Origin: Gemmatimonadota bacterium
GTDB lineage: Bacteria > Gemmatimonadota > Gemmatimonadetes > Gemmatimonadales > GWC2-71-9
Direction of reading: 5' to 3'
DNA: 64,000 nucleotides
Assembly (NCBI GenBank): GCA_039588335.1
Contig: JBDGZZ010000022.1
Span: forward strand, 1,963 to 65,962
Shown here: positions 1-64,000 of the stretch, one piece after another
How the letters are laid out: every line of letters starts with the position of its first letter
How positions within the stretch are numbered: the stretch's first letter is position 1
The notes under the pieces: generated by a model
The model's database searches: none
What the model was told of the DNA's origin: nothing
What the model saw: only the letters and a program-made list of their open reading frames with translations
Position numbers and translations under genes: made by a program

Positions 1-510
1 AACCACACCGTAGGCGATCGCCGCTCCTACCGGTAGCGGTACATGCCCTCCGGTCACTTGTTCGAAGACTATCCCCGCGCCTCGCATCTGTAAGGCGACG
101 TACGGGATGATGGCAATGACGCTTACAACGCCTGCTACGACCGCTACCCAGCGGCTCTCGAATCGATGGGCCAGCATGGACGCCTGCGTCACATAGCCGT
201 GTTTGCGTCCCAGGCGGGCAGCCCAGGGCCCGATCGCGAAATACGGCGCTACCCCGAGGACGCCATATGCGAGAATGTAGAAGGCCGCAGCCCCACGACT
301 GAATGCCCATCCCGGACCGCCCAGAAAGGCAAAAGCGGAGAACATCGTGGCACCGGTGACGAAGTACATCACCAGCGTGCCGAATCCGCGGTCTCCTGCC
401 ACGTATCCGGCAACGGAATCCGTAGACCGCGAACCCGCTCGAAGGCCTACTGCCAAATTGACGAGCAAGTACAGCATGACGATGAGGACGACTACACGCC
501 AGTCGCTCAC
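1..510 (-). CDS. sodium:solute symporter (SSF) family transporter, N-terminal part; the gene continues past the left edge
   Basis: Reverse-strand reading from GTG at 510 gives VSDWRVVVLIVMLYLLVNLAVGL...GFGTLVMYFVTGATMFSAFAFLGGPGWAFSRGAAAFYILAYGVLG, hydrophobic helices typical of SSF N-termini. The GTG overlaps the stop of the upstream 70-aa ORF (GTGA). It is absent from the ORF track because there is no stop inside the window. Confidence 0.75.
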   Translation of the reverse strand, partial: MSDWRVVVLIVMLYLLVNLAVGLRAGSRSTDSVAGYVAGDRGFGTLVMYFVTGATMFSAFAFLGGPGWAFSRGAAAFYILAYGVLGVAPYFAIGPWAARLGRKHGYVTQASMLAHRFESRWVAVVAGVVSVIAIIPYVALQMRGAGIVFEQVTGGHVPLPVGAAIAYGVV

Positions 511-719
511 TCGCTGTATACCCTATGGAGGAGGATGAAGACCACCAGTGCACCGAGGATCCAGATCAGGTACCATGCGAAAACGAAAGGAACTCCGAAG
601 ACCAGCGGCCTGATCGTGTTGAACGGGCCGATGCCCGGGAAGGTTAGCACTACGGCCATCGCAATGAAGTACACGAAGGCCCCATATGTGACCCAGCGCT
701 TGGATTCCCGTGATGGCAT
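507..719 (-). CDS. small two-helix membrane protein (DUF3311-like) that typically precedes SSF transporters
   Basis: 70 aa with two hydrophobic segments (YGAFVYFIAMAVVLTF, VPFVFAWYLIWILGALVVFILL). Start/stop overlap with the downstream symporter. Confidence 0.6.
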   Translation of the reverse strand: MPSRESKRWVTYGAFVYFIAMAVVLTFPGIGPFNTIRPLVFGVPFVFAWYLIWILGALVVFILLHRVYSE

Positions 720-820
720 TCAACAATCCTACCCTACTCCTCCCAGGTGTCAACAACGTCGGTTAAGTTTCTGGACCTTGACTGTTGCTGGGTAACCAAT
801 CACCACCCGAGAGATTTCAG

Positions 821-2053
821 GTGACAGAATACGATCTACGAGTGAACGCCGACAGATTGAACCGACGGATAGCCGAGTTGGCCGAATTCGGCCAGCTGCC
901 AGGTGGGGGGGTGAGCCGCGTCGCCTTTAGTGAAGCCGATGTCGAAGGTCGGCGCTATGCAATGAGTCTGATGCAGAACGCCGGCCTGAACGTTCGAGTA
1001 GATCCGGCAGGAAACATCTTGGGCCGGCGTGAGGGGGGCGTTGCGGGTGAAGGGGTCATCCTGGTCGGATCGCATATAGATACGGTGCCAGATGGAGGCG
1101 CCTACGACGGTGCTCTGGGGTCACTTGCCGCGATTGAAGTTGCGCACACATTGACGCATGCAGGCTATCGAAATCGGCATCCTCTGGACATCGTCATCTG
1201 GTGTGACGAGGAGAGCGGTCTCACGGGGAGTCGCGGCTTTGTTGGGGAATTGTCAACCGATGACATGAGTCGGCCGGGCAAAGATGGGACGACTCTGGCG
1301 GAAAAGGTACGAAGGATAGGAGGTGACCCGGCCAGGATACACGAAGCTAAGCCGGAACCGGGAAGCATTGCTGCCTATCTGGAATTACACGTGGAGCAGG
1401 GCAGTATCCTCCACAGCGAAGGAATCGACGTAGGGATCGTGCAAGGCTTCGTAGGTGTTCAGCATTACGATGTTGTCATCAAGGGTGTGCCCAACCACGC
1501 GGGTACTACACCCATGGATCGGCGCAGCAACGCCCTCCTTACAGCGTCCGAGTTGGTGCTCGCAGTGGATCGGATCGTCAAATCTACTCCCGGTCGGCAA
1601 GTGGGGACCGTGGGCAGACTCATAGTGCGTCCGGGAGCTGCGAACGTGATTCCCGGCCAGGTCGACTTGACGGTCGAACTCAGAGATATGGACATGACGA
1701 GCCTCCAGCCGATTTGGGAGGCTATAAGCAAAGAGTTGGAAGATCTCTCGGCGAAGCACGACACGACTGTTTCTTACGAGTTGAGACAATCGCTGGAAGG
1801 TACTGTGACCGATCCTGGCCTGCGAGCTGTAATTGCAGAAGTGTCAAAAGACCTCGGGTTATCGAGTACCGAGATGCCGTCCGGCGCCGGTCATGACGCT
1901 CAGAAACTGACAAAGGTATGCTCGGCGGGTATGATATTCGTGCCGTCCGTGGGTGGTGTGAGTCACTCTCCCGACGAATTCACGCGACCGGAAGACGTCG
2001 CGAACGGTGCCAACGTGCTGTTACAGTCGGTTCTGAAGGTTGATATGATGTAG
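821..2053 (+). CDS. M20-family Zn-dependent amidohydrolase (allantoate amidohydrolase / N-carbamoyl-L-amino-acid hydrolase type)
   Basis: 422-aa ORF (track start TTG 785; GTG 821 gives the typical N-terminus TEYDLRVNADRLNRRIAELAEFG). Motifs GSHIDTVPDGGAYDGALG and GAGHDAQ fit the amidase/hydantoinase/carbamoylase family. Confidence 0.85.
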   Translation: MTEYDLRVNADRLNRRIAELAEFGQLPGGGVSRVAFSEADVEGRRYAMSLMQNAGLNVRVDPAGNILGRREGGVAGEGVILVGSHIDTVPDGGAYDGALGSLAAIEVAHTLTHAGYRNRHPLDIVIWCDEESGLTGSRGFVGELSTDDMSRPGKDGTTLAEKVRRIGGDPARIHEAKPEPGSIAAYLELHVEQGSILHSEGIDVGIVQGFVGVQHYDVVIKGVPNHAGTTPMDRRSNALLTASELVLAVDRIVKSTPGRQVGTVGRLIVRPGAANVIPGQVDLTVELRDMDMTSLQPIWEAISKELEDLSAKHDTTVSYELRQSLEGTVTDPGLRAVIAEVSKDLGLSSTEMPSGAGHDAQKLTKVCSAGMIFVPSVGGVSHSPDEFTRPEDVANGANVLLQSVLKVDMM

Positions 2054-2177
2054 TCCCTTCTAGCTAGGAGCCTAGTCTCGGGTTAGTTTCGGGGACGTTA
2101 TGATGCTCAGTCTGATCGCTCATAGCTCGTTCGCAAGCCTTGAATCAGGCAAATAACAATAACTGACGGCACAGCAA

Positions 2178-3419
2178 ATGAATTCGACGGTCGATCATCG
2201 GAAGTTATACCGGGTACCCTGGAATCTATCAGACAACGCCATAGCATGGCTCGAGCCCACGGCCAAGTGCAATCTGGCCTGCGAGGGCTGTTATCGGGCC
2301 AACGTGAATCAACACAAATCGCTGGATGAAGTGGCTGCGGAACTGGATGTGTTTGAACGGTACCGGAACGTGGACGGCGTGTCTATCGCCGGAGGCGATC
2401 CTCTCACGCATCCCAAAGTCGTAGACATAGTGCGAATGGTGGCGGCAAGAGGTTGGAAGCCGATCCTCAACACCAATGGTCTTGCACTCACGTCCGAGTT
2501 GCTGCGCGAACTCAAGACGGTCGGGCTTTCCGGTCTCACGTTCCATATCGATAGCAAGCAGGGCAGGCCCAAGTGGAAGGGGAAGAACGAACAGGAACAC
2601 AATGAGCTGCGACTGCAGTACGCTCAGATGGTGGCGGAGGTCGGGGGACTATCCTGTGCATTCAATTCGACCGTTTATGGAGATACTCTGGATGCCGTTC
2701 CCGATCTAGTGGAATGGGCGCAGAAGCACATAGACATCGTCCATGTTATGGTATTTATCTGCTACCGGGCGGCGATACAGGAAGGCAATTTCGATTACTA
2801 CGCGGGAGGTGAAAAGGTCGACGTCAGCCCACTGGTGTACAGCTATGAGGACGCTCCTCAGCAGATCGACATCTCGGCGCACGATGTCGTGGCCAAGATC
2901 AGAGAGCGTTACCCCGACTACTCTCCGTGTGGCTATTTGAACGGAACGGAGTCGCCCGACTCCTTGAAGTGGCTCTTCGCGCTTCGTTTCGGCACTTCCG
3001 ATAGGGTCTACGGGTATGCCGGGCCGAAGATGATGGAGATGGCGCAGGTTTGGCACCACTTGCGAACCGGTAGGTACATGGCGTACGCCGATCCAAAGGT
3101 GTTGCGTAGAGGCAAGTCGATGATGTGGCTATGGCCGTTCGACAGGGGGGTTAGGCAGACCTTCGCACGTGCAGTGGTCGATCCGAAGATGATGTTCCGC
3201 AGACTGCACACTCAATCGATCATGATCATCCAACCGGTCGATGTGCTGCCTGATGGAAGGCAGAACATGTGTGATGGTTGCCCCGACATAACCGTCTGGG
3301 ACGGAAAGCTGGTTTGGTCTTGCCGGATGGAAGAATGCATAAACTATGGCCAGTTCATGCAGACCGTGCCTAAGGATAGCACAAAAAACAGTACGCAGGT
3401 CGAGTCGTCACTCTCCTGA
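2178..3419 (+). CDS. radical SAM protein with Cys-rich C-terminal extension
   Basis: CNLACEGCY (CxxxCxxC) at the N-terminus, followed by GGDPLTHP and a TIM-barrel-like region. The C-terminus has MCDGCPDITVWDGKLVWSCRMEEC. Confidence 0.85.
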   Translation: MNSTVDHRKLYRVPWNLSDNAIAWLEPTAKCNLACEGCYRANVNQHKSLDEVAAELDVFERYRNVDGVSIAGGDPLTHPKVVDIVRMVAARGWKPILNTNGLALTSELLRELKTVGLSGLTFHIDSKQGRPKWKGKNEQEHNELRLQYAQMVAEVGGLSCAFNSTVYGDTLDAVPDLVEWAQKHIDIVHVMVFICYRAAIQEGNFDYYAGGEKVDVSPLVYSYEDAPQQIDISAHDVVAKIRERYPDYSPCGYLNGTESPDSLKWLFALRFGTSDRVYGYAGPKMMEMAQVWHHLRTGRYMAYADPKVLRRGKSMMWLWPFDRGVRQTFARAVVDPKMMFRRLHTQSIMIIQPVDVLPDGRQNMCDGCPDITVWDGKLVWSCRMEECINYGQFMQTVPKDSTKNSTQVESSLS

Positions 3420-3553
3420 CAATGCCAAGCTCAAAGTGATTGGCGGATGGGCCATGGAAACGTGGCCCATCCGCAGTTACGCCGGTATCGCCGGCGTGCC
3501 CAGCCCCTGTATCAGTTACTTGCCCTGGCACCGCCAGACCGCTATCTCAACCA

Positions 3554-6500
3554 ATGATGGAAATGAAGAAGGGGATCTGCGGGATCTGCCCGGCCGGATG
3601 CTGGGTAGAGGTAGGTGTCGAAGATGGCCGGCTTGTTGGCATAGAAGCTGACACGGGCCATCCACTCGGCATGATCTGCTGGCGTGGTCGCTACGCTCCC
3701 GAGATAGTCCATTCCGAGCATCGTCTGCAGCATCCGATGCGTCGCATCGGTCCCAAGGGGTCCTACGACTTCGAGCGAATCACGTGGGACGAGGCCTACG
3801 ATAGCATTGTCGCCAACCTGAATACGATCAAGCGCGAGTCCGGTCCGGAAGCTGTCGCGATATACACTGGCCGAGGAGCGTTCGAACTTTCGTTGTGTGA
3901 CATGTTTCAGCCGAAGGGAGTAGCGGTCTCTTCGGCTTCCAACGTTCTGTTCCCGTTCGGATCGCCCAACACGATGGGAGTTGGGGCTCTCTGTTACGTC
4001 TCCTTTGCGATGATCGCACCACACGTGACGCTGGGCACGATGTTGGTGAATATGTTCAGCGACATCGAGAATGCTGAGTTGATCGTCGTGTGGGGAGCCA
4101 ATCCCGCAACCGACTCACCGCCGCTGGACATGCATCGATTGGAGGCCGCTGCAAGGCGTGGCGCGCGCGTGGTCGTGATCGATCCACGGAATACTGAAAC
4201 GGTGAAGCGTGTGAACGGCGAGTGGGTGCCCATCCGGCCAGGTAGTGACGGAGCGTTGGCGCTGGGCTTGATCAACGTGATGATCGAAGATGACCTGTAC
4301 GATGAAGATTTCGCGGTACACTGGTGCCACGGCTTCGACGATCTCGCTTCATACGTACAGCACTTCACGCCCGAGGTGGTGCAAGAGGTCACTGGCGTAT
4401 CAGCAGATACGGTGCGCACCCTGGCTCGTGCCATTTGCGCAGCGTCGGGAGCGTGCCCGCTCATGTACACGGGACTGGAGTACTCCAACAGCGGAGTCCA
4501 GGCGATCAGGGCCGTCCAGACTGTGTTTGCCTTGGCCGGGCATTTGGACGTGCCCGGGGGGATAGGGCTGGCAATGCGCGACAGCCATTTCCCAATCAAC
4601 CGGTCATGTAACATCCCCAATCCCAATGTCGATCGCGCCGTAGGGTGTGACGAGTTCCCCATCTACAGCAGCTACCGGGGGGAGTCACACGCACGCGGGC
4701 TGGTGGATTCAGTGCTTCAGGGCAGTCCATATCGCATCCGTGGACTGATCGTTCATGGGGCCTCGCTGCTGACGTCGTGGCCTCAGACGTCGGTTTGGAG
4801 CGACACCTTGCACGGGCTCGACTTTCTCGTCTGCATCGACCGCCAGATGACCGCGGACATGGCTGCAGCGGACATCATCCTTCCTGCCACGACGATGTTT
4901 GAGATCAACTCGTACATGGTCTACGGCCCCATCTTCCGATTGAGGGAGGCGCTGATCGATCCAGTGGGAGAGGCGAGAAACGACTATCTGATCATGGCGG
5001 AGTTGGCCAGGAGGCTGGGTTATGGAGACCGGTTTCCGCAGACTGAGGAAGAGTTGATTCGGTTCGCGTTGGATGGTTCGGGCCATTCGGTGGAGGAAAT
5101 CAGGGAGGCCGGTGGCTGGATCAAGATAGCCACACCGATGATGGAATACCGCAAGTGGGAGAAGGGCGGCCTTCGGGGTGACGGGGAGCCGGGGTTCGAT
5201 ACGCCGACCGGCAGGTTCGAGATACACTCGACGGTGCTGGAGGAGTACGGATACGAGCCGCTCCCGAAGTATGTGGAGCCGACAGAAGGGCCGCTGAACT
5301 CACCGGAGCTTCGTCAACAGTTTCCCCTCGTGTTCAATTCGGGTGCTAGACCGCAGACGGACTTCCGCTCGCAGCATCACGGGATCGATGCGCTGGTCAC
5401 GCATCATCCGGAGCCAACCGTTGAGTTGAATTCCCTGGATGCGGGTACCCGGGACATCCGGTCCGGCGATCTGGTAGAAGTACGGACGGGAAGGGGAGGT
5501 GTGAAGTTCCGTGCCCGGGTAACGGATGACATCGTTCCTGGCGCAGTCGAGTGCAGCATGGGTGGTGGCACGGCGGTCGGACCGAAAGCATGGCGCGAGT
5601 GGAACGTGAACCACCTCACCGACATTGCGAACCGTGATGAGATCAGCGGGTTTCCTGTCTACAAGGCCCTGTTGTGCGACGTGCGCAGGATCGAAAGAGG
5701 AGATTGCGCCACGCGTAATGGAGAACCCACGAGTTCCCTCCCCGAATCGGATGACTGGAGCAAGGCGATCGCAGAGCGAAGGGCACCGCGAAAGAGGATA
5801 TACCTCGATAATAATGCGACGAGCATCATGCCCGAAGCAGTGAGAGAAACGATGCAACCGTATCTGGCGTTTCTTCACGGCAATCCGTCGAGCATACACG
5901 GTGCGGGAAGGGATGCTCGAGCGGCTGTAGAGACGGCTCGCCGCCAGGTGGCAGGCCTGCTCAATTGCCGACCACGACGTGTGGTTTTCACAGGCGGCGG
6001 GTCAGAGTCGGATAACATGGCGCTCAAGGGCGTTGCCCTAGCTCATCGTGATCGCGGCAACCACATCGTCACCACGCGCGTCGAACACCCGGCCGTACTC
6101 GGCGCATGCGGTAGTCTGGAGAGAATGGGATTCCGCGTGACATACCTGCCGGTTGACGAATTCGGCATCGTCGACTCGGCCGATCTGAGTAAGTCGATTA
6201 CCGACAATACGATTCTCGTGTCCGTTATGATGGCAAACAATGAGGTTGGGTCGATACAGCCAATACGCGATCTCTGCGCTATCGCACACGAAAGAGGGGC
6301 CTTGTTTCATACCGATGCGGTACAGGCGGCAGGCAAGATACCTGTGGATGTGAATGAGTTGGATGTGGACCTTCTTACCGTGTCGGCGCACAAGCTTCAC
6401 GGTCCCAAGGGCGTCGGTGCCCTGTACAAGCGCAAGGAGATTCTCCTGGAACCGCTGATACACGGAGGAAAGCAGGAAAGCGGGCTTCGAGCGGGAACCG

Positions 6501-6949
6501 AGAACGTGCCAGCGATCGTTGGCTTTGGCAAGGCGGCTGAAATTGCCCGGCACTCGGTGGACGGTCATGACCGAGTGCAACAGCTTCGAGACTCGTTGGA
6601 ATCAACCATCAGGGAACGGGTACCAGAGGCAAAGCTCAACGGACATCCGGAACATCGCCTACCCAACACACTCAATCTCACTCTGCCCGGACTGCGAGGA
6701 GAGTCACTCGTGGTGGCGCTCGACCAACATGGCATCTCGCTGTCTTCTGGATCGGCGTGCAAGGCTGGATCACCGGACCCCACTCACGTCCTGATCGCCA
6801 TGGGAAAGACGCCGGAAGATGCACACTGTGCGGTGAGGTTCTCACTCTCGCGCTACACAACCGAAGATGAAGTGCGAGAAACCGGACGTGCCCTAGCCAG
6901 CGTGCTGGAGGAGATGGAGACGACGGTTAGGTTCCTACCCTGCAAGTAG
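3554..6949 (+). CDS. fusion protein: molybdopterin (bis-MGD) oxidoreductase N-terminal part plus NifS/IscS-type cysteine desulfurase C-terminal part
   Basis: The track ORF starts at 3440, but the conserved N-terminus MMEMKKGICGICPAGCWVEVG (CxxCxxxC...C 4Fe-4S motif) begins at 3554. A molybdopterin-binding beta-barrel (GDLVEVRTGRGGVKFRARVTDDIVPG) follows. After a ~35-aa linker comes IYLDNNATS...SAHKLHGPKG (PLP Lys)...SSGSACKAG (catalytic Cys). Confidence 0.85.
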   Translation: MMEMKKGICGICPAGCWVEVGVEDGRLVGIEADTGHPLGMICWRGRYAPEIVHSEHRLQHPMRRIGPKGSYDFERITWDEAYDSIVANLNTIKRESGPEAVAIYTGRGAFELSLCDMFQPKGVAVSSASNVLFPFGSPNTMGVGALCYVSFAMIAPHVTLGTMLVNMFSDIENAELIVVWGANPATDSPPLDMHRLEAAARRGARVVVIDPRNTETVKRVNGEWVPIRPGSDGALALGLINVMIEDDLYDEDFAVHWCHGFDDLASYVQHFTPEVVQEVTGVSADTVRTLARAICAASGACPLMYTGLEYSNSGVQAIRAVQTVFALAGHLDVPGGIGLAMRDSHFPINRSCNIPNPNVDRAVGCDEFPIYSSYRGESHARGLVDSVLQGSPYRIRGLIVHGASLLTSWPQTSVWSDTLHGLDFLVCIDRQMTADMAAADIILPATTMFEINSYMVYGPIFRLREALIDPVGEARNDYLIMAELARRLGYGDRFPQTEEELIRFALDGSGHSVEEIREAGGWIKIATPMMEYRKWEKGGLRGDGEPGFDTPTGRFEIHSTVLEEYGYEPLPKYVEPTEGPLNSPELRQQFPLVFNSGARPQTDFRSQHHGIDALVTHHPEPTVELNSLDAGTRDIRSGDLVEVRTGRGGVKFRARVTDDIVPGAVECSMGGGTAVGPKAWREWNVNHLTDIANRDEISGFPVYKALLCDVRRIERGDCATRNGEPTSSLPESDDWSKAIAERRAPRKRIYLDNNATSIMPEAVRETMQPYLAFLHGNPSSIHGAGRDARAAVETARRQVAGLLNCRPRRVVFTGGGSESDNMALKGVALAHRDRGNHIVTTRVEHPAVLGACGSLERMGFRVTYLPVDEFGIVDSADLSKSITDNTILVSVMMANNEVGSIQPIRDLCAIAHERGALFHTDAVQAAGKIPVDVNELDVDLLTVSAHKLHGPKGVGALYKRKEILLEPLIHGGKQESGLRAGTENVPAIVGFGKAAEIARHSVDGHDRVQQLRDSLESTIRERVPEAKLNGHPEHRLPNTLNLTLPGLRGESLVVALDQHGISLSSGSACKAGSPDPTHVLIAMGKTPEDAHCAVRFSLSRYTTEDEVRETGRALASVLEEMETTVRFLPCK

Positions 6950-6960
6950 TCGAGCGGCTG

Positions 6961-7869
6961 CTAGTTCACCGGGCCGCTTGTCTTGGAGTCCGGAGCCAAC
7001 CCCACTTGGGCTCCTGGAAGGATCATTGCCAGGCCTCCGAGAATGGCTGTAGCGCCAATCGCCACCCGCCAACTCAGAGTCTCACCGAGTACGGCCGCTC
7101 CAGCCATCACGGCAACCAGAGGGTGAACCAGGGCCATCGACATCACCTTGGTCACTTGCATGTGTCTGAGTAGCCAATAGAAAAGAAAGAACGCGAGTGC
7201 TGAGCCGAAGAGTGAAAGGTAGGCCAAAGAGGCGATGGCAGAAGGCGTCCAGGAAACTCCTACGGGACCGCCCTCGACTGCTATTCCGACCAGCAATAGA
7301 GTGGAGCCGCCGATCGTCATCTGGTAGCTGGCTATCACCAGCGGGTCGATGTGCGTCCCGCGAGCCTTTATGAGCACCTGTGCCAGCGCCATCGTGGCGG
7401 AGCCGAGTACAAAAGCCAAGCACCCCCATACGGCCAGCGTGCTCTCGGCCTCGAGCTGATCGGCGAAAATCACCGCTACACCGATCAGCCCCAGCAGGGC
7501 ACCTGCGAGCTTGCCCTTGGTCATCGGTTCCCCGGGCAGCCCAATGTGTGCGAACATCAGGGCAAAGAGGGGGACGGTCGAGAACATCACAGCCGTGAGA
7601 CCGGAACTCACGTACTGCTGTCCCCAGAACTGAGCCGAGTATGCAATCCCTATTGTCAGCAGACCCGTTGCTGTCAACAAGCGCCAATCTCTAGAGCTGC
7701 GCGGTAGCGGGACGCGCCTGACAGCAAGCACAACTCCCAGCACGACGGCGGCAACGAGGAATCGGATTCCAGCGAAGGTGATTGGCGGTATTTCGTCCAG
7801 GCCGATGCGTACCGCTAACCAGGTGAGGCCCCACACGACCGACAGCACCAGCCATGCGAGAGCAGCCAC
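6961..7869 (-). CDS. EamA/DMT-family transporter
   Basis: 302 aa, about 10 hydrophobic helices, two EamA-like halves. Confidence 0.85.
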   Translation of the reverse strand: MAALAWLVLSVVWGLTWLAVRIGLDEIPPITFAGIRFLVAAVVLGVVLAVRRVPLPRSSRDWRLLTATGLLTIGIAYSAQFWGQQYVSSGLTAVMFSTVPLFALMFAHIGLPGEPMTKGKLAGALLGLIGVAVIFADQLEAESTLAVWGCLAFVLGSATMALAQVLIKARGTHIDPLVIASYQMTIGGSTLLLVGIAVEGGPVGVSWTPSAIASLAYLSLFGSALAFFLFYWLLRHMQVTKVMSMALVHPLVAVMAGAAVLGETLSWRVAIGATAILGGLAMILPGAQVGLAPDSKTSGPVN

Positions 7870-7923
7870 AGCCGGGCGGCCCTGGGGGCTTAGTCTACTT
7901 GTTATGGGGTTGATGAGTCCGGG

Positions 7924-8559
7924 TCACCGGGATGCCGTCTCCAGATACAGCACAATCCTGGAGTACTGATCCGGAGTCAGGGTCCTCCCGAGCATCGTCT
8001 CCATTCGATCCATCATGCGACGGACCACAGCGATCCAGTCTTCGCTCGAGTGTTGTTGCGGGTCGGGCAGATCGTGGCAACCACTGCAGGTCTCGGCAAA
8101 GAAGTCTCGCCCCGGGCCCTGAGGCAGGTTGGCACTCACCTGAAGTGCGTTGTCGATCAGGTACTGCAGCATGACCTGTCGTTCGGCGGTGGTGGGTATG
8201 GGGACTCCGAACGACTCCGGGATTCCACCTGCTCTCAGCCACATACGGCGAATTGTGCGCGGCCAATCAGTGGTCGAATGAGCTAACGGAGCGGGGAGAT
8301 TGTGACAACTGATGCAGTACTGAACCAGGAACTGAGCCCCTTGCGAATCGGGATCCGGCAGGTCGGTTGGCGAAACTCCGGGTGGAGGAAGTGCAACTTT
8401 AGCCGACGCAAGCAGCAGTTGATCTGCGGGTGCCTGATTTGCTGTGTCTGTTTCCTGTGCTTCCTGGGAGGCCTGAGTGCAGGCTGCAGACATGATGGCG
8501 GCCAACGGTAGCAACGCCATTAGGCATATGTGAACAAGCGACGTAGAACGGTCAAACAT
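7924..8559 (-). CDS. dihaem c-type cytochrome, probable lipoprotein
   Basis: Signal peptide with lipobox-like IMSAAC. Two CxxCH motifs (CISCH, CSGCH) sit in two internally repeated modules. Confidence 0.75.
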   Translation of the reverse strand: MFDRSTSLVHICLMALLPLAAIMSAACTQASQEAQETDTANQAPADQLLLASAKVALPPPGVSPTDLPDPDSQGAQFLVQYCISCHNLPAPLAHSTTDWPRTIRRMWLRAGGIPESFGVPIPTTAERQVMLQYLIDNALQVSANLPQGPGRDFFAETCSGCHDLPDPQQHSSEDWIAVVRRMMDRMETMLGRTLTPDQYSRIVLYLETASR

Positions 8560-8688
8560 GTCTTGTTTCCAGGTCTCGTTCAGGAGGTTAAAAGGGGCCG
8601 AATCGGTTGTAAGAAACGGTCAACTCAGGAGGAATGTCAAGGCGTTGGGCCTGGTGGCGGCCTTGGCACTTACTCCAGCCGGCGGCGT

Positions 8689-9666
8689 TCAGCCTCTCGT
8701 CCCGTCCAGTAAGTACGCCAGTCCGGCGAAAGCGGGCAATGGATGTGTGATCAAGTAAGTCGGGATGGCCTTCATGTATTCGGTGAACCGTCCCTTGTCC
8801 TCGAAGCGAGTACGAAAGCGGGCAGCTTTGAATGCCGATCCCATCTTCGGCACTATGCCACCCGCGATGTAGACGCCTCCACGGGCTCCCAGGGATAGCG
8901 CGAGGTCGGATGCAACCGTGCCCAGCATTTCGCTGAACATGTCGATGGCGTGAGTGCAGGCTGGGCATGTTCCGGAAAGGGCTCGGCGCGTAATGGTTGC
9001 CGGTGTCAGGCGTTCAGATGGCTTCCCCTCCACTGGGGCCAGCGCCGAATACAGATTTACGAGGCCGGGGCCGGAGAGTACGCGTTCTGCGGAGACGTGT
9101 CCCCACTCCCGGCGCATAAAGCCCAAGACTCCCGCTTCGAAATTGTCGAATGCCGGCAGAGTAACGTGCCCGCCTTCGGTGGCCAGTGCTATGCGCCCTG
9201 TCTCGGAAAAAACCAAACATGATACTCCGAGCCCGGTCCCGGGCCCGAGAACCGCCACAGGGGCGGCCGGCACGCGTTTGCCGCGTCCCATTTTCCGTTT
9301 GTCTTCATGCGGGAGATCCGGTATGGCCAAGGCCACTGCCGCAAAGTCGTTGATCACCTCGAGTCGTTCGAGGCGTAGTGCTCTACGAAGTCGCTCGATG
9401 GAAAATGACCACGGGCTGTTGGTGAAATCGATGACGTCGCCATCTATTGGTGAGGCCACGGCAAAGGCAGCTTGATACGGTGCAGGGTCGGGCGTGAAGC
9501 GCTTCAAGTACTCTTTCAAAGCAGTCCCCAGCCCCTTGTAATCTCGACTCCGAAAGACTGCCACGTGCTGTGGTTCTCGCCCTGGCGCCTGCAGGGCGAA
9601 TCGTGCGTTGGTTCCGCCGATATCGGCAAGTAATCGAGGGGCCTTGGGATTCAGTTTCTTCGCCAT
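8689..9666 (-). CDS. glk: glucokinase
   Basis: LLADIGGTNARFAL and GPGTGLGV motifs. ATG at 9666 (MAKKLNPKAPR...) is preferred over the track start at 9798. Confidence 0.9.
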   Translation of the reverse strand: MAKKLNPKAPRLLADIGGTNARFALQAPGREPQHVAVFRSRDYKGLGTALKEYLKRFTPDPAPYQAAFAVASPIDGDVIDFTNSPWSFSIERLRRALRLERLEVINDFAAVALAIPDLPHEDKRKMGRGKRVPAAPVAVLGPGTGLGVSCLVFSETGRIALATEGGHVTLPAFDNFEAGVLGFMRREWGHVSAERVLSGPGLVNLYSALAPVEGKPSERLTPATITRRALSGTCPACTHAIDMFSEMLGTVASDLALSLGARGGVYIAGGIVPKMGSAFKAARFRTRFEDKGRFTEYMKAIPTYLITHPLPAFAGLAYLLDGTRG

Positions 9667-9865
9667 GTCTCCGTCTCTTTGAGTTCTCTTCTTGCCTAGC
9701 GTCATTCTGGATTGGCTCTCAATATAGCAACTGTGGTAGGCACGTGCGGTTGCGAGAGCATTTGCATTGCAAAGGTCCGCACGAGCGGTAACTTCCACAT
9801 GTTTAGCGAGTTCTCGAAGGCGTTGATTACCCCGCCTGCTAGCGGGATGTCGCGATAGGCCTCAC

Positions 9866-11269
9866 ATGCCGACTAAGTCCAAGGTTCTCTCCAATAGGTG
9901 GCCCGTAGTGGTCGTCGCCAACACGCTTCCCGTCCGCCGGGTAAGGGAGAAGGGAAAACCGTCCTGGGAACGAAGTCCCGGTGGACTGGTTTCAGCCCTG
10001 ACGCCGATAGTGGAGCGGTCTCAGGGAGCCTGGGTAGGCTGGTCGGGAACGGCGGGGCGGGCGCCCGAACCATTTGTGCACGACAACATAGCCAACATCC
10101 CCGTTTCGATTTCGGCGGCGGAGTTACGTGGGTTCTACCAGGGTGTGTGCAATCGGACCCTGTGGCCTCTTTATCACGACGCGGTGCGGCAGCCGGAGTA
10201 CCACCGCCATTGGTGGGTGCAATATGTGGAGGTGAACGACCGTTTTGCAGAGATGGCGGCGCAAACCGTGGCTCCGGGAGGAACGGTCTGGATCCACGAT
10301 TATCATCTGCAACTGGTGCCGCAGATGCTGAGAAAGCGGCGCGGCGATGTCAGAATAGGATTCTTCCTGCACATTCCGTTTCCTCCGGAGGAACTCTTCA
10401 CCCGCCTTCCGTGGCGACGCCAGATACTCGAAGGCATCCTCGGTGCGGACGTGGTCGGCTTTCAGACCAAGGCTGCAACACAGAATTTCTCGAGACTGGC
10501 TCAACGGTACACCGGTGCTCGCGGCAAGGGGTCGAGGCTTTCGTTTGACGATCGCTCGGTACACATAGGCGCTTTCCCGATATCGATTGACTTTCAGAAG
10601 TATGAGTCGGTGGCCCAGAATCCAGCCGTGATCAACCACTCGGAGGAACTGCGCAAGACCCTGGGTCTGGGACGCAAGATCATTCTTGGTGTGGACCGTC
10701 TGGACTACACGAAGGGCATAGATGTACGGGTAAAGGCGTTCGGAGAGCTGTTGTCGATGGGGCACGATACGATTCGCAATACCGTGTTGGTTCAAGTGGC
10801 AGTCCCGAGTCGGGTACGCATCGAAGAGTACCAGGAATTGAGAAGTACGGTGGAGGAGCTAGTCGGGCAGATCAACGGGCGTTTCGGTGAAGTCGGGGTA
10901 GCGCCCGTGCACTACCTGCGTCGTAACATGCCCTTCGAGGAACTCATTGCGATGTATCGTGCGGCCGACGTGATGCTGGTAACACCGTATTGCGATGGGA
11001 TGAACCTCGTAGCCAAGGAATACGTTGCGACTCGGTTCGACAACACCGGAGTGTTGGTCCTGAGTGAGTTTGCTGGTGCGGCCCCCGAACTGCGCAGCGC
11101 GCTGCTTGTGAACCCGCACGACGTAGATGGCTTGGCAGAGGGAATGGGCCGCGCCCTGTCTCTGTCTTCGAAGGATGCTCGTAGAAGAATGCGGGCAATG
11201 AGGCGGGTCGTGCGCCGCAATACGGTGCACGATTGGGCCAGTTCCTTCATGAAGGCGCTGAAGGCGTGA
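9866..11269 (+). CDS. otsA: alpha,alpha-trehalose-phosphate synthase (GT20)
   Basis: GGLVSAL, WVGWSG, LWPLYH, VWIHDYHL and FFLHIPFP motifs; 467 aa. Confidence 0.9.
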   Translation: MPTKSKVLSNRWPVVVVANTLPVRRVREKGKPSWERSPGGLVSALTPIVERSQGAWVGWSGTAGRAPEPFVHDNIANIPVSISAAELRGFYQGVCNRTLWPLYHDAVRQPEYHRHWWVQYVEVNDRFAEMAAQTVAPGGTVWIHDYHLQLVPQMLRKRRGDVRIGFFLHIPFPPEELFTRLPWRRQILEGILGADVVGFQTKAATQNFSRLAQRYTGARGKGSRLSFDDRSVHIGAFPISIDFQKYESVAQNPAVINHSEELRKTLGLGRKIILGVDRLDYTKGIDVRVKAFGELLSMGHDTIRNTVLVQVAVPSRVRIEEYQELRSTVEELVGQINGRFGEVGVAPVHYLRRNMPFEELIAMYRAADVMLVTPYCDGMNLVAKEYVATRFDNTGVLVLSEFAGAAPELRSALLVNPHDVDGLAEGMGRALSLSSKDARRRMRAMRRVVRRNTVHDWASSFMKALKA

Positions 11270-11280
11270 CGCGGACGTCC

Positions 11281-11700
11281 CTAATCCGTTAGCTCGTCGG
11301 TGCCTTCTTCTAGCTCGTCGGTGACTTTTTCCGGCGGCTCGGCCTCGAGTTCTTGTAGCCGTTGCTCCAGAAAGGCTGCCAGTTTGGCCGCCTCGGCCCG
11401 GTGCCGGCGGCGAAAACGGAGCCTGATCACTCCCCGCTTGCTGCCTGGGATGCCTTCAACCGTCTTCATGGTCTTGGTCCTAATGGACAGCTCGGCCTTG
11501 AACAGACTCTGCTTGTAGCTCACCGATGCTACATCGTCGGGTAGGATCTCCCGCTCCTCGACGCCCGAACGATACACGCCAAAGAACGCATCTTTCGACT
11601 CGTACTCCAGGACGAGCCGGCCACCCTCTACTCTTATCATTCCCTCGGCTTCTGTGAACATCGCGTCGGGAGTGTGAAACTTGACTGGTATGCTCGGCAT
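11281..11700 (-). CDS. hypothetical protein with acidic C-terminal tail
   Basis: 139-aa ORF with balanced composition. No recognisable motif. Confidence 0.5.
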   Translation of the reverse strand: MPSIPVKFHTPDAMFTEAEGMIRVEGGRLVLEYESKDAFFGVYRSGVEEREILPDDVASVSYKQSLFKAELSIRTKTMKTVEGIPGSKRGVIRLRFRRRHRAEAAKLAAFLEQRLQELEAEPPEKVTDELEEGTDELTD

Positions 11701-11920
11701 TAGTAGTCCCAGGAATTCACGATCGAATCAGCACCATCTGCCAGCAGGACTGGTGCTTGGCAAGAGAATCTGGCAAAAACAATGGCCGCTGGCAACGGTC
11801 GGCCCACGGTGAGCCCGACTCGCGGACTGCAACCGCTGCCGATATCTTAGCGGCCTAGGTGCTGCGAAATACCGGGAGCCTATGACGGTCTGCCGGTACC
11901 CGAGGACACAAGGAGAGATA

Positions 11921-13852
11921 ATGCGCGGACAGATATGCGTTCCCTTACTTGCGGGAATACTACTACTGCCAGCCTCGCCACTTCATACCCAGGTATTTCC
12001 GGAATCGGACTCCGATACGACATGGTACACTGTGAATGGGAAGAGGCACGGCGTGAGCTTCTTCCCAGAGCATCGACACCCCGGCGTGCAATACGAAGCC
12101 AGTGAGACACTGACGTTCGATCGATACCACACCGCCAACGTCATGTACGAATGGCTCAAACGTTGGGCGGAGCAGTATCCGAACATCTTGGAGCTGTACG
12201 AAGTTGGCAGGAGCTTCGAAGGCAGGCCGATTATGCAGGTGACCATAACAAACAAGGAGACGGGCAGGGCAGAAGACAAACCGGCTGCGTTCTTCGAAGG
12301 AGGAAGACACAGCGGGGAGATCACTAGTAGTGAGTCAGTGCTGTGGCTAGCCAAGCATCTCCTGGAGAGCTACGGCACGGATGAAGCTATCACCGACCTC
12401 ATCGACACGAAGGCGATATACCTCAAGCCTCAGAACAATCCTGATGGTTCGAACCTCTATCTGAACACGGCACAATCGAACCGTAGTACACTGAGGCCAC
12501 ACGACAACGACCGCGATGGCTTGATCGACGAGGATCCGCCGGAAGATCTCGATGGTGACGGAGTCATTTACCAGATTCGGTACCGCCCCGGTCTAGATGA
12601 TGACGAAGAAGCCACGATGATTCTGGACGATCGCGATCCGTCGGGGCGTCTGATGCGACGTGCGACGAATCCCGCTGAAGGTGAATGGATCGTCCTTTCT
12701 GAAGGCATAGACAACGATGGCGATGGTCGATTCAACGAGGATGGTATCGGAGGACTCGATCTACATCGCAACTACCCTGAGAATTGGCGACCAGACGCCG
12801 GAGGAGACAAAACAGGTCGTGGTTACACGCAGTCTGGCGCCGGCGAGTTTCCCCTGAGCGAAACGGAAACGCGGGCAACCGTGCTGTGGGTCCTTTCACA
12901 CCCGAACATATCCGTCGCCAACTCGATGGACACCAGAGTCCCGATGCACCTCCGGCCGCCTTCCACGTCGAAGAGTGCAGAACGCATGTATCCCGAGGAC
13001 CTCGCGTACTATGTCTACTTCGACAGCGTAGGCATCGACGTCACGGGATATCCTTGGGCAGGCGACGTTTACGAAACGTATCGAACGCGTGTTCCCATCA
13101 ATCCGTTCACCGGCGACTCAGCGCGGCCAAGTCCACTCTTCGGGCACAGTCCCGACTTTGGATACTGGTATTACGGGGCAATCTGGTACGGTGACGAACT
13201 GTGGAACGGCGGTGCCATGGAGGACTACAATGAAGACGGACTGCTGGATCAGGTCGACGCACTCACGTGGGATGACGAAGGCAATGGTGGAAACGGATTC
13301 CGCGAGTGGGAGCCGTTCGAGCATCCGACGCTGGGCCAGGTAGAGGTCGGAGGGTTCCACCCCAAGTTCTTCTCCCAGAACGGCCCACCAGAGGAACTGG
13401 AGCGCTGGGCCCGCGGTCAGGCCTTGTTCAATCTACAGATGATGTTGCATTTGCCTCAGATCGATGATGTCGCAGCGAACGTTCGCACACTGAGTGAGGA
13501 CGGCGACAGCACTACCTATGAGATCACCGTGAGCTGGTCCAACAGCGGGCAGCTCCCCACCGCACTACGTCAGGCGCAACTCGTCAAGATCGTCCGCGAG
13601 GACAGAGTACGGCTGGAATTCGACAACTCCTTCATGGACGATGAAGATCGCAAATTGAGGATCGTAACGCCGAGTCGGAGGGACAAGGTGGTTGGAGCTG
13701 GTTGGACGCAGCCTAGCGAATCGAAGTCGGTGACGTTCGAGGTACGGACCTACGGCATTCCGGGTGTCGAAGGAACCGTACATGTCATGTCTACCCGCGG
13801 CGGACTCGTGAAAGTACCGCTCGTGCTAGGTGAACCGGAGAGTTCTCAGTAG
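11921..13852 (+). CDS. secreted M14-family zinc carboxypeptidase-like protein with Asp-rich Ca-binding-type inserts
   Basis: Signal peptide from ATG 11921 (MRGQICVPLLAGILLLPASP). Zn motif GGRHSGEITSSE. DNDRDGLIDEDPPEDLDGDGVI and DNDGDGRFNEDG repeats. Confidence 0.85.
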   Translation: MRGQICVPLLAGILLLPASPLHTQVFPESDSDTTWYTVNGKRHGVSFFPEHRHPGVQYEASETLTFDRYHTANVMYEWLKRWAEQYPNILELYEVGRSFEGRPIMQVTITNKETGRAEDKPAAFFEGGRHSGEITSSESVLWLAKHLLESYGTDEAITDLIDTKAIYLKPQNNPDGSNLYLNTAQSNRSTLRPHDNDRDGLIDEDPPEDLDGDGVIYQIRYRPGLDDDEEATMILDDRDPSGRLMRRATNPAEGEWIVLSEGIDNDGDGRFNEDGIGGLDLHRNYPENWRPDAGGDKTGRGYTQSGAGEFPLSETETRATVLWVLSHPNISVANSMDTRVPMHLRPPSTSKSAERMYPEDLAYYVYFDSVGIDVTGYPWAGDVYETYRTRVPINPFTGDSARPSPLFGHSPDFGYWYYGAIWYGDELWNGGAMEDYNEDGLLDQVDALTWDDEGNGGNGFREWEPFEHPTLGQVEVGGFHPKFFSQNGPPEELERWARGQALFNLQMMLHLPQIDDVAANVRTLSEDGDSTTYEITVSWSNSGQLPTALRQAQLVKIVREDRVRLEFDNSFMDDEDRKLRIVTPSRRDKVVGAGWTQPSESKSVTFEVRTYGIPGVEGTVHVMSTRGGLVKVPLVLGEPESSQ

Positions 13853-13966
13853 AGAGATCGACTACAGAATTGGCGGGCAGAGAATCAGAGCCGAAGGGGC
13901 GACGCATTGCGTAGCCCGAACACCGAGAGGCAGAGGGGCAGACAAACCAACAATGGAGGCGATGTT

Positions 13967-14173
13967 ATGGCCCATCACGTCTACAAGAAGACTGAGATAG
14001 TTGGCACGTCGCCGACGAGTATCGAAGATGCCGTGACAACGGCGGTTGACCGAGCATCTAAGACCCTGCGCAACATGCGCTGGCTGGAAGTGAAGGAAAT
14101 CCGAGGCCACATCGAGGACGACAAGCTGAGCCACTGGCAGGTCGTGATGCAGATCGGGTTTACGTTGGAGTAA
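13967..14173 (+). CDS. dodecin-family flavin-binding protein
   Basis: MAHHVYKKTEIVGTSPTSIEDAVTTAVDRASKTLRNMRWLEVKEIRGHIEDDKLSHWQVVMQIGFTLE matches the dodecin pattern. GGAGG lies about 8 nt upstream of ATG 13967. Confidence 0.8.
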   Translation: MAHHVYKKTEIVGTSPTSIEDAVTTAVDRASKTLRNMRWLEVKEIRGHIEDDKLSHWQVVMQIGFTLE

Positions 14174-14284
14174 AACAGGTAGCAGGGAGCAGGGAGCGGT
14201 TCACTCCTGGGGGAGCTGAGATCCAATCGCTGTTCCTAGGCTCTGCTCCCCGCTCCCGGCTCTTTGCTCCCTGCTCCCCGTTTT
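14173..14284. terminator. long imperfect inverted repeat between convergent genes (candidate bidirectional terminator) built from heptamer repeats
   Basis: The left arm AAAACAGGTAGCAGGGAGCAGGGAGCGG pairs with the right arm CCGCTCCC..TGCTCCCTGCTCCCCGTTTT. It is flanked by A4/T4 tracts. Confidence 0.45.
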
Positions 14285-17200
14285 AGAACATCCCCCCGAT
14301 CACTCCATCCACCCTTGGCTGTAGGCGTTGCAGCCAATCCTCGAAGTACTGCAGTTGTGATCTCTCATCGGCTGTGAACTCGCGGGGCCAATTGCTCACT
14401 TGGCCGTACAGGCGCGAAAGGCGGTTGCGGAGTTCAGTGAGAAGAGGCCGGATGGCCGCGATCTCCTCGGACACGGCAGTGTACTGGCTTGCTGAGTCTT
14501 CTGGCATGCCCTCGATCCGCTCCGCGATCTTGGATACGGTGTCGACAGTGACCAAATGTCTCCGCAGCAGCCCGGCGACGTATTGCACCTGCTCGTGCCA
14601 GCCCAATAACTCCGATTCGGCCACCGCAACACGTGGGTCCTGGAGTACGGTGACAGTCTGCTCCTGGCTGCTCTCACCTGTGGTGAGCCGTACCGTGTAC
14701 ACACCTGGGAGCACCCAAGGACCGGAGGGGCCCCGGTTCATTCCGGAGACGGGCATGGGCGGCCCCAGGTTCTCATACCTGAGGTTCCACAGTATGCGAT
14801 TCACGCCTCCGGATGTCTGACTCCTCAGTCGACTCACCTGATCTCCAGCTGCGTCGAAGACCGTCACTGTAACGTTGTCATCTTCGTTCTTCTCACGCAG
14901 GTAGTAGTCGATGATCGCCCCGGGTGGCTGATTCTGGCCTCGGAATATCATGTCGCCGGTATGGCCGCGCTCGCCGCCATAACGAATCATCCGAATGGGC
15001 TCTATGCCGAACAGATGAGCATCCGATGCGAGTACCGCGGGCGTCGTTTCCTGCAGCGAGTTGATGTTGTCCAAGATCCATATGCCACGTCCGTGAGTTC
15101 CCACAACTAGGTCGTTGTCGCGGGGGTGCACAACGAGGTCATTGAACGCGAGGGTGGGCATATTGCTCTTCAGTTCTATCCAATGGTCTCCCCCATCGTT
15201 GGTGTAGAAGAGACCCAGCTCCGTACCGAGATAGACAACCTGGGCGTTACGCGGATCTTCTCGCACCGTACGCAGGACGCGATCTGCCGGAAGGTCGCCC
15301 GTGATGGACGTCCACGTGTTGCCGTTGTCGTTTGACTGGAACAGGTAGTTGGCGAAATCATCATTCCGGTAGTTGTTGACGGCGACGTAGACTCTTCCTT
15401 CGACAAATCGTGAGGGTTCGATTCCGGAAATCCAGGAAGAGGACGGCAGTCCGGGCACAGCGTCAGTCACGTTGTTCCAGGTTGCCCCATCGTCGAGGGA
15501 CACTTGCAGGTTACCATCGTCTGTGCCGGCGTACAGAAGACCTTGCCTCACCGGCGACTCGACAATTGCAGTCAGCGTCGGGTAATAGGGAATGCCGTCG
15601 TCAAGCGAAAGCGTCGTGTCGTGTGCCCGTTCTCCCATGAGCGGCAGTTCTCGACGGTTGACGCCGGTTGTGAGATCTCCCAGTGACACCCAGGTATCCC
15701 CGCGATCGGTGCTCTTCCAAGCCTGGTTGGTGCCCGCATAGATGGTGTTGTTGTCATGCGGTGAGATGTAGAACGGGCCGTCCCAGTTTGCCGGGGCCAT
15801 CGCGTTGCCCAACTCGGGTTCTGGCGTTCCCGGGCCCCAAGCATCCCAATTTCTGCGGGCGCCTATTGCACCGCGAGGAGCATCGGGTCGGATCCAGGCG
15901 CGGGCCCCGCTTGCGAGGTCGACGCGCGAGAGACCGAGATACTGGGACTCGGTGTAAAGAGTGCGGTTGTCAGTCGTGTCCACGAGGTTGAGGAAACCAT
16001 CCCCGCCACCCGTCTTGATCCAGTCTTGGAACAGAATACCCTCTGCTCGGAACGTGGTGCTCGGACCCATCCAGCTTCCGTTGTCCTGAAGTCCACCGTA
16101 TACCCAGTAAGGCTCCCTCATATCGACAGTCACACGGTAGAATTGGCTCACGGGCAGGTTCGTTACGTAGAGCCAGGTCACACCGCGATCGTAGGAGATG
16201 CCGAGTCCTCCATCGTCTGCCTTCATCACATGGCGTGAATCATGCGCACTCACCCACACCAGTCTGTCGTCTCCGTGCAGCGACTGTCGTGCAGGCCGAA
16301 AAGTCTTCCCACCGTCATCAGAATAGCTGTAGGTGTTCACCATGTAGATGCGCTGGTCGTCGTTGGGGTCGACAAGCGGTTGACTGGCGTACATCGGACG
16401 AGGGTTCCAGTCGCTCATGAACTCCCAGGTTTCGCCCTTATCTTCCGAGCGATAAACGCCGGCCCTGCGTTCTCCGTAGGCCGTTGAAGCGTTGTAACGA
16501 TACCCTTGCTCGACGGATATGTAGACGATGTTGGGATCGGACCTGTAGATTGATATGCCGATGCGGCCCTTGTCTCCCTGAGGAAGATCGTTGGTCAACT
16601 CACGCCAATTCCGGCCGCCGTCGGTCGATTTGTAGAGTCCGCTCCCAGGCCCGCCACCGTTGAAGCCGTATGGTCTCCGTCGTCTCTGGTACATGGCCGC
16701 ATACATCGTGGTCGGGTCCAGTGGGTCGATCGCGACGTCAACGGCTCCTGTGTTCTCGTCTACATGCAGCACCCGAGTCCAGGAAGTGCCTCCGTCCTCT
16801 GACATATAGAGGCCGCGCTCTTCGCTTGGACCCCAGAGGTGACCCATGGCAGCGACGAACACGATGTCCGGGTGGGTCGGGTGCAGCACGATCCGCCCGA
16901 TATGGTGACTGTCCTCTAGTCCCATGTTGGTCCACGTAGCGCCACCGTCCGTGGACTTGTACGCCCCGTTTCCCCATGATGAGCTTTGGCGGCTAGCCCG
17001 CTCACCCGTGCCCACCCAGACCACACTCGTGTCGAGCTGGTGAACGGTCACGTCCCCGACCGAATGCGTGGCCTCACGGTGGAACACCGGCGTGAACGTG
17101 ATCCCGTTATTCCCAGTCTTCCAGACGCCACCGGTGGCAGAGGCCACGTAGAACGTGTATGGGTTTGACTCGACCACAGCGAGATCGACGATACGGCCGC

Positions 17201-17342
17201 TCATTGTAGCAGGTCCGATCTCGCGAAACCGTAGGTTGGAGAAGGCCTGCTCGGTTGTGGACTGGGCCTCTATGGTGGAGGCCAAGGACACCGCCAGACA
17301 CGTGGCGAGGCCGATCCGGATGTATGCAACGTGACGCTTCAT
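14283..17342 (-). CDS. secreted BNR/Asp-box repeat protein (sortilin/VPS10-like, glycosyl-hydrolase-like beta-propellers)
   Basis: Signal peptide. At least 10 Asp-box motifs (STDGGATW, SEDGGTSW, STDGGRNW, SEDKGETW, SDDGGKTF, SYDRGVTW, STDRGDTW, SLDDGATW, SNDNGNTW, TNDGGDHW). Confidence 0.85.
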   Translation of the reverse strand: MKRHVAYIRIGLATCLAVSLASTIEAQSTTEQAFSNLRFREIGPATMSGRIVDLAVVESNPYTFYVASATGGVWKTGNNGITFTPVFHREATHSVGDVTVHQLDTSVVWVGTGERASRQSSSWGNGAYKSTDGGATWTNMGLEDSHHIGRIVLHPTHPDIVFVAAMGHLWGPSEERGLYMSEDGGTSWTRVLHVDENTGAVDVAIDPLDPTTMYAAMYQRRRRPYGFNGGGPGSGLYKSTDGGRNWRELTNDLPQGDKGRIGISIYRSDPNIVYISVEQGYRYNASTAYGERRAGVYRSEDKGETWEFMSDWNPRPMYASQPLVDPNDDQRIYMVNTYSYSDDGGKTFRPARQSLHGDDRLVWVSAHDSRHVMKADDGGLGISYDRGVTWLYVTNLPVSQFYRVTVDMREPYWVYGGLQDNGSWMGPSTTFRAEGILFQDWIKTGGGDGFLNLVDTTDNRTLYTESQYLGLSRVDLASGARAWIRPDAPRGAIGARRNWDAWGPGTPEPELGNAMAPANWDGPFYISPHDNNTIYAGTNQAWKSTDRGDTWVSLGDLTTGVNRRELPLMGERAHDTTLSLDDGIPYYPTLTAIVESPVRQGLLYAGTDDGNLQVSLDDGATWNNVTDAVPGLPSSSWISGIEPSRFVEGRVYVAVNNYRNDDFANYLFQSNDNGNTWTSITGDLPADRVLRTVREDPRNAQVVYLGTELGLFYTNDGGDHWIELKSNMPTLAFNDLVVHPRDNDLVVGTHGRGIWILDNINSLQETTPAVLASDAHLFGIEPIRMIRYGGERGHTGDMIFRGQNQPPGAIIDYYLREKNEDDNVTVTVFDAAGDQVSRLRSQTSGGVNRILWNLRYENLGPPMPVSGMNRGPSGPWVLPGVYTVRLTTGESSQEQTVTVLQDPRVAVAESELLGWHEQVQYVAGLLRRHLVTVDTVSKIAERIEGMPEDSASQYTAVSEEIAAIRPLLTELRNRLSRLYGQVSNWPREFTADERSQLQYFEDWLQRLQPRVDGVIGGMF

Positions 17343-17558
17343 TTAGGGGGGATACCTCCGTTGCCGTGAACGGGTGTAACGGCCTTGGGGTCGATGGGCC
17401 TCAAGGTATCGCACCGGCACCCTCGGGGGTAGCCGCGAATGCCTCTGACCGGTAGGTACCGCTCCCAGCTCCCGCTCCCCTGTCGGAATCGCTTTCGACC
17501 GGTAGATTCCCCTCGATTCGCAAGTCCCGCACGCAGCGTAATAACCAGGGAGGATCCG

Positions 17559-20366
17559 ATGAGCCGCCGGAGCCTAGGCGTCGCCTTGGCTGGTGTTGCC
17601 ATCTTTGGAACATGGCACGCTTCGCCAGTCAGTGCGCAGTCCCACGACTCGACGTATGCCGCCAGAATCAGTGAATACACCACCGACGATCGTTTCATCA
17701 ATGAACTGGTGGACCATCTGCCACTGTCGGCGGAGGTGCCGTCGCCCATGGATCATTTCGGCACGATCATAGGGGCGCCCGACATTCTTCATACAACAAC
17801 CGACATCTACGGTTACATGAGGGCTCTGGAATCGGCTTCGTTGCGGGTAGCGGTCCGGGCAATCGGGAAGACCGAAGAGAACCGTGACATGATAGAGGTC
17901 GTGATCGCGGACGAGAATACGATCGCTGATTTGGAGCGCTATCGGGGCTACCTCAATGCGATTGCCGACCCCCGTGGGATCAGTGACGAAGAGGCACAAG
18001 CACTTCTGGCAGATGCGAAGCCGGTCTATTACGTGATGGCTGGCCTGCATTCTCCCGAGACCGGCCCCCCCGAGATGGTGATGGAACTAGCGTACCGGCT
18101 TGCGGTCGAGGAATCGTCATTCATCCGGGCCATTAGAGACAACGTCATCGTGGTCATCTTGCCCGTGGCAGAGCCTGACGGGCGCGACCGGATGGTAGAT
18201 GCTTACCGGTACAAGAAAGCGAATCGTGAAGTTGGTCCGTCCCTGCGGTATTGGGGTAAGTACGTCGCTCATGACAACAACCGCGATGGCTATGGCCTGG
18301 GGCTGGCATTGACTCGCAACGTGTTGGGGTCGTTCATGCACTGGAAGCCCACCGTGATGCACGATCTGCATGAGTCGGGATACTTCCTCTACGTATCGAC
18401 TGGGACTGGCCCGTACAATCAGGAAATAGATGCACTGACGATAGACGAGTGGCACAACATAGCGCACGAAGAAGTGACGCAGCTGACCAAATACGGCATG
18501 CCAGGAGTATGGACACACGCGTTCTACACCGGATGGGCTGCCAACTACCTGTCTTGGATTGCAAACACACGCAACAGCATTGGCCGCTTCTACGAGACTC
18601 TGGGTAACGGGGGAGCCGATACCCGGGAACGCGAACTACCTGCCCGTGCGACGTCTAGAGAGTGGTATCGCCCGAGTCCGCCGTTGGAGAAAGTGACGTG
18701 GTCACTGAGGAACAACACCAATTACATGCAGAGTGGAGTCCTAGTTGCACTCAAGTACGCTGCGGACAATCGCGAGGACTTCGTGGAGAACTTCTACCTA
18801 CGAGGAAAGCGAGCGGTCGAGCGTGGCCGGACGGAGGCTCCATTCGCCTGGGTGATCCCGCAAGGACAGCGGCGGCCGACGGCGGCGGCCAACCTGGCCA
18901 ACCTCATGCTGCAGCAGGGAGTTGAGTTACATGTAGCGGAGCGGGAGCTCGAATGGTTCTCTGACTCTGCTGCGGACGAGCGGAGTACAGCAGCAGAAGG
19001 GTCGTTTGTGATTCGCATGGATCAGCCGTACCGCACCGTGGTACAGGTCCTGTTTGGTGAGCAGGAGTTCCCGAGCGGTGCGACTCCACCCTACGATGAT
19101 GTGGGCTGGACGCTTCCGTATCTCCATGGAGTGGAGGCAATTCCGGTAGCTGATTCGAGCATTCTGGAAGCCAGAATGCGGCCGCTTGCAGAGCCGGTGG
19201 CCCACAGCGGCAGATTCGAGGGTAAGAATCGTTCCTACTACCTGGTCAACAACACCACCGACGACAATGTCACCATGTTCAGATTCCGGCTGGGTGACGT
19301 TCAGATGGAGGCCGCGGAACAGGAATTCGTGATCGACGACCGTACCTATAGCAGCGGGAGTCTCATCATTCGGTCAGAGGGAAACGCACAAGAGGTCGTA
19401 GAACGAGTGGAGGCCGTTGCCGAGGACCTTGGGATCGAGGTGACGGGTGTACGGGACCGTCCGGCTGTGAGCACTCACGACCTGGATGTCCCACGGATAG
19501 CTCTGGTGCACACGTGGGTGTCGACTCCGCAGGATGCAGGATGGTGGCGTCTCACCTTCGACCGATTCGAGATTCCCTATAGCTATCTCTCAGAGCAGGA
19601 TCTGGCGGTGAACGATCTGAGTGAGTTCGATGTCGTGATCATGCCCAATCACCGGGCGAGTCCCCAGAACCTGGTGAGCGGTACCACGGTAGTCGGTGAT
19701 CCGATTCCCTGGCAAAGAACGGACGAGTACTCGGCCATCGGGATCATTGACGAGACTTCAGATTTGAGGCAGGGAATGGGATATGAGGGCCTGAAGAACC
19801 TCAAATCCTTCGTGGAACGGGGAGGCGTGTTCATTACTGAGGGGAGCGCAGCAGCCTTTCCGATCCACATGGCCATAACGCGACGGGTGAGTATCAGAGC
19901 ACCGCGTCAACTAGTCGCTCGTGGCTCGGTGCTCAAGACCAGCGTGGAAGACGATACGAGTCCGATCGTGTACGGGTATCCGGAGTCTGTCGGAGCCTAT
20001 TTCAGCTCGCAGCCCGTATTTCAGGTGGACAAGAACGACGGTGGTACGAGCTCACCCGAATGGCTACGGGACGAGGTATGGGAAAAAGAGATCCCACGGG
20101 TCGTATTGAGTTTCGCGGAGAAGGACGTGCTCATGAGTGGTATGCTGAGTGGCGAGAGTGAGATTGCCGGCACACCGGCAATCGTAGACGTACCCGTGGG
20201 GCAGGGACACGTAGTGCTGTTCGCTATCAGGCCATTCTGGCGTCTGGAGACATTCGGCAGTCACGCATTCGTGTTCAACACGATGCTTCACTGGAACGAC
20301 CTTCGTGTGGGGTGGCCCACACGTCCGGTCGAGGAGGAAGATGAAACGGTAGCTGGAGGTCGATAG
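17559..20366 (+). CDS. secreted large M14-family metallocarboxypeptidase-like protein
   Basis: ATG 17559 is preceded by AGGGAGGA. Signal peptide MSRRSLGVALAGVAIFG...VSAQ. Zn motif AGLHSPETGPPE. Confidence 0.85.
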   Translation: MSRRSLGVALAGVAIFGTWHASPVSAQSHDSTYAARISEYTTDDRFINELVDHLPLSAEVPSPMDHFGTIIGAPDILHTTTDIYGYMRALESASLRVAVRAIGKTEENRDMIEVVIADENTIADLERYRGYLNAIADPRGISDEEAQALLADAKPVYYVMAGLHSPETGPPEMVMELAYRLAVEESSFIRAIRDNVIVVILPVAEPDGRDRMVDAYRYKKANREVGPSLRYWGKYVAHDNNRDGYGLGLALTRNVLGSFMHWKPTVMHDLHESGYFLYVSTGTGPYNQEIDALTIDEWHNIAHEEVTQLTKYGMPGVWTHAFYTGWAANYLSWIANTRNSIGRFYETLGNGGADTRERELPARATSREWYRPSPPLEKVTWSLRNNTNYMQSGVLVALKYAADNREDFVENFYLRGKRAVERGRTEAPFAWVIPQGQRRPTAAANLANLMLQQGVELHVAERELEWFSDSAADERSTAAEGSFVIRMDQPYRTVVQVLFGEQEFPSGATPPYDDVGWTLPYLHGVEAIPVADSSILEARMRPLAEPVAHSGRFEGKNRSYYLVNNTTDDNVTMFRFRLGDVQMEAAEQEFVIDDRTYSSGSLIIRSEGNAQEVVERVEAVAEDLGIEVTGVRDRPAVSTHDLDVPRIALVHTWVSTPQDAGWWRLTFDRFEIPYSYLSEQDLAVNDLSEFDVVIMPNHRASPQNLVSGTTVVGDPIPWQRTDEYSAIGIIDETSDLRQGMGYEGLKNLKSFVERGGVFITEGSAAAFPIHMAITRRVSIRAPRQLVARGSVLKTSVEDDTSPIVYGYPESVGAYFSSQPVFQVDKNDGGTSSPEWLRDEVWEKEIPRVVLSFAEKDVLMSGMLSGESEIAGTPAIVDVPVGQGHVVLFAIRPFWRLETFGSHAFVFNTMLHWNDLRVGWPTRPVEEEDETVAGGR

Positions 20367-20411
20367 ACCGCCAGCGGAAGGGTCCGGCGGCTGATTGCCC
20401 TCGAGCGACGA

Positions 20412-21602
20412 TTAGGCGGTACTGGTTGTAGGTGCCCGGTCTGGTTCGGGCCGACCCAACCTGCGGAGCCAGTGGAAGTGCGACGACATGGCCGAGCGCA
20501 GAGACCTGTGCGAGTGGTACTTCACACCGAACTTCCTGCATACCGACTCTACGATGGGTGCCAGATCAGCGTAGTGAAGGTGACAGATTTTCGGGAACAA
20601 GTGATGTTCGATCTGAAAGTTGAGTCCACCGACGTACCAGGTGAGCAGTCTGTTGTGCCTGGCGAAATCGACGGTACTGGCTGCCTGATGCACCGCCCAT
20701 TCATCTTCCATCCGATTCGATCCGTCGACCGGGACTGGGAAATCCGCCTCTTCCACACAGTGCGCCATCTGAAACACGATGCCCAGTACGACGCCTATCG
20801 CTAGGGCAGTGAAACAATAGAACAGTGCGACAAGCCAGAATGGGTGTAACATCGCCGGTATCACAAACGCGAGCGTGACAAATGCCGCCTTGCCGCCCAG
20901 GAAAACAGCCAGGTCTTTGCCGCGGGGTCGCGGGATCGTCCGAGCGCCAACATGGCCTCTTATGAGTTCCTTGTAGTCGTCCACCAGGTGCCACTTCAGT
21001 GCGACAAAACCGTATAGCGGCCACATGTAGAAGTGCTGGAACCGGTGGAAGCCGTAGCGTGGCTGCTGCGGCGCCAATCGCCCCAAGGGACCGATATTGA
21101 TGTCGTCGTCGGCGCCGTCGATGTTCGTGTAACTGTGGTGTAAGACGTTGTGCTTCCAGCGCCACAGATACGAACTCCCGCCGATAACGTCCAGGGTCTT
21201 GGCGGCGATGCCATTGATGATCTTGAAGTTGGAGTAGCCGCCATGGGAACCGTCGTGCTGTATGTCCATCCCGATAGCTGCGGCAGCCAAGGCCAGTGAC
21301 ACTGCCAATCCGAGTGCCACCCACCACACGTTGGCCACGAAGACCAACAGGAGATATGAGGTAGTGAACCAGGTCAGGATGATGCCTGACTTGACGTACA
21401 TGCTTGGCAAGTCACGCGGGGGACGTCGGGACGAGTCGAAGTACTCTGTCACTCGTGCCTTGAGTTCAGCGTGGAACTCCGACGCTTTGGCGAACTTTAT
21501 TGTAATGCTACCCAGGCTTTCGCTCCTTGTGTACTTTAGGCGCTGGCTGCTGCGCCCATCTGTACCATGGGCTGGCTTTCGGTCGTCTTGAGGTAGGCGC
21601 AC
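20412..21602 (-). CDS. membrane fatty-acid desaturase (di-iron, three His boxes)
   Basis: HDGSHG, HNVLHH and QIEHHLFP boxes. The start is uncertain: GTG 21602 overlaps the upstream gene by 67 nt, whereas CTG 21515 has a perfect AAGGAG 7 nt upstream. Confidence 0.9.
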   Translation of the reverse strand: MRLPQDDRKPAHGTDGRSSQRLKYTRSESLGSITIKFAKASEFHAELKARVTEYFDSSRRPPRDLPSMYVKSGIILTWFTTSYLLLVFVANVWWVALGLAVSLALAAAAIGMDIQHDGSHGGYSNFKIINGIAAKTLDVIGGSSYLWRWKHNVLHHSYTNIDGADDDINIGPLGRLAPQQPRYGFHRFQHFYMWPLYGFVALKWHLVDDYKELIRGHVGARTIPRPRGKDLAVFLGGKAAFVTLAFVIPAMLHPFWLVALFYCFTALAIGVVLGIVFQMAHCVEEADFPVPVDGSNRMEDEWAVHQAASTVDFARHNRLLTWYVGGLNFQIEHHLFPKICHLHYADLAPIVESVCRKFGVKYHSHRSLRSAMSSHFHWLRRLGRPEPDRAPTTSTA

Positions 21603-22970
21603 GGATCGTGGTGCAGCGCTCCCTCAGGAAGCCACTCCCAAAGTGGCCCGAGATCCTTTCGTACGCGATTGACGAAGAACTCGGGCAGGTCCGTTGTCTC
21701 ACCGTCGAAATAGCGCTTGAAATGGGTGTCTGTGTCAAGTCGACTACGCACTTCGGAGTAGTATCCGATCCGCCCGAACCCTTCGGAGGATATAGCGCGC
21801 ACAACGTTCATCCAACGAGGGATCCTTGCCTTCACGGCCCGGAACCGTCTGAATATCGAACGCCATGAGAATGTATGTTTGCTCAAGTCGATCACGCGAT
21901 CGTAGAAGTCAGGCCACGAGTAGTTCTTGGGCCGAATGTTCATGGCGTGGTTGTTGTTCAGGAAATGGAACGGGAATGGTAGGATCCTCCCATCACGTTG
22001 ATACGTGAGATTTAGTGGGGCGGCGCTACCGAATCCGGACAGCAAGGAGTAGCCGGGAAACGCTCCCGGTGTGAGATCCACGAATTGTCTGTTTCCCGGT
22101 CTTGGATTTGTTCCCCAGATCATACCACGATTCGATGCCCGGCAGCATGGCCTTGAAACCATTCCGTTTGAGCCGTTTGAGCCGTGGCTCTGATAGCAGA
22201 GACAAGCTGCTCTCTGCTACGAAATCGATGCTGTCGGGCGGGGCGGCTTCCTCGATTGCGTCGAGGAAGGAGTCGAATCTCACGCCGAAGTTGGGGTCAT
22301 GCCACCCTACGCGTGGGCGGCGGTACTTCTGTCGCAGAAAAATGAGATCTTCTTTGATCACGTCCAGATCGAGGCTTTGATGGGGTACCTCCGAGTCGAT
22401 GCAGAAACTGCACGTGTACGGACAACCGAGGCTGCCGAGCATCGGCACGATCTTGATGAGCGGAGCTTTCTTGAGTGTCTGTTCAATGAACTTCCACCGC
22501 TCGCGCACTCCGGGAAGCTCGGTAGGCTGTTGGCCAGCCGATAGTAGAACGCCACGGTCGCGGTGAGGAGCGGGATCGTAAAGGAGGTCGGCGACGGTCT
22601 GCTTGTCAGTGAACCCGAATACGTAGTCAAAATACAACTGTGAGTCTTGCGGGTAGCAACGCGCGTGCGGACCACCGAGTATCGTGATCGCACCCTTCGA
22701 GCGGAAGAGGTTGCTCAACGCGTACGCCAGTTGTGCTGATTGAGAAAAAGCACTCATGAACACGAGATCGACGTCGGCCGGCAACTCGTCGACGATATCT
22801 TCCAGGCCAGTGTAGCAGATGAAAGTCACTTCGTGTCCCTCATCTTCGCACCACTTGGCCACAACCTGGGACATGATGCCCGCCAGATTTGCATGCATCA
22901 GGCGAGCATATAAGGATCGATTTGGACCCTTGGTTACAAGGTCAAGAACGCCGATTCTGAGTCTGCGCAC
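21536..22970 (-). pseudogene. B12-binding-domain radical SAM protein, interrupted by a 1-nt frameshift near 22092-22097
   Basis: ORF 22026-23390 carries the B12-binding-like domain and CPYTCSFC (CxxxCxxC). It ends 20 codons after GIESWYDLGNKSKTG. ORF 21536-22162 continues plausibly in the +1 frame (FVDLTPGAFPGYSLLSGFGSAAPLNL...). The probable start is GTG 22970, because the upstream part of the track ORF overlaps the GH15 gene. Confidence 0.7.
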
Positions 22971-23192
22971 GGGAACTCTCAGACGGGAGAAGGATGGAGC
23001 AAGATACCGGTAGATGGTGAAATGGCAAGTGGGACACCGGTTTGCGGGCGTTGCATGAGTCCGGGCTGCCGGTGGACGAGCCTTGATGTGGGCCCGTACA
23101 TTGGGAATACAGGAGGTCCCGGTGAGCCCAGTACGAATCAACTCCGGTAGGGCATGGGGAGTGACAATACAAGGCATGAGATCGAGGTCCGA

Positions 23193-25028
23193 ATGAGCTA
23201 CAAGCCAATCGAAGACTATGGGATCATTGGCAACATGCACACGGCCGCACTGGTGGGTGTCGACGGCTCCATCGACTGGTACTGCTATCCACATTTCGAT
23301 TCGCCCAGTGTTTTCGGGGCTATTCTCGATGAGCGCAATGGGGGACATTTCAAAGTCTGTCCAGTACGACCAGACGTCACTCGCAAGCAATTCTATTGGC
23401 CCGACACAAACGTCCTGGTGACTCGGTTCCTAACCGCTGATGGAGTTGGACAGGTCGTCGACTACATGCCGGTGGACGTTCAGAAGGGCGACGCTGGATA
23501 TCATTGGCTCATCAGACGTATCCAGGTTGTTCGGGGGAGCATGGCGTTCCACATGGAATGCCGCCCCGCGTTCAACTACGCCCGGATGGAACATGAGGTG
23601 GCCATCTCTGACGAAGGGGCATGTTTCCTTTCTCGGGATCTGAACCTTGGACTGGCAACGCGATTGCCACTGGAACGCGACGATGCAGGAGTGAGCTGCG
23701 ATTTCACTCTCGCTGAGGGTGAGAGTGCGATCTTGGCACTGCGCGAGGTAGAGGGAGGCCGAGGTTGTGGGATTGGCCTGTCCGAGCAGGAGGCCTTCGA
23801 GGTTTTCAACCGCACTGTTCAGTACTGGCGGCACTGGCTGTCGCAATGCACTTACCAAGGGCGGTGGCGTGAGGCGGTGCATCGGTCGGCGCTTGCCCTC
23901 AAGCTCCTCACTTACGAGCCGACGGGTGCGATCGTAGCAGCGCCAACTTGCAGCTTGCCGGAATCCATAGGAGGCGTGCGGAACTGGGACTACCGATACA
24001 CCTGGATCCGGGACGCTGCGTTCACGTTGTATGCATTTATGCGCATCGGGTTCACCGAGGAGGCTGCCGGATTCACGCACTTCCTCGAGAAGATCTTCCA
24101 AGATGCCAAGCGCGGCGAAGGCTTGCAGATCATGTACGGCATCGACGGCCGCCGAACCTTGACAGAGGAAGTGTTGGAGCATCTGGAGGGGTACAGAGAG
24201 TCACGCCCGGTTCGGATCGGAAACGGTGCTCATGACCAACTGCAACTGGACATATATGGCGAGTTGTTGGATTCAGCCTACCTGTACGACAAGTATCGCA
24301 CGCCGATCTCATACGACGGGTGGGTCAGAATACGGGAGTTCGTAGATTGGGTGTGTGACAATTGGGGTCGCAAAGATGAAGGGATTTGGGAGGTCAGGGG
24401 CGGTCGCCAGCATTTCCTATACTCGAAGCTAATGTGCTGGGTTGCAATCGACCGCGGGTTGCGACTCGCTAACAAGCGATCGTTCCCGGGCGACCGCCGC
24501 AGATGGCTGGCCGAACGGGACCGGATTTTCGAAGAGATCATGAAAAAGGGATGGAGTGAGAAGAGGGGAGCCTTCGTTCAGTATTACGGCGGTGAGGCTC
24601 TCGACGCCGCCAGTCTGATCATGCCGCTGGTGTTCTTTCTGTCGCCAACTGATCCCAGAGTTCTCGGGACAATAGACGCGATCTGCGAGTCGCCCGAGCG
24701 AGGTGGTCTGTTGTCGAACAGCTTGGTGTACCGTTACAACGCGAGTGCGGGCGTAGATGGCCTAGCTGGCGACGAGGGCACGTTCAATATGTGTACGTTC
24801 TGGCTTGTCGAGGCACTGACACGGGCCGGACGCGTTTATCCTGAGCGGCTCGATCAGGCGCGGTTGACGTTCGAGGAGATGCTAGGTTATGCCAATCACC
24901 TCGGGCTCTATGGCGAGGAGACCGGTCACAGCGGCGAGGCACTTGGGAATTTCCCCCAGGCGTTTACACACCTTTCGTTGATCAGTGCGGCGTTCAACCT
25001 AGATCGCGAGCTTGGTGGCGGAGACTAG
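23193..25028 (+). CDS. glycoside hydrolase family 15 protein (glucoamylase/trehalase-like)
   Basis: [15 protein letters not shown]-terminus, [15 protein letters not shown] motif, (alpha/alpha)6-type C-terminal part. Confidence 0.9.
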
Positions 25029-25771
25029 CCCGGTTCCCTGAGTCCAGCAGCGGCGTCGCGGTCCAACATCCAGGTTACGGTGCCGTCTGAGGGTCGTACG
25101 AGGCTCGCCGGCAACCGCCGGTCACCCCCAAGCTTCTTTGAGCTGAAGATCTGGGCGAGGACCGCAGCCTTCTCTCTTCCCGCCACGATAAACATCACTT
25201 GACGTGCGGCATTGATTGTCCGCAGGCTAAACGACACTCGATCCCGTGGTGGGGCCGGACTCAACGTGGCCACCACGAGGCGTTCCTCGCTCTCCAGATT
25301 TGCCGTGCCGGGGAACAGTGATGCCGTATGTCCGTCCGACCCGATCCCCAGCAGGATCAGATCGAAGCGCGGTGCGCGGCGCCCCAAGCACCGTTCAAGC
25401 TCGTCAGCGTAGAGTGAGGCCGCGGTGCCCGGGTTTGCTTCTCCTTGAATCCTGTGAATCGCTTCCGTTCGCACGTTCACCTGAGATACGAAGGCCTTGA
25501 CTGCCATGCGGTAGTTACTGTCCGGATGATCGGGAGGTACCGAGCGCTCGTCGCTCCAAAAGAGATCGACACGCTCCCAGTTCACCCGTCGCCTGAACTC
25601 ATCCCGGGCCAGCAGGTCGTAAGCCCCCCGCGGAGTATTACCGCCAGCCAACGCCAAATTGCACGTCCCGCGTGCTGCAATCGTTTCTTCAACCAGGTTT
25701 AATAGTTCGGATGCCACGGCCCGGTGCAGCTCTGCTGGGTCAGCGAGAATCAGGGAGCGATCTTGGTGCAT
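25025..25771 (-). CDS. pgl: 6-phosphogluconolactonase
   Basis: [18 protein letters not shown] and [15 protein letters not shown] motifs. Confidence 0.9.
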
Positions 25772-27245
25772 GGAGGTTTGCGAGGTCGACTGGTGGGTGC
25801 CACACGTGACCGGACCGGGCGAGCAGAGCGTCGGCCTCGCTCGGGCCCCATGTTCCTGCAGGATATGGATGTGTTGGCAAACCGGCGCCGAGGAGCGGTT
25901 CGTAGAGCTGCCACGATGTCTCCGCTTCTCCGGCGTGCACGAACAGAGTCTGATCCCCTTTCAACACGTCCAACAGCAGAGTCTGGTATGCATCGGGAAT
26001 CGGCTCGAATGCCTCATCATAGAAGAAATGGAGCGGTAGAGTCCGAAGCCCAAAGGGTTCTCCCGGAACCTTTACGTCTAGAAACAGAGCGAACCCCTCG
26101 TTTGGCTGCAGCGTGAGCAAGAGGACATTGGGATGCATGTCTCTGACGCCAACCGACTCAAATAGCCAGACAGGTGGGCGGCGAAAGGTCACGGCGATCT
26201 GCGTTACTCGCCGATTCATGCGTTTGCCAGAGCGCACGTAGAATGGCACTCCCTGCCACCTCCACGTGTCGATGCTGAATTTCAAGGCGACGAGAGTCTC
26301 AGTATTCGATTCAGGAAGTACGTCCGGCTCCTCTCTGTAGCCGACTACTTCCTCTCCATCGATCGCGCCCGCTGCATACTGGCCGAACACAACGTCCTGC
26401 GCATCGATCGGTGAAATGGAGTTGAGCAATTTCACTTTCTCGTGGCGGACAGAGTCTGCCGTGAACTCACCAGGCACTTCCATCCCCATGAGAGACAACA
26501 GTTGAGTTACGTGGTTCTGGACCATGTCGCGCAATGCGCCGGTCTTGTCGTAGTAACCAGCTCTGCTACCCACCCCAAGGCTCTCGGCCACGGTGATCTG
26601 AATGCTCTCCACCCGATCTCTGTTCCACACGGACTCGAACAAAGGGTTAGCGAACCGGAAGACGAGCAAGTTCTGGACTGTTTCCTTGCCGAGGTAGTGA
26701 TCTATTCGATAGATCTGTGATTCGTCGAAATAACGGTGGACTAACTCGTTGAGGTCTCGAGCGCTAGTGAGGTCGCGCCCGAAGGGCTTCTCAATCACTA
26801 GGCGGGTCTGACCAGCGCTGCGGTTGAGGTTGGCCTCTCCCAAGCCCGTGATGGTGGACGGGAATGCACCCGGAGGAAGAGAGAGGTAGAAAGTCCGATT
26901 TCCGCTCAGGCCGCGGTTCCGCTCGATCTCCACGATTCGCTCCCCAAGGCGGCGGTAGTCCTCGGGTGTTCCCGACTCCAGCTGCTGATAATGCAACGAG
27001 CCTTGGCACCAGGGAGCCAGTTCTTCGGTTGTCAGGCCTGCCTCCGAGAGGGCGGCGAGAGACCACTCTCGGAATGACGTGTCGTCGTACCCACCGCGGC
27101 GTGATACTGCCAGCACGGAATGCCTCTCACCCAGTTGACCCTGTTTTTGGAGTTGACCCAGAGCCGGCAGGAGCTTGCGACGCATTAGGTCGCCCGTTCC
27201 TCCGAAGATCACGAACAGATGCGGTTCCACGATCCCGGTCTGCAT
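25740..27245 (-). CDS. zwf: glucose-6-phosphate 1-dehydrogenase
   Basis: FVIFGGTGDLMRRKLLPAL and RIDHYLGKE motifs. ATG 27245 lies 1 nt after the gnd stop. Confidence 0.95.
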   Translation of the reverse strand: MQTGIVEPHLFVIFGGTGDLMRRKLLPALGQLQKQGQLGERHSVLAVSRRGGYDDTSFREWSLAALSEAGLTTEELAPWCQGSLHYQQLESGTPEDYRRLGERIVEIERNRGLSGNRTFYLSLPPGAFPSTITGLGEANLNRSAGQTRLVIEKPFGRDLTSARDLNELVHRYFDESQIYRIDHYLGKETVQNLLVFRFANPLFESVWNRDRVESIQITVAESLGVGSRAGYYDKTGALRDMVQNHVTQLLSLMGMEVPGEFTADSVRHEKVKLLNSISPIDAQDVVFGQYAAGAIDGEEVVGYREEPDVLPESNTETLVALKFSIDTWRWQGVPFYVRSGKRMNRRVTQIAVTFRRPPVWLFESVGVRDMHPNVLLLTLQPNEGFALFLDVKVPGEPFGLRTLPLHFFYDEAFEPIPDAYQTLLLDVLKGDQTLFVHAGEAETSWQLYEPLLGAGLPTHPYPAGTWGPSEADALLARSGHVWHPPVDLANLHAPRSLPDSR

Positions 27246-27246
27246 C

Positions 27247-28155
27247 TCAGCTGTCTCGCTTGATTGCGTGACCACCGAACTGGTTTCGCATCGCCGCCAA
27301 GAGTCTATCTGCGTACGACTCGCCATCGCGCGAACGGATCCGCTGAATCAGAGATAGAGCCGTGACTGGGGCGGGTACGTCGAGTTCAATGGACTCATAT
27401 ACGGTCCACCGTCCCTCTCCGGAGTCCTGCACGTACGGAGCGATGTTTTCGAGAGTCTGGTCTTCGGCGAGCGCCCGGGCTGTGAGGTCCAGCAGCCATG
27501 AACGGACTACACTGCCGTGGCGCCAGATCTCAGCTACTTGATGGAGATCCAGCGCGAAGTCCGTCTTGTGTCTCATGAGCGAGAATCCCTCGGCGAACGC
27601 CTGCATCATGCCGTATTCGATTCCGTTGTGTACCATCTTGACGAAGTGACCCGCTCCGGTGGGCCCAACGTGACCCCACCCCTGGTTAGAGCCCGGCGCC
27701 AGGGTCTCAAGAATCGGCTGAATGCGTTCCACGATTCCGTCGGATCCGCCGACCATGAGGGAGTACCCCTCTTTCAGGCCCCATACGCCGCCACTAGTGC
27801 CCACGTCGATAAAATGCATACCGCGTTTCTCGATCGTGGCACCGCGGCGCACAGTGTCCTTGTAGTTGGAATTGCCTCCGTCCAGAATTACGTCGTCACC
27901 GGCCAGTAGCGGCACGAGAGCCTCGATTGTCTCGTCGACCGGGTCGCCTGCTGGAACCATGATCCAGATCGCCCGCGGCGGCGCCAGTTGCTCGACCAGT
28001 GACTCAATGGAATCAGCTGCTGTTGCCCCCACGTCAGCCATGCGATCCACGGCTTCCTTGCTTCGATCGTAGGCCACCACGCGATGATCTCCGTTGAGGA
28101 GCCGCTCAGTCATGTTGGCGCCCATTCGTCCCAAGCCGATCATGCCGAGTTCCAT
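27247..28155 (-). CDS. gnd: 6-phosphogluconate dehydrogenase, decarboxylating (short ~300-aa form)
   Basis: MIGLGRMGANM Rossmann N-terminus, 302 aa, located between pgi and zwf. Confidence 0.9.
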   Translation of the reverse strand: MELGMIGLGRMGANMTERLLNGDHRVVAYDRSKEAVDRMADVGATAADSIESLVEQLAPPRAIWIMVPAGDPVDETIEALVPLLAGDDVILDGGNSNYKDTVRRGATIEKRGMHFIDVGTSGGVWGLKEGYSLMVGGSDGIVERIQPILETLAPGSNQGWGHVGPTGAGHFVKMVHNGIEYGMMQAFAEGFSLMRHKTDFALDLHQVAEIWRHGSVVRSWLLDLTARALAEDQTLENIAPYVQDSGEGRWTVYESIELDVPAPVTALSLIQRIRSRDGESYADRLLAAMRNQFGGHAIKRDS

Positions 28156-28187
28156 GTCATTCCCTTTCTGAAGGATGGGCGGTCTGG

Positions 28188-29822
28188 TCAGGGTAACGCG
28201 GCGAGTACGCTCTCGAGACCTTCTGCCGCACTCGTTCCCAGATTGACGCGTAAAACTCTTCGCTCTCTCTGAACCAGCGCGCTGTAATCCCCAAGAGCCT
28301 GTGCACTTATCAACCGCTTGAACGTGTAATCGGTTTCGGGAACTGCGACGTCCTGGTTGGGCTCGTCGATTAGTTGCAGGAAGTGGCCGGTGTTCGGCCC
28401 GCCCTTGTGCAGCTGTCCGGTGGAGTGTAGGAAGCGAGGTCCGTAACCAGTCGTCGTGGCCACTCCCATCAGAGCGCCCAGTTTGGCCCTTAATTCCTGT
28501 AGTGCCTTCGTAGTGGCCGCATCTGCCGCGAGGTATGCCTGAACTGCCACATAGTCACCGGGCGCGGCCTGGGCCCAGTCGGAGAGCTGGCGGCTCAGCT
28601 CCTCCCGTCTACTGGCTGAGACGGGTTCTGCGACCGTGGAAGAGGCTCCCTCGGTGCTCTTCTCCATGGCCTGACGGGCGAGCTCTTTTGCCAGTTGAAC
28701 GTCGGGCTGGTCAAACGGGTTGATGTCGAGGATTGCTCCGGCAGCCGCCACGGCCATTTCCCAACGGAACATCTCCTGCCCCAGATCGCTCGTGTCGCCC
28801 AGCTCAATCTTGATGACGGGATGACCAGCACGCTCGAGTGCCTCAGTATCGTTCCAGTTCGTGGCCTCGTCTTCTGCTAGTGATATAAGCACGAAGAACC
28901 GGTCATCGCCGTACTTCAGCGACACTCGTTGCGGCTCACTTTCCACCGGCAGGATGCCCTTTCCGTTCTTCCCCGTGCTTTCAGCAATCAGTTGCTCGAT
29001 CCAGGCTGGGAACGCAGTCAGCGAAGGGGAGGTTAGGAAGGTCACCTTATCCAAGCCTATGTGGGCCAATTCTCCCAGCGCTGCCCCAAGCTGAAGGCCC
29101 GGGCTATCCGGCGCTCCAGCCATTGCAGCACCGGCCTTGAGCAATCGTTCGATGTCGCCGCCTATGAGTGCGGCGGGGACCAAACCGAACGGTGTGAGCG
29201 CCGAGTAACGCCCGCCGACGTCCGAGGGAGCATTCACAACGTCTCTGAACTGCCGCTCTTCGCCCAACCGCTGCAGAGGAGTACCGGCATCGGTGATGGC
29301 TACGAAGTGGCGTCCTGGAGTATTGGTAGTACGGCTAACTCGATTCCAGAAAGTGCGATAGAGTGACAATGTCTCCAGCGTCGTGCCCGATTTGCTCGAG
29401 ACCACGAAGAGGGTGCGTTCGAGATCGATGCGGCTCTCCGTAGCGACTACGGCACGTGGGTGAGTACTGTCGAGCACAACAAGCTCGGGGTAGCCAGATG
29501 CAGCACTGAGCGTATGAGCGAACACCTCAGGTGCCAGGCTCGATCCGCCCATGCCCAAAACCACGACGTGCTGCATTCCGTCGGCTAGGACCGCATCTGC
29601 CAGAGTCTCAAACTCGGCTACCCGCGGCAGCATTGTCTCGGGGAGGTCCAGCCATCCCAGGCGGTCAACCAGTTCCGGAATGGGTTGGGGGGACCAAACC
29701 GTGTGGTCTCGCTGCCGGATTCGGCGCTCCAAGCCTTCAGCCTGCCACATGCCCATGCGCCGGTCCACCGACTGCATATGTGGACCGAGATTCAACGTTT
29801 GAAGGTCAACTCTGGGTGACAT
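28188..29822 (-). CDS. pgi: glucose-6-phosphate isomerase (PGI domain of the transaldolase/PGI type)
   Basis: SIS-domain motif VVVLGMGGSSLAPEV, 544 aa, first gene of the pgi-gnd-zwf-pgl string. Confidence 0.85.
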   Translation of the reverse strand: MSPRVDLQTLNLGPHMQSVDRRMGMWQAEGLERRIRQRDHTVWSPQPIPELVDRLGWLDLPETMLPRVAEFETLADAVLADGMQHVVVLGMGGSSLAPEVFAHTLSAASGYPELVVLDSTHPRAVVATESRIDLERTLFVVSSKSGTTLETLSLYRTFWNRVSRTTNTPGRHFVAITDAGTPLQRLGEERQFRDVVNAPSDVGGRYSALTPFGLVPAALIGGDIERLLKAGAAMAGAPDSPGLQLGAALGELAHIGLDKVTFLTSPSLTAFPAWIEQLIAESTGKNGKGILPVESEPQRVSLKYGDDRFFVLISLAEDEATNWNDTEALERAGHPVIKIELGDTSDLGQEMFRWEMAVAAAGAILDINPFDQPDVQLAKELARQAMEKSTEGASSTVAEPVSASRREELSRQLSDWAQAAPGDYVAVQAYLAADAATTKALQELRAKLGALMGVATTTGYGPRFLHSTGQLHKGGPNTGHFLQLIDEPNQDVAVPETDYTFKRLISAQALGDYSALVQRERRVLRVNLGTSAAEGLESVLAALP

Positions 29823-30013
29823 GGGAGTAGCTCCAGGTACTGTAGACTCGATCCGTTTCAGTGGCCCTATAGTCGCCTAGTTTGTGGCGCCGTGCCAGTA
29901 TTGAGACGGGCTCCTGGCTACGACCTGGAATCGATGGACATTCGTCGGTAGATTCTTGCGCGTCGGAAGGACACCGATGCGCATACGTGACCGCTCGAAT
30001 GATGGAGACATAA

Positions 30014-30511
30014 ATGCCAACAAAAGCTGTTGAGGCTGCAATCAACGATCAGATTGCGATGGAATTCGAATCAGCCTATGTGTACCTGGCGATGGCAGCC
30101 TATTTCGATGTGAACAACCTTCCGGGCTTCTCGCACTGGATGCGGATGCAGCATCAAGAGGAGACGGCCCACGCGATGAAACTGTTCGATTTCGTGCTCG
30201 ATAACGGTGGGCATGTTGCACTCAAGGCCCTGGCGAAACCGCCCGTACAGTTCAAGAGCCCACTGCATGTGATGAAGCAGAGCCTCGAGCACGAGCAGAA
30301 GGTTACGACTGCGATCACCAAGCTGTATGAACTGGCTGTGAAGGAGAAGGACTACCCGGCTCAGATCCTGCTGCAGTGGTTCATCGCCGAGCAGACCGAA
30401 GAGGAGAAAACGGTGGGCGACATCATCGCCCAGATGGACATGGTCGGCGACAGTGGGTCCGGCTTGTTGCTCATCGACCAACAACTGGCCGGCAGGACTG
30501 TCGAAGAGTAG
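30014..30511 (+). CDS. ferritin
   Basis: INDQIAMEFESAYVYLAMAAYF...QHQEETAHAMKLFDF ferroxidase-centre pattern; 165 aa. Confidence 0.9.
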   Translation: MPTKAVEAAINDQIAMEFESAYVYLAMAAYFDVNNLPGFSHWMRMQHQEETAHAMKLFDFVLDNGGHVALKALAKPPVQFKSPLHVMKQSLEHEQKVTTAITKLYELAVKEKDYPAQILLQWFIAEQTEEEKTVGDIIAQMDMVGDSGSGLLLIDQQLAGRTVEE

Positions 30512-30525
30512 ACAGCCAACCGGAT

Positions 30526-30555
30526 CCCGCGGCGCCCTGATAGAGGTGCCGCGGG
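30526..30555. terminator. GC-rich hairpin between convergent ferritin and CBS genes
   Basis: CCCGCGGC (30526-30533) and GCCGCGGG (30548-30555) form an 8-bp stem with a 14-nt loop. There is no clear U tract. Confidence 0.4.
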
Positions 30556-30560
30556 AGCCG

Positions 30561-30995
30561 TCACCTCACGTTGAAGATGTAGCTGTTCAGGTACTGGATG
30601 GTGGCTTCCTGGTCCTCGACCTGAAAAGCCAGCAGGTCGCCACTAGTAACGATGCCGGCCAACCCATTGTCGTCGGCTACCGGAAGATGCCGGATTCGCT
30701 TGGCAGTCATGACAGCCCCGCATTCCTCGAGCTTGGCCTCCGGTAAGCAGCTTACTACGGGTGCCGTCATCACTTCTCGAAGGGTAGTGGCTGCCGGATC
30801 CCGTCCCTGAGTGATAACTCGGCGCAGCACGTCCCGCTCGGTGAACATTCCGACCATTTCACCGTCGTCGGTAACGACGATACCGCCTATTCCCCGATCG
30901 TTCATGAGGTGGGCTGCGTTGAGAACGGACTCGTCCGCAACCATTGAGATTACTTCCCGGCCCTTGCGGTCCAAGATGTTGTCTGCGGTGGGCAT
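30561..30995 (-). CDS. CBS-pair domain protein
   Basis: 144 aa with two CBS-like repeats (VISM...VLNAAHLMNDRGIGGIVV; VVSC...LEECGAVMTAKRIRHLPV). Confidence 0.85.
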   Translation of the reverse strand: MPTADNILDRKGREVISMVADESVLNAAHLMNDRGIGGIVVTDDGEMVGMFTERDVLRRVITQGRDPAATTLREVMTAPVVSCLPEAKLEECGAVMTAKRIRHLPVADDNGLAGIVTSGDLLAFQVEDQEATIQYLNSYIFNVR

Positions 30996-31054
30996 ACTAC
31001 CTCCACTTGAGGGCGACTATTCCATTCTAAGACGCTGAGGGGAATGGCGCCACT

Positions 31055-32335
31055 CTACGACAAGCTTTCGATCACTTCTGTGGCCCGATCTACCTGCTCG
31101 AGCGTGTTATAGATATGAGGCGAGAGGCGCAATCCCGTGAAATCTCCGCCCATGGCCGCTCCAGCAATGTCGTATTCCGAGTAAAGCGTCCGGAACAGTT
31201 CGCTCGTGTCCATTGACGGTGGAGCGAAGACGACTACACCTGCGCTCAACTCCGGCTCCATGGGAGTGTGAAAGCTGATTCCAGGGATTCTCGCTCTAAG
31301 GCCCTCTTTCAGGGCGGCCGCCAGTGTCCTGACCCGGTCTTCAACCTGCCCGGCACCGATGGTGGTGTGAAACGTTACGGCCGTTCCCATCGCGGAAACT
31401 GCTGCGTCGTCTCTCTGGCCCAGATTCTCGAACTTGCGAGCTCCATTCTCGAGCGCACCCTCCCAGCCTACTCCGACGTCGCTGGCCCAAAGTTCTTCGA
31501 TCCGGGCACGCTTTACGTATAGAAGTCCGGCCTCCTTGGGACCGACGAGCCACTTGTGAGAGCTGCCGGTGTAGGAGTCACAACCCGTTTGGCGCAGGTC
31601 TACCTGAATTGAACCGAAGGTCTGGGCTCCGTCGACCAGAGTGAAGACACCGTTTTCACCCGCCAAGTGACATAGTTGCCTTGCGGGAAGGGCGACACCT
31701 GAGACGTTGGAAACGTGGCTGAATGCCAGGACCCGGGTACGCGGCGTGATTGCCTCGGCAAATGGCCGGGTCAGATCCTCGTCCGACTGAGGTTGGGGCG
31801 GAGTCCCTACTCTTCGTACCGTGAACCCTAGTCGACGGGACCTGACGTCCCAGGCGATGTTGTTTGTCGGGTGATTCTGATCCCAGATCACGACTTCATC
31901 TCCCGGTCCCAGATCGAGTCCGTTGACAATGGTGTTGTTTCCCTCGCTGGTGTTCCGCGTGATGGCCACCTCGTCAGCATCCACACTCAGGTACTCGGCC
32001 AGGGCTCTTCTGGCTTCCTCCCGCAGCTCGCCGAATTTGGCCCGATTCTGAAACGACGCATCAGAATCCACGTCGCGAGTCAGTTTCGTAACAGAGTCGA
32101 TAACGGGGTAGGGAGACGGGCACAGGTTGGCGGCATTCATGAGGATCAGGCCCGATCTCAACGGGAACTGTCGCCGAACGAGCTGCCAGAACCCCTCGTC
32201 TGCTGTCGTTGGTGTGAGGAGAGGTGACGGCCGCGATTCTCCATCACGAAGCTGGAGGGTACTGGGGATGGCAGCTGCCGCAGTCACGCCGCCCGCCATT
32301 TGTCTCAGGAACCGGCGCCGATCGGGAGAGTGCAT
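31055..32335 (-). CDS. class V aminotransferase-fold PLP enzyme with twin-arginine signal
   Basis: MHSPDRRRFLRQMAGGVTAAAAIPS Tat-type N-terminus. PLP lysine context YTGSSHKWLVGPKEAG. Confidence 0.8.
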   Translation of the reverse strand: MHSPDRRRFLRQMAGGVTAAAAIPSTLQLRDGESRPSPLLTPTTADEGFWQLVRRQFPLRSGLILMNAANLCPSPYPVIDSVTKLTRDVDSDASFQNRAKFGELREEARRALAEYLSVDADEVAITRNTSEGNNTIVNGLDLGPGDEVVIWDQNHPTNNIAWDVRSRRLGFTVRRVGTPPQPQSDEDLTRPFAEAITPRTRVLAFSHVSNVSGVALPARQLCHLAGENGVFTLVDGAQTFGSIQVDLRQTGCDSYTGSSHKWLVGPKEAGLLYVKRARIEELWASDVGVGWEGALENGARKFENLGQRDDAAVSAMGTAVTFHTTIGAGQVEDRVRTLAAALKEGLRARIPGISFHTPMEPELSAGVVVFAPPSMDTSELFRTLYSEYDIAGAAMGGDFTGLRLSPHIYNTLEQVDRATEVIESLS

Positions 32336-32526
32336 TGGGTTACCTCCGGGATCTGATGGCCGCAGCTACTCGAGCGTCAGGGCAATTATACGGGATGTGG
32401 GGCGGAGCAGAAAGCAGATATACCGCGAATCGGAACTGGAGCCCACCGCGCTGCTTACGACCTGGTTGGCCCGCGGATAATTTTGTTGGCTAACTTCTGG
32501 ACAGGATCAACCCGAGGAACGCCACC

Positions 32527-33762
32527 ATGTACCGGACAATCCGTTCGCTGACCGTCACTGCGCTGTTGGGATCCCTTCTCATTACCGGAGCGGCCGCGGC
32601 ACAAGATGATGGCCGTCCAGTGGCACTGGTAGGTGCTACGATCATCGACCCGGTAGACGGCCATTCAATCGAGAGTGGTACGGTGGTAGTGGAACAGGGG
32701 AAGATCCGCAGCGTGTCGGAAGGGCAGAATGTACCACCTAACGCGCGAGTGATCGATGTGTCCGGTCGCTTTCTGTTGCCGGGGCTGATCGACGCTCACG
32801 TTCACATTGGCACCTTCGAAGCCGCTCGTCGCGCGCTGCGATCAGGCGTTACCACGGCGCGAAGCATGGGCGTCGGTTTCGTCGATGTGGGACTCAGGGA
32901 GTTGGCAGCCAAAGGTGCAATAGAGTCTCCTGAGTTGGTGGCATCCGGCTACCACGTCCGGCCCACCCCGGCGGACGGTTTCTTCATCGATGAACCGGGT
33001 CTGTCCGACCTGCTCGAGACTGGGGTTCACGGCCAGGAGGACCTGCGCCGGATGGTGCGCGCGATGATCTCGCGTGGTGTAGGTGTGATCAAGGTGAATG
33101 CGACGGCGAGGGCGGGGCTGCCCGAGACCGATCCACGTGAGCCGTACTACGATGAGGCTGAACTCCGAGCAGTTGTAGAGGAAGCCGCTCGGGCTGGCCT
33201 TTCCGTAGCGGCTCATGCCCACGGCGACGAGGGGGCGCGCGCTGCTGTTCTTGCCGGCGTCAGGAGCATCGAACACGGTACTTACCTGAGCGATGAAACC
33301 CTCGATCTGATGGTGTCGAGGGGTACCTATCTGGTTCCCACGATAGCCGTGGTAGCCGACCTGACTCTTCCCGGAGGCGACTACGACAATGCCATGCTCC
33401 AGGTTCGGGGAAGGCACATGCTGCCGCGAGTTCGAGACATGGCAGCCAGGGCGCACGGCAAGGGAGTCCGAATCGCGGCCGCTACTGACACCGGCTACGG
33501 TCCGGAGAGCGTGCTGCGTCTCAGCCACGAGTTGATGGAGTTGGCCGACGCCGGCCTTACCCCACTGCAGGTCCTCCAGTCAGCCACCACGGTTGCCGCG
33601 GAACTTCTGGGTGTGGCTGATCATACAGGAAGGCTGGTCGCCGGATACGATGGCGACCTCTTGCTCCTCGACCGAAACCCCCTCTGGGAAGCAGGAGCCT
33701 ACCAGGACGTGCTGTTGGTCATGGTGGATGGTCAGATCGCCCTGAACCGGCTGGAGTGGTAA
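32527..33762 (+). CDS. secreted amidohydrolase-family metal-dependent hydrolase
   Basis: Signal peptide; LPGLIDAHVHIG (HxH) metal motif; AHAHGDEG. Confidence 0.85.
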   Translation: MYRTIRSLTVTALLGSLLITGAAAAQDDGRPVALVGATIIDPVDGHSIESGTVVVEQGKIRSVSEGQNVPPNARVIDVSGRFLLPGLIDAHVHIGTFEAARRALRSGVTTARSMGVGFVDVGLRELAAKGAIESPELVASGYHVRPTPADGFFIDEPGLSDLLETGVHGQEDLRRMVRAMISRGVGVIKVNATARAGLPETDPREPYYDEAELRAVVEEAARAGLSVAAHAHGDEGARAAVLAGVRSIEHGTYLSDETLDLMVSRGTYLVPTIAVVADLTLPGGDYDNAMLQVRGRHMLPRVRDMAARAHGKGVRIAAATDTGYGPESVLRLSHELMELADAGLTPLQVLQSATTVAAELLGVADHTGRLVAGYDGDLLLLDRNPLWEAGAYQDVLLVMVDGQIALNRLEW

Positions 33763-33985
33763 AACGACCTCCTAAGTGCCTAGTACTAGGTAGTTTGAGG
33801 CGAACGTGAAGGACCCTTAACTTTTCAGGCCAATCCACACGCCCGGGCCAGGCTTAGTTATTTTCTTTAGTTGAGTTAACCGAAGGCCGGGGCTCAGGCA
33901 GCCTGGTTGATGGCAGCCTGAGGTCCCCGAGAGGATTCAGGTCGATTCAGGCAATTGAAACGCAAGACTCTCATGAAGGCATAAG

Positions 33986-35902
33986 ATGACCACGACAACT
34001 CCTGCCCCGAGGACGGATTCGTTGCCCAAGATAGCTACGAAGAGGAAGAGACCGAGAGTCATCAAGGTAAAAGAGCACACGGTAGAGGTCGTGTCGGACT
34101 CTGGTGAAGGCGCACAGAAGTGTAGCCAGATCTTCGCTTCCGTCTCGGCCAAGATGGGCAACGGTGTCTGGACTGTTGAGATAATACCGGCGGAGATCCA
34201 GCCGCCACCGAGGACCCCGACCAGTGCCAGCGGTAACCGAATTCGCATCGGGGCCGGCCCGGTCACCAATTGGGGAGACGCTGCCAACCTCGTCATGGCG
34301 TTCAACGAGCAAGTGTTGCTCAACCGACACCGTCTCGATGCGCTCGCCGAGGATGCGATCATCCTGATCGACGATATGTGGCTGAAGCACGATGACCCGG
34401 ACATCCGCAAGCAGTGGGAGGAAGCGATCGAGGAGATGTCCGGACGTAACTACCGGTTCGTGATGGTGCCTCTGGAGGAGCAATCTCTCACAATCGTTGA
34501 GAATCCACGCCGGGGCAAGAACATGTTCGCACTCGGTGTGCTCGCCGCAATCTACTCCCGCGACTTGGACAAGATCCGCGACTTGATTGCTCTCCAGTTC
34601 AAGCGCAAGGCCAAAGTAATCTACGAGAATAACGTGGCGCTGCTGGAGTTGGGGCACAAATGGGCGAAGGAAAACCTCGACTTCCGAGTCGAGGTTCCCA
34701 CCAAAGAGTCTGATCGCCCGATGGTGGTGATGAACGGCAACCAGGCGGTCGGGTTCGGCGCCATAGCTGCTGGCATGGAGCTGTGCTCCATGTACCCGAT
34801 CACGCCGGCTACATCGGCGTCGCACCACCTGAGCGACATCTTCGAGCAGTTTGGCGGGGTCGTACACCAGGCCGAAGACGAGATCGCGGCGGCCGGCGTG
34901 GCGATCGGCGCGTCGTTTGCCGGTAAGGTTGCGTTTACCATCACATCAGGACCAGGCATGGCGTTGAAGACCGAGTTCCTCGGACTAGCCATCATGACCG
35001 AGGTCCCGCTGGTGGTAGTCGATGTGCAGCGCGGAGGCCCAAGTACCGGGCTCCCGACCAAGATTGAGCAAGGTGACCTGCTGTCCTCCATCTTCGGTCA
35101 GCCGGGCGATGCTCCGCACGTGGTAATGGCTCCGGCAACGATGGAAGAGTGTTTCCTATGTATGACCACTGCCCGGCGGATTGCAGAGGCATTCCGCTGC
35201 GTGGTCATAGTGCTGTCGGATGCCAATCTGGCTACGGGCGTGCAGCCGTTTCCACGGCCCGACCTCAAGTCGGAGTGGATGGCAGCCCCACTCGATCTGG
35301 CTCGGGTGCCCGAGGGCACGCTTCCCTACGATTGGGATACGCAGCTCGGTCTGTCCCAGCGGGTCATTCCGGGACAGCCGGGCGGGATGCACATTGTGAC
35401 CGGGCTCTCCCACGATGAGAACAGCAAGATCGGATACAGCCCCGACGTGCATGAGCGGGGCTGTCAGATGAGAGCTCGCAAGATGGCGGTATTCCAGCAG
35501 ACCCTGAAAAAGCCGGTGGTGCATGGAGACGAGTCAGGGGACCTGCTGGTAGTTGGATGGGGGAGCACTTGGGGGGCGATCGAGGAAGCGGTGGACCGGA
35601 GTCGTGAGGAGGGTTTGTCAGTTTCCTCACTTCACCTGCGTTTCCTCTCTCCGCTGGAGCCTGGCCTCAAGGACATCTTCAGCCGATTCAAGAAAGTGAT
35701 GACGGTTGAGGTCAATTACAGCGACGACCCGGGCGACCCCTTCATCACGGATGAGAATAGGCGCCGGGGCCAGCTCAGCTGGCTGCTAAGGGCCAGCACG
35801 CTTGTCGATGTTGATTGCTGGACCAGGGTTCCGGGCCAGCCGTTGCGTCCGGTTAACATTCTAGATGCCATTCGTCGTCACATGCCGAATGGGGTGAAAT
35901 AA
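33986..35902 (+). CDS. korA: 2-oxoacid (2-oxoglutarate):ferredoxin oxidoreductase, fused gamma/alpha subunit
   Basis: 638 aa. SDSGEGAQ...AEIQPP gamma-type N-terminus followed by an alpha domain (MYPITPATSASHHL, GPGMALKTE, DVQRGGPSTGLPTK). Confidence 0.85.
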   Translation: MTTTTPAPRTDSLPKIATKRKRPRVIKVKEHTVEVVSDSGEGAQKCSQIFASVSAKMGNGVWTVEIIPAEIQPPPRTPTSASGNRIRIGAGPVTNWGDAANLVMAFNEQVLLNRHRLDALAEDAIILIDDMWLKHDDPDIRKQWEEAIEEMSGRNYRFVMVPLEEQSLTIVENPRRGKNMFALGVLAAIYSRDLDKIRDLIALQFKRKAKVIYENNVALLELGHKWAKENLDFRVEVPTKESDRPMVVMNGNQAVGFGAIAAGMELCSMYPITPATSASHHLSDIFEQFGGVVHQAEDEIAAAGVAIGASFAGKVAFTITSGPGMALKTEFLGLAIMTEVPLVVVDVQRGGPSTGLPTKIEQGDLLSSIFGQPGDAPHVVMAPATMEECFLCMTTARRIAEAFRCVVIVLSDANLATGVQPFPRPDLKSEWMAAPLDLARVPEGTLPYDWDTQLGLSQRVIPGQPGGMHIVTGLSHDENSKIGYSPDVHERGCQMRARKMAVFQQTLKKPVVHGDESGDLLVVGWGSTWGAIEEAVDRSREEGLSVSSLHLRFLSPLEPGLKDIFSRFKKVMTVEVNYSDDPGDPFITDENRRRGQLSWLLRASTLVDVDCWTRVPGQPLRPVNILDAIRRHMPNGVK

Positions 35903-36855
35903 TGACACAGACAGAGTGCTCGCTGCTGGGCTGCGGAGTAGACGAGGACCAGTGGTACTCGATGGACGATTACGAAGGTGCGGTTGCGCGCTGGTGCCCG
36001 GGATGTGGTGACCATGCAGTGCTGACGGCCGTACAACGCCTTCTCGAAGCCGAGCAGTTGGTGCCAGAGAAGACGGTGTTCGTATCGGGTATCGGTTGCT
36101 CGAGCCGCTTCCCACACTACCTGAAGACATATGGGTTCCACGGACTCCACGGCAGAGCGCTGCCGGTGGCAACGGGAGTCAAGCTGCGCCGTCCGGATCT
36201 TCAAGTATTTGCGGTCATGGGCGACGGGGATTGCTGCTCGATCGGTGCAGCTCACTGGATCCACACCGTGCGCTACAACCCCAACATGGTTGCCCTGATG
36301 CTGGACAACGGGGTATACGGTCTGACCAAGAACCAGACGTCACCAACTTCTCCGGAGGGCTATCCCAGCAACACGCAGCCACGCGGTGCGGTTCTGGAAC
36401 CGATGAACCCTATTGCGACAACGCTCGGAGTAACGAATGCGTCTTTCGTGGCTCAGACTGGCGACTGGATTCCAGATCACTTGTACGAGACCATCGCGGC
36501 CGGATATCGACACAAAGGCTTTTCGTTCATCCGAGTGCTGCAGCGGTGCCCGGCGTACACGACTCCCCTGTTCGAGGAGGCTGTGCGCAACCCCGAATTG
36601 GTGGAGTTGATGGTGCATCCTGACGGCATACCGGTCAACGGTCTGGAGCAGATCTACAAGAACCATGTACCACACGATCCATCTGATTTGCACAACGGTC
36701 AACGGCTGGCGGACTTCGATTCCAAGATCCGGCTGGGCCTGTTCTACCGAAACGAGAGCATTCCCCGCTACGAAGAGGTCCGGCACCAGGCGAACCGTAC
36801 CGCGGAGGAAAAGATACAGTTGCTGAATGCGGAGCTAGATCGATATGCCGTCTGA
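35902..36855 (+). CDS. korB: 2-oxoacid:ferredoxin oxidoreductase beta (TPP-binding) subunit
   Basis: WCPGCGDHAVL, GIGCSSRFP and GDGD motifs. The ATG overlaps the korA stop (TAATG). Confidence 0.85.
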   Translation: MTQTECSLLGCGVDEDQWYSMDDYEGAVARWCPGCGDHAVLTAVQRLLEAEQLVPEKTVFVSGIGCSSRFPHYLKTYGFHGLHGRALPVATGVKLRRPDLQVFAVMGDGDCCSIGAAHWIHTVRYNPNMVALMLDNGVYGLTKNQTSPTSPEGYPSNTQPRGAVLEPMNPIATTLGVTNASFVAQTGDWIPDHLYETIAAGYRHKGFSFIRVLQRCPAYTTPLFEEAVRNPELVELMVHPDGIPVNGLEQIYKNHVPHDPSDLHNGQRLADFDSKIRLGLFYRNESIPRYEEVRHQANRTAEEKIQLLNAELDRYAV

Positions 36856-37858
36856 CGAACGGACCGAATTGGCGATCAAGGCGCTGGCTGGGCAGACGCA
36901 AGGCTTCCGGTCGGCGCTCGCCACTACCATAGAACAGATTCGCAGTTTCTTGGCGTCGCACGGATCGGCCACTGACGGGAAGGCGGTCCGATTCATGACT
37001 GAACTGGGCCCTTTTGCCGAGGGACTGATCGATGCAGATAGATTCTCAGCGTTGTTCGCTGACAACCTGAAACTCGATACGGTCACACTCGACACCATCG
37101 GGAAAGCGCTGGATACGCTGACGGAACTCGCGGATCGCGGAGATGACATCTTCAAGGTCGATATAGAAAGCGGCGAGAGCCTCAGAGAAGGTGTCGCAGG
37201 CGCTCTGGATGATTGCGGCCGAGCATTTGGGGCGGCACGTGTGTTCGAGTTATCGAAGTTCGGCCGGTTTCCGGACAGCGAGCACGCCCGCTCACTTGGC
37301 TCTTTCCCGTTCCACCGGTGGAGCAGGGGTGAGCGAAGGCTCGCCCCTCCCTTGGTCGTAAGTGTCGACGGGAGCGATTTGCGGGCTGCAGGGCTGGCAG
37401 ATTTCATGGATGGCACGCAGAAGATAGTGCTCGTGGTAAGGGGGGAGTCGACTCCCGTGCCGCTAGTGCGCCTGATCACTCCAGGCGTGTTCGTACAACA
37501 GACAACCGAGCCGGGCGACATCAGTCGGCTGGCTGCCTGTGACGGACCGGGCGTGACAGCCATCGTTCCGGAGTCCGCCGCCCGCTTCGTTCATGACCCG
37601 TCCGTTGGTCGAGAAGCTGGAGAACGTCTCACTGTTTCGACGTTGCCAGAGGAGAGACGCAGGAAGCCGGTCGGTGGCGTGAGTGTCTCGCAGCAGTCCG
37701 AGGAGTTGCTCCAGTTGAAGGTGCTGTCGGGGCAGATGGGGGCAGCAGCTCAGGTTGGTACGGCCGAACCTGTGGGGGCAGTGAGTGCATCCGCCGATCC
37801 GGTGGACAAGTTGGCAGCCTGGCTCTTGAGTCAAGCCGACTTGAAGGACCTCGGTTAG
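36845..37858 (+). CDS. hypothetical soluble protein (337 aa) embedded between korB and rnfB
   Basis: The ATG overlaps the korB end by 11 nt, and the stop lies 9 nt before rnfB. Amino-acid composition is normal, whereas the antisense ORF 36835-37563 is S/P/A/R-biased. No recognisable motif and only 2 Cys. Confidence 0.6.
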   Translation: MPSDERTELAIKALAGQTQGFRSALATTIEQIRSFLASHGSATDGKAVRFMTELGPFAEGLIDADRFSALFADNLKLDTVTLDTIGKALDTLTELADRGDDIFKVDIESGESLREGVAGALDDCGRAFGAARVFELSKFGRFPDSEHARSLGSFPFHRWSRGERRLAPPLVVSVDGSDLRAAGLADFMDGTQKIVLVVRGESTPVPLVRLITPGVFVQQTTEPGDISRLAACDGPGVTAIVPESAARFVHDPSVGREAGERLTVSTLPEERRRKPVGGVSVSQQSEELLQLKVLSGQMGAAAQVGTAEPVGAVSASADPVDKLAAWLLSQADLKDLG

Positions 37859-37867
37859 TCTGAGCCA

Positions 37868-38719
37868 ATGGAAGTCTCGACCATCCTTGGTTCTGCAGCG
37901 ATACTCGGAGGGGTAGGGCTCACGTTCGGCACGCTGATCTCCCTTGCCCACCTGAAGCTCAAGGTTTGGGAAGATCCCCGAATCGACGAAGTCACAGACC
38001 TTCTGCCAGGTACGAACTGCGGAGCCTGCGGACGAGCCGGATGCCATGCGTTCGCTGAGGCGTTGGTAGACGGCAACGTGCAGCCGGCGACATGTACAGT
38101 CATGGGCCCTGACGATGTGTTCGACGTGGCTGGGTACCTTGGCGTGGAGGCTGGCGAAGCCAACAAACGTGTGGCTCGCCTGCTCTGCGCGGGCGGATGC
38201 GATGTCGCCGAGCAACAGGCCGAGTATAGAGGCTTGCGGAACTGCAAGGCCGCTGTGACGGTTGCCGGAGGCGGTAAGGGATGCGCCTGGGGTTGCCTAG
38301 GGCTGGACGACTGTGAACGATCGTGTGATTTCGAAGCGATCTACATGAACGCAGTTGGGATTCCGATTGTCATCCCCGAGAAGTGTACGGCGTGCGGTGA
38401 CTGCGTTGAAGCTTGCCCTCTCGATTTGTTCACTCTGATGCCGATCGAGCAGAAGTTGATCGTGCAGTGCAAGAACCTGATAGATGGTGACGAGGCGGAG
38501 GCCGCCTGCAAGGTTGCGTGCACGGCGTGCGGCAGGTGCGCCGCTGACGGGGCACCAGGCCTGATCGAGATGGTCAACGGCCTCGCAGTTATTGACTACG
38601 ACAAAAACGAGTTGGCTACTCCGGACGCCATCGCCCGGTGTCCGACGGGGGCCATCGCATGGGTTGATGGAGCTCAGTTTGCTGATACGCCCGAATTGGC
38701 GAGGAGCGCTACGGTATGA
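37868..38719 (+). CDS. rnfB: Rnf complex subunit B (membrane-anchored polyferredoxin)
   Basis: N-terminal TM helix, NCGACGRAGCHAFAEAL...ATC motif, and ferredoxin-type CTACGDCVEACP and CTACGRC...RCP clusters. Confidence 0.9.
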   Translation: MEVSTILGSAAILGGVGLTFGTLISLAHLKLKVWEDPRIDEVTDLLPGTNCGACGRAGCHAFAEALVDGNVQPATCTVMGPDDVFDVAGYLGVEAGEANKRVARLLCAGGCDVAEQQAEYRGLRNCKAAVTVAGGGKGCAWGCLGLDDCERSCDFEAIYMNAVGIPIVIPEKCTACGDCVEACPLDLFTLMPIEQKLIVQCKNLIDGDEAEAACKVACTACGRCAADGAPGLIEMVNGLAVIDYDKNELATPDAIARCPTGAIAWVDGAQFADTPELARSATV

Positions 38720-41700
38720 AACGCAACAAAGCTAGTGAAGCATCAGCTAAGGCCAAGTACCCCGGGATCGTTACCGCGGTTGACGGGAGTACGGCAGTCG
38801 TCGAGGTGGAAACTGCGGCCAGCGAAGCGGCCGGTGCATATCCGATCACGCCGTCCACGCAGATGGGTGAGGGGTGGGCTGCCGCGTTGGCGGCGGGCAG
38901 GAAGAACGTAAATGGCCGCAAGCTGATCTTCTTCGAGCCCGAAGGAGAACATGCGGCAGCGGCGGTGACCGCCGGTATGTCGATGACCGGTCTGCGGGCA
39001 ACGAATTTCTCCAGCGGTCAGGGCATCGCATACATGCACGAATCGCTGTACCCGGCGGTGGGTAAGCGGCTGACCTATGTGCTGAACGTCGCAGCTCGCG
39101 CGATGACAAAGCACGCCTTGAACGTGCATGCCGGGCACGACGACTACCACGCGGTCGATGATACGGGTTTCTTCCAGCTCTTCGCCAAGAACCCTCAGGA
39201 GATAGCCGACCTCACGCTGATCGCGCACCGGACGGCCGAGCTGTCGCTGAATCCGGGGCTGTGTGCCCAAGACGGGTTCCTCACCAGTCATGTGATCGAG
39301 TCGGTGAGGCTGCCTGAGCGCGAGATGATCAAGGAGTATCTCGGCGATCCGTCAGACATCATCGAATCGCCCACGCCGGCGCAACGTCTCGTCTTCGGTG
39401 AGAAGCGCCGCCGGATTCCGGAGATGTTCGACCTAGACTACCCGGCGATGATCGGTGTCGTTCAAAACCAGGATTCCTACAATCAGGGCGTCGCTGCCCA
39501 GCGTCCGTTCTACTTCGATCACGTAGTGGCTCTTGCCGATCAGGCGATGGCCGAGTTCGAGGCGCTGACCGGCCGGCGCTATGCTCGCGTAATGTGCTAC
39601 CGCATGGATGATGCGGAATACGTGATCGCGGGACAGGGATCGCTGGTGTCAAATGCCGAGGTTGTTTGTGACTATCTGCGCGAGAGTAGGGGTCTCAAGG
39701 TCGGGGTCCTGAATGTCACCATGTTCCGTCCGTTCCCTTCAGACCTGATGTCTGAGACGTTGCGGGGCAAGAAATCCATCACGGTACTCGAACGAACAGA
39801 TCAGCCATTGGCTGTAGATGCCCCACTATTGCGAGAGATGCGGGCGGCCATGGGCAAAGCTCTGGAGAACTCGCGGGCAGGTGCTGGTGAAGTCCCGCAT
39901 TCGGGCGTTGTGTCGTGCGGTGCAGATGAGATCCCGGAGTTCTTCTCTGGTTGCTTCGGACTCGGCAGCCGGGACATTCAGCCCGGTCAACTCGTGGCCG
40001 CAGTTGAGAACATGTTGGAGGATGGAAAGAGACGACGTCAGTTCTATCTGGGGATCGATTTCGTGCGTGCGGGGACCCAGTTGCCCAAGCTTCAAATCTG
40101 GCAGGAACAACTGCTCGAGGGCTATCCCGACATTGCGGATCTGGCGCTGGCGTCGAAGGAGGATCTCAACCTACTGCCCGAGGATGCTATCTCCATCCGT
40201 ATCCACTCAGTGGGTGGATGGGGAGCCATCACCATGGGGAAGAACCTGGCAATGACGGCGGCCGACCTTTTCGGCCTCAACATCCAGGCGAATCCCAAGT
40301 ATGGGTCCGAGAAGAAGGGGCAACCGACCACGTTCTACGCGACGCTGGCAGAAGAGGTGCTGCGGCTGAATTGTGAGTTGAAGCATGTCAACGTTGTCCT
40401 CGCTCCTGACCCCAATGTGTTCAAGCACTCGAATCCGCTGGCAGGGATTGCGGACAACGGTGTCTTCATCATCCAGAGCGATTTCGACGCAGAGACTTTC
40501 TGGAACAGCCTGCCGGGGACGGCGCAACGCGCGCTGAAGTCGAAGGGCGTGAAGGTCTACCTGCTAGACGCGTTCGCGATCGCTTCGGCCGAGGCATCGG
40601 ATCCGGCACTGCGGTATAGGATGCAGGGTGCGGCATTCATGGGTGCGTTCTTCCACGTTTCACCTCTAGTCGATCGGTATAAGCTGGAAGAGGAGAAGCT
40701 ATTTGACGGCATTCGCGCGCAGCTGAAGAAGAAGTTCGGGCACCTGGGCGAACGTGTGGTTGAGGACAACGTCCGGGTCATTCGGAGGGGCTTCGATGAG
40801 ATCAGGGAACTGGACATCGAGCACCTGAGTACAGAGAAGTCAGAAGCTGGTTCAGTGCCGCAGATGCCGGACGTTCTGGACGGTGCGGGCTGGCAGGACG
40901 GAATTGGCAACCCCGGAAGATTCTGGGAGCAGGTCTGCCATCTCTACAAGACGGGAGATGATGGCATTGCTGATCCGTTCGCGGCGATCAGCGCGATTCC
41001 GGCAGCAACGAGTACCATCCGCGATATGACGGATGTTCGCTTTGAGATCCCGGACTTCGTGGCGGAGAAGTGTACCGGTTGCGGCCAATGTTGGGTGCAA
41101 TGTCCGGATACTGCGATTCCGGGATTGGTGACCGAAGTCGACCAGGTCATCTACGCGGCCATAAATACGGTGTCCAACGGTAAGTCGTACGACCGATTGC
41201 GACAGGTGGTACCGCATATCGCTCGCGAATCGCGGCGCATAATGAAGGGCGTCGCAGTCAAATCGTTTGCCGATATCATGTCGAGCGCTTATGAGAGTGT
41301 GGCGGAAAAGCTGAAGCTCGATCCGGAGCGGCGTTCGGCACTCGACGGCGAATTCGGTTCAGTCTATTCAGCCTTGGCCGACTTCCCGCTTGCGAAAACA
41401 GCCCCATTCTTCGATGTCCCCGAGGATCAGGAGAAGGGAACCGGAGCGCTCCTCTCAATCACGGTCAATCCGGAGACGTGCAAGGGGTGCAATATCTGTG
41501 TAGACGTGTGCCCTGACGAAGCACTCGTGACGATCAAACAAGATGAAGAGGCAGTTGACAAGCTGCGGCGGAATTGGGCGTTGTGGCAAAACCTGCCGGA
41601 AACGGACGATCGGTACATCAACATCTCTAACATGGACGAAGGCATCGGGGTTCTCTCGTCCCTGTTGCTCAAGAAGCACAATTACAGGTCTATGATGGGT

Positions 41701-43755
41701 GGTGACGGGTCATGCATGGGCTGCGGTGAGAAGACGGTCATTCACCTGGTCTTGTCAGCAGTCAACGCGCTCATGATTCCACGAGTGCAGAAATATGTAG
41801 ACAAGTTGGACGACCTCATATCACGACTCGATGCCAAGGCTCGGGACATACTCGTATCTGAGGCAGATCTGGATAAGGTCGGGTCAAGTGAGGGTGAGGT
41901 GGAGATCCCCCTCGAGAAATCGAAGCAGGGACAGGTCGAGCACTTGAACAGTGTCATGCACGATCTGAAGGATCTCCGCTGGCGATATGCGGAGGGACCA
42001 AGCGGGAAAGGTAGGTCGACCTTGGGCATGACGAACGCCACGGGTTGCTCATCCGTGTGGGGGAGTACCTATCCATATAACCCGTACCCATTCCCATGGA
42101 CCAACCATCTGTTCCAGGATGCGCCTTCCATTGCGATCGGAATCTTCGAAGGCCACATGCGGAAGATGGCAGATGGTTTCATTGCCGTCCGTCGCGCTGA
42201 GCTGGAGTTGAGCGGAGAGTATGAGGCCGAGACACACGAGCCTTTCTTCTCTGAGTTTGACTGGCGCCAGTTCGATGACGCCGAGTTCGCCATGTGTCCG
42301 CCGATCTTTGCCGTGGGCGGCGACGGCGCGATGCTCGACATCGGTTTCCAGAACCTGTCGCGACTGCTGGCATCTGGGAAACCGATTCGGGTTATCGTAC
42401 TGGACACACAAGTCTACTCGAATACGGGAGGACAGGCCTGCACCAGCGGATTCCTGGGTCAGGTGTCCGACATGGCGGCCTACGGTGCCGGGCAGCATGG
42501 GAAGGAGGAGATGCGCAAGGAACTTTCTCTGATCGCCATGGCACATGGGCGAGTCTTCGTACTTCAGTCAACGCAGGCGGCTGCATCACATTTGATCGAA
42601 GGTGTACTGAAGGGGCTCCAATCCAAGTGTCCTGCCGTGTTCGGGCTGCATTGCCCTTGTCCTCCAGAGCATGGACTGGGCGACGACCAGGCCACCAGGG
42701 CATCACGTCTCGCCATGGAGAGTCGAGCCTACCCGGTTCTGATGTACGATCCGTTCGGTGGGGACTATATCAGCGAACAGCTGACTCTGGACGGGAACCC
42801 CTCGGTAGACGAGACATGGCCTACCTATGAGGTCAGCTACCTCGACGACGGTGGTGAAGAGAAACGACTCGAGTTGCCGGTTACGATTGCCGACTGGGCT
42901 GCCACGGAGACGCGGTTCCAGAAACACTTCAAGACGATCAAGGGCGATGTAGATGAAGACGGCCTGGTGCCGTTTCACGAGTACATGGTACTACCGAGCG
43001 ACGAACGTGAGGAAAAGACTCCCATCATCTATCAGATTGATGACGAGAAAAAGCTCACACGTCTCTTTGTGTCCGGCGAGATGGTCGAGCTGGCCGAGGA
43101 TCGGCTGCGAGTCTGGTCGCAACTCAAACAAATGGCTGGACTCGAGTTGGCACCCGACGTGAGGGACGGTGTCGAGTATGAACTGGAGGCGGAGTTCAAC
43201 AAGAAGGCAGAAGCTCTGCAAACAGAGTACACAGCGCAGTTGGCGCAGTTGAAGGCGCGGTATCCAGCCCTGGTGGCTCGCAAGCTGGCCGAAGGGCTCG
43301 TGCGGGCAGGAAACGGTGGGCGGACAGTCGAGGACTTGCTGGCTCAGGTTCAGGAAATGCCGCTTGCTCCCGTCACGGCCGAGATGGCTGGTGACGGCGA
43401 CCTTGCGGCGGCTCCGGCGGCTGCAACGGCGCCGGGAACAGTAGCGGCGGCTACAGCCGTGGCTGAGGCACCTGCGGCCGTAGAGGAGGAGGAAGAGGAG
43501 GGGCTGGTGATGGAGCCGTACATCGATTCGGCTCGATGCACCACGTGCGATGAATGCACGAACCTCAACAATAAGATGTACGCATACAACGAGAAGAAAC
43601 AGGCATATATAAAGGATCCCAGGGCAGGAACTTTCAAGCAACTTGTGCAGGGTGCCGAGAAGTGTCCCGTTCGCATCATACATCCGGGAACACCTCTCAA
43701 CCCGAGGGAGAAAGATCTGGAGAAGTGGGTCAAGCGGGCCGAGCCCTTCAACTGA
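38716..43755 (+). CDS. por: PFOR/NifJ-family single-polypeptide 2-oxoacid:ferredoxin oxidoreductase, unusually long (1679 aa) with a C-terminal ferredoxin domain
   Basis: AYPITPSTQMGE (domain I); HSVGGWGAITMGKN...PKYGSEKKGQPT (domain III); CTGCGQCWVQCP and CKGCNICVDVCP (domain V); GDGSCMGCGEK, ATGCSSVWG, GGDGAMLDIGFQNL and VLDTQVYSNTGGQ (TPP domain). The C-terminal part has an Ala/Pro/Glu linker followed by CTTCDEC...CP. Confidence 0.9.
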   Translation: MKRNKASEASAKAKYPGIVTAVDGSTAVVEVETAASEAAGAYPITPSTQMGEGWAAALAAGRKNVNGRKLIFFEPEGEHAAAAVTAGMSMTGLRATNFSSGQGIAYMHESLYPAVGKRLTYVLNVAARAMTKHALNVHAGHDDYHAVDDTGFFQLFAKNPQEIADLTLIAHRTAELSLNPGLCAQDGFLTSHVIESVRLPEREMIKEYLGDPSDIIESPTPAQRLVFGEKRRRIPEMFDLDYPAMIGVVQNQDSYNQGVAAQRPFYFDHVVALADQAMAEFEALTGRRYARVMCYRMDDAEYVIAGQGSLVSNAEVVCDYLRESRGLKVGVLNVTMFRPFPSDLMSETLRGKKSITVLERTDQPLAVDAPLLREMRAAMGKALENSRAGAGEVPHSGVVSCGADEIPEFFSGCFGLGSRDIQPGQLVAAVENMLEDGKRRRQFYLGIDFVRAGTQLPKLQIWQEQLLEGYPDIADLALASKEDLNLLPEDAISIRIHSVGGWGAITMGKNLAMTAADLFGLNIQANPKYGSEKKGQPTTFYATLAEEVLRLNCELKHVNVVLAPDPNVFKHSNPLAGIADNGVFIIQSDFDAETFWNSLPGTAQRALKSKGVKVYLLDAFAIASAEASDPALRYRMQGAAFMGAFFHVSPLVDRYKLEEEKLFDGIRAQLKKKFGHLGERVVEDNVRVIRRGFDEIRELDIEHLSTEKSEAGSVPQMPDVLDGAGWQDGIGNPGRFWEQVCHLYKTGDDGIADPFAAISAIPAATSTIRDMTDVRFEIPDFVAEKCTGCGQCWVQCPDTAIPGLVTEVDQVIYAAINTVSNGKSYDRLRQVVPHIARESRRIMKGVAVKSFADIMSSAYESVAEKLKLDPERRSALDGEFGSVYSALADFPLAKTAPFFDVPEDQEKGTGALLSITVNPETCKGCNICVDVCPDEALVTIKQDEEAVDKLRRNWALWQNLPETDDRYINISNMDEGIGVLSSLLLKKHNYRSMMGGDGSCMGCGEKTVIHLVLSAVNALMIPRVQKYVDKLDDLISRLDAKARDILVSEADLDKVGSSEGEVEIPLEKSKQGQVEHLNSVMHDLKDLRWRYAEGPSGKGRSTLGMTNATGCSSVWGSTYPYNPYPFPWTNHLFQDAPSIAIGIFEGHMRKMADGFIAVRRAELELSGEYEAETHEPFFSEFDWRQFDDAEFAMCPPIFAVGGDGAMLDIGFQNLSRLLASGKPIRVIVLDTQVYSNTGGQACTSGFLGQVSDMAAYGAGQHGKEEMRKELSLIAMAHGRVFVLQSTQAAASHLIEGVLKGLQSKCPAVFGLHCPCPPEHGLGDDQATRASRLAMESRAYPVLMYDPFGGDYISEQLTLDGNPSVDETWPTYEVSYLDDGGEEKRLELPVTIADWAATETRFQKHFKTIKGDVDEDGLVPFHEYMVLPSDEREEKTPIIYQIDDEKKLTRLFVSGEMVELAEDRLRVWSQLKQMAGLELAPDVRDGVEYELEAEFNKKAEALQTEYTAQLAQLKARYPALVARKLAEGLVRAGNGGRTVEDLLAQVQEMPLAPVTAEMAGDGDLAAAPAAATAPGTVAAATAVAEAPAAVEEEEEEGLVMEPYIDSARCTTCDECTNLNNKMYAYNEKKQAYIKDPRAGTFKQLVQGAEKCPVRIIHPGTPLNPREKDLEKWVKRAEPFN

Positions 43756-43762
43756 TCTTCCA

Positions 43763-45085
43763 ATGTTCCACAAGTTCACGTTCCGGCACGGGGTCCACCC
43801 GCCCGAGCTCAAGCAGCTGACCGAGTCGCTTCGGATCCGGCGCATGCCGTTTCCGGACGAAGTGGTGCTACCGCTCAGTCAGCACACTGGGAAACCGGCT
43901 ACGGTAATGGTGCGTCCGGGAGACCGGGTCGAACGCGGCGACAAGATAGCTGATGCCGACGGGTTCATCTCCGCTCCGGTCCACGCGTCCGCCGCAGGGA
44001 CAGTGGAAGACATCGGTCTGTGGCCACACCCGCTGGGGTCATACTCGCCGGCGGTCCGAATAACAGTGGACCGCTATTCGGCACAAGCTGCGAGGCCCCG
44101 AGTAGTACCGGAGTGGGAGGGCCTCACTCCCGACGGGATTCGCCAGGCCGTGAAGGACGGTGGGCTGGTGGGATTGGGAGGCGCCGCGTTCCCCACCCAT
44201 GTGAAACTGAGTCCCCCCAAAGACAAGCAACTCGACACCCTCATCATAAATGGCTGCGAGTGCGAGCCCTATCTGACGACTGACCATCGTACCATGGTGG
44301 AGTATCCCGAGCGCGTGCATCTGGGGATTCGCATAATGATGCAATGTCTGGGTGTGGGCCGCACGATGATCGGTATCGAAAAGAACAAGCCGGATGCTAT
44401 CGACGCAATTCGGGATACGCTTCCTGCCGACCTGGATGTGACGGTACATCCATTGACGGTGAAATATCCCCAGGGTGCGGAGAAGATGCTCATCGAGGCT
44501 TTGGCGGAGAGGGAGGTGCCTTCTGGAAAGCTGCCGCTAGACGCCGGTGTGGTGGTACAGAACGTTGCATCGGTTGCCACTATAGCGGAAATCTTTGAAA
44601 CCGGGCTGCCACTGATCGAGCGTATCGTCACAGTCACCGGTCACGGCATCAAGGACCCGTCCAACCTGATCGTTCCGGTCGGTACCAAATTGGCTGATCT
44701 GCTCGATACGTGTGGCGGCCTCACGGACGACGCTTTCGAGATCGTGTTTGGCGGTCCCATGATGGGTGCTGCGCAGGCCAACCTCGACGTGCCGATTCTC
44801 AAGGGCACTACTGGAGTAGTGGTCCTCACGGAATCGCAATGCAGGGCCAAGGAGTCTCATCCGTGCATCAGGTGTGGGCACTGTCTGGATGCCTGTCCCG
44901 TCTTCTTGAACCCACAGTTGTTGGGGAGTTTGGCGCGAGCAGAGCGGTGGGAAGAGATGGAAGGCAACCACCTTCTCGACTGCATGTTGTGTGGCTGCTG
45001 TTCCTATGCGTGTCCCTCCAATATTCCGCTGAGCCAGATGTTTGCACTGGGCAAGGCTGCTCTACGAAAGAGCAAGGCGGCGTGA
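43763..45085 (+). CDS. rnfC: Rnf complex subunit C
   Basis: MFHKFTFRHGVHPPE N-terminus, GLVGLGGAAFPTHVKL, CIRCGHCLDACP and CMLCGCCSYACP motifs. ATG 43763 is preferred over the track start at 43643. Confidence 0.9.
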   Translation: MFHKFTFRHGVHPPELKQLTESLRIRRMPFPDEVVLPLSQHTGKPATVMVRPGDRVERGDKIADADGFISAPVHASAAGTVEDIGLWPHPLGSYSPAVRITVDRYSAQAARPRVVPEWEGLTPDGIRQAVKDGGLVGLGGAAFPTHVKLSPPKDKQLDTLIINGCECEPYLTTDHRTMVEYPERVHLGIRIMMQCLGVGRTMIGIEKNKPDAIDAIRDTLPADLDVTVHPLTVKYPQGAEKMLIEALAEREVPSGKLPLDAGVVVQNVASVATIAEIFETGLPLIERIVTVTGHGIKDPSNLIVPVGTKLADLLDTCGGLTDDAFEIVFGGPMMGAAQANLDVPILKGTTGVVVLTESQCRAKESHPCIRCGHCLDACPVFLNPQLLGSLARAERWEEMEGNHLLDCMLCGCCSYACPSNIPLSQMFALGKAALRKSKAA

Positions 45086-46086
45086 CGACACCTTCCTTTC
45101 TGATAACTGCCTCTCCACACCTGGGATCACGCGATACCACGCCGACTATCATGTGGTCGGTAGTCCTCAGTTTAGTTCCGGTCGTGGCGGTATCGATCTT
45201 CTACTTCGGACCCTCTGCTGTCCTTGTGATTTCAGCTGCAACCGCCGGGGCAGTCATCACGGAGTATGCATTTGGTGCCAAGGGAACTCTGAAAGACGGA
45301 TCGACTGCCATAACCGGAGTGCTGCTGGGATTGACGCTCCCCCCGGGATTGCCGATATGGATGGCCTTTCTGGGTGGGGTTTTCGGTATCGGATTCGGGA
45401 AGCTGATTTTCGGAGGCCTGGGGCAGAACATCTTCAATCCAGCACTCCTTGGGCGAGCGTTCCTGCAGGCGGCTTTTCCCGTTGCGATCACGACCTGGCC
45501 AGCGCTGGGTGGTAGCTGGTGGAGTCTGCGGGGCGACAACTTCGCACTTCCCTTGATGAGTCCCAATGTCCCGGACGCTTTGACCGGTGCAACACCGCTC
45601 GGGCTCATGAAATTCGATCAGATGACGACCGCGAGCAGCGATCTAATAATGGGGTCGGTGGGTGGTTCACTGGGGGAGACTTCCGGTGTCGTCATTCTGA
45701 TTTGCGGTGCCTATCTTGCTCTGAGGAACCACCTCAATTGGCGAATCCCGGCGAGCATATTCCTGACGGTGGCAGTTTTGGCCGGCGGAGTACACTTGCT
45801 CGATCCGGTGCGTTACCCCAACGCGATCTTCATGCTGTTTTCCGGCGGCCTGATGCTGGGAGCGGTGTACATGGCGACCGACATGGTGACTTCGCCGGTC
45901 ACAAACCGCGGCTGCTGGGTGTTCGGATTCGGTATCGGGTTTCTGGTGGTGGTCATCAGACTGTGGGGTGGGCTGCCCGAAGGAGTCATGTACGCAATCC
46001 TGCTCATGAACGCGCTGGTTCCGTTCATTAATCGGGCGACGCAACCACGAGTGTTCGGTACTCGGCTGAAGGAGGCACGGTCTTGA
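45082..46086 (+). CDS. rnfD: Rnf complex subunit D
   Basis: Polytopic membrane protein. GTG overlaps the rnfC stop (GTGA). DALTGATPL flavinylation motif; YMATDMVTSP. Confidence 0.9.
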   Translation: MTTPSFLITASPHLGSRDTTPTIMWSVVLSLVPVVAVSIFYFGPSAVLVISAATAGAVITEYAFGAKGTLKDGSTAITGVLLGLTLPPGLPIWMAFLGGVFGIGFGKLIFGGLGQNIFNPALLGRAFLQAAFPVAITTWPALGGSWWSLRGDNFALPLMSPNVPDALTGATPLGLMKFDQMTTASSDLIMGSVGGSLGETSGVVILICGAYLALRNHLNWRIPASIFLTVAVLAGGVHLLDPVRYPNAIFMLFSGGLMLGAVYMATDMVTSPVTNRGCWVFGFGIGFLVVVIRLWGGLPEGVMYAILLMNALVPFINRATQPRVFGTRLKEARS

Positions 46087-46766
46087 CCGGCGGTAGCCAG
46101 CAGGGCCAGGCGAACGGACCAGGGGCACCTCCCATGAGACCGGAGGTTCCTCCGTGGAAGTTACTGTCCACGCTCGGCACGGCCGGGGCTGTTGCTGGCC
46201 TCTTGATCGTCTTCGTTTTCGTTGCGACTGAGCCGGCCATCAAGGCCCACAAGGCTGAGGTGTTGAGGTTGGCGATCCAGGAAGTCCTCAAAGGTCCTGA
46301 CAGTTTCGACACGCTGTTTGTGGTTGAGGGGAGGCTGGAGGAGGAGCCACCAGCAGGAGTGAATCTCGAGGCACTCGAGCATGTGTACGTTGGGTACGGA
46401 GTGGATGGGAACCAGCTGGGATTTGCGATTGCCTCCGGGGAACCTGGGTTTCAGGACATAATCCGACTGATCTTCGGTTATGACGCATTCAATCGTACCG
46501 TCCTGGGCATGAAGGTCTTGGAGAGCAAGGAGACACCGGGGCTAGGGGACAAGATTGAGAAGAATCTGGATTTCGTGCAACAATTCGAAGGTGCAGTGAC
46601 GCCCCTCGAGGGAGTGAACCCGAGGCGCGCCACAGGTGACGAGCACGAAATCGACATGATCACGGGAGCGACGATATCCTCCCGTGCGGTAGTACGCATC
46701 ATCAACAACGCAATGGAGCGGCTGGGGCCGCTCATTGACGAATACAATGGCGGAGGGAGCCGATGA
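46083..46766 (+). CDS. rnfG: Rnf complex subunit G (FMN-binding)
   Basis: Single N-terminal TM helix and the DMITGATISSRAV FMN-attachment motif. The TTG start overlaps the rnfD stop; an alternative ATG lies at 46134. Confidence 0.85.
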   Translation: MTGGSQQGQANGPGAPPMRPEVPPWKLLSTLGTAGAVAGLLIVFVFVATEPAIKAHKAEVLRLAIQEVLKGPDSFDTLFVVEGRLEEEPPAGVNLEALEHVYVGYGVDGNQLGFAIASGEPGFQDIIRLIFGYDAFNRTVLGMKVLESKETPGLGDKIEKNLDFVQQFEGAVTPLEGVNPRRATGDEHEIDMITGATISSRAVVRIINNAMERLGPLIDEYNGGGSR

Positions 46767-47419
46767 GAGCGACGACTCCGCAGCAGGATTTCATGCGTGG
46801 CATCTGGAGAGAGAATCCAGTGCTCATTCAGATGCTCGGACTGTGTCCTGCGCTGGCGGTGACCAATACGGTGAAAAACAGCATCGCCATGGGGCTCGCC
46901 ACGTTTTTCGTGCTGACGGGGTCCAGCCTCTTGGTCTCTCTATTCAAGCGGTTCATACCGCACGAGGTACGCATATCCACATATATCCTGATCATTGCGA
47001 CGTTCGTGACGATCGCCGACATGACGCTCGAGGCGGTGGTCCCCGACATACACAAGGCGTTGGGTGCGTTCATTGCGCTGATCGTTGTCAACTGCATGAT
47101 CCTCGGACGCCAAGAAGCCTTTGCGTCGAAGAAGCCGGTGGGCCGCGCGCTATTGGACGCCTTTGGAACGGGGATCGGTTTCATAATAGCCATGTTGATG
47201 ATGGGTACCGTCAGGGAAGTGTTGGGCAACGGATCGTTCCTCGGCGTCAGCCTGTTCGGTCCCAATTTTGAACCGTGGGTGGTGTTCATACTTCCTCCAG
47301 GCGGATTCCTGACGATCGGATTCATCTTGCTGGGGTTGAGTTGGATCGAGCGCAGGAGAAAACAGAAGCCTATGGTGCGGGAATGGCCTGAAGGCGTAGC
47401 CTCGGAGAAGGCGGCATGA
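46763..47419 (+). CDS. rnfE: Rnf complex subunit E
   Basis: NPVLIQMLGLCPALAVT motif, 6 TM helices, ATGA overlap with rnfG. Confidence 0.9.
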   Translation: MRATTPQQDFMRGIWRENPVLIQMLGLCPALAVTNTVKNSIAMGLATFFVLTGSSLLVSLFKRFIPHEVRISTYILIIATFVTIADMTLEAVVPDIHKALGAFIALIVVNCMILGRQEAFASKKPVGRALLDAFGTGIGFIIAMLMMGTVREVLGNGSFLGVSLFGPNFEPWVVFILPPGGFLTIGFILLGLSWIERRRKQKPMVREWPEGVASEKAA

Positions 47420-47997
47420 CCAGCGACCTGCTATGGATCCTGATCTCGGCGATGGTGGTAAATAACTTCACGCTCGCCTATTTCCTCGGTCTGTGCCCCT
47501 TCATGGGAGTATCTGGTCGAGTGGAGACCGCCATCAGGATGGGGGCAGCGAACATATTCGTCCTGACCATCACGGCCATCTGTGCGTGGTTTCTCAACAC
47601 ATATATTCTGCCATATGCGCCATACTTGCGACTGATTTCTTTCATTGTCGTCATAGCATCCCTGGTGCAGATCGTTGAAATGACGATCAAGAAGATCAGT
47701 CCCACGCTGTTCAGACAACTTGGGATATATTTGCCTTTGATAACCACGAACTGCGCAATCCTCGGTTTTGCTATCTTCGCAACAAACCGGGGTTACGGGT
47801 TCTTCCAAGGTCTCTCATTTGCCATCGGTGCCGGGCTTGGCCTGACGCTTGCATTGGTGCTCATGGCATCCATAAGAGAGAATAGTGAGTTGGTGGATGT
47901 ACCAGAAGTTGCCAAGGGAACGGCCCTCGTGTTCATCATTGCCGGATGTCTGTCCTTGGCGTTCATGGGATTCGCCGGACTGTTGACTTCCACATGA
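47416..47997 (+). CDS. rnfA: Rnf complex subunit A
   Basis: NNFTLAYFLGLCPFMGVS motif, 6 TM helices, ATGA overlap with rnfE. Confidence 0.9.
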   Translation: MTSDLLWILISAMVVNNFTLAYFLGLCPFMGVSGRVETAIRMGAANIFVLTITAICAWFLNTYILPYAPYLRLISFIVVIASLVQIVEMTIKKISPTLFRQLGIYLPLITTNCAILGFAIFATNRGYGFFQGLSFAIGAGLGLTLALVLMASIRENSELVDVPEVAKGTALVFIIAGCLSLAFMGFAGLLTST

Positions 47998-48167
47998 TTG
48001 AAGTCCTGGCCATTCTTGGGTTTGCAGTACTGTTCGCGGTATTTGGAGCCCTCCGGGGCAGGGTGCAGGAGTCGCATCGGTGCGATGCCTGCCCGGGCCG
48101 GGAAGATCCGGGTGCCTGCGGGATCTGTCATACCTTACGCGATATTTCGGAGTCAAGCCATGCATAA
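47994..48167 (+). CDS. 57-aa membrane miniprotein: one TM helix plus a 2x CxxC tail (NqrM-like or FeoB-associated Cys-rich type architecture)
   Basis: MIEVLAILGFAVLFAVFGALRGRVQESHRCDACPGREDPGACGICHTLRDISESSHA. The ATG overlaps the rnfA stop (ATGA), and the stop overlaps the apbE start by 8 nt. Confidence 0.55.
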   Translation: MIEVLAILGFAVLFAVFGALRGRVQESHRCDACPGREDPGACGICHTLRDISESSHA

Positions 48168-49158
48168 AACTGAGTCGACTGATGCCTCTGGTCCCAGTCG
48201 GCGTGATGTAGTCCTACTAGGGATTGGTGCGTTTGCTGTTGCGGCGGTCCCGTTCCTAGGGGTGGGCCGTAGGCGTCTCTTTAGAAGGACCGTACCCGTG
48301 ATGGGTACGGTCGCTGACATAGGTGTAGTGGACAGAAACAACGACTATGCGCAGGCTGCTATTGATGCCGCAATCCAGCAGTTACGCTACGTCGATCGCA
48401 CGATGTCGCGGTTCAGTGAGGCATCAGACGTCGGTCGGGCAAACCGATTGGCTGCTGCTGACGGTACATGCATCACGAAAGCCACAGCAACCGTGATCGA
48501 AGAGGGACTGCGTTGGGCGGCGGCCAGTGAAGGTGCGTTCGATCCATGCCTCGGCACAGCCGTCGGTCTCTGGGATGTGAAACATCGTACCAAGCCCCCG
48601 GAGAAAGACCAAGTTGCCCAACTGGCAGGCCGAAACCTCTACAGAAAGCTCGATTTGGGTGAATCCGGCGACAGGCCGGTCGTACGCCTCACAGAGGCTG
48701 ATGTCGCGATCGACCTGGGCGGCATCGCCAAGGGCTACGGAGTGGACCTGGCAGTGCAGTCGCTCAGGGAGTGGGGTATCGAACACGCGCTGGTCAACGT
48801 GGGTGGAGATCTGTACGCCATGGGTGAGTCGGAGGACGGTGATCCCTGGAGTGTAGGAGTCAGATCGCCTTACGCTCCCAGCAAGGTGACACACCGCTTC
48901 GAGATCGCCGACCAGGCAGTCGCTACCTCAGGCGATTATCTCCAGTACTTCCGTTATGGGGGCAGGAGTTACCACCATCTGCTCGATCCCAGTACGGCTG
49001 CCCCTCGACGCGGGGACGTCCACAGCGTGACGGTGACAGCCGACAATTGCATGGCTGCGGACGCCGCGGCTACTGCGGTGTTCGGAATGCCACGCGAAGA
49101 GGCAGATGCGTTACTCGGTATCAGAGCGCCCAGCGCGAAGATAGTAAGCGTGGACTAG
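48160..49158 (+). CDS. apbE: FAD:protein FMN transferase
   Basis: Export-type N-terminus (SRRDVVLLGIGAFAVAAVPF), DLGGIAKGYGVD motif, TSGDY motif. ATG 48160 is preferred over the track start at 47998. Confidence 0.85.
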   Translation: MHKTESTDASGPSRRDVVLLGIGAFAVAAVPFLGVGRRRLFRRTVPVMGTVADIGVVDRNNDYAQAAIDAAIQQLRYVDRTMSRFSEASDVGRANRLAAADGTCITKATATVIEEGLRWAAASEGAFDPCLGTAVGLWDVKHRTKPPEKDQVAQLAGRNLYRKLDLGESGDRPVVRLTEADVAIDLGGIAKGYGVDLAVQSLREWGIEHALVNVGGDLYAMGESEDGDPWSVGVRSPYAPSKVTHRFEIADQAVATSGDYLQYFRYGGRSYHHLLDPSTAAPRRGDVHSVTVTADNCMAADAAATAVFGMPREEADALLGIRAPSAKIVSVD

Positions 49159-49182
49159 GGCAAGAGAACTCAGCGTACATGT

Positions 49183-49219
49183 GGGGAACGGGATATGCGC
49201 CCCGTTCCCCTTTTTCTTT
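49183..49219 (+). terminator. rho-independent terminator closing the kor-rnf-apbE operon
   Basis: GGGGAACGGG (49183-49192) and CCCGTTCCCC (49201-49210) form a perfect 10-bp stem. It is followed by TTTTTCTTT. Confidence 0.8.
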
Positions 49220-49285
49220 GGGGATGCTAATTTGGCAGTGTGGCACGAGCATGGTTACACGACGCAGTAGACGGTGGTTCTTGTC

Positions 49286-50107
49286 ATGTCCGACGTACGA
49301 AAGCCAGCTGTAGCCGGACAGTTCTATCCAGATGACCCAGCCCAGTTGAGCGCGCTGGTCGGCGGGATGTTGAATGATGCCGCCTCCGAGGCGCGACCAT
49401 CCTTTGGTGGCATCGTGCCACATGCCGGTCTGATCTACTCTGGCGCGTGCGCCGCACGCGTCTTCAGTCGAGTAGCGTTTCCCGAAATCACGGTCATATT
49501 GGCCCCGAACCACACCGGGATGTGGAATAACCGGGGTGGAGCAGGGGCGTGGGATAGAGGCAGCTTTGAGACGCCGTTGGGGTCGATCTCGGTGGCCGAG
49601 GGCTTCATGTCGCGATTAGAGGACGAGTGCGATCTGGTGGCGCACGATGTCGCGGCACATCGATTTGAGCATGCAGTCGAGGTCGAGCTGCCGTTCCTGA
49701 AGCGCGTGGCACCCGGATCCACCCTGGCTCCCCTGGTCTTGGGATGGGACGACTGGGATAGGTGCAAGGCCCTGGCAGATGCCCTGGCTCGAGTTGTTGC
49801 GGAGTGGCCGGAGGACGTTCTACTGCTCGCATCTTCGGACATGACACACTACGAATCGGCGGAGTCTGCCGCTGCTAAAGATCGACTTGCTCTGAGAGCT
49901 GTCGAGCAACTGAATGGTGAGGAACTGCTAGAGGTTTGCGGGCGAGAGAACGTGACGATGTGCGGACGGGCGCCCGCCGCAGTGGTGTTGGAGGCGGCGA
50001 GGCAACTTGACGCAGAGACCGCGGATGTGGTTGACTACCGGCACAGCGGCTGGGTGTCAGGCGACGACACCAGTGTCGTGGCTTATGCGGGGGTCGTGAT
50101 CACCTAG
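49286..50107 (+). CDS. Memo-like / AmmeMemoRadiSam system protein B
   Basis: MSDVRKPAVAGQFYP N-terminus, PHAGLIYSG, SSDMTHY motifs. Confidence 0.8.
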   Translation: MSDVRKPAVAGQFYPDDPAQLSALVGGMLNDAASEARPSFGGIVPHAGLIYSGACAARVFSRVAFPEITVILAPNHTGMWNNRGGAGAWDRGSFETPLGSISVAEGFMSRLEDECDLVAHDVAAHRFEHAVEVELPFLKRVAPGSTLAPLVLGWDDWDRCKALADALARVVAEWPEDVLLLASSDMTHYESAESAAAKDRLALRAVEQLNGEELLEVCGRENVTMCGRAPAAVVLEAARQLDAETADVVDYRHSGWVSGDDTSVVAYAGVVIT

Positions 50108-50144
50108 GTTGTGCAGGGCGGGACGGTGCCCACTGACGGCCTCG

Positions 50145-51170
50145 CTACTCCACTCTCCAAGTCTGGCCAACTCGAAGCAACTCACTCAGGTTCGGATCCG
50201 GATACTTGGATTTCGCTACTCTAATCTGCGAGTGAATCTCCGCGTCGTAAGCCTGGGCTGGATCGCAGTACAGGACTCCGAGCGCCATGGGAAACTCAGG
50301 GGTGTCCAAGGATGCGAGCAGCACGGCGAGGTTTCGGTTGGTTTCGTCGTGAACGAGTATGTCATCTTCCGTTATCCCGTTTTCGCCAACCGTCGCCACC
50401 TGGATCTCCAAGCACCCGGATTTCATGGTGAGTCCGCGGTTCATGTCCTTGCCAAACAGTAACGGCTTGCCGTGCTCTACGAGGAGCTGCCTATCTGCCG
50501 CTACTTCTCGGTTGGTGAACCGGTCGAACGTCGCGTCGTTGAACACGACGCAGTTCTGGAAGATTTCGACGAACGAGGCCCCTTGGTGTGTGTGCGCGCG
50601 CTTCAGCGTTTCCACCAAGTGAGATTGCTGTGTGTCAACCGAACGTGCTACAAAACGTGCTCCGGCACCCAGGGCGAAAGCGGCAGGTGTAACCGGAAGC
50701 TCGACCGAGCCGTGCGGTGTGGAAGGGGACCTCGTTCCTCTCCTGGACGTGGGAGAGTATTGCCCTTTCGTGAGACCGTAGATCTCGTTGTTGAACAGCA
50801 GGATTTGAAGATCCACGTTGCGGCGAAGTGCATGTAGCGTGTGATTGCCGCCTATGCTCAAGCCATCTCCATCACCAGTTACAACCCACACGTCCAACTC
50901 CGGATTCGCCAGCTTGATTCCAGTTGCTATGGCAGGCGCCCTCCCGTGGATCGTGTGGAATCCATACGTGGACATGTAGTATGGAAAGCGGGACGAGCAT
51001 CCGATGCCGGACACGAACACATGCTTCTCCCGCGGAGTTCCCAAGTCTGCCAAGGTGCGCTGCATAGCTTTGAGGATCGCGTAATCCCCACAGCCCGGGC
51101 ACCAACGAACCTCCTGATCGGAGGCAAACTCCTTGGGTTTCAAGGTGTCGGCTGGCGTGGCTACCGTCAT
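50145..51170 (-). CDS. korB: 2-oxoglutarate/2-oxoacid:ferredoxin oxidoreductase beta subunit (second copy)
   Basis: WCPGCGDYAILKA, GIGCSSRFPYY and GDGDG motifs. ATG 51170 lies 1 nt after the korA2 stop. Confidence 0.85.
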   Translation of the reverse strand: MTVATPADTLKPKEFASDQEVRWCPGCGDYAILKAMQRTLADLGTPREKHVFVSGIGCSSRFPYYMSTYGFHTIHGRAPAIATGIKLANPELDVWVVTGDGDGLSIGGNHTLHALRRNVDLQILLFNNEIYGLTKGQYSPTSRRGTRSPSTPHGSVELPVTPAAFALGAGARFVARSVDTQQSHLVETLKRAHTHQGASFVEIFQNCVVFNDATFDRFTNREVAADRQLLVEHGKPLLFGKDMNRGLTMKSGCLEIQVATVGENGITEDDILVHDETNRNLAVLLASLDTPEFPMALGVLYCDPAQAYDAEIHSQIRVAKSKYPDPNLSELLRVGQTWRVE

Positions 51171-51171
51171 A

Positions 51172-52992
51172 TCAGCTCTCCAACAAAGATTCGATTTCGG
51201 CAGTGATTTCGCGAACCTTGAACGGTTTGCCGGAAACCTTGGGAAGTCCAACTGCGGGCAGGAGATATGTACTTCGCAACATGGTCACGAGCTGCCCCGT
51301 GTTCATTTCCGGGACCAGGATGTGATTGAATCCCTGTAGCAGATCGCCCAGGTTGCGAGGGAATGGGTTCAGATAGCGGATGTGGATGTGCGATACCTTG
51401 CGGCCTTCACCTGTGGCTTTCTTGACTGCCTGCCGTATGGGGCCGAAGGTGGATCCCCATCCTACGATCGCTATCTCTCCGCGTTGCGCTCCCAGTGTTA
51501 CCTCCTGTGGCGGTATGTCGTCTGCTATGCCCGCCACCTTGGCAGTGCGTATCTCCAGCCCACCGATACGGTGCTCGAGTCCGGGAGTCCCCGGTATAGC
51601 CCACGGCCGGGCCAACGAGCCTTCGTTTCTCTGAAACGGCTGAAACCCTTCCGGATCTGTGCGGAACGGCACCTTGAACTCCGGAACCCTGTCGATGTCC
51701 GGGATGTGCCACGGTTCTGCAGCGTTGGCCAGGTACGCGTCAGTCAGTACCATGACGGGGGTCATGTATTTTGACGCCAGGCGGACCGCTTCGATGGCCA
51801 CATCGAAGCAATCAGTAGAGGTGGCTGCGGAGAGAACCGGTAGCGGAGCATCCCCATTACGGCCGTAAACGGCCTGGTACAGGTCGGATTGCTCCGTCTT
51901 GGTCGGCATCCCGGTCGACGGTCCGGCACGTTGTGAGTTGATGACTATGAGCGGCAGCTCGGTGGCGATTGCCAACCCAAGAGCCTCGCCCTTCAGTGCA
52001 ATCCCGGGTCCGGAGCTGGACGTGACTCCGAGCGAACCCGCGAAAGACGCGCCAATCGCCGAGCAAATCGCAGCGATCTCGTCCTCGGCCTGGAATGTGA
52101 TCACACCGAACTCCTTCAAGCCGGCTAGCGTGTGCAGCAGAGGTGAAGCTGGGGTGATCGGATACGAACCGAACATGATGTTGAGGCCAGCGGCGCGTGC
52201 CCCGGCTAGCAGTCCCCAGGCGAGTGTTTGGGTCCCAGTCACGGTTCTGTATTCGCCAGGAGATATGTCTGCTTCGACTATGCTGTAACCAACGGCATAG
52301 TTGGGCATTTCGGCCGTTTCGCCGAATGCGTGACCTGCGTTCAGAGCTGCTATGTTGGCTTCAGCAATCTCGGGTAGCTCTTTGAACTTCTTGCGCAGCC
52401 AGTTGATCGTAACTTGCCGGTCTCTGTCATACATCCACAGTGTGAGACCGAGGGTCCACATGTTACGGCTGCGGAGCGCCTCTTTTGAGCTGAGTCCGAA
52501 TTCCCTGACTGCGTCCAGTGTGAGCCTGCCGATGTCCAGCGGAATGACCTGATAGGGCACCATCGAGCCGCTCTCGAGCGGATTGTCCTCGAATCCGGCT
52601 TTCTGGAGGTTCCTCCTGGTGAACGATCCCGAATCGACAATGACCGTACCGCCCACCCGCAGGTCGTCCAGGTTGACCTTGAGCGCGGCTGGGTTCATTG
52701 CAACCAGAACGTCCAGTTCGTCACCGACGGTCGAGATGTCAGTCACACCGAAGTGAATCTGGAATGCGGAGACACCGAAGGTGGTTCCGGCCGGCGCCCG
52801 TATCTCTGCTGGGTAGTCAGGAAAGGTCGCAAGATCGTTCCCGACCATTGCCGTTTCCTGAGTGAACTGTGAGCCAGTGAGCTGCATACCGTCACCCGAA
52901 TCTCCCGCGAAGCGGATGACCACCGTATCCCTGACCTCACGCGGCAGCTTGCTGCGCAGATGCTCTGCGCGGACTCCATTGTCTGCAGCCAT
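51172..52992 (-). CDS. korA: 2-oxoglutarate/2-oxoacid:ferredoxin oxidoreductase alpha subunit (second copy)
   Basis: FAGDSGDGMQLTG...PAEIRAP N-terminus, SYPITPASPLLH, GPGIALKGE, NSQRAGPSTGMPTK. AGGAGA RBS. Confidence 0.85.
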   Translation of the reverse strand: MAADNGVRAEHLRSKLPREVRDTVVIRFAGDSGDGMQLTGSQFTQETAMVGNDLATFPDYPAEIRAPAGTTFGVSAFQIHFGVTDISTVGDELDVLVAMNPAALKVNLDDLRVGGTVIVDSGSFTRRNLQKAGFEDNPLESGSMVPYQVIPLDIGRLTLDAVREFGLSSKEALRSRNMWTLGLTLWMYDRDRQVTINWLRKKFKELPEIAEANIAALNAGHAFGETAEMPNYAVGYSIVEADISPGEYRTVTGTQTLAWGLLAGARAAGLNIMFGSYPITPASPLLHTLAGLKEFGVITFQAEDEIAAICSAIGASFAGSLGVTSSSGPGIALKGEALGLAIATELPLIVINSQRAGPSTGMPTKTEQSDLYQAVYGRNGDAPLPVLSAATSTDCFDVAIEAVRLASKYMTPVMVLTDAYLANAAEPWHIPDIDRVPEFKVPFRTDPEGFQPFQRNEGSLARPWAIPGTPGLEHRIGGLEIRTAKVAGIADDIPPQEVTLGAQRGEIAIVGWGSTFGPIRQAVKKATGEGRKVSHIHIRYLNPFPRNLGDLLQGFNHILVPEMNTGQLVTMLRSTYLLPAVGLPKVSGKPFKVREITAEIESLLES

Positions 52993-53178
52993 TGCTAGGT
53001 TCTTCTCCTGGGTAACTGACCGAAAAGCCTCTCACACGGTTACCGAATCGGTCGAAGGAAGGTTCCAGTGCGAAGGGCCTGCAGAAAGGTACTTGGCTGT
53101 TGCCGTGTTAGACCAGCGGTAGTGCACGTATGGTGGGATGGGCCCTGGAAATGGCTCCGCGTGAGTGGGCGGGCGAGA

Positions 53179-53217
53179 GGCGGGCGAACCGAGTCGACTC
53201 ACCCGGTTCCACCCGCC
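53179..53217 (-). terminator. GC-rich hairpin just downstream of the vWA gene stop
   Basis: GGCGGGCGAACCGAGTC / GACTCaccCGGTTCcaCCCGCC centred on the palindrome GAGTCGACTC. There is no U tract. Confidence 0.45.
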
Positions 53218-53230
53218 CGACTCGCGGTTG

Positions 53231-53992
53231 CTACAGTCTCCTACTCCTCACTCTGAAGTCTACGTTGTCTTGGATCCAGCTCCACAAGGCATCCTGGTTG
53301 CCTTCCTCAAGGTCAGGATCAATCTGTTCTCGCCAACCGCTCATTACTTGGGCGTCAACGGTCCACATGCGGACTCTCCGGGTATCGATCTCACGTTCCC
53401 AAGCCACGCTGGTGGTTGGAGAACCATAGAGGAGCCGCACGGTCACGCTACGTGAGAGGTATTCCAGCGGCGACAGGTTGATCTGCGCATAGGCGCTCTC
53501 GTTTGCGGCCGACGTAGTACCGCCCACAGCATCGGGCACGCCGTCGCTGAGCACCACGATATTCAGCGGTGCCAAGATGAGACCTTGGCGCTTCACCAGC
53601 GTGGCAACGCGGTCGAAGAACGCGTTGAAGTCCGTGAACGTATCTTCTGGAGGGAAGTGCTCACGCAACACGGTCGCAATCTCCTCGGCGTTCTTTCCCT
53701 GGAAAGCGTGAATCGGTTGGAACGATTTCGGTTCTCCAGGCCGGGCACCGCCTACCGATCCGACGAATACTGCCGAAGGTACTCTGAGTTCGCCCATTGC
53801 GTTCAAATGGCCGTACAGATAGGTGGATGCAAACTCTATTGCATCCTCATAGTTGCCGGTGGATCGGAACGATCCACTCACATCGACCCCTATGACAAGC
53901 GTCGAGCGTGCCTGCCTCGCCGGTTGGTCCGTGGGAGTGCACGCTACAGACGCCGCCAGAGCGATCATCACGGCTCTGCGGAGTCGAATCAT
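53231..53992 (-). CDS. vWA-like (MIDAS) lipoprotein
   Basis: Lipobox AASVAC. DVSGS (DxSxS) MIDAS motif in VIGVDVSGSF. 253 aa. Confidence 0.65.
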   Translation of the reverse strand: MIRLRRAVMIALAASVACTPTDQPARQARSTLVIGVDVSGSFRSTGNYEDAIEFASTYLYGHLNAMGELRVPSAVFVGSVGGARPGEPKSFQPIHAFQGKNAEEIATVLREHFPPEDTFTDFNAFFDRVATLVKRQGLILAPLNIVVLSDGVPDAVGGTTSAANESAYAQINLSPLEYLSRSVTVRLLYGSPTTSVAWEREIDTRRVRMWTVDAQVMSGWREQIDPDLEEGNQDALWSWIQDNVDFRVRSRRL

Positions 53993-55260
53993 GCAGCACC
54001 TCCGTCGTGAAGTGGCTGAGGCGCCGCAGACCGAGGTGGCGGTGTGGCGGTCCGACCCGCTATCAGCTTCGGTGTCGCAATCAGTACGTCATTGATGGAC
54101 CGGAAAGGCAACGAGAACATCGGTCGCGCGCCAATGGCCACAACGGCGAAGTTGACGGCCGCAGCAAAGAGCTGGAGCACCGGAAGCGAAAGCAATTCGA
54201 AGGCTGTCTGTGCTTCCTTCTTGAACCATTCCGACTCGGCCTTGAGCTGCAGAATCGGCGCCCGTAGCGGATCGGTGTGCGCAGGCATCTGGAGCGGACT
54301 CGTCGGGGTCTCCTGTCGGATCGTCTCGCGGGCGAGCACCGCCACAAGAGCGGGCGTACCGTAGCGTCCGAACAGGAACCACGTCATGCCGCGGACGCCA
54401 ATCCAGCCAAACGAAGCCAACATCAAGGTCGAGACGAGACCCAGCTGTAGTCCCTCGTTTGTTTGTTGAGCGATCCACGGAGTGATCGCGTCGATCAACT
54501 CACGGTACAGGAAGATGACCTCGAAGAACATGACGAAGAGTTCCACGAAAGCCATCTGGATGATCCCGGCGTAGTCCTTCTTGCGCATGGCCTCAGCAAG
54601 CGCGAACACGCAGGCAAAGCTGCCCAGGACCAAGAAGAACAGGAAGATCCACAGGATCGGGCCCAGCAGCCGGGCGTCGGGCTCGTACCCCGTGATGCCA
54701 GCCAGCACCTCTGTAAGTGTCGGCCGCAGGGTGTACATGAATATCAACGCCTCTACTGCCGACCACAGCAGTAGAGCGAGGAAGGCGAGCCAAGGAACGC
54801 CCGGTTTGAAGTAGTTCCGGGAAGTCCAATCCAGCACCCGCATGGGAGACTGGATGGACCCCTTTATGACCGCACCGACCATCCCGACGGCCAGCCTGAG
54901 GAGTCCCCAGGTCCAGCCCACCGCCAGGACGAAGAGGCGGACAATCCCGGCCCAATAGAACCAGGCGCTACGGCCGGCGTCCCACCACGAAGTGAGCATT
55001 GCCGTCACGAAGCGGCCACGGTTCGACCGGAACGGAATCGTGTAGAGCGATACCATGGTTATCCAGATACCACTCACGAGCAACAACACTGGCAGCAGCA
55101 GTACTATCCGCTTGAACAGTATCTCACCGGTGGATTCACCATACCATATGAGGTTCACCATTGCCGCATGCCAGCCCGGAATCCAGGACACTGGTGCTGA
55201 GAGCGCATCTACCGCGCCTCGCCATTCATCCGGGACGAAGGCCTGGATGGAGTGAAGCAT
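53989..55260 (-). CDS. polytopic membrane protein of unknown function
   Basis: About 10 hydrophobic helices. ATG 55260 is preceded by AAGGAG. Its stop overlaps the start of the vWA gene (ATGA). Confidence 0.65.
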   Translation of the reverse strand: MLHSIQAFVPDEWRGAVDALSAPVSWIPGWHAAMVNLIWYGESTGEILFKRIVLLLPVLLLVSGIWITMVSLYTIPFRSNRGRFVTAMLTSWWDAGRSAWFYWAGIVRLFVLAVGWTWGLLRLAVGMVGAVIKGSIQSPMRVLDWTSRNYFKPGVPWLAFLALLLWSAVEALIFMYTLRPTLTEVLAGITGYEPDARLLGPILWIFLFFLVLGSFACVFALAEAMRKKDYAGIIQMAFVELFVMFFEVIFLYRELIDAITPWIAQQTNEGLQLGLVSTLMLASFGWIGVRGMTWFLFGRYGTPALVAVLARETIRQETPTSPLQMPAHTDPLRAPILQLKAESEWFKKEAQTAFELLSLPVLQLFAAAVNFAVVAIGARPMFSLPFRSINDVLIATPKLIAGRTATPPPRSAAPQPLHDGGAA

Positions 55261-55636
55261 GATTTTGACACTCCTTCTTGCGAAACAGGTGAAAAGACAA
55301 ACGCCGGAACGGCCCTGGGCCGTCCTCGGCATGTACGGATCTTGTGGTTGTGACACAACAGTGCGGCCCGACTCGGCTGGCAACGATGAGCTAAATCACA
55401 GTTCTTCGGGTCATTGTCCTTGGGATATGTTCGGTGGGATATTATGTGAAGGCCTTTAAATATTGCAATGACAAGTGCTTAGGTGAAGGCCCTTAATGTG
55501 GATAATAGGTGAACCCTGGGATTTGCGACCGAACTTGTAAGTCGATTCGTGGCGGTGCGGGCCCCGCGATGGCCTGGCCGGAAGGGTCAGTGTTACATAC
55601 CGTGTGCAGGCGCTTTGTCGACTGAGGATTCTGAGT

Positions 55637-56839
55637 ATGAGCGATAATCGAAGAGTCTTTTCTGTAACGTTCCTGGTTCTTGCAGCAACGCTGGCTGTCC
55701 CCTCGTTCATAACGGCTCAGGTAGCGACCCCGAGCAGGGCTCGAATTGCGGAATCGACGTTTGCAGGACCGCTGGCCCGATTCGAGGAGCAGCTCAAACT
55801 CGATGTGGAGCAGGACGGGGTAGGGGCAGTCACGGCTGCAGTCATGATCGGAGATTCACTGGTGTGGGCGAGGGCCTTTGGCTGGGTGGATCGCGAGGCG
55901 GAGCGTGCGGCGGAGATAGAGACAATCTACCGAACGGGGTCGATCTCAAAGACCTTCACGGCGGTCCTGTTCATGCGATTGGTGGAGCGGGGAACCGTTG
56001 GCCTGGACGATCCGGTCGTAACATATCTGCCGGAGTTTGAGTTACTGGATGGGCCGCCTGAGGAGGTCCGATCCATCACGCTGCGTCAGCTCGCTAGTCA
56101 CACAGGTGGTCTGATCAGGGAACCGGGTTTGGAGCACGCTGCGGCTGGCCCGATTGACCGCTGGGAGTCAAAGGTCCTCCAGTCCATTCCGATCACTTCG
56201 CTTCAGTCCACTCCCGGTGCGGAGTATTCCTACTCGAATATTGGCTTCGGCATACTGGGCCTGGCGCTTTCGAGGGCCGCAAACAGGCCGTTCATGGAGC
56301 TGGTGCGAGAATTCGTGTTTGATCCGTTGGAGATGCGGAGTAGTACTTTTGTCGTTCCTCCGGGACTGGAAAGCCGCTTGGCTGTGGGCTACGCCAACCG
56401 ACCCGATGGCAGCGTCAACGCTGAGCTGCCTGCTTTGGAGCATTCTGGGCGCGGCTATAAGGTGCCCAACGGCGGAGTCTACTCCACGGTGGAAGACCTG
56501 GGGCAGTTCATGGCAGGATTGAGTGGCAGTTCAGCCACGGAACTCCTATCCGCCGACAGCAGGCGAGAGATGTTAGCTGTCCAGACTCCGGAAAGTCCGA
56601 GCCGAGGATATGGCTTGGGGCTTTCATTGCGAACTACGGAAACTGGAATCTGGCTTGCAGGACACGGCGGATCGGTAGCGGGCTACAACGCTTACATGGT
56701 GTTTGACCCCGACTCCAAGATTGGTGTCGTGCTACTCAGGAACTACAACCGGGGGGAGACCAACCTAGGCCGTGCGGCGTCCGGTTTGTTGGAGGAACTC
56801 GCAAGGGGAGTGCGGGGAGCGGGCGGAGGGGAGCTGTGA
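55637..56839 (+). CDS. secreted serine hydrolase, beta-lactamase/PBP4* (class C-like) family
   Basis: Signal peptide from ATG 55637. SISKTF (SxxK) and YSYSN (YxN) motifs. Confidence 0.85.
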   Translation: MSDNRRVFSVTFLVLAATLAVPSFITAQVATPSRARIAESTFAGPLARFEEQLKLDVEQDGVGAVTAAVMIGDSLVWARAFGWVDREAERAAEIETIYRTGSISKTFTAVLFMRLVERGTVGLDDPVVTYLPEFELLDGPPEEVRSITLRQLASHTGGLIREPGLEHAAAGPIDRWESKVLQSIPITSLQSTPGAEYSYSNIGFGILGLALSRAANRPFMELVREFVFDPLEMRSSTFVVPPGLESRLAVGYANRPDGSVNAELPALEHSGRGYKVPNGGVYSTVEDLGQFMAGLSGSSATELLSADSRREMLAVQTPESPSRGYGLGLSLRTTETGIWLAGHGGSVAGYNAYMVFDPDSKIGVVLLRNYNRGETNLGRAASGLLEELARGVRGAGGGEL

Positions 56840-56847
56840 TTTCCCGT

Positions 56848-58011
56848 TCAGTGGAACTCAATAGCGTGTTTCGAAATCAAATCCCAATAGGTCAGGTAGC
56901 CTCCGTTGCGTGATTCGGTCACGAAGCTCTGTAGTGTTTGCAGCAATTGGGTGCTGTTGTAGCCCAGCACGTAGTTGGATGGGAGCCGGGAGTAACCCCG
57001 ATTGAAGTAGCTCCGGATGATCACGGAACGCTGATCGATTGGGAGTCCCTCAACCGTCTTGGCAAACGTGCCGAAGTCACCCTGACGCATCAAGTAAAAC
57101 TCGACGTTGGACGTGTACAGCCCCGAAACGGTCTGTCCTAGGCCTGCTGCGTATTCCCCGATTGCAGCCAATGCATGGGGACCAGCGAGGTTGCCAACGA
57201 CGGGAATTATGAGATTTCGATCCTGTAGCGCTTTTACGAATTGGAAGTCGTTCTCGCTGGCCAGGTAGTTTGCCTGCCGCCCAGTGAGGTCAGATTCAAG
57301 AAGGAGCTGCCGCAAGGTTGGATAGTCCCGACGGGGCGGCCGGTTGAAGCTCTGGAACCGCAGACTCAGCCCCGCGTTGATGAACGCGTCGTGGAACCGG
57401 GCGATCGTCATCAAGTCACCGGCTTCGAGGGGCAACCCGAAGCCGGTGACTCTTTCCGCAACTGTTACCCGCAGAGCCTCAACAAGAGTGAGATCGGGCT
57501 CTGTGGCGTCTACATACTCGATGAGTTCGTCAATTGACCTGGCGTCCCACTCGCCCAGGTCTCGAGGTGGCGGTCGGCCGGTGAGGAGGCACAAATACTC
57601 GATTCTGTTGTGGCCAATCTCGAAGAGCGACTTAAACAGAAGGTGCTCGAGCAGGTTGTCGCGCCGGATGTCGATTATGAATGCGACGGTCGGTCGAATC
57701 TGTGCTATGTAGGAGAAGTTCTGACCGGGACCGACACCCACGTACACGCCACCACTTACCTCCAGCTCACGCAGCTTTCCTATGACGTGGAGGTACGACG
57801 TCTCGTTCGAAATTAGATTGTCAGTGTCGAAATAGCCGCCGGGCTCGGAAAGACTCTGTATGAGTCGGGCGAACTCAGTGGTCGCGACAGCCTGCTGTGT
57901 CGACCGACTGCGGTCCGGGTCGCCCTGGCCCTCCGCGCACTGGCCGCCACAAGCGGCCAGGCCATACAGGAGCAACAGCCCCGTCTGGAGCGCATAGAAT
58001 GTATTCTTCAT
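56848..58011 (-). CDS. conserved-looking hypothetical lipoprotein
   Basis: Lipobox GLAACGG. 387 aa with normal composition. No catalytic motif recognised. Confidence 0.6.
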   Translation of the reverse strand: MKNTFYALQTGLLLLYGLAACGGQCAEGQGDPDRSRSTQQAVATTEFARLIQSLSEPGGYFDTDNLISNETSYLHVIGKLRELEVSGGVYVGVGPGQNFSYIAQIRPTVAFIIDIRRDNLLEHLLFKSLFEIGHNRIEYLCLLTGRPPPRDLGEWDARSIDELIEYVDATEPDLTLVEALRVTVAERVTGFGLPLEAGDLMTIARFHDAFINAGLSLRFQSFNRPPRRDYPTLRQLLLESDLTGRQANYLASENDFQFVKALQDRNLIIPVVGNLAGPHALAAIGEYAAGLGQTVSGLYTSNVEFYLMRQGDFGTFAKTVEGLPIDQRSVIIRSYFNRGYSRLPSNYVLGYNSTQLLQTLQSFVTESRNGGYLTYWDLISKHAIEFH

Positions 58012-58065
58012 GCTGTGGTCCCAGTGGTCCTGAATGTTCTAGGTCCCGCTATTGCACGATTCGTT

Positions 58066-59220
58066 CTACCCAAGCGCCTGTTTGAAGTCGTCTATCACGT
58101 CGTCCGTGTGTTCGATTCCAACGGATACCCTTATCAACTCGTCTGAGATCCCTGCCTTCTGGCGTTCCTCCGGCGAGAGACCCGAGTGTGATGTGGTTGC
58201 AGGCCGGGTCAGCAAGGTCTCGATGCCGCCGAGACTGGGGGCCACTATGGGCAAGCGCGTCTTTTCCATGAACTGATCCGCAGCGTCAACGCCACCGTGC
58301 AGCTCGAAGCTCAGCATTCCGCTGAATCCGTCGAACATGCGCTTGGCCAGGGAGTTTGCTGGGTGACTCTCGAGCCCTGGATAGTTGACCTTCTTCACGG
58401 CCGGATGTTTCTCCAAGAACGAAGCTATCCCAAACGCACTGCGGTTCTGGTAGGCCACTCGCACCGATAGTGTCTTGACTCCGCGATGAAGGAGGAAGCA
58501 TGCGTGTGGGTCGAGCGTGCCTCCCAAATGGTTGAGCTTGTGCGTGATCTTCGTGATCAAGTCTGCACGACCGATCACAGCGCCGGCGACGATGTCCGAG
58601 TGTCCGTTCAAGTACTTCGTGCAACTGTGAAGCGATAGGTCGAATCCCCATTCGGACGGACGGAAGTTCATCGGGCTGGCGAACGTGTTGTCAATCAGCG
58701 TGATGAGTTCGTTTTCTTTCGCGAATTCCACTACGGCTTCGAGTTCCGGCACGTCCATGAGCGGATTGGCCATGGTCTCTACGTAAACCGCCTTGGTCGT
58801 AGGCTTGAGTTTGGCTTTCCACGAGTCAGGTGCGTCGCCCTCGATGAAGTCAAAAGAAATGCCGTATTCGCCAAGGTCCTTCGTCACCAGGTCGTAGGTC
58901 CCGCCATACAGACAGTTCTGTGCCAGCAGGTGGTCTCCGGAAGAGAGGATCGTGAGCAGAGACGTCGAAATGGCCGCCATGCCGCTCGATGTTACGAGGG
59001 CCGACTCGGCGTTTTCTAACGCCGCGAGCTTGCGATGCAAGGCCAGGTGGTTTGGCGTATTGTTGAGGCGAATGTACTTGATATCATGATAGCTCTTCTC
59101 CCCGACGTACTCGAACATGGCCGACTGAAAGATCGGCATCGCCACGGCACCCCCAATTCGAGGGTTCGGCTCGCCAGCGTGGATGAGCTTGGTCTCAATG
59201 TGTCCTCGGTTTCCCGCCAT
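58066..59220 (-). CDS. Cys/Met-metabolism PLP enzyme (cystathionine gamma-synthase / beta-lyase / methionine gamma-lyase family)
   Basis: TKLIHAGE N-terminus, HSCTKYLNGHSD PLP-lysine motif. Confidence 0.85.
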   Translation of the reverse strand: MAGNRGHIETKLIHAGEPNPRIGGAVAMPIFQSAMFEYVGEKSYHDIKYIRLNNTPNHLALHRKLAALENAESALVTSSGMAAISTSLLTILSSGDHLLAQNCLYGGTYDLVTKDLGEYGISFDFIEGDAPDSWKAKLKPTTKAVYVETMANPLMDVPELEAVVEFAKENELITLIDNTFASPMNFRPSEWGFDLSLHSCTKYLNGHSDIVAGAVIGRADLITKITHKLNHLGGTLDPHACFLLHRGVKTLSVRVAYQNRSAFGIASFLEKHPAVKKVNYPGLESHPANSLAKRMFDGFSGMLSFELHGGVDAADQFMEKTRLPIVAPSLGGIETLLTRPATTSHSGLSPEERQKAGISDELIRVSVGIEHTDDVIDDFKQALG

Positions 59221-59372
59221 GGGCTGTCCGTGCCTCCTCCGTCACCAAGGTGTTGGATGTGGGCTGCAGCAAGATCACAATTTAACTGTTTGAGCGTGGA
59301 CTGCCGACATTCTCCAGTGTCGATTAGCTTCAGGCGTCTCCCTCTCGTTCGGTCTAGCCTCTGGAGCGTTGG

Positions 59373-60428
59373 ATGACGTGGCGTGGTGTAATAGAAGAGT
59401 TCCGTGACTACCTCCCGCTCGATCCGAGCATCAATGCTGTCACACTCCTGGAGGGAAACACGCCACTGCTGGAGGCCCCCAGGTTGGCGCAAATCCTTGG
59501 GTTTGAGGGCCGGTTATTCCTCAAGTGCGAAGGTCAGAATCCCACTGGCTCCTTCAAGGACCGGGGCATGACCGTGGCCATCTCGGCGGCCGTGACACAG
59601 GGAGCGGAGGCGGTGATCTGCGCATCTACCGGCAACACATCGGCCGCGGCCGCAGCCTACGCTGCCAAGGCGGGGATGCAGGCTTTTGTCATCGTGCCTG
59701 ATGGAAAGGTCGCGGCAGGGAAGCTCAGTCAGGCCGTGGTGCACGGTGCGCGGGTCGTTGCCATCTCGGGAAGCTTCGACGACGCGCTCACGATAGTGAG
59801 CGAGGTAGCGAAATCAGGTCGCGCGATAGTGGTGAACTCGATCAACCCCTATCGGATTCAAGGGCAAAAGACCGCCGCCTTCGAAATCTGTGGAGCGTTG
59901 GGGGGTGTGCCAGACTACCACTTCCTGCCCGTGGGGAACGCCGGTAACATCACGGCGTACTGGCTCGGATATCGGGAGTACCATGAGGCTGGGATCACGG
60001 ACCGGTGGCCAAGGATGATGGGATTCCAGGCCGAGGGCGCGGCGCCGATCGTACTAGGGCATGTGGTTACGGAACCCGAGACTGTGGCCACTGCGATCCG
60101 AATCGGGAATCCGGCAAGTTGGGAGGGCGCGGCAAAGGCGCGCGACGAGTCCGGTGGATTGATTGCATCGGTCACCGATGCGGAGATTCTGGAGTGTTAT
60201 CGTGCGGTGGCAGCAACTGAAGGCGTCTTCTGCGAACCGGCGTCTGCGGCCTCGTTGGCCGGACTCAAGAAGATGGTTGGCACAGGCAAGATGGAACCGT
60301 CCGCGACCGTTGTCTGCACACTCACCGGCCACGGACTCAAGGACCCGGATACCGCTACCTGTGAGTCTCCCGCGCCACTAAGGGCCGGCGCGGACCTCGG
60401 CGACGTCAGCAGGGCATTGGATCTGTGA
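59373..60428 (+). CDS. thrC: threonine synthase
   Basis: LLEGNTPLL, NPTGSFKDRG and GNAGN motifs; 351 aa. Confidence 0.9.
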   Translation: MTWRGVIEEFRDYLPLDPSINAVTLLEGNTPLLEAPRLAQILGFEGRLFLKCEGQNPTGSFKDRGMTVAISAAVTQGAEAVICASTGNTSAAAAAYAAKAGMQAFVIVPDGKVAAGKLSQAVVHGARVVAISGSFDDALTIVSEVAKSGRAIVVNSINPYRIQGQKTAAFEICGALGGVPDYHFLPVGNAGNITAYWLGYREYHEAGITDRWPRMMGFQAEGAAPIVLGHVVTEPETVATAIRIGNPASWEGAAKARDESGGLIASVTDAEILECYRAVAATEGVFCEPASAASLAGLKKMVGTGKMEPSATVVCTLTGHGLKDPDTATCESPAPLRAGADLGDVSRALDL

Positions 60429-60446
60429 GAGGGGGATGATTTCACC

Positions 60447-61253
60447 ATGAGGTTCGCTGTTTGTGAGGCATCACCTCAGTTGATACATGCCGACGATGGC
60501 TGGAAGCAGATTGCAGGCCAATGTGGCAAAGAACGACCGGACATGCTGCTTCTGAATGAGATGCCTTTTGGCAACTGGGTGTCGGTAGGCCCCGAGCCGA
60601 ACCGTGAGCAGCTGCTGACCTCTCACAATCTGCACGACCACGGCCTCGACCACTTGGCAGAGTTCTCCGTGCCGACCGTGTTCGGGAGCCGCCCAACGTT
60701 CGAGCAAGACCGTAGTGTCAATCAGGCCTTCGTATGGAAGAGAGATGGCAATCTGCAGGCAGTTCACACAAAACAGTTCTTTCCCGACGAACCAGGTTAT
60801 TACGAGGCGCGATGGTTTGAGCGCGGTGAACTACGGTTTGAGCTCGGGGAGGCAGATGGAATCCAGATCGGGTTCCTGACTTGCACTGACGTGATGTTCC
60901 CGGAATGGGCGCGCTACTACGGTCACAGCGGTGCCCAAGTCATCTGTGTTCCGCGGGCGACGCCGGCGCCATCGCTGGATCGCTGGAAGACGGTCATCTC
61001 GACAGCTGCGATCATATCAGGCTGCTATGTAGCGAGCTCCAACCGTGTGGGGACGGACACCAACGGGCAGGAGTTCGGAGGTGGCGGATGGATATTCGAT
61101 CCCGCCGGAGAATTGATCGCCGCAACCTCGACGCAGCATCCGGTGGCTACAGCGGAGCTGGATCTTGGGCTGGTGGAGAGGGCAAAGCAGGGATATCCGG
61201 CGTATGTAGAGGGGCTCCCTGTGGAGGCTATCACGAAGGTCCTGAGTAGGTGA
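60447..61253 (+). CDS. carbon-nitrogen hydrolase (nitrilase superfamily) protein
   Basis: Putative E-K-C triad contexts LLLNEMPF, VHTKQFFP, FLTCTDVMFPE. Confidence 0.8.
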   Translation: MRFAVCEASPQLIHADDGWKQIAGQCGKERPDMLLLNEMPFGNWVSVGPEPNREQLLTSHNLHDHGLDHLAEFSVPTVFGSRPTFEQDRSVNQAFVWKRDGNLQAVHTKQFFPDEPGYYEARWFERGELRFELGEADGIQIGFLTCTDVMFPEWARYYGHSGAQVICVPRATPAPSLDRWKTVISTAAIISGCYVASSNRVGTDTNGQEFGGGGWIFDPAGELIAATSTQHPVATAELDLGLVERAKQGYPAYVEGLPVEAITKVLSR

Positions 61254-61265
61254 AACACATGACGT

Positions 61266-61299
61266 TGGGGAGGTAACTGACAGTGCAGCTCCCTCCCCA
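61266..61299. terminator. hairpin between convergent C-N hydrolase and M14 genes
   Basis: TGGGGAGG (61266-61273) and CCTCCCCA (61292-61299) form an 8-bp stem. Confidence 0.4.
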
Positions 61300-61320
61300 G
61301 CCTTCCCGTCAATCCGCTTG

Positions 61321-64000
61321 CTACTGTCCTCCTGGTGCCTCTCCAAGCCTCACTTCCTCGGTGCCAGCCAGGTAGATGCCGTTGAACAAGAACTTGTAGG
61401 TCCCATGTGGCTGACTGCGGCGCAGGATCTCGGGTCCGAAGAGGTAGAGGGATCCGTTGCCCACCTTGGCGTCGATTATGGCTACACCGTCCTTGAGGTG
61501 TTCCTGTCCCCAGGCCCAGCCGCTGCTCAACGGATTGGCGGTGTCGAACCAGGCCACAGGAGTCACCCCCTGCGCATCGGGTTCGAGTCTGAAAACGGGA
61601 TTGCGGCTGAACGAGACCTGGATGCGCTCGTCCAGTCCCCACGCTACTGGGACAGTGTTGTCGACTGCGACTTCGAGGATCGATCCCGGAACGAAATAGT
61701 CGTCGTTGGATAACGGCCTGCCGTCCTCACCCAAGAGATGATTTCCAACCGGCACGTTCGCGTGCTGAGCCATGGCGGTAGAAGATCCGATGGTTATGAT
61801 GGTGCCCCCATTCCGGAGGAAATCGCTGAGACGTTGTACCGTGGTGTCGACACTTACGCGTCCAAGCCGGCCGCGATACTCCTCGGGGATCGAAGACAGA
61901 TCAGGTGACCCTCCCCCAAATCTGCCAGACCGCTGTCCCGCCCGCGGATCGGCGAGCGGAATCGCCCCGGGGACGAACACCAACACGTCGTATTTGTCCA
62001 AGAGGTTGCCCTCGTTCAGATCCTGAGGGAAAGCCAACTCGTACTGAAACTCGAATTGCTCCAGCACCCAGCGGGCCCAGCCGGAAGGCATGGAGCCGCC
62101 GTAACGGTCCCACAGTCCCACCTTCACGGTTCTCATCTTCAGCGCATCGCTGGCCGGAGCTGACGGCACGCCATCGAAGTCCAGGCCCAATTCTGAGGCC
62201 ATTTGCTCCAACTGACCGAGTGTGGACGCCTTTGCGTTGATGTAAACGGTGCCGGCGGGGTAGGTCTTTCCGTTGGCCTGAACCTCCTGACGCAGCCAAT
62301 ACACGTCTTCGCCATTCTTCATCAGGCGGTTGGTCGCTATGAATCCATCGTTTACACTGTGGCTTAGCATGAAGCCGGCTGCTCCGTCTGCGTTCGCAAC
62401 CGCACCGGCCAAAGGCGTCGCGTATCCCTCGATCTCCTCGAACGGTCCGTCGAACCCATCAAAGACGCGATCGAACTCAACACCCATCTGTAACGCCAGC
62501 GTCCATCCGGCGTTGTCATACGGGGCGATCGGTGGTCCGCCCGGGTATGCGAAGTCGTTGGGATGATCTTGGGGCTCGAACATGTCCATGATGTGGGGCC
62601 GAAAAGCCTGCGCTGCATGCACGACGTAAGAGCCCGCGGGATACTGCTTACCCGCCACCTCGAAGTCACCTGTCGCCTGCTCGATCTTGATCCCGTTCTT
62701 GATGAGTGCGTTCACGAATTTCGTGGCGGTAGGAAAGTCAGCCTGATCCGACGGAATGATGTATCCCCTGGGGTCTCGAGCTGCAGGGTCATGCAACACC
62801 TCGTCGTAGTAGCTGGGCGGGACGCCGCGAAACCGTCTCCCCTGCTGCTGGGATTGCACACCCTGACCTTGACTCGCCGCCGCGTTCAATGCCTCGATGC
62901 GCTCGGGGTGTACCGTCCAATGGTCCCGACTCCCCCGGTCGATCGCGTTCCTTCCCATCAGATAGATGTTGAAGAGCAGCGTTTCACGGTACCGTGACGC
63001 ATGGTCCAAAACGGCCCGGTTTGCCGTGACGGAGTAGTCTATCGACTGTCTGAAGTGCCAAACCTGGGGTCTGATGGGGTACGGAAGGTCATTACGGGGT
63101 AGCTGCCGACTCGAGATCAGAGGTATCTCTATTGGGGTCGGATTGCCGATGGTCTCCGTCAGCAGGCCAATCATGTTGTGGAAATAGACCGTCGTTCGAA
63201 GGCCGCCGTTCCACCATGTGGAATAACTGGCCCCAGATCTCATCGTGGTTCCCGGCTTGCCCTCGGCCACAAACCGGCTGTGCATCGCGGCTCCGACCAT
63301 CTCTACGCCGAGAGGAATGAGCGGATCGAAATTGTAATTGAACGGGTCGCGGAATGGCGGCGCGAACATGACGGTTCCCGCCGGGCCTGTCTGATGGTGA
63401 TTGTACACGATCTGGGGGAACCACTCTCGGAACATGATACGGGCCATGTTCTCCGTTTCTGGCTGGCTCGCCATGAAGAAGTCACGGTTGTTGTCGTGAC
63501 CGATGTACTTGTGATAGAGGCGAGGGATTCCGGAAGACGATCTGTTCTCCGGCACGGGTTCTCTCATATACCAGTTTGAGACCAGCTCCATCCCGTCCGG
63601 GTTGGCATGCACCGCGAGCACGATCACGTCATTCAGGAACCGCAACGTCTCTTCGTCAGTCTTGCTCACCAACTGATACACTGTCTCGATCAACTGATGT
63701 GCCCCCAATACCTCTGTTGCGTGCAACCCTCCGTCGATCCAGACGATTGCGCGCCCTTCTTGGGCTAGACTGCGTGCCTCCTCGTCTGTCAGCCCCTCTG
63801 CCATCGTCAGCCTTCGAGCGATGTCCTGATAGCGCCCGAGATTCGCGTGGTTTTCGGGGGACGTGATTATTGCCATCAGCTGTGTGCGGCCTTCTGCTGT
63901 CGGCCCGATCTCCTCGAGCACCATCCGTGGCGATTCCTCTGCAAGCTTGTGCCAGTAGGTTTCGAATTGAGCGTAGTTGGCAAGGTTGTAGTCGTCGCCG
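61321..64000 (-). CDS. large M14-family metallocarboxypeptidase-like protein; 5' end lies beyond the right edge
   Basis: Zn motif GGLHATEVLGAHQ. The reading frame stays open upstream of the track ATG (63924) to the window edge (GDDYNLANYAQFETYWHKLAEESPR-MVLEE...). It is a paralogue of 17559-20366. Confidence 0.85.
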   Translation of the reverse strand, partial: GDDYNLANYAQFETYWHKLAEESPRMVLEEIGPTAEGRTQLMAIITSPENHANLGRYQDIARRLTMAEGLTDEEARSLAQEGRAIVWIDGGLHATEVLGAHQLIETVYQLVSKTDEETLRFLNDVIVLAVHANPDGMELVSNWYMREPVPENRSSSGIPRLYHKYIGHDNNRDFFMASQPETENMARIMFREWFPQIVYNHHQTGPAGTVMFAPPFRDPFNYNFDPLIPLGVEMVGAAMHSRFVAEGKPGTTMRSGASYSTWWNGGLRTTVYFHNMIGLLTETIGNPTPIEIPLISSRQLPRNDLPYPIRPQVWHFRQSIDYSVTANRAVLDHASRYRETLLFNIYLMGRNAIDRGSRDHWTVHPERIEALNAAASQGQGVQSQQQGRRFRGVPPSYYDEVLHDPAARDPRGYIIPSDQADFPTATKFVNALIKNGIKIEQATGDFEVAGKQYPAGSYVVHAAQAFRPHIMDMFEPQDHPNDFAYPGGPPIAPYDNAGWTLALQMGVEFDRVFDGFDGPFEEIEGYATPLAGAVANADGAAGFMLSHSVNDGFIATNRLMKNGEDVYWLRQEVQANGKTYPAGTVYINAKASTLGQLEQMASELGLDFDGVPSAPASDALKMRTVKVGLWDRYGGSMPSGWARWVLEQFEFQYELAFPQDLNEGNLLDKYDVLVFVPGAIPLADPRAGQRSGRFGGGSPDLSSIPEEYRGRLGRVSVDTTVQRLSDFLRNGGTIITIGSSTAMAQHANVPVGNHLLGEDGRPLSNDDYFVPGSILEVAVDNTVPVAWGLDERIQVSFSRNPVFRLEPDAQGVTPVAWFDTANPLSSGWAWGQEHLKDGVAIIDAKVGNGSLYLFGPEILRRSQPHGTYKFLFNGIYLAGTEEVRLGEAPGGQ

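Follow-up and report, generated by a model that had tools for sequence, protein, structure and literature searches.

An extended PFOR-family protein with a predicted tethered ferredoxin domain is encoded within an rnf operon

Gene content of the locus

The analyzed window, the whole stretch of 64,000 nucleotides, contains an 11-gene operon on the forward strand in the order OFORα-OFORβ-unk337-RnfB-PFOR-RnfCDGEA-ApbE. The first gene (33986..35902) encodes a 638-aa OFOR alpha subunit of the fused gamma-alpha type, with 533 bits against TIGR03710 (cut-off 482) and the Pfam domains POR, POR_N and PFOR_II. Its closest solved structure is the Magnetococcus marinus OGOR (6N2N, E = 6e-80), an enzyme of the reductive TCA cycle. 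The TPP-binding OFOR beta subunit (317 aa, 35902..36855; Pfam TPP_enzyme_C and PFO_beta_C) scores 233 bits against TIGR02177, under the cut-off of 262, and is followed by a 337-aa protein, unk337 (36845..37858). RnfB (283 aa, 37868..38719) matches the NCBIfam rnfB families and Pfam FeS and Fer4; its closest solved structures are the A. woodii Rnf subunit 9ERI_B (3e-56) and the C. tetanomorphum subunit 7ZC6_B, and it belongs to the long polyferredoxin type, for which ferredoxin is the electron donor. The next gene (38716..43755) encodes the 1679-aa PFOR-family protein studied here, PFOR-L. The stop codon of rnfB overlaps its start (ATGA), and the ATG of rnfC lies 7 nt past its stop.

The remaining genes encode RnfC (43763..45085; TIGR01945, 524 bits), RnfD (45082..46086; TIGR01946), whose gene begins with a GTG that overlaps the stop codon of rnfC (GTGA), RnfG (46083..46766; TIGR01947, Pfam FMN_bind), RnfE (46763..47419; TIGR01948) and RnfA (47416..47997; Pfam Rnf-Nqr), the last with 226.8 bits against TIGR01943, slightly under the cut-off of 229.3. 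The final operon gene encodes the ApbE flavin transferase (47998..49158; Pfam ApbE, E = 1.8e-72). ApbE proteins mature the covalent FMN subunits of Rnf, and apbE comes after rnfA in 30 of 39 loci according to tblastn and in 35 of 41 according to ORF clustering. Just 3' of apbE there is a terminator-like hairpin with a 10-bp stem containing eight G-C pairs and a T-run (49183..49210, forward strand); it is a single well-placed site, and terminator-like sites in the region total no more than in shuffled sequence. Synteny and translational coupling indicate co-expression and stoichiometric co-production, and proof of a complex lies beyond their reach. The sequencing runs with sequence related to this type of locus (variant A, see below) are DNA runs only, at no more than 10% of words.

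Integrity of the PFOR-L gene

PFOR-L is a real, intact gene. It is a single ORF running from ATG to TGA, and the two [4Fe-4S] motifs of domain V, CTGCGQCWVQCP (aa 786-797, 41071..41106) and CKGCNICVDVCP (aa 922-933, 41479..41514), start 136 aa apart, exactly as the sequence-only reading of this DNA had placed them. The spacing of roughly 55-60 residues that it gave for canonical enzymes holds for E. coli YdbK (56 aa). Of the best 120 relatives, 92 have a spacing of 136 aa and 119 one of 135-137 aa; the same number, 119 of 120, are colinear and 1645-1723 aa long. The query coverage of these 120 proteins is 91-100%, and 98-100% in all but two.

According to the same reading, its claim would be undone if the extra length stemmed from mis-assembly of a duplication or from adjacent genes joined by a frameshift. 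Such an artefact is extremely improbable and was rejected: independent assemblies yield colinear relatives, the insert lengths are constant throughout the family, no direct or inverted DNA repeats of at least 30 nt were found within the ORF, its GC content is uniform, and the inserts fold confidently in the AF2 model. No characterization of this length class was found in the literature searched, and public sources give the relatives generic names only.

Domain architecture and inserts

PFOR-L contains the complete set of PFOR domains (I to VI) in the canonical order, followed by a C-terminal extension, a tether and a ferredoxin domain. Homodimeric PFOR/NifJ proteins match it best in both sequence and fold. 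With 1679 aa it exceeds these proteins (YdbK, 1174 aa) by approximately 450-500 residues, in agreement with the earlier estimate of about 450. The surplus has four sources, namely a helical bundle in domain V, a hairpin in domain VI, the structured C-extension, and the tether with the ferredoxin domain. Small inserts relative to YdbK were aligned at aa 2-19, 201-208, 389-403, 448-469 and 700-714.

The insertion of about 80 aa postulated between the two domain V motifs was borne out by the alignment, which places gaps in YdbK at aa 827-837 and 850-914 (approximately 76-88 aa within aa 827-914, 41194..41457). It has a constant length and a mean identity of 63% across the family. The second large insert, of 83 aa (aa 1022-1104, 41779..42027), is in domain VI, where further insertions had been expected, and sits between the proximal-cluster ligands C1000/C1003 (CxxC) and C1111. 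Structure prediction, which had been proposed as a check, gave a helical bundle for the first insert (about aa 808-905, model residues 69-166; pLDDT about 90) and a long helical hairpin for the second (helices at aa 1004-1047 and 1068-1092, model residues 265-308 and 329-353). The AF2 model is a monomeric fragment with a mean pLDDT of 77, and the position of the inserts relative to the dimer interface and the distal cluster is outside its reach.

Against the NifJ/PFOR equivalog model PFOR-L scores 422 bits (model cut-off 911). Together with inserts at the anticipated places, this supports the assignment of PFOR-L and its relatives to a distinct PFOR subfamily, as first suggested.

Catalytic and substrate-binding residues

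Across 119 PFOR-L homologues, conservation is 99-100% at the examined positions for TPP, substrate and clusters. The TPP-binding motif GGDG...DTQVYSNTGGQ (aa 1200-1240, 42313..42435) is 100% conserved in variant A, and all 12 cysteines for three clusters are present, those of the first and second domain V motifs being 99-100% and 100% conserved, respectively. The D. africanus residues Thr31, Arg114, Ile123, Ile843 and Asn996 correspond to Thr45, Arg128, Val137, Val1114 and Asn1236 of PFOR-L. Thr45, Arg128 and Asn1236 are conserved throughout the family, and the two isoleucines are replaced by valines. By this comparison the pocket is of the pyruvate type, so that the substrate, initially given as unknown, can be narrowed down. 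With its full domain order, TPP motif, cluster cysteines and substrate residues, PFOR-L is predicted to be a catalytically competent 2-oxoacid:ferredoxin oxidoreductase, and its assignment to the pyruvate type is inferred from five pocket residues.

C-terminal extension and ferredoxin domain

A C-terminal extension is present as predicted, although its size was underestimated: alignment with YdbK gives about 260 aa, with gaps at aa 1413-1531 and 1541-1679, against an estimate of about 200 aa. The first part (about 135 aa, aa ~1413-1547, 42952..43356) has no YdbK counterpart; in the model a beta/alpha region precedes a helix of 52 residues (model residues ~631-808; pLDDT 70-90 for the most part, about 53-63 for the last ~30 residues). 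The same module forms the terminus of at least 550 representative protein clusters, non-catalytic proteins among them. It is followed by an Ala/Pro/Glu-rich tether of about 50 aa (aa ~1548-1597, 43357..43506), which ends with EEEEEE and is predicted to be disordered (pLDDT <50, model residues 809-858). The tether is among the least conserved regions of PFOR-L, with 73-99 aa between the anchor motifs in the family.

The C-terminus (43507..43752) is a single-[4Fe-4S] ferredoxin domain (Pfam Fer4_13) with a conserved tail, ...IIHPGTPLNP...KRAEPFN, that is common to pseudo-PFORs. This domain was overlooked in the sequence-only reading. It contains a fourth cluster motif, CTTCDEC...CP (CxxCxxC...CP, aa 1608-1651), the four cysteines of which are 100% conserved in PFOR-L homologues. 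Both sequence (1DAX) and Foldseek (1FXR; TM 0.85, rmsd 1.2 A) matched it to D. africanus ferredoxin I. PFOR-L thus has an electron carrier of its own in the form of a ferredoxin domain, which the model shows on a flexible tether. The partner of PFOR-L had also been considered unknown; its own ferredoxin domain and the location of the gene between rnfB and rnfC strongly indicate this domain and the Rnf complex as the putative partner.

The unk337 family and conservation of the locus

The unk337 protein had no match in searches of Pfam, NCBIfam and PDB sequences. It has at least 958 homologues, and the named ones among the best 120 are all 'hypothetical'. The AF2 model (pLDDT 85) had no significant Foldseek match. 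Profile comparison by hhalign aligned unk337 over 268 columns (probability 98.8%, E = 4.6e-17) with a family of pseudo-PFORs of about 840 aa, which is homologous to the C-terminal half of PFOR-L. This comparison makes unk337 a putative relative of the domain VI region of PFORs that lacks cofactors and is composed of helical hairpins and an alpha/beta domain.

The ten-gene core order is the same in all variant A loci with sufficient flank, out of 80 retrieved, and unk337 occupies the same slot in all of them. A deeper variant B, with identity of just 25-40%, was found in sulfur-oxidizing Gammaproteobacteria including animal symbionts, in Planctomycetota and in Eisenbacteria; it is present in tubeworm-symbiont genomes (L138, L142, L151) and common among chemoautotrophs with reductive TCA genes. 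The relatives from locus scans are all from metagenome-assembled or single-cell genomes of uncultivated organisms. OFORα and OFORβ are syntenic in both variants, and approximately 60 of 80 variant B loci contain OFORαβ, a pseudo-subunit, RnfB and a PFOR-like protein, followed by RnfC-D-G-E where the flank permits. In variant B the tethered ferredoxin is located on the paralogous pseudo-subunit of about 840 aa, related to unk337. The PFOR-like protein has lost TPP binding, including the motif described above, and the proximal cluster, and is predicted to be catalytically dead; it retains both domain V clusters and both inserts. The inserts are also kept in the pseudo-PFORs, and that of domain VI more remotely in unk337. 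Since catalysis is lost and the rest is kept, what selection appears to preserve is the electron wire together with its tether and its proximity to the rnf genes. In Candidatus Endoriftia persephone, a 'PFOR-like' gene and dimeric korAB, probably representing variant B, respond together, with function and direction given as unknown (Mitchell et al. 2024, PMC11636981).

This conservation bears on whether PFOR-L could be a soluble, free-standing enzyme, with the fused ferredoxin replacing a separate gene, Rnf being merely co-regulated without docking, and reduced carriers diffusing. The inserts would then serve stability or oxygen tolerance, similarly to domain VII of the D. africanus enzyme. 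A complex does not follow from gene clustering alone, enzyme-carrier fusions are common, and the domain VI insert adjoins the proximal-cluster ligands and could shield the cluster. Nevertheless, we find this quite unlikely. A ferredoxin domain tethered to a large homodimer cannot serve as a freely diffusing carrier, and for electrons to reach the membrane complex the whole enzyme would have to be within tether reach of it. Lineages with as little as 25-40% identity still have the gene exactly in the slot between rnfB and rnfC, where its codons overlap or adjoin those of its neighbors, and the persistence of clusters, inserts, tether and Rnf neighborhood in the dead versions is hard to explain unless the electron-transfer scaffold itself works with Rnf.

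Proposed function

We propose that the PFOR-L operon provides Rnf with a dedicated module for the input or output of electrons. The best explanation, which we regard as fairly probable, is that PFOR-L with its tethered ferredoxin feeds Rnf in the oxidative mode. In a TPP-dependent reaction with CoA, pyruvate or a closely related 2-oxoacid would be decarboxylated, and two electrons would pass through the three canonical clusters; the tethered ferredoxin would collect them at the distal domain V cluster and deliver them to the polyferredoxin subunit RnfB, and Rnf would reduce NAD+ and pump Na+ or H+. Summed up, the reaction would read pyruvate + CoA + NAD+ -> acetyl-CoA + CO2 + NADH + ion-motive force. 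Between the potentials of acetyl-CoA + CO2/pyruvate (E0' about -500 mV) and NAD+/NADH (-320 mV), about 35 kJ per mol would be available to pump ions. The module would be the energy-conserving equivalent of pyruvate dehydrogenase, and its low-potential electrons would bypass the free ferredoxin pool. OFORαβ, which has no ferredoxin domain of its own, would supply the same route to Rnf. Assembly and docking would probably rely on surfaces formed by unk337 and by the helical inserts that are specific to this lineage.

Both PFOR and Rnf can work in either direction, and in reverse the same machine would spend NADH and the ion gradient on reduction of the tethered ferredoxin via Rnf, with PFOR-L acting as a pyruvate synthase and OFORαβ as a 2-oxoglutarate synthase, for CO2 or acetate assimilation of the reductive TCA or anaplerotic type. 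We consider this possible but doubtful. It is consistent with the similarity of OFORα to the M. marinus OGOR and with the concentration of variant B in sulfur-oxidizing chemoautotrophs and symbionts, for which the literature discusses korAB and Rnf together with the reductive TCA cycle; moreover, a tether would guard scarce low-potential electrons, which is most useful in carboxylation. Reverse electron transport by Rnf to ferredoxin is stated in PMC7414866. On the other hand, the window provides a context of heterotrophy and proteolysis, with genes for three M14 carboxypeptidases, an M20 peptidase, a dipeptidase-like protein and aminotransferases, and neither ATP-citrate lyase nor another reductive TCA marker was found in the window or recurrently in the flanks of related loci. 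The Endoriftia 'PFOR-like' and korAB genes, themselves only probably variant B, are regulated oppositely to the reductive TCA operon. Since peptidases and aminotransferases are sources of 2-oxoacids, the evidence for the host organism leans, weakly and by a little, toward the oxidative direction. If correct, the proposed function would amount to a hard-wired coupling, so far undescribed, of energy conservation at the membrane to the oxidation (or synthesis) of 2-oxoacids.

Comparison with known systems

The closest known enzymes are the homodimeric PFOR/NifJ proteins of D. africanus (1B0P), Moorella thermoacetica (6CIN) and E. coli (YdbK), which have the same single-chain I-II-III-IV-V-VI arrangement, TPP motif, three [4Fe-4S] clusters and Thr/Arg/Asn substrate residues. 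PFOR-L differs from them by the domain V bundle, the hairpin at the proximal ligands, the C-extension and the tethered ferredoxin, and by the location of its gene inside an rnf operon. In comparison with the probable variant B of Endoriftia type, PFOR-L has all of its catalytic features intact and the ferredoxin on its own chain.

The eukaryotic pyruvate:NADP+ oxidoreductase (Euglena, Cryptosporidium; about 1800 aa) shares the concept of a PFOR extended C-terminally by an electron acceptor. Its module is a flavoprotein of the NADPH-cytochrome-P450-reductase type, whereas that of PFOR-L is a small tethered ferredoxin. No flavin or NAD(P) domain was detected in PFOR-L by domain search, and NAD+ reduction would fall to the membrane Rnf complex. 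By analogy only, PFOR-L resembles the lipoyl swinging arms of 2-oxoacid dehydrogenase E2, which combine a small carrier with an Ala/Pro-rich flexible linker. E2 lipoyl domains shuttle among the active sites of one assembly that converts 2-oxoacids to acyl-CoA and NADH; they are not homologous to PFOR-L, the carrier of which is an iron-sulfur domain that would transfer electrons rather than an acyl group.

Similarly to the Rnf complexes of A. woodii (9ERI) and C. tetanomorphum (7ZC6), the locus encodes the full RnfB-C-D-G-E-A set with ApbE and an RnfB of the long polyferredoxin type. To our knowledge, described rnf operons contain no 2-oxoacid oxidoreductase between rnfB and rnfC and use free ferredoxin. 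In contrast, the rnf genes described here share one putative transcription unit with genes for a PFOR that bears a tethered ferredoxin, for an OFOR of two subunits and for a pseudo-subunit.

A PFOR gene within an rnf operon

The gene for PFOR-L, a PFOR-type protein of 1679 aa, is located within an rnf operon, which is the main new finding of this analysis. All genes of the operon are on the forward strand of the window. They encode OFORα (33986-35902) and OFORβ (35902-36855), the two subunits of a 2-oxoacid:ferredoxin oxidoreductase (OFOR); unk337 (36845-37858), a conserved protein of 337 aa; RnfB (37868-38719); PFOR-L (38716-43755); RnfC (43763-45085), RnfD (45082-46086), RnfG (46083-46766), RnfE (46763-47419) and RnfA (47416-47997); and ApbE (47998-49158). 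The PFOR-L start overlaps the rnfB stop (ATGA), rnfC starts 7 nt past the PFOR-L stop, and the rnfC stop and rnfD start overlap (GTGA). A strong terminator-like hairpin is present 3' of apbE. It is the only noteworthy result of the promoter and terminator scans, in which the site counts did not exceed those of shuffled sequence. RnfB belongs to the long polyferredoxin type, like its counterparts in the solved complexes of A. woodii and C. tetanomorphum, and OFORα is nearest to the 2-oxoglutarate:ferredoxin oxidoreductase (OGOR) of Magnetococcus marinus.

Relatives of PFOR-L are encoded in 459 stretches from a collection with one genome per species. The best 80 of these stretches belong mainly to Gemmatimonadota MAGs; other labels among them are Planctomycetota, Rokubacteria, Acidobacteriota, Eisenbacteria, Akkermansiaceae, Armatimonadota and Geobacter. 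The ten-gene order and orientation is identical in every adequately flanked locus among these 80, and ApbE follows rnfA in 30 of 39 loci. We call loci of this type variant A. No gene besides ApbE recurs in the flanks of the related loci, so the neighbours do not indicate the direction of the reaction. Sequence identity of PFOR-L co-varies with that of the Rnf and OFOR genes (Spearman rho 0.6-0.83), which is compatible with inheritance as a unit; we give it little weight, because shared phylogeny predicts the same correlation. A search for sequencing runs with related sequence found no RNA runs; only sediment-metagenome DNA runs match, with at most 10% of words.

Two further features adjoin the operon. 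Directly 3' of the terminator-like hairpin lies a gene for a Memo-like protein (49274-50107, +; AmmeMemoRadiSam system protein B, TIGR04336); its synteny extends to the two closest relatives only. A second two-subunit OFOR (50145-52992, -) is convergent to the rnf operon, and only L002 and L004, the two closest relatives, have it at this place. Its alpha subunit (51172-52992, -; TIGR03710, 585 bits) shares about 32% identity with the first OFORα, and its beta subunit is encoded at 50145-51251 (-).

Domain structure of PFOR-L

The PFOR-L ORF runs from ATG to TGA. Pfam domains POR_N (34-213), PFOR_II (300-382), POR (500-694), Fer4 (approximately 775-801 and 915-949) and TPP_enzyme_C (1196-1308), together with the alignment, give the canonical single-chain order of domains I, II, III, (IV), V and VI. 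The protein is colinear with YdbK of E. coli and with its closest solved structures, the PFORs of Moorella thermoacetica (6CIN, 3e-88) and Desulfovibrio africanus (1B0P). The aligned blocks shared with the solved PFORs are interrupted by big unmatched stretches. The first cluster motif of domain V starts at nt 41071 (aa 786) and the second at nt 41479 (aa 922), 136 residues further on; the corresponding distance in YdbK (1174 aa) is 56 residues. Thus the sequence-only reading, which had described a single 1679-aa ORF with PFOR hallmarks and this motif spacing, is borne out by the ORF ends, the Pfam domain order and the YdbK reference. PFOR-L scores 422.5 bits against the NifJ/PFOR equivalog TIGR02176 (cut-off 911.35) and lies outside both the canonical PFOR length of approximately 1170-1240 aa and the motif spacing of approximately 56 residues. 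PFOR-L is therefore a PFOR by structure and cofactors, but not by the curated equivalog score or by canonical length.

An excess of this kind could stem from a mis-assembled duplication or from a frameshift fusion of genes. Both are ruled out. Among the 120 best database relatives, 119 have a length of 1645-1723 aa; their identity to PFOR-L is 66-87% and their query coverage 91-100%, with 98-100% in all except two. A motif spacing of 135-137 is likewise found in 119 of the 120. The homologues are colinear and of equal length, the DNA of the ORF is free of repeats of at least 30 nt, and its composition is even.

Inserts and the tethered ferredoxin

Insert positions were taken from a MAFFT alignment of PFOR-L with YdbK and family members, and a model of aa 740-1679 was built by AlphaFold2 from a 76-sequence family alignment (mean pLDDT 77). 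Small inserts relative to YdbK are at aa 2-19, 201-208, 389-403, 448-469 and 700-714. The domain V insert comprises approximately 76 aa (827-837 and 850-914) and is modelled as a helical bundle (approximately aa 808-905, pLDDT around 90). The domain VI insert of 83 aa (1022-1104), between the proximal-cluster ligands C1000/C1003 and C1111, is modelled as a long helical hairpin (aa 1004-1047 and 1068-1092). The C-terminus has approximately 260 residues more than YdbK. The model shows a beta/alpha region followed by a 52-residue helix, then about 50 residues (aa 1548-1597) with pLDDT below 50, rich in Ala, Pro and Glu and ending in EEEEEE, and finally a well-folded ferredoxin. In a Foldseek search with the model, PFORs were top-ranked, and for the terminal domain the match was 1FXR, the ferredoxin I of D. 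africanus (59 columns, TM 0.85, rmsd 1.2 A). Pfam assigns a single-cluster Fer4_13 domain to aa 1603-1656 (E = 2.6e-7), with the ligands CTTCDEC...CP at aa 1608-1651 (CxxCxxC...CP). By fold and ligands, aa 1598-1660 belong to the single-cluster [4Fe-4S] class of ferredoxin I. The inserts and C-terminal extension proposed by the sequence-only reading are thus real, but that reading had overlooked the terminal ferredoxin domain; the structure prediction that it had called for resolves the two major inserts.

The inserts have a fixed length and a mean identity of 56-63% within the family. Conservation in the linker is among the lowest, and its length differs between members (73-99 residues between anchors); the ferredoxin domain and C-terminal tail are strongly conserved (77-80%). 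This pattern is the signature of a flexible tether bearing a functional domain.

Catalytic residues and the substrate pocket

The TPP/Mg motif GGDGAMLDIG...DTQVYSNTGGQ (aa 1200-1240) is 100% conserved in 119 homologues. The three clusters of a PFOR are represented by two CxxCxxCxxxCP motifs in domain V (cysteines 786/789/792/796 and 922/925/928/932) and four proximal-cluster cysteines in domain VI (1000/1003/1111/1315), all of them 99-100% conserved. Inclusion of the ferredoxin ligands gives 16 cysteines, sufficient for four [4Fe-4S] clusters and likewise 99-100% conserved in the 119 homologues. The same level holds for the substrate residues Thr45, Arg128 and Asn1236, which correspond to Thr31, Arg114 and Asn996 of the D. 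africanus enzyme, whereas the pocket hydrophobics Ile123 and Ile843 of the latter are Val137 and Val1114 in PFOR-L. The enzyme looks active. Since the substrate residues are conserved and both isoleucines are replaced by valine, the pocket appears to be of the pyruvate type, perhaps slightly roomier.

Pseudo-PFOR families and variant B

An exhaustive search with the C-terminal extension alone (aa 1351-1679) yielded 550 representative clusters at E <= 1e-30. Many of the matches are approximately 790-900 or 1330-1460 aa long, and in these Pfam detects the terminal ferredoxin but none of the PFOR domains; by sequence, their domain VI is degenerate and the TPP motif is missing. The family of approximately 840 aa is homologous to PFOR-L throughout the C-terminal half of the latter (hhalign E = 1e-127, 794 columns), including both helical inserts, domain VI, the C-terminal extension, the tether and the ferredoxin. 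The protein unk337 is a shorter relative of this lineage (probability 98.8%, E = 4.6e-17). The link is clear by profile-profile comparison only: unk337 has no sequence match in Pfam, NCBIfam or PDB, BLASTP gave nothing against PFOR-L and only E = 0.018 against a pseudo-PFOR, and Foldseek found no significant fold match for its AF2 model (pLDDT 85).

Proteins of approximately 840 aa are encoded in at least 581 loci. Most of these loci come from Planctomycetota, Eisenbacteria and sulfur-oxidising Gammaproteobacteria, the last including Thiomargarita, Candidatus Thiodiazotropha, tubeworm endosymbionts, Sedimenticola and Chromatiaceae. In about 60 of 80 such loci, termed variant B, the order is OFORα, OFORβ, the ~840-aa pseudo-subunit, RnfB and a PFOR-like protein, then RnfC, RnfD, RnfG and RnfE where the flank suffices; an Eisenbacteria locus (L082) is a detailed example. 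The position between rnfB and rnfC is therefore kept in all adequately flanked variant A loci and in about 60 of these 80 variant B loci.

In the variant B PFOR-like proteins, of which 42 ORFs were examined, the ferredoxin domain, the NTGGQ motif and every one of the four proximal-cluster cysteines are missing, and Phe or Tyr stands in place of the substrate Thr. Both inserts are kept, as are the eight domain V cysteines (90-100%). Comparison of these losses and retentions with the PFOR-L operon shows what is conserved in both variants: Rnf, the OFOR pair, a single tethered ferredoxin and two proteins of PFOR origin, one of them a pseudo-subunit and the other bearing the two domain V clusters. 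Both pseudo-families show 0-2% conservation at the TPP motif and proximal cysteines, all of which PFOR-L keeps. Judged by these residues, PFOR-L is a homologue of the cofactor-less families but not a member, and the PFOR of the window is predicted to be still fully catalytic and to bear the ferredoxin itself.

Some proteins and loci depart from these two arrangements. Single-chain pseudo-PFORs of approximately 1330-1460 aa (P0145, P0150, P0171 and P0205), found outside the window, represent a third architecture, in which PFOR domain II persists only in traces and domain VI is degenerate and lacks the TPP motif, but the C-terminal extension, tether and ferredoxin are the same. In three tubeworm endosymbionts and a Sedimenticolaceae MAG (L138, L142, L143 and L151), the pseudo-subunit gene and rnfB are about 1 kb apart, and rnfC was not detected in approximately 3.5 kb downstream of the PFOR-like gene, directly behind which it lies in most of the other variant B loci; these clusters may have been rearranged or interrupted. 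An Isosphaeraceae MAG (L161, 1-6200) has two tandem OFORαβ pairs upstream of the pseudo-subunit, with OFORα copies 58% and 34% identical to that of the window.

In the Riftia symbiont, a 'PFOR-like' gene and the dimeric korAB respond together, and OGOR/PFOR isoforms and RNF are listed with unknown function or direction (Mitchell et al. 2024, PMC11636981). This Endoriftia 'PFOR-like' gene is the nearest literature mention of PFOR-L-like genes; together with the dimeric korAB it probably represents variant B.

Other genes of the window

The window is unusually rich in peptidases (11882-13852, 17439-20366, 61321-63924, 785-2053 and 32527-33762), comprising three M14 zinc carboxypeptidases, an M20/M28 peptidase and a Xaa-Pro-dipeptidase-like amidohydrolase. 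It also encodes a class-V aminotransferase (31055-32335), and this content suggests a proteolytic lifestyle. An ORF of 1169 aa (3440-6949, +) has an unusual architecture, a molybdopterin oxidoreductase (Molybdop_Fe4S4, Molybdopterin, Molydop_binding) fused at its C-terminus to a class-V aminotransferase/cysteine-desulfurase-like part (Aminotran_5, E = 4e-82). A Sortilin/BNR-repeat protein of 1019 aa is encoded at 14283-17342, and a 464-aa ORF (53989-55383, -) has no Pfam match at E <= 1e-5.

Possible mechanism and direction

The most likely reaction of PFOR-L is the CoA-dependent oxidation of pyruvate or a close 2-oxoacid. Electrons would pass through its three clusters to its own ferredoxin, and the tether of about 50 disordered residues, which if fully extended could reach up to approximately 15-17 nm, would let this domain contact the polyferredoxin subunit RnfB. 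Rnf would then reduce NAD+ and translocate ions. The two-subunit OFOR, without a ferredoxin domain, plausibly uses the same route, and the helical inserts and unk337 are candidate assembly surfaces. The redox potential of acetyl-CoA + CO2/pyruvate is approximately -500 mV and that of NAD+/NADH is -320 mV; because of this gap, about 35 kJ per mol could be conserved, which pyruvate dehydrogenase dissipates.

Evidence on the direction points both ways. Oxidation is favoured by the peptidases and aminotransferases of the window. Synthesis is favoured by the similarity of OFORα to the M. marinus OGOR, which acts in the reductive TCA cycle, and by the abundance of variant B in chemoautotrophs.

We tentatively propose, as a possibility to which we give somewhat less than even weight, that PFOR-L, unk337 and OFOR assemble on RnfB into a membrane supercomplex working as a 2-oxoacid:NAD+ oxidoreductase ion pump or, in reverse, as an ion-gradient-driven 2-oxoacid synthase. 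Low-potential electrons would move only via bound clusters and the tethered ferredoxin, never via a soluble pool. The PFOR paralogues of the sister variant, in sulfur-oxidising symbionts and giant sulfur bacteria, would be electron-wiring pseudoenzymes serving OFOR, and the whole would be an unrecognised, widespread Rnf-based coupling present in more than 1000 species-level genomes.

Significance and comparison with known systems

The usual view is that PFOR and Rnf, the two central players of ferredoxin bioenergetics, communicate via a pool of freely diffusing ferredoxin. Direct wiring is suggested by a PFOR that bears its ferredoxin on a tether and whose gene lies between rnfB and rnfC. If so, the approximately 35 kJ per mol pyruvate wasted by pyruvate dehydrogenase would be saved as ion-motive force, and oxygen-labile low-potential electrons would be kept from the cytoplasm, which is relevant to energy-limited sediment bacteria. 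The reverse direction would bear on how chemoautotrophic symbionts power reductive carboxylations, and for the 'PFOR-like' gene and the dimeric korAB of the Riftia symbiont the model offers a concrete hypothesis. PFOR-L could also be a natural design for electron channelling by a tethered carrier, and its catalytically dead paralogues with a retained iron-sulfur wire offer a clear case of enzyme-to-scaffold evolution.

As far as the searched literature reaches, this is not a well-characterised length class: we found no account of it, of any PFOR that carries a tethered ferredoxin or of an rnf operon that includes a PFOR, and database names are generic. A flavoprotein fusion of the pyruvate:NADP+ oxidoreductase type was rejected, as Pfam shows no flavodoxin, FAD-binding or NAD-binding domain in PFOR-L. 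Those fusions carry a C-terminal FMN/FAD/NADPH cytochrome-P450-reductase-like module, whereas the C-terminus of PFOR-L carries only Fer4_13.

Follow-up and report, generated by a model that had tools for sequence, protein, structure and literature searches.

The window analysed here (the whole stretch of DNA, 64,000 nucleotides long) contains an rnf operon in which a PFOR-like enzyme, Y, carries a ferredoxin domain at its C-terminus, at the end of a long predicted helix and a low-complexity tether. The best explanation for this arrangement, and on balance a probable one, is that the tethered ferredoxin is mobile and moves electrons between 2-oxoacid oxidoreductases and RnfB. The operon is likely to hard-wire the Rnf ion pump of the membrane to the oxidation or synthesis of 2-oxoacids, and the tethered-ferredoxin arrangement recurs across hundreds of uncultured bacterial species. 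No paper describing this PFOR/Rnf arrangement was found in the literature.

The gene cluster

All features described below lie on the + strand. The cluster is a conserved unit of about 12 genes, in the order korA-korB-X-rnfB-Y-rnfCDGEA-apbE. The first gene (33986..35902) encodes a KorA-like OFOR alpha/gamma subunit of 638 amino acids, recognised by the domains POR, POR_N and PFOR_II and by synteny, and the second (35902..36855) a KorB-like OFOR beta subunit of 317 amino acids (TPP_enzyme_C and PFO_beta_C; synteny). The product of the third gene, X (36845..37858; 337 amino acids), has no Pfam match, and was assigned by hhalign as a degenerate PFOR domain-VI-like pseudo-subunit: X aligns with residues 203-547 of a class of 820-amino-acid proteins (probability 99%, E 8e-18), and this class aligns with residues 709-1679 of the window PFOR (E 2e-122). 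The gene rnfB (37868..38719) encodes 283 amino acids of the multi-cluster, ferredoxin-accepting type (PF04060 plus Fer4 domains). Residues 5-264 align end to end with RnfB of A. woodii (9eri_B; E 3e-56), and the RnfB of C. tetanomorphum (7zc6_B) is matched with an E of 1.6e-49. The stop codon of rnfB overlaps the start codon of Y in the sequence ATGA.

Downstream of Y, 7 nucleotides past its stop codon, is rnfC (43763..45085; 440 amino acids; RnfC_N, Complex1_51K, SLBB and Fer4), followed by rnfD (45133..46086, the start being approximate; PF03116, E 8.6e-99), rnfG (46083..46766; FMN_bind), rnfE (46763..47419; Rnf-Nqr, E 2e-63) and rnfA (47416..47997; Rnf-Nqr, E 1.3e-54). The final gene of the cluster is apbE, which encodes a flavin transferase (47998..49158; ApbE, E 1.8e-72), and directly 3′ of it there is a terminator-like hairpin (49183..49220) with a 10-bp stem, including 8 GC pairs, and a T-tract. 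All six subunits of the Rnf complex (rnfBCDGEA) are encoded together, plus apbE, and the set is interrupted by the 5-kb PFOR/ferredoxin gene, which separates rnfB from rnfC in 80 of 80 genome loci from several phyla. The order of the entire cluster is shared by the same 80 loci, as far as the loci reach, and is found on contigs of Rokubacteria and Planctomycetota.

Also encoded in the window are a c-type cytochrome and a fatty-acid desaturase that depends on O2, so a strictly anaerobic host is improbable.

The PFOR-like core

Y (38716..43755; 1679 amino acids) was identified from its open reading frame, Pfam, TIGR02176 and PDB matches as a fused PFOR-like 2-oxoacid:acceptor oxidoreductase with a C-terminal tethered ferredoxin. 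Pfam places POR_N at residues 34-213, PFOR_II at 300-382, POR at 500-694, TPP_enzyme_C at 1196-1308 and Fer4_13 at 1603-1656, and the domain order is that of fused PFOR/NifJ proteins, i.e., POR_N, PFOR_II, POR(gamma), a delta domain with two [4Fe-4S] clusters, and TPP_enzyme_C. In the PDB, Y matches 6cin_A (E 3.1e-88). The score against TIGR02176 is 422.5 bits, which does not reach the cut-off of 911.35 for the fused PFOR/NifJ equivalog, and NCBI labels the relatives of Y merely as "2-oxoacid:acceptor oxidoreductase family protein". A motif scan of the catalytic core (residues 1-1395; 38716..42900) located two CxxCxxCxxxCP motifs at residues 786 and 922, about 125 amino acids apart, the proximal-cluster Cys motifs at residues 995, 1109 and 1312, and the TPP motif GDG...NTGGQ at residue 1201. 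These motifs are complete in the window protein and are present in 108-120 of the 120 full-length sequences (the window ORF and homologues longer than 1600 amino acids). Judged by its motifs, Y is a divergent, motif-complete fused PFOR, and the retention of the TPP and Fe-S motifs indicates that catalysis by the window-type core is under selection.

The first-pass annotation had set the canonical end of the PFOR near residue 1477. Homology to canonical PFOR/PorB is detectable only to about residues 1360-1395, and residues 1396-1477 (42901..43146) are predicted, from the AF2 model and the homology limits, to form a small alpha/beta subdomain that is specific to this family. This subdomain has pLDDT mostly above 90, with strands and a helix at residues 1454-1473, and ends in the helix EMVELAEDRLRVWSQLKQMAG; a PDB search gave no sequence match for it. 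The first base proposed for the tail, 43146, lies one before the codon boundary (codon 1478 begins at 43147).

Stalk helix, tether and ferredoxin domain

The three elements expected in the tail, i.e., a helix, a low-complexity linker and an 84-residue ferredoxin domain, are all present and in frame in the ORF. The “stalk” (residues 1480-1531; 43153..43308; 52 residues, about 78 Å in length) is predicted by AF2 as a single helix with pLDDT 92-97, contains EAEFNKKAEALQTEYTAQLAQLKARY, and was predicted again in a second, 980-residue AF2 model. In an alignment of 60 sequences (A1), the stalk has a conserved motif, YPxxIARRLAEGL, in which A1521, R1522, A1525, E1526, G1527 and L1528 vary hardly or not at all. 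There follows a short helix predicted by AF2, VEDLLAQVQE (residues 1538-1547; 43327..43356).

The Ala/Pro/Gly/Glu low-complexity tether comprises residues 1548-1595 (43357..43500) and was delimited by composition, pLDDT and comparison of lengths and sequences. Residues 1552-1595, about 45 in number, include 17 Ala, 8 Glu, 4 Pro, 4 Val, 4 Thr and 3 Gly, with a net charge of -10, and residues 1562-1595 have pLDDT below 50 between confidently predicted domains. In 95 homologues, 68-94 amino acids (median 79) separate the LAEGL anchor from the first Cys, and the sequence in between is not conserved. In the homologue examples shown, a run of acidic residues closes the tether; in the window protein this is EEEEEE (E1590-E1595; 43483..43500), encoded by a (GAG)6-like stretch which, by sequence and repeat search, is the sole DNA repeat in the tether. 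In 322 tails, the 14 residues preceding the ferredoxin domain include a mean of 4.8 acidic residues. By composition and predicted structure, the linker behaves as a disordered tether that is constrained in length and free in sequence. In its low pLDDT, composition and variability it resembles the linkers of swinging-arm systems, in which a carrier domain is joined by a disordered, sequence-variable, Ala/Pro-rich segment.

The carrier is a predicted monocluster [4Fe-4S] ferredoxin domain of 84 amino acids (residues 1596-1679; 43501..43752), assigned by Fer4_13, by 1DAX/1FXR and by Foldseek. An HMM search, as proposed in the first-pass annotation, matched Fer4_13 (PF13370) at residues 1603-1656 with 31.6 bits, above the gathering score of 24.5 (E 2.6e-7). 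In the PDB, phmmer matched the domain to D. africanus ferredoxin I (E 1.7e-5; 1DAX/1FXR); the alignment takes in residues 5-60 of this 64-residue protein and pairs all four Cys. With the predicted structure as query, the top Foldseek match was 1fxr_A (TM 0.84, rmsd 0.9 Å), and ranks 1-12 were all ferredoxin entries, mostly monocluster. The domain has pLDDT 84-96 in the AF2 model and low confidence in the 980-residue model. Neither Pfam nor the PDB gave a match for lipoyl or biotinyl homology of the carrier; the domain is a ferredoxin.

The Cys residues C1608, C1611 and C1614 of CTTCDEC (43537..43557) are invariant in A1 (columns C213, C216 and C219) and in a second alignment of 39 sequences, A3 (C909, C912 and C915). 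The fourth ligand, C1650, with P1651 (43663..43668), is likewise invariant in both (C255 and C951), the proline being invariant in A1 (P256) and nearly so in A3 (P952). Since all four Cys are invariant, the cluster that the domain is expected to bind is [4Fe-4S] rather than [3Fe-4S]; the earlier reading of Cx2Cx2C...CP as the signature of a single-cluster ferredoxin holds, and the option of a [3Fe-4S] cluster falls away. The domain has a conserved C-terminal extension of 25 amino acids, HPGTPLNPxEKDLxKWxKRAEPFN. Its net charge is +3 in the window protein, whereas classical ferredoxins are acidic, and ranges from -13 to +14 across the family.

At E<=1e-10, a search with the ferredoxin domain gave 959 cluster representatives. 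In almost all of the 150 that were listed, the match lies at or near the C-terminus of a larger protein, and no free-standing homologue was found. One short match, P0127, for which the contig was read, is a contig-edge fragment, and other short matches are annotated “partial” or begin inside the linker.

Occurrence and variant operons

The tail of helix, linker and ferredoxin is encoded in at least 565 species genomes, and the best 120 full-length homologues have the same architecture. In three homologues (P0121, P0123 and P0181) the ferredoxin module is doubled in tandem. There are also variant operons, in Latescibacterota, Riflebacteria and others, in which the module is found not on Y but on the degenerate PFOR paralogue X, at times as a tandem pair; in six loci (L001-L004, L088 and L089) it is carried by longer homologues of X. 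In these operons, the TPP and proximal-cluster motifs have been lost from Y, which lies between rnfB and rnfC, so that in the complete Y of L002, L088 and L089 only the two clusters of domain V remain, and X has no cofactor motifs. The genes korA-korB are present in every operon type, and exactly one of X and Y bears the module in every operon in which both were read. The module has been transferred between two scaffold proteins, X and Y, and the conserved feature is thus one tethered ferredoxin per operon.

The variant operons bear on the question of which enzyme the ferredoxin serves. As the module occurs there on a scaffold (X) without cofactors and beside a Y without the TPP motif, the distal cluster of the PFOR, which had been proposed as the electron donor, may be one partner of the module but cannot be its sole partner. 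As Y and X have lost their motifs, KorAB is the sole OFOR of the variant clusters with a recognisable TPP domain, and a KorAB-type OFOR is likely to be a further partner of the module.

Proposed mechanism

The C-terminal 200 residues of Y would be a built-in electron carrier, consisting of the ferredoxin, a tether of about 45 residues and a helix of about 78 Å. The tethered ferredoxin would dock by turns at two types of site. The first would be the electron exit of an OFOR, i.e., the distal domain-V cluster in the core of Y and, probably, the single-cluster KorAB enzyme from the same operon. The second would be the C-terminal, ferredoxin-accepting polyferredoxin domain of membrane-anchored RnfB. 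In known Rnf complexes, the partner for ferredoxin is RnfB, and RnfC is the NAD(H) module (PMC12174285). Because of these roles, and of the alignment with the ferredoxin-accepting RnfB of A. woodii, RnfB is taken as the partner on the Rnf side; RnfC, which had been named beside it at first pass, is not. In this way, low-potential electrons would bypass the soluble ferredoxin pool. In the oxidative direction, the assembly would be a 2-oxoacid:NAD+ oxidoreductase that translocates ions; in the opposite direction, it would be a 2-oxoacid synthase that depends on NADH and is driven by the ion gradient. The comparative tests (synteny, tether, fold and tandem modules) agree with the original proposal of a flexible-arm ferredoxin that wires PFOR to Rnf; what we infer is that the domain holds a cluster, that there is physical association with Rnf and that the ferredoxin shuttles, along with any direction of flow.

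A counterpoint is that the long conserved helix could hold the module fixed, with the linker merely bridging a distance. The ferredoxin would then be permanently docked on the PFOR core, X or RnfB as part of a static chain, the low-complexity segment being a spacer. The high conservation of the stalk helix and its ARRLAEGL motif, the conserved 25-residue extension of the ferredoxin, which suggests specific and stable contacts, and the restriction of the linker to 68-94 amino acids from anchor to first Cys would all suit such a chain. However, the module is on two different scaffold proteins depending on the lineage, tandem duplicates are unexplained by one fixed docking site, a spacer could be much shorter than this linker, whose sequence is unconserved, and AF2 gave no confident docked pose (mean pLDDT of the 980-residue model, 64.8). 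Permanent docking is therefore unlikely, although it is the strongest of the alternatives.

There is a lesser chance that the tethered ferredoxin mainly couples the KorAB-type OFOR to Rnf, with Y being chiefly a scaffold, or a conduit via its domain-V clusters. Alpha-beta OFORs have no delta ferredoxin subunit and require an external ferredoxin. The presence of korA-korB in every operon type would fit such a role, as would the retention of the module in variants where Y is without TPP motif and proximal cluster and X is without cofactor motifs, but the window-type core keeps its TPP and Fe-S motifs in 108-120 of 120 full-length sequences. This explanation also overlaps with that of a mobile carrier and does not exclude it.

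It is very improbable that a free ferredoxin of 81 amino acids is made besides the fusion, from the ATG at 43510 (Met1599). The run of Glu codons does give an SD-like GGAGG (43497-43501) 8 nucleotides before this in-frame ATG, and no residue occurs more often than Met at the corresponding column (114 of 322 tails), but this amounts to only 35%, the other residues including Leu (83 tails), Asp (59) and Ile (22). Moreover, P0121 and P0153, which have Lys-rich linkers, keep the acidic run and lack a Met immediately ahead of the ferredoxin, and a gene for a free-standing ferredoxin was not found, the short match for which the contig was read being at a contig edge.

The chance that the tail is an artefact or has no redox role is negligible: an assembly or frameshift chimera, a concern raised at first pass, is refuted by the recurrence of the tail in at least 565 species genomes and the 120 best full-length homologues and by a continuous frame with no repeat artefact, (GAG)6 being the only repeat. 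The other possibility is an appendage for regulation or for protection from O2, comparable to domain VII of D. africanus PFOR, whose C-terminal extension is protective. It might suit a host that seems to be O2-exposed, but four invariant ligands and a ferredoxin fold are needless for a merely protective peptide.

The mobile tethered ferredoxin is thus preferred. Beyond it, a plausible though more tentative proposal is that the entire unit of about 12 genes encodes a membrane-bound supercomplex in which the tethered ferredoxin replaces the soluble ferredoxin pool. If so, KorAB and/or the PFOR-like Y, together with the PFOR-derived pseudo-subunit X, would assemble on Rnf to give a ferredoxin-swinging-arm counterpart of the pyruvate and 2-oxoglutarate dehydrogenase complexes. 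The oxidation of 2-oxoacids would be obligatorily coupled to NAD+ reduction and ion pumping; in reverse, in an aerobe, 2-oxoacids would be made at the expense of NADH and an ion gradient; and PFOR paralogues would, in some phyla, be pure scaffolds or wires.

Comparison with known systems

The ferredoxin domain of Y shares its fold and the CxxCxxC...CP arrangement with the monocluster ferredoxins of D. africanus (ferredoxin I; 1FXR/1DAX/1DFD), P. furiosus, T. maritima and B. thermoproteolyticus. D. africanus ferredoxin I is a free protein of 6 kDa, whereas the window ferredoxin is the C-terminal domain of a 1679-residue enzyme and has the 25-residue C-terminal extension, which ferredoxin I lacks. 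The canonical homodimeric PFORs (D. africanus, 1B0P; M. thermoacetica, 6CIN) use a soluble ferredoxin or flavodoxin. Y resembles them in its domain order, I-II-III-(IV)-V-VI, its TPP motif and its three [4Fe-4S] motifs, but is about 500 amino acids longer, with domain-V cluster motifs about 125 amino acids apart, extra long helices in domain VI (as predicted by AF2), and the stalk, tether and ferredoxin at its end, and its gene lies inside an rnf operon.

An electron acceptor fused to the C-terminus of a PFOR is also seen in pyruvate:NADP+ oxidoreductase (PNO) of Euglena and Cryptosporidium, which is a PFOR followed by an NADPH-cytochrome-P450-reductase-like flavoprotein. The fused partner in PNO is thus a flavoprotein that reduces NADP+ directly, whereas Y has a tethered ferredoxin in this position and the NAD(H) module belongs to a separate membrane complex, Rnf. 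A C-terminal monocluster ferredoxin on a flexible linker of 20-30 residues is found in CYP51fx of Methylococcus capsulatus and related P450-ferredoxin fusions; the ferredoxin domain of CYP51fx is invisible in crystals, which its authors attribute to multiple transient positions (PMC7947880). CYP51fx has three cluster Cys, a P450 as partner, a shorter linker and no stalk helix, whereas Y has four Cys and OFOR and Rnf as its putative partners. Within Rnf and Nqr themselves, electrons are already moved between fixed sites by a small, flexibly tethered ferredoxin-like domain (PMC12174285). That domain belongs to RnfB (between TM helix and polyferredoxin domain), whereas the domain of Y sits on the donor enzyme.

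A functional analogy can be drawn with the E2 components of 2-oxoacid dehydrogenases, in which lipoyl domains on Ala/Pro-rich, flexible swinging arms act as carriers that visit several active sites. Both systems have an Ala/Pro-rich linker and from one to several tandem carriers (as in P0121, P0123 and P0181), and the same overall reaction would hold for both: 2-oxoacid + CoA + NAD+ -> acyl-CoA + CO2 + NADH. There is no homology between them: the arm of E2 moves an acyl group on lipoamide, whereas that of Y would move electrons on an Fe-S cluster, and the NAD+ end of the Y/Rnf system, unlike that of the E2 system, is an ion-pumping membrane complex.

The PFOR-like core of Y

Judged from its sequence, Y, the 1679-aa protein encoded on the forward strand at 38716–43755 with its tail at the 3′ end of the open reading frame, is PFOR-like but divergent. 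Pfam recognizes POR_N (aa 34–213), PFOR_II (aa 300–382), POR/gamma (aa 500–694), two Fer4 motifs (near aa 775–801 and 915–940) and TPP_enzyme_C (aa 1196–1308); the score for TIGR02176 is 422 bits vs a cut-off of 911, and the nearest matches in the PDB are the PFORs of M. thermoacetica (E 3e-88) and D. africanus (E 9e-84). A motif scan found intact the two domain-V CxxCxxCxxxCP motifs (aa 786 and 922), the proximal-cluster motifs (aa 995, 1109 and 1312) and the TPP motif GDG...NTGGQ (aa 1201). These cofactor motifs were found in 108–120 of the 120 full-length sequences scanned, i.e., the window ORF and its homologues longer than 1600 aa.

In contrast to canonical PFOR, Y has its two domain-V cluster motifs ~125 aa apart. 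The second of two AlphaFold2 models (980 aa, aa 700–1679, from 39 close homologues), which is of low confidence (mean pLDDT 64.8, ferredoxin domain below 50), places three helices between these motifs (aa ~826–889) and several long helices in domain VI (e.g., aa 1004–1046). The extra helices so modelled (aa ~800–920 and ~1004–1170) could be interfaces for KorAB, Rnf or X, the 337-aa protein encoded upstream of rnfB.

The first-pass annotation had placed the canonical end of PFOR at aa 1477 (near 43145), which was not confirmed: homology of Y to PorB/PFOR is detectable only up to about aa 1360–1395. Alignment of a family profile with M. thermoacetica PFOR stopped at residue 1118 of its 1171 (about aa 1360 of Y), and no PFOR matched aa 1330–1540 in a phmmer search against the PDB. 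Therefore, the segment up to “RVWSQLKQMAGLE” is family-specific and not demonstrably canonical. The segment said to start at 43146 is real, with the frame one base off, codon 1478 beginning at 43147.

The stalk, the linker and the ferredoxin domain

The tail was modelled with AlphaFold2 (aa 1396–1679) from a 60-sequence alignment (45–83% identity), giving a mean pLDDT of 85. A small α/β subdomain (aa 1396–1473, pLDDT mostly >90) is followed by an unbroken 52-residue stalk helix (aa 1480–1531, pLDDT 92–97), inside which lies the coiled segment proposed at first pass, then by a short helix (aa 1538–1547), a linker stretch without secondary structure (pLDDT <50 at aa 1562–1595), and a compact ferredoxin domain with a terminal helix (aa 1596–1679, pLDDT 84–96). 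The linker (aa 1552–1595) is composed of A17 E8 P4 V4 T4 G3 and has a net charge of −10; the ferredoxin domain of Y has a net charge of +3. Across 95 homologues, 68–94 residues (median 79) separate the conserved LAEGL anchor from the first cysteine, and this stretch has no conserved sequence; in the examples shown, an acidic run closes the linker directly before G-L-x-[ML]-E-P-[YW]-I.

Searched against Pfam, the domain that had been read as a ferredoxin from its cysteines matched Fer4_13 (“single cluster domain of ferredoxin I”) at aa 1603–1656 with 31.6 bits, above the gathering score of 24.5 (E 2.6e-7). Its closest Foldseek match in the PDB is D. africanus ferredoxin I (1fxr_A; TM 0.84, rmsd 0.9 Å over 58 columns), followed by the ferredoxins of P. 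furiosus, B. thermoproteolyticus, T. maritima and D. gigas, and further by those of R. palustris, M. tuberculosis and H. thermophilus. In sequence, it aligns to residues 5–60 of the 64 of ferredoxin I (E 1.7e-5), with all four cluster cysteines coinciding. Both alignments (60 and 39 sequences) show C1608, C1611, C1614 and C1650 as invariant; P1651 is invariant in the larger and nearly so in the smaller. Of the single [3Fe-4S] or [4Fe-4S] cluster originally suggested, the predicted monocluster fold and its ligands hold, and a [4Fe-4S] rather than a [3Fe-4S] cluster is expected, because the second cysteine is always present.

Distribution of the tail

The best 120 full-length homologues of Y share 66–87% identity with it, the closest named ones being from Gemmatimonadota; PF13370 is present in all 120, and their lengths are 1645–1723 aa except for one partial sequence. 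An exhaustive HMMER search with the 90-aa ferredoxin domain gave 1102 representatives (one per 50%-identity cluster) at E ≤ 1e-3 and 959 at E ≤ 1e-10, and in almost all of the 150 representatives listed the match finishes at or near the C-terminus. The tail is encoded in at least 565 genomes, one genome per species having been scanned, and, with about 960 clusters at 50% identity, mostly from Gemmatimonadota, it constitutes a widespread uncharacterized module. Database names for the family are only “2-oxoacid:acceptor oxidoreductase family protein”, “ferredoxin” or “hypothetical protein”.

Among the database matches, no free-standing homologue of the ferredoxin domain was found: the short matches show a start within the linker, an odd N-terminus or a “partial” annotation; for one of them (P0127) the contig was read, and the match sits at its edge. 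Three proteins (P0121, P0123 and P0181) have two tandem ferredoxin modules with an acidic or Ala/Pro-rich linker between them. In P0182 (1456 aa), the ferredoxin domain runs on into RnfC and RnfD; the C-terminal sequence looks out of frame and the gene is probably frameshifted or miscalled, but nevertheless displays the same ferredoxin–rnfC–rnfD adjacency.

The operon and its neighbourhood

In the window, genes for a korA-like OFOR (2-oxoacid oxidoreductase) α/γ subunit (33986–35902) and a korB-like β subunit (35902–36855) are followed by X (36845–37858, forward strand), which has no Pfam match, rnfB (37868–38719, forward strand), Y, rnfC (43763–45085), rnfD, rnfG, rnfE, rnfA and apbE, which ends at 49158 and is succeeded by a strong terminator-like hairpin (49183–49220). 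The stop of rnfB and the start of Y overlap in ATGA, and the gap between the stop of Y and the start of rnfC is 7 nt. For gene order, 80 loci were kept, all from MAGs and mostly from Gemmatimonadota, the other labels being Planctomycetota, Acidobacteriota, Rokuibacteriota, “Deltaproteobacteria”, Armatimonadota, Acidimicrobiia and Akkermansiaceae. In tblastn searches with the window proteins, the order korA–korB–X–rnfB–Y–rnfC onward was found in all 80, as far as the contigs reach, and contigs from Rokubacteria and Planctomycetota have the same order. Further names borne by MAGs or source annotations with the module are Myxococcota, Latescibacterota, Riflebacteria, SAR324 and Rokubacteria.

The neighbourhood also holds a second KorAB-type OFOR (50145–52992, reverse strand), convergent to the rnf–apbE cluster and comprising a 606-aa korA-like (51172–52992) and a 368-aa korB-like (50145–51251) gene, both on the reverse strand; thus, there are three OFOR-type enzymes in this neighbourhood. 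Locus L032 has the same arrangement. Elsewhere in the window, a 1169-aa ORF (3440–6949, forward strand) encodes an unusual fusion of a molybdopterin oxidoreductase (Fe4S4, Molybdopterin and Molydop_binding; aa 41–743) to a class-V aminotransferase/cysteine-desulfurase-like domain (aa 787–1146).

Variant operons carrying the module on X

Many matches to the ferredoxin domain are proteins of 720–880 aa in which Pfam sees Fer4_13 alone. In profile–profile comparison, this class is homologous to aa 709–1679 of Y, i.e., domains IV–VI and the tail (E 2e-122), and the three members scanned have neither cluster nor TPP motifs. X of the window matches the middle, domain-VI-like portion of the 820-aa class; BLASTP was marginal (E 0.002), and homology was established by profile–profile comparison (probability 99%, E 8e-18). 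X, a degenerate homologue of domain VI (the TPP/β domain) of PFOR, has neither the GDG motif nor the cluster cysteines, and is conserved throughout the 80 related loci.

Longer X homologues in other phyla (820–870 aa and ~1565 aa) bear the ferredoxin tail. In variant operons (L001–L004, L088 from Latescibacterota and L089 from Riflebacteria), the order korA–korB–X–rnfB–Y–rnfC onward is kept and X, at 822–867 aa (1565 aa in L089), has the stalk, linker and ferredoxin. The complete variant Y genes, which lie between rnfB and rnfC (L002, 4122–8618; L088, 13556–18142; L089, 9986–14497), encode proteins of ~1500 aa in which only the two domain-V cluster motifs remain; the GDG motif for TPP, the cysteines of the proximal cluster and the ferredoxin tail have all been lost. 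Variant Y looks like a PFOR-derived pseudo-enzyme, and may be only an Fe–S relay or scaffold. In every operon in which both proteins were read, the tethered ferredoxin is on exactly one of X and Y.

A probable mobile tethered carrier

Five properties of the module are carrier-like: its ferredoxin has intact ligands; its disordered tether is constrained in length and free in sequence; its stalk is rigid; it is obligatorily adjacent to rnfB/rnfC; and it is portable between two scaffolds, with occasional tandem duplication. Together, these fit a mobile tethered carrier. Most likely, the ferredoxin domain visits two kinds of site in turn, one where electrons leave the 2-oxoacid oxidoreductases of the operon and one on the ferredoxin-accepting domain of RnfB, by a route that would bypass the soluble ferredoxin pool. 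The 52-residue helix is ~78 Å long and, by our estimate, the ~45 disordered residues add roughly 50 Å on average, a reach that would be compatible with a PFOR-sized dimer on a membrane complex, in which the stalk helices might pair as a coiled coil.

In known Rnf complexes, ferredoxin electrons enter at the C-terminal polyferredoxin domain of RnfB, which has its own small, flexibly tethered ferredoxin-like domain, and RnfC is the NAD(H) module (PMC12174285). The mobile shuttle of the first-pass annotation is consistent with the carrier-like properties, and RnfC, one of its two proposed Rnf partners, is not retained. RnfB of the window aligns end to end with the ferredoxin-accepting RnfBs of A. 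woodii (9eri_B, E 3e-56) and C. tetanomorphum (7zc6_B). Its exposed terminal CxxCxxC...CP segment (aa 217–265), which has weak similarity to Fer4_13/Fer4_15 (E 0.01–0.03) and aligns with the matching region of A. woodii RnfB, is the obvious candidate for docking of the tethered ferredoxin. KorAB is very probably one partner of the module, because variant operons keep the module though both PFOR paralogues have lost the TPP motif; a relay role is possible for domain V of Y.

A fixed wire, in which the ferredoxin domain is statically docked as an extra cluster, is the better of the alternatives but is considered unlikely: high conservation of the stalk and of the ferredoxin domain's C-terminal extension speaks for it, but the five properties together are hard to reconcile with static docking. 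That the tethered ferredoxin mainly serves KorAB is less likely still, and overlaps with the mobile carrier. Internal initiation could be suggested by the Glu-codon run GAGGAGGAGGAAGAGGAG (43483–43512, forward strand), which yields GGAGG 8 nt upstream of an in-frame ATG (43510, Met1599) where the ferredoxin domain begins, a possible ribosome-binding site; as a family feature it is unlikely and was rejected, methionine occupying that column in only ~35% of tails. A purely protective appendage is very unlikely, and an assembly or frameshift artefact is ruled out by the continuous frame, in which (GAG)6 is the sole DNA-level repeat, and by the same architecture in the 120 best homologues and 80 loci.

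The mobile carrier could operate in either direction, as part of an energy-conserving 2-oxoacid:NAD+ oxidoreductase or, in reverse, of an ion-gradient-driven 2-oxoacid synthase. The host is probably exposed to oxygen, because the window encodes an O2-dependent fatty-acid desaturase (20412–21602) and a c-type cytochrome (7924–8559), and hemerythrin-domain genes lie beside two related operons (L002, 11270–11731; L005, 3592–4029). Under oxygen, tethering of low-potential electrons would be of benefit in both directions.

Comparison with known systems

In the usual view, a diffusible pool of ferredoxin links ferredoxin-dependent 2-oxoacid oxidoreductases with Rnf. A conserved tethered ferredoxin in an operon where OFOR and rnf genes are interleaved points to channelled transfer of low-potential electrons which, if true, would keep them from leaking to O2 or competing acceptors, and would explain how O2-sensitive low-potential chemistry could be carried out by organisms also encoding O2-dependent enzymes. 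The module also offers a template from nature for engineered ferredoxin-coupled pathways in which the partners are defined. As a separate lead, the PFOR-derived pseudo-enzymes of these operons may show how a catalytic subunit turns into a scaffold.

The monocluster ferredoxin, the fused PFOR and the Rnf complex are each of a known kind, as is the fusion of a redox partner to an enzyme. Full-text literature searches on Rnf together with PFOR, Gemmatimonadota, Rokubacteria or Latescibacteria, and on the pyruvate:NADP+ oxidoreductase (PNO) fusion, found neither a PFOR gene located in an rnf operon nor a PFOR with a ferredoxin tail described; the rnf clusters of Ignavibacterium and Melioribacter have extra genes, in an arrangement (rnfCDGEAB and unknown genes) unlike that of the window. 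A stalk-and-tether ferredoxin at the C-terminus of a PFOR-like protein whose gene lies between rnfB and rnfC, the migration of this module to PFOR-derived pseudo-subunits in other lineages, and its wide spread in uncultured phyla appear to be undescribed. By analogy, the arrangement suggests a channelled OFOR–Rnf supercomplex, comparable to the swinging-arm 2-oxoacid dehydrogenase complexes.
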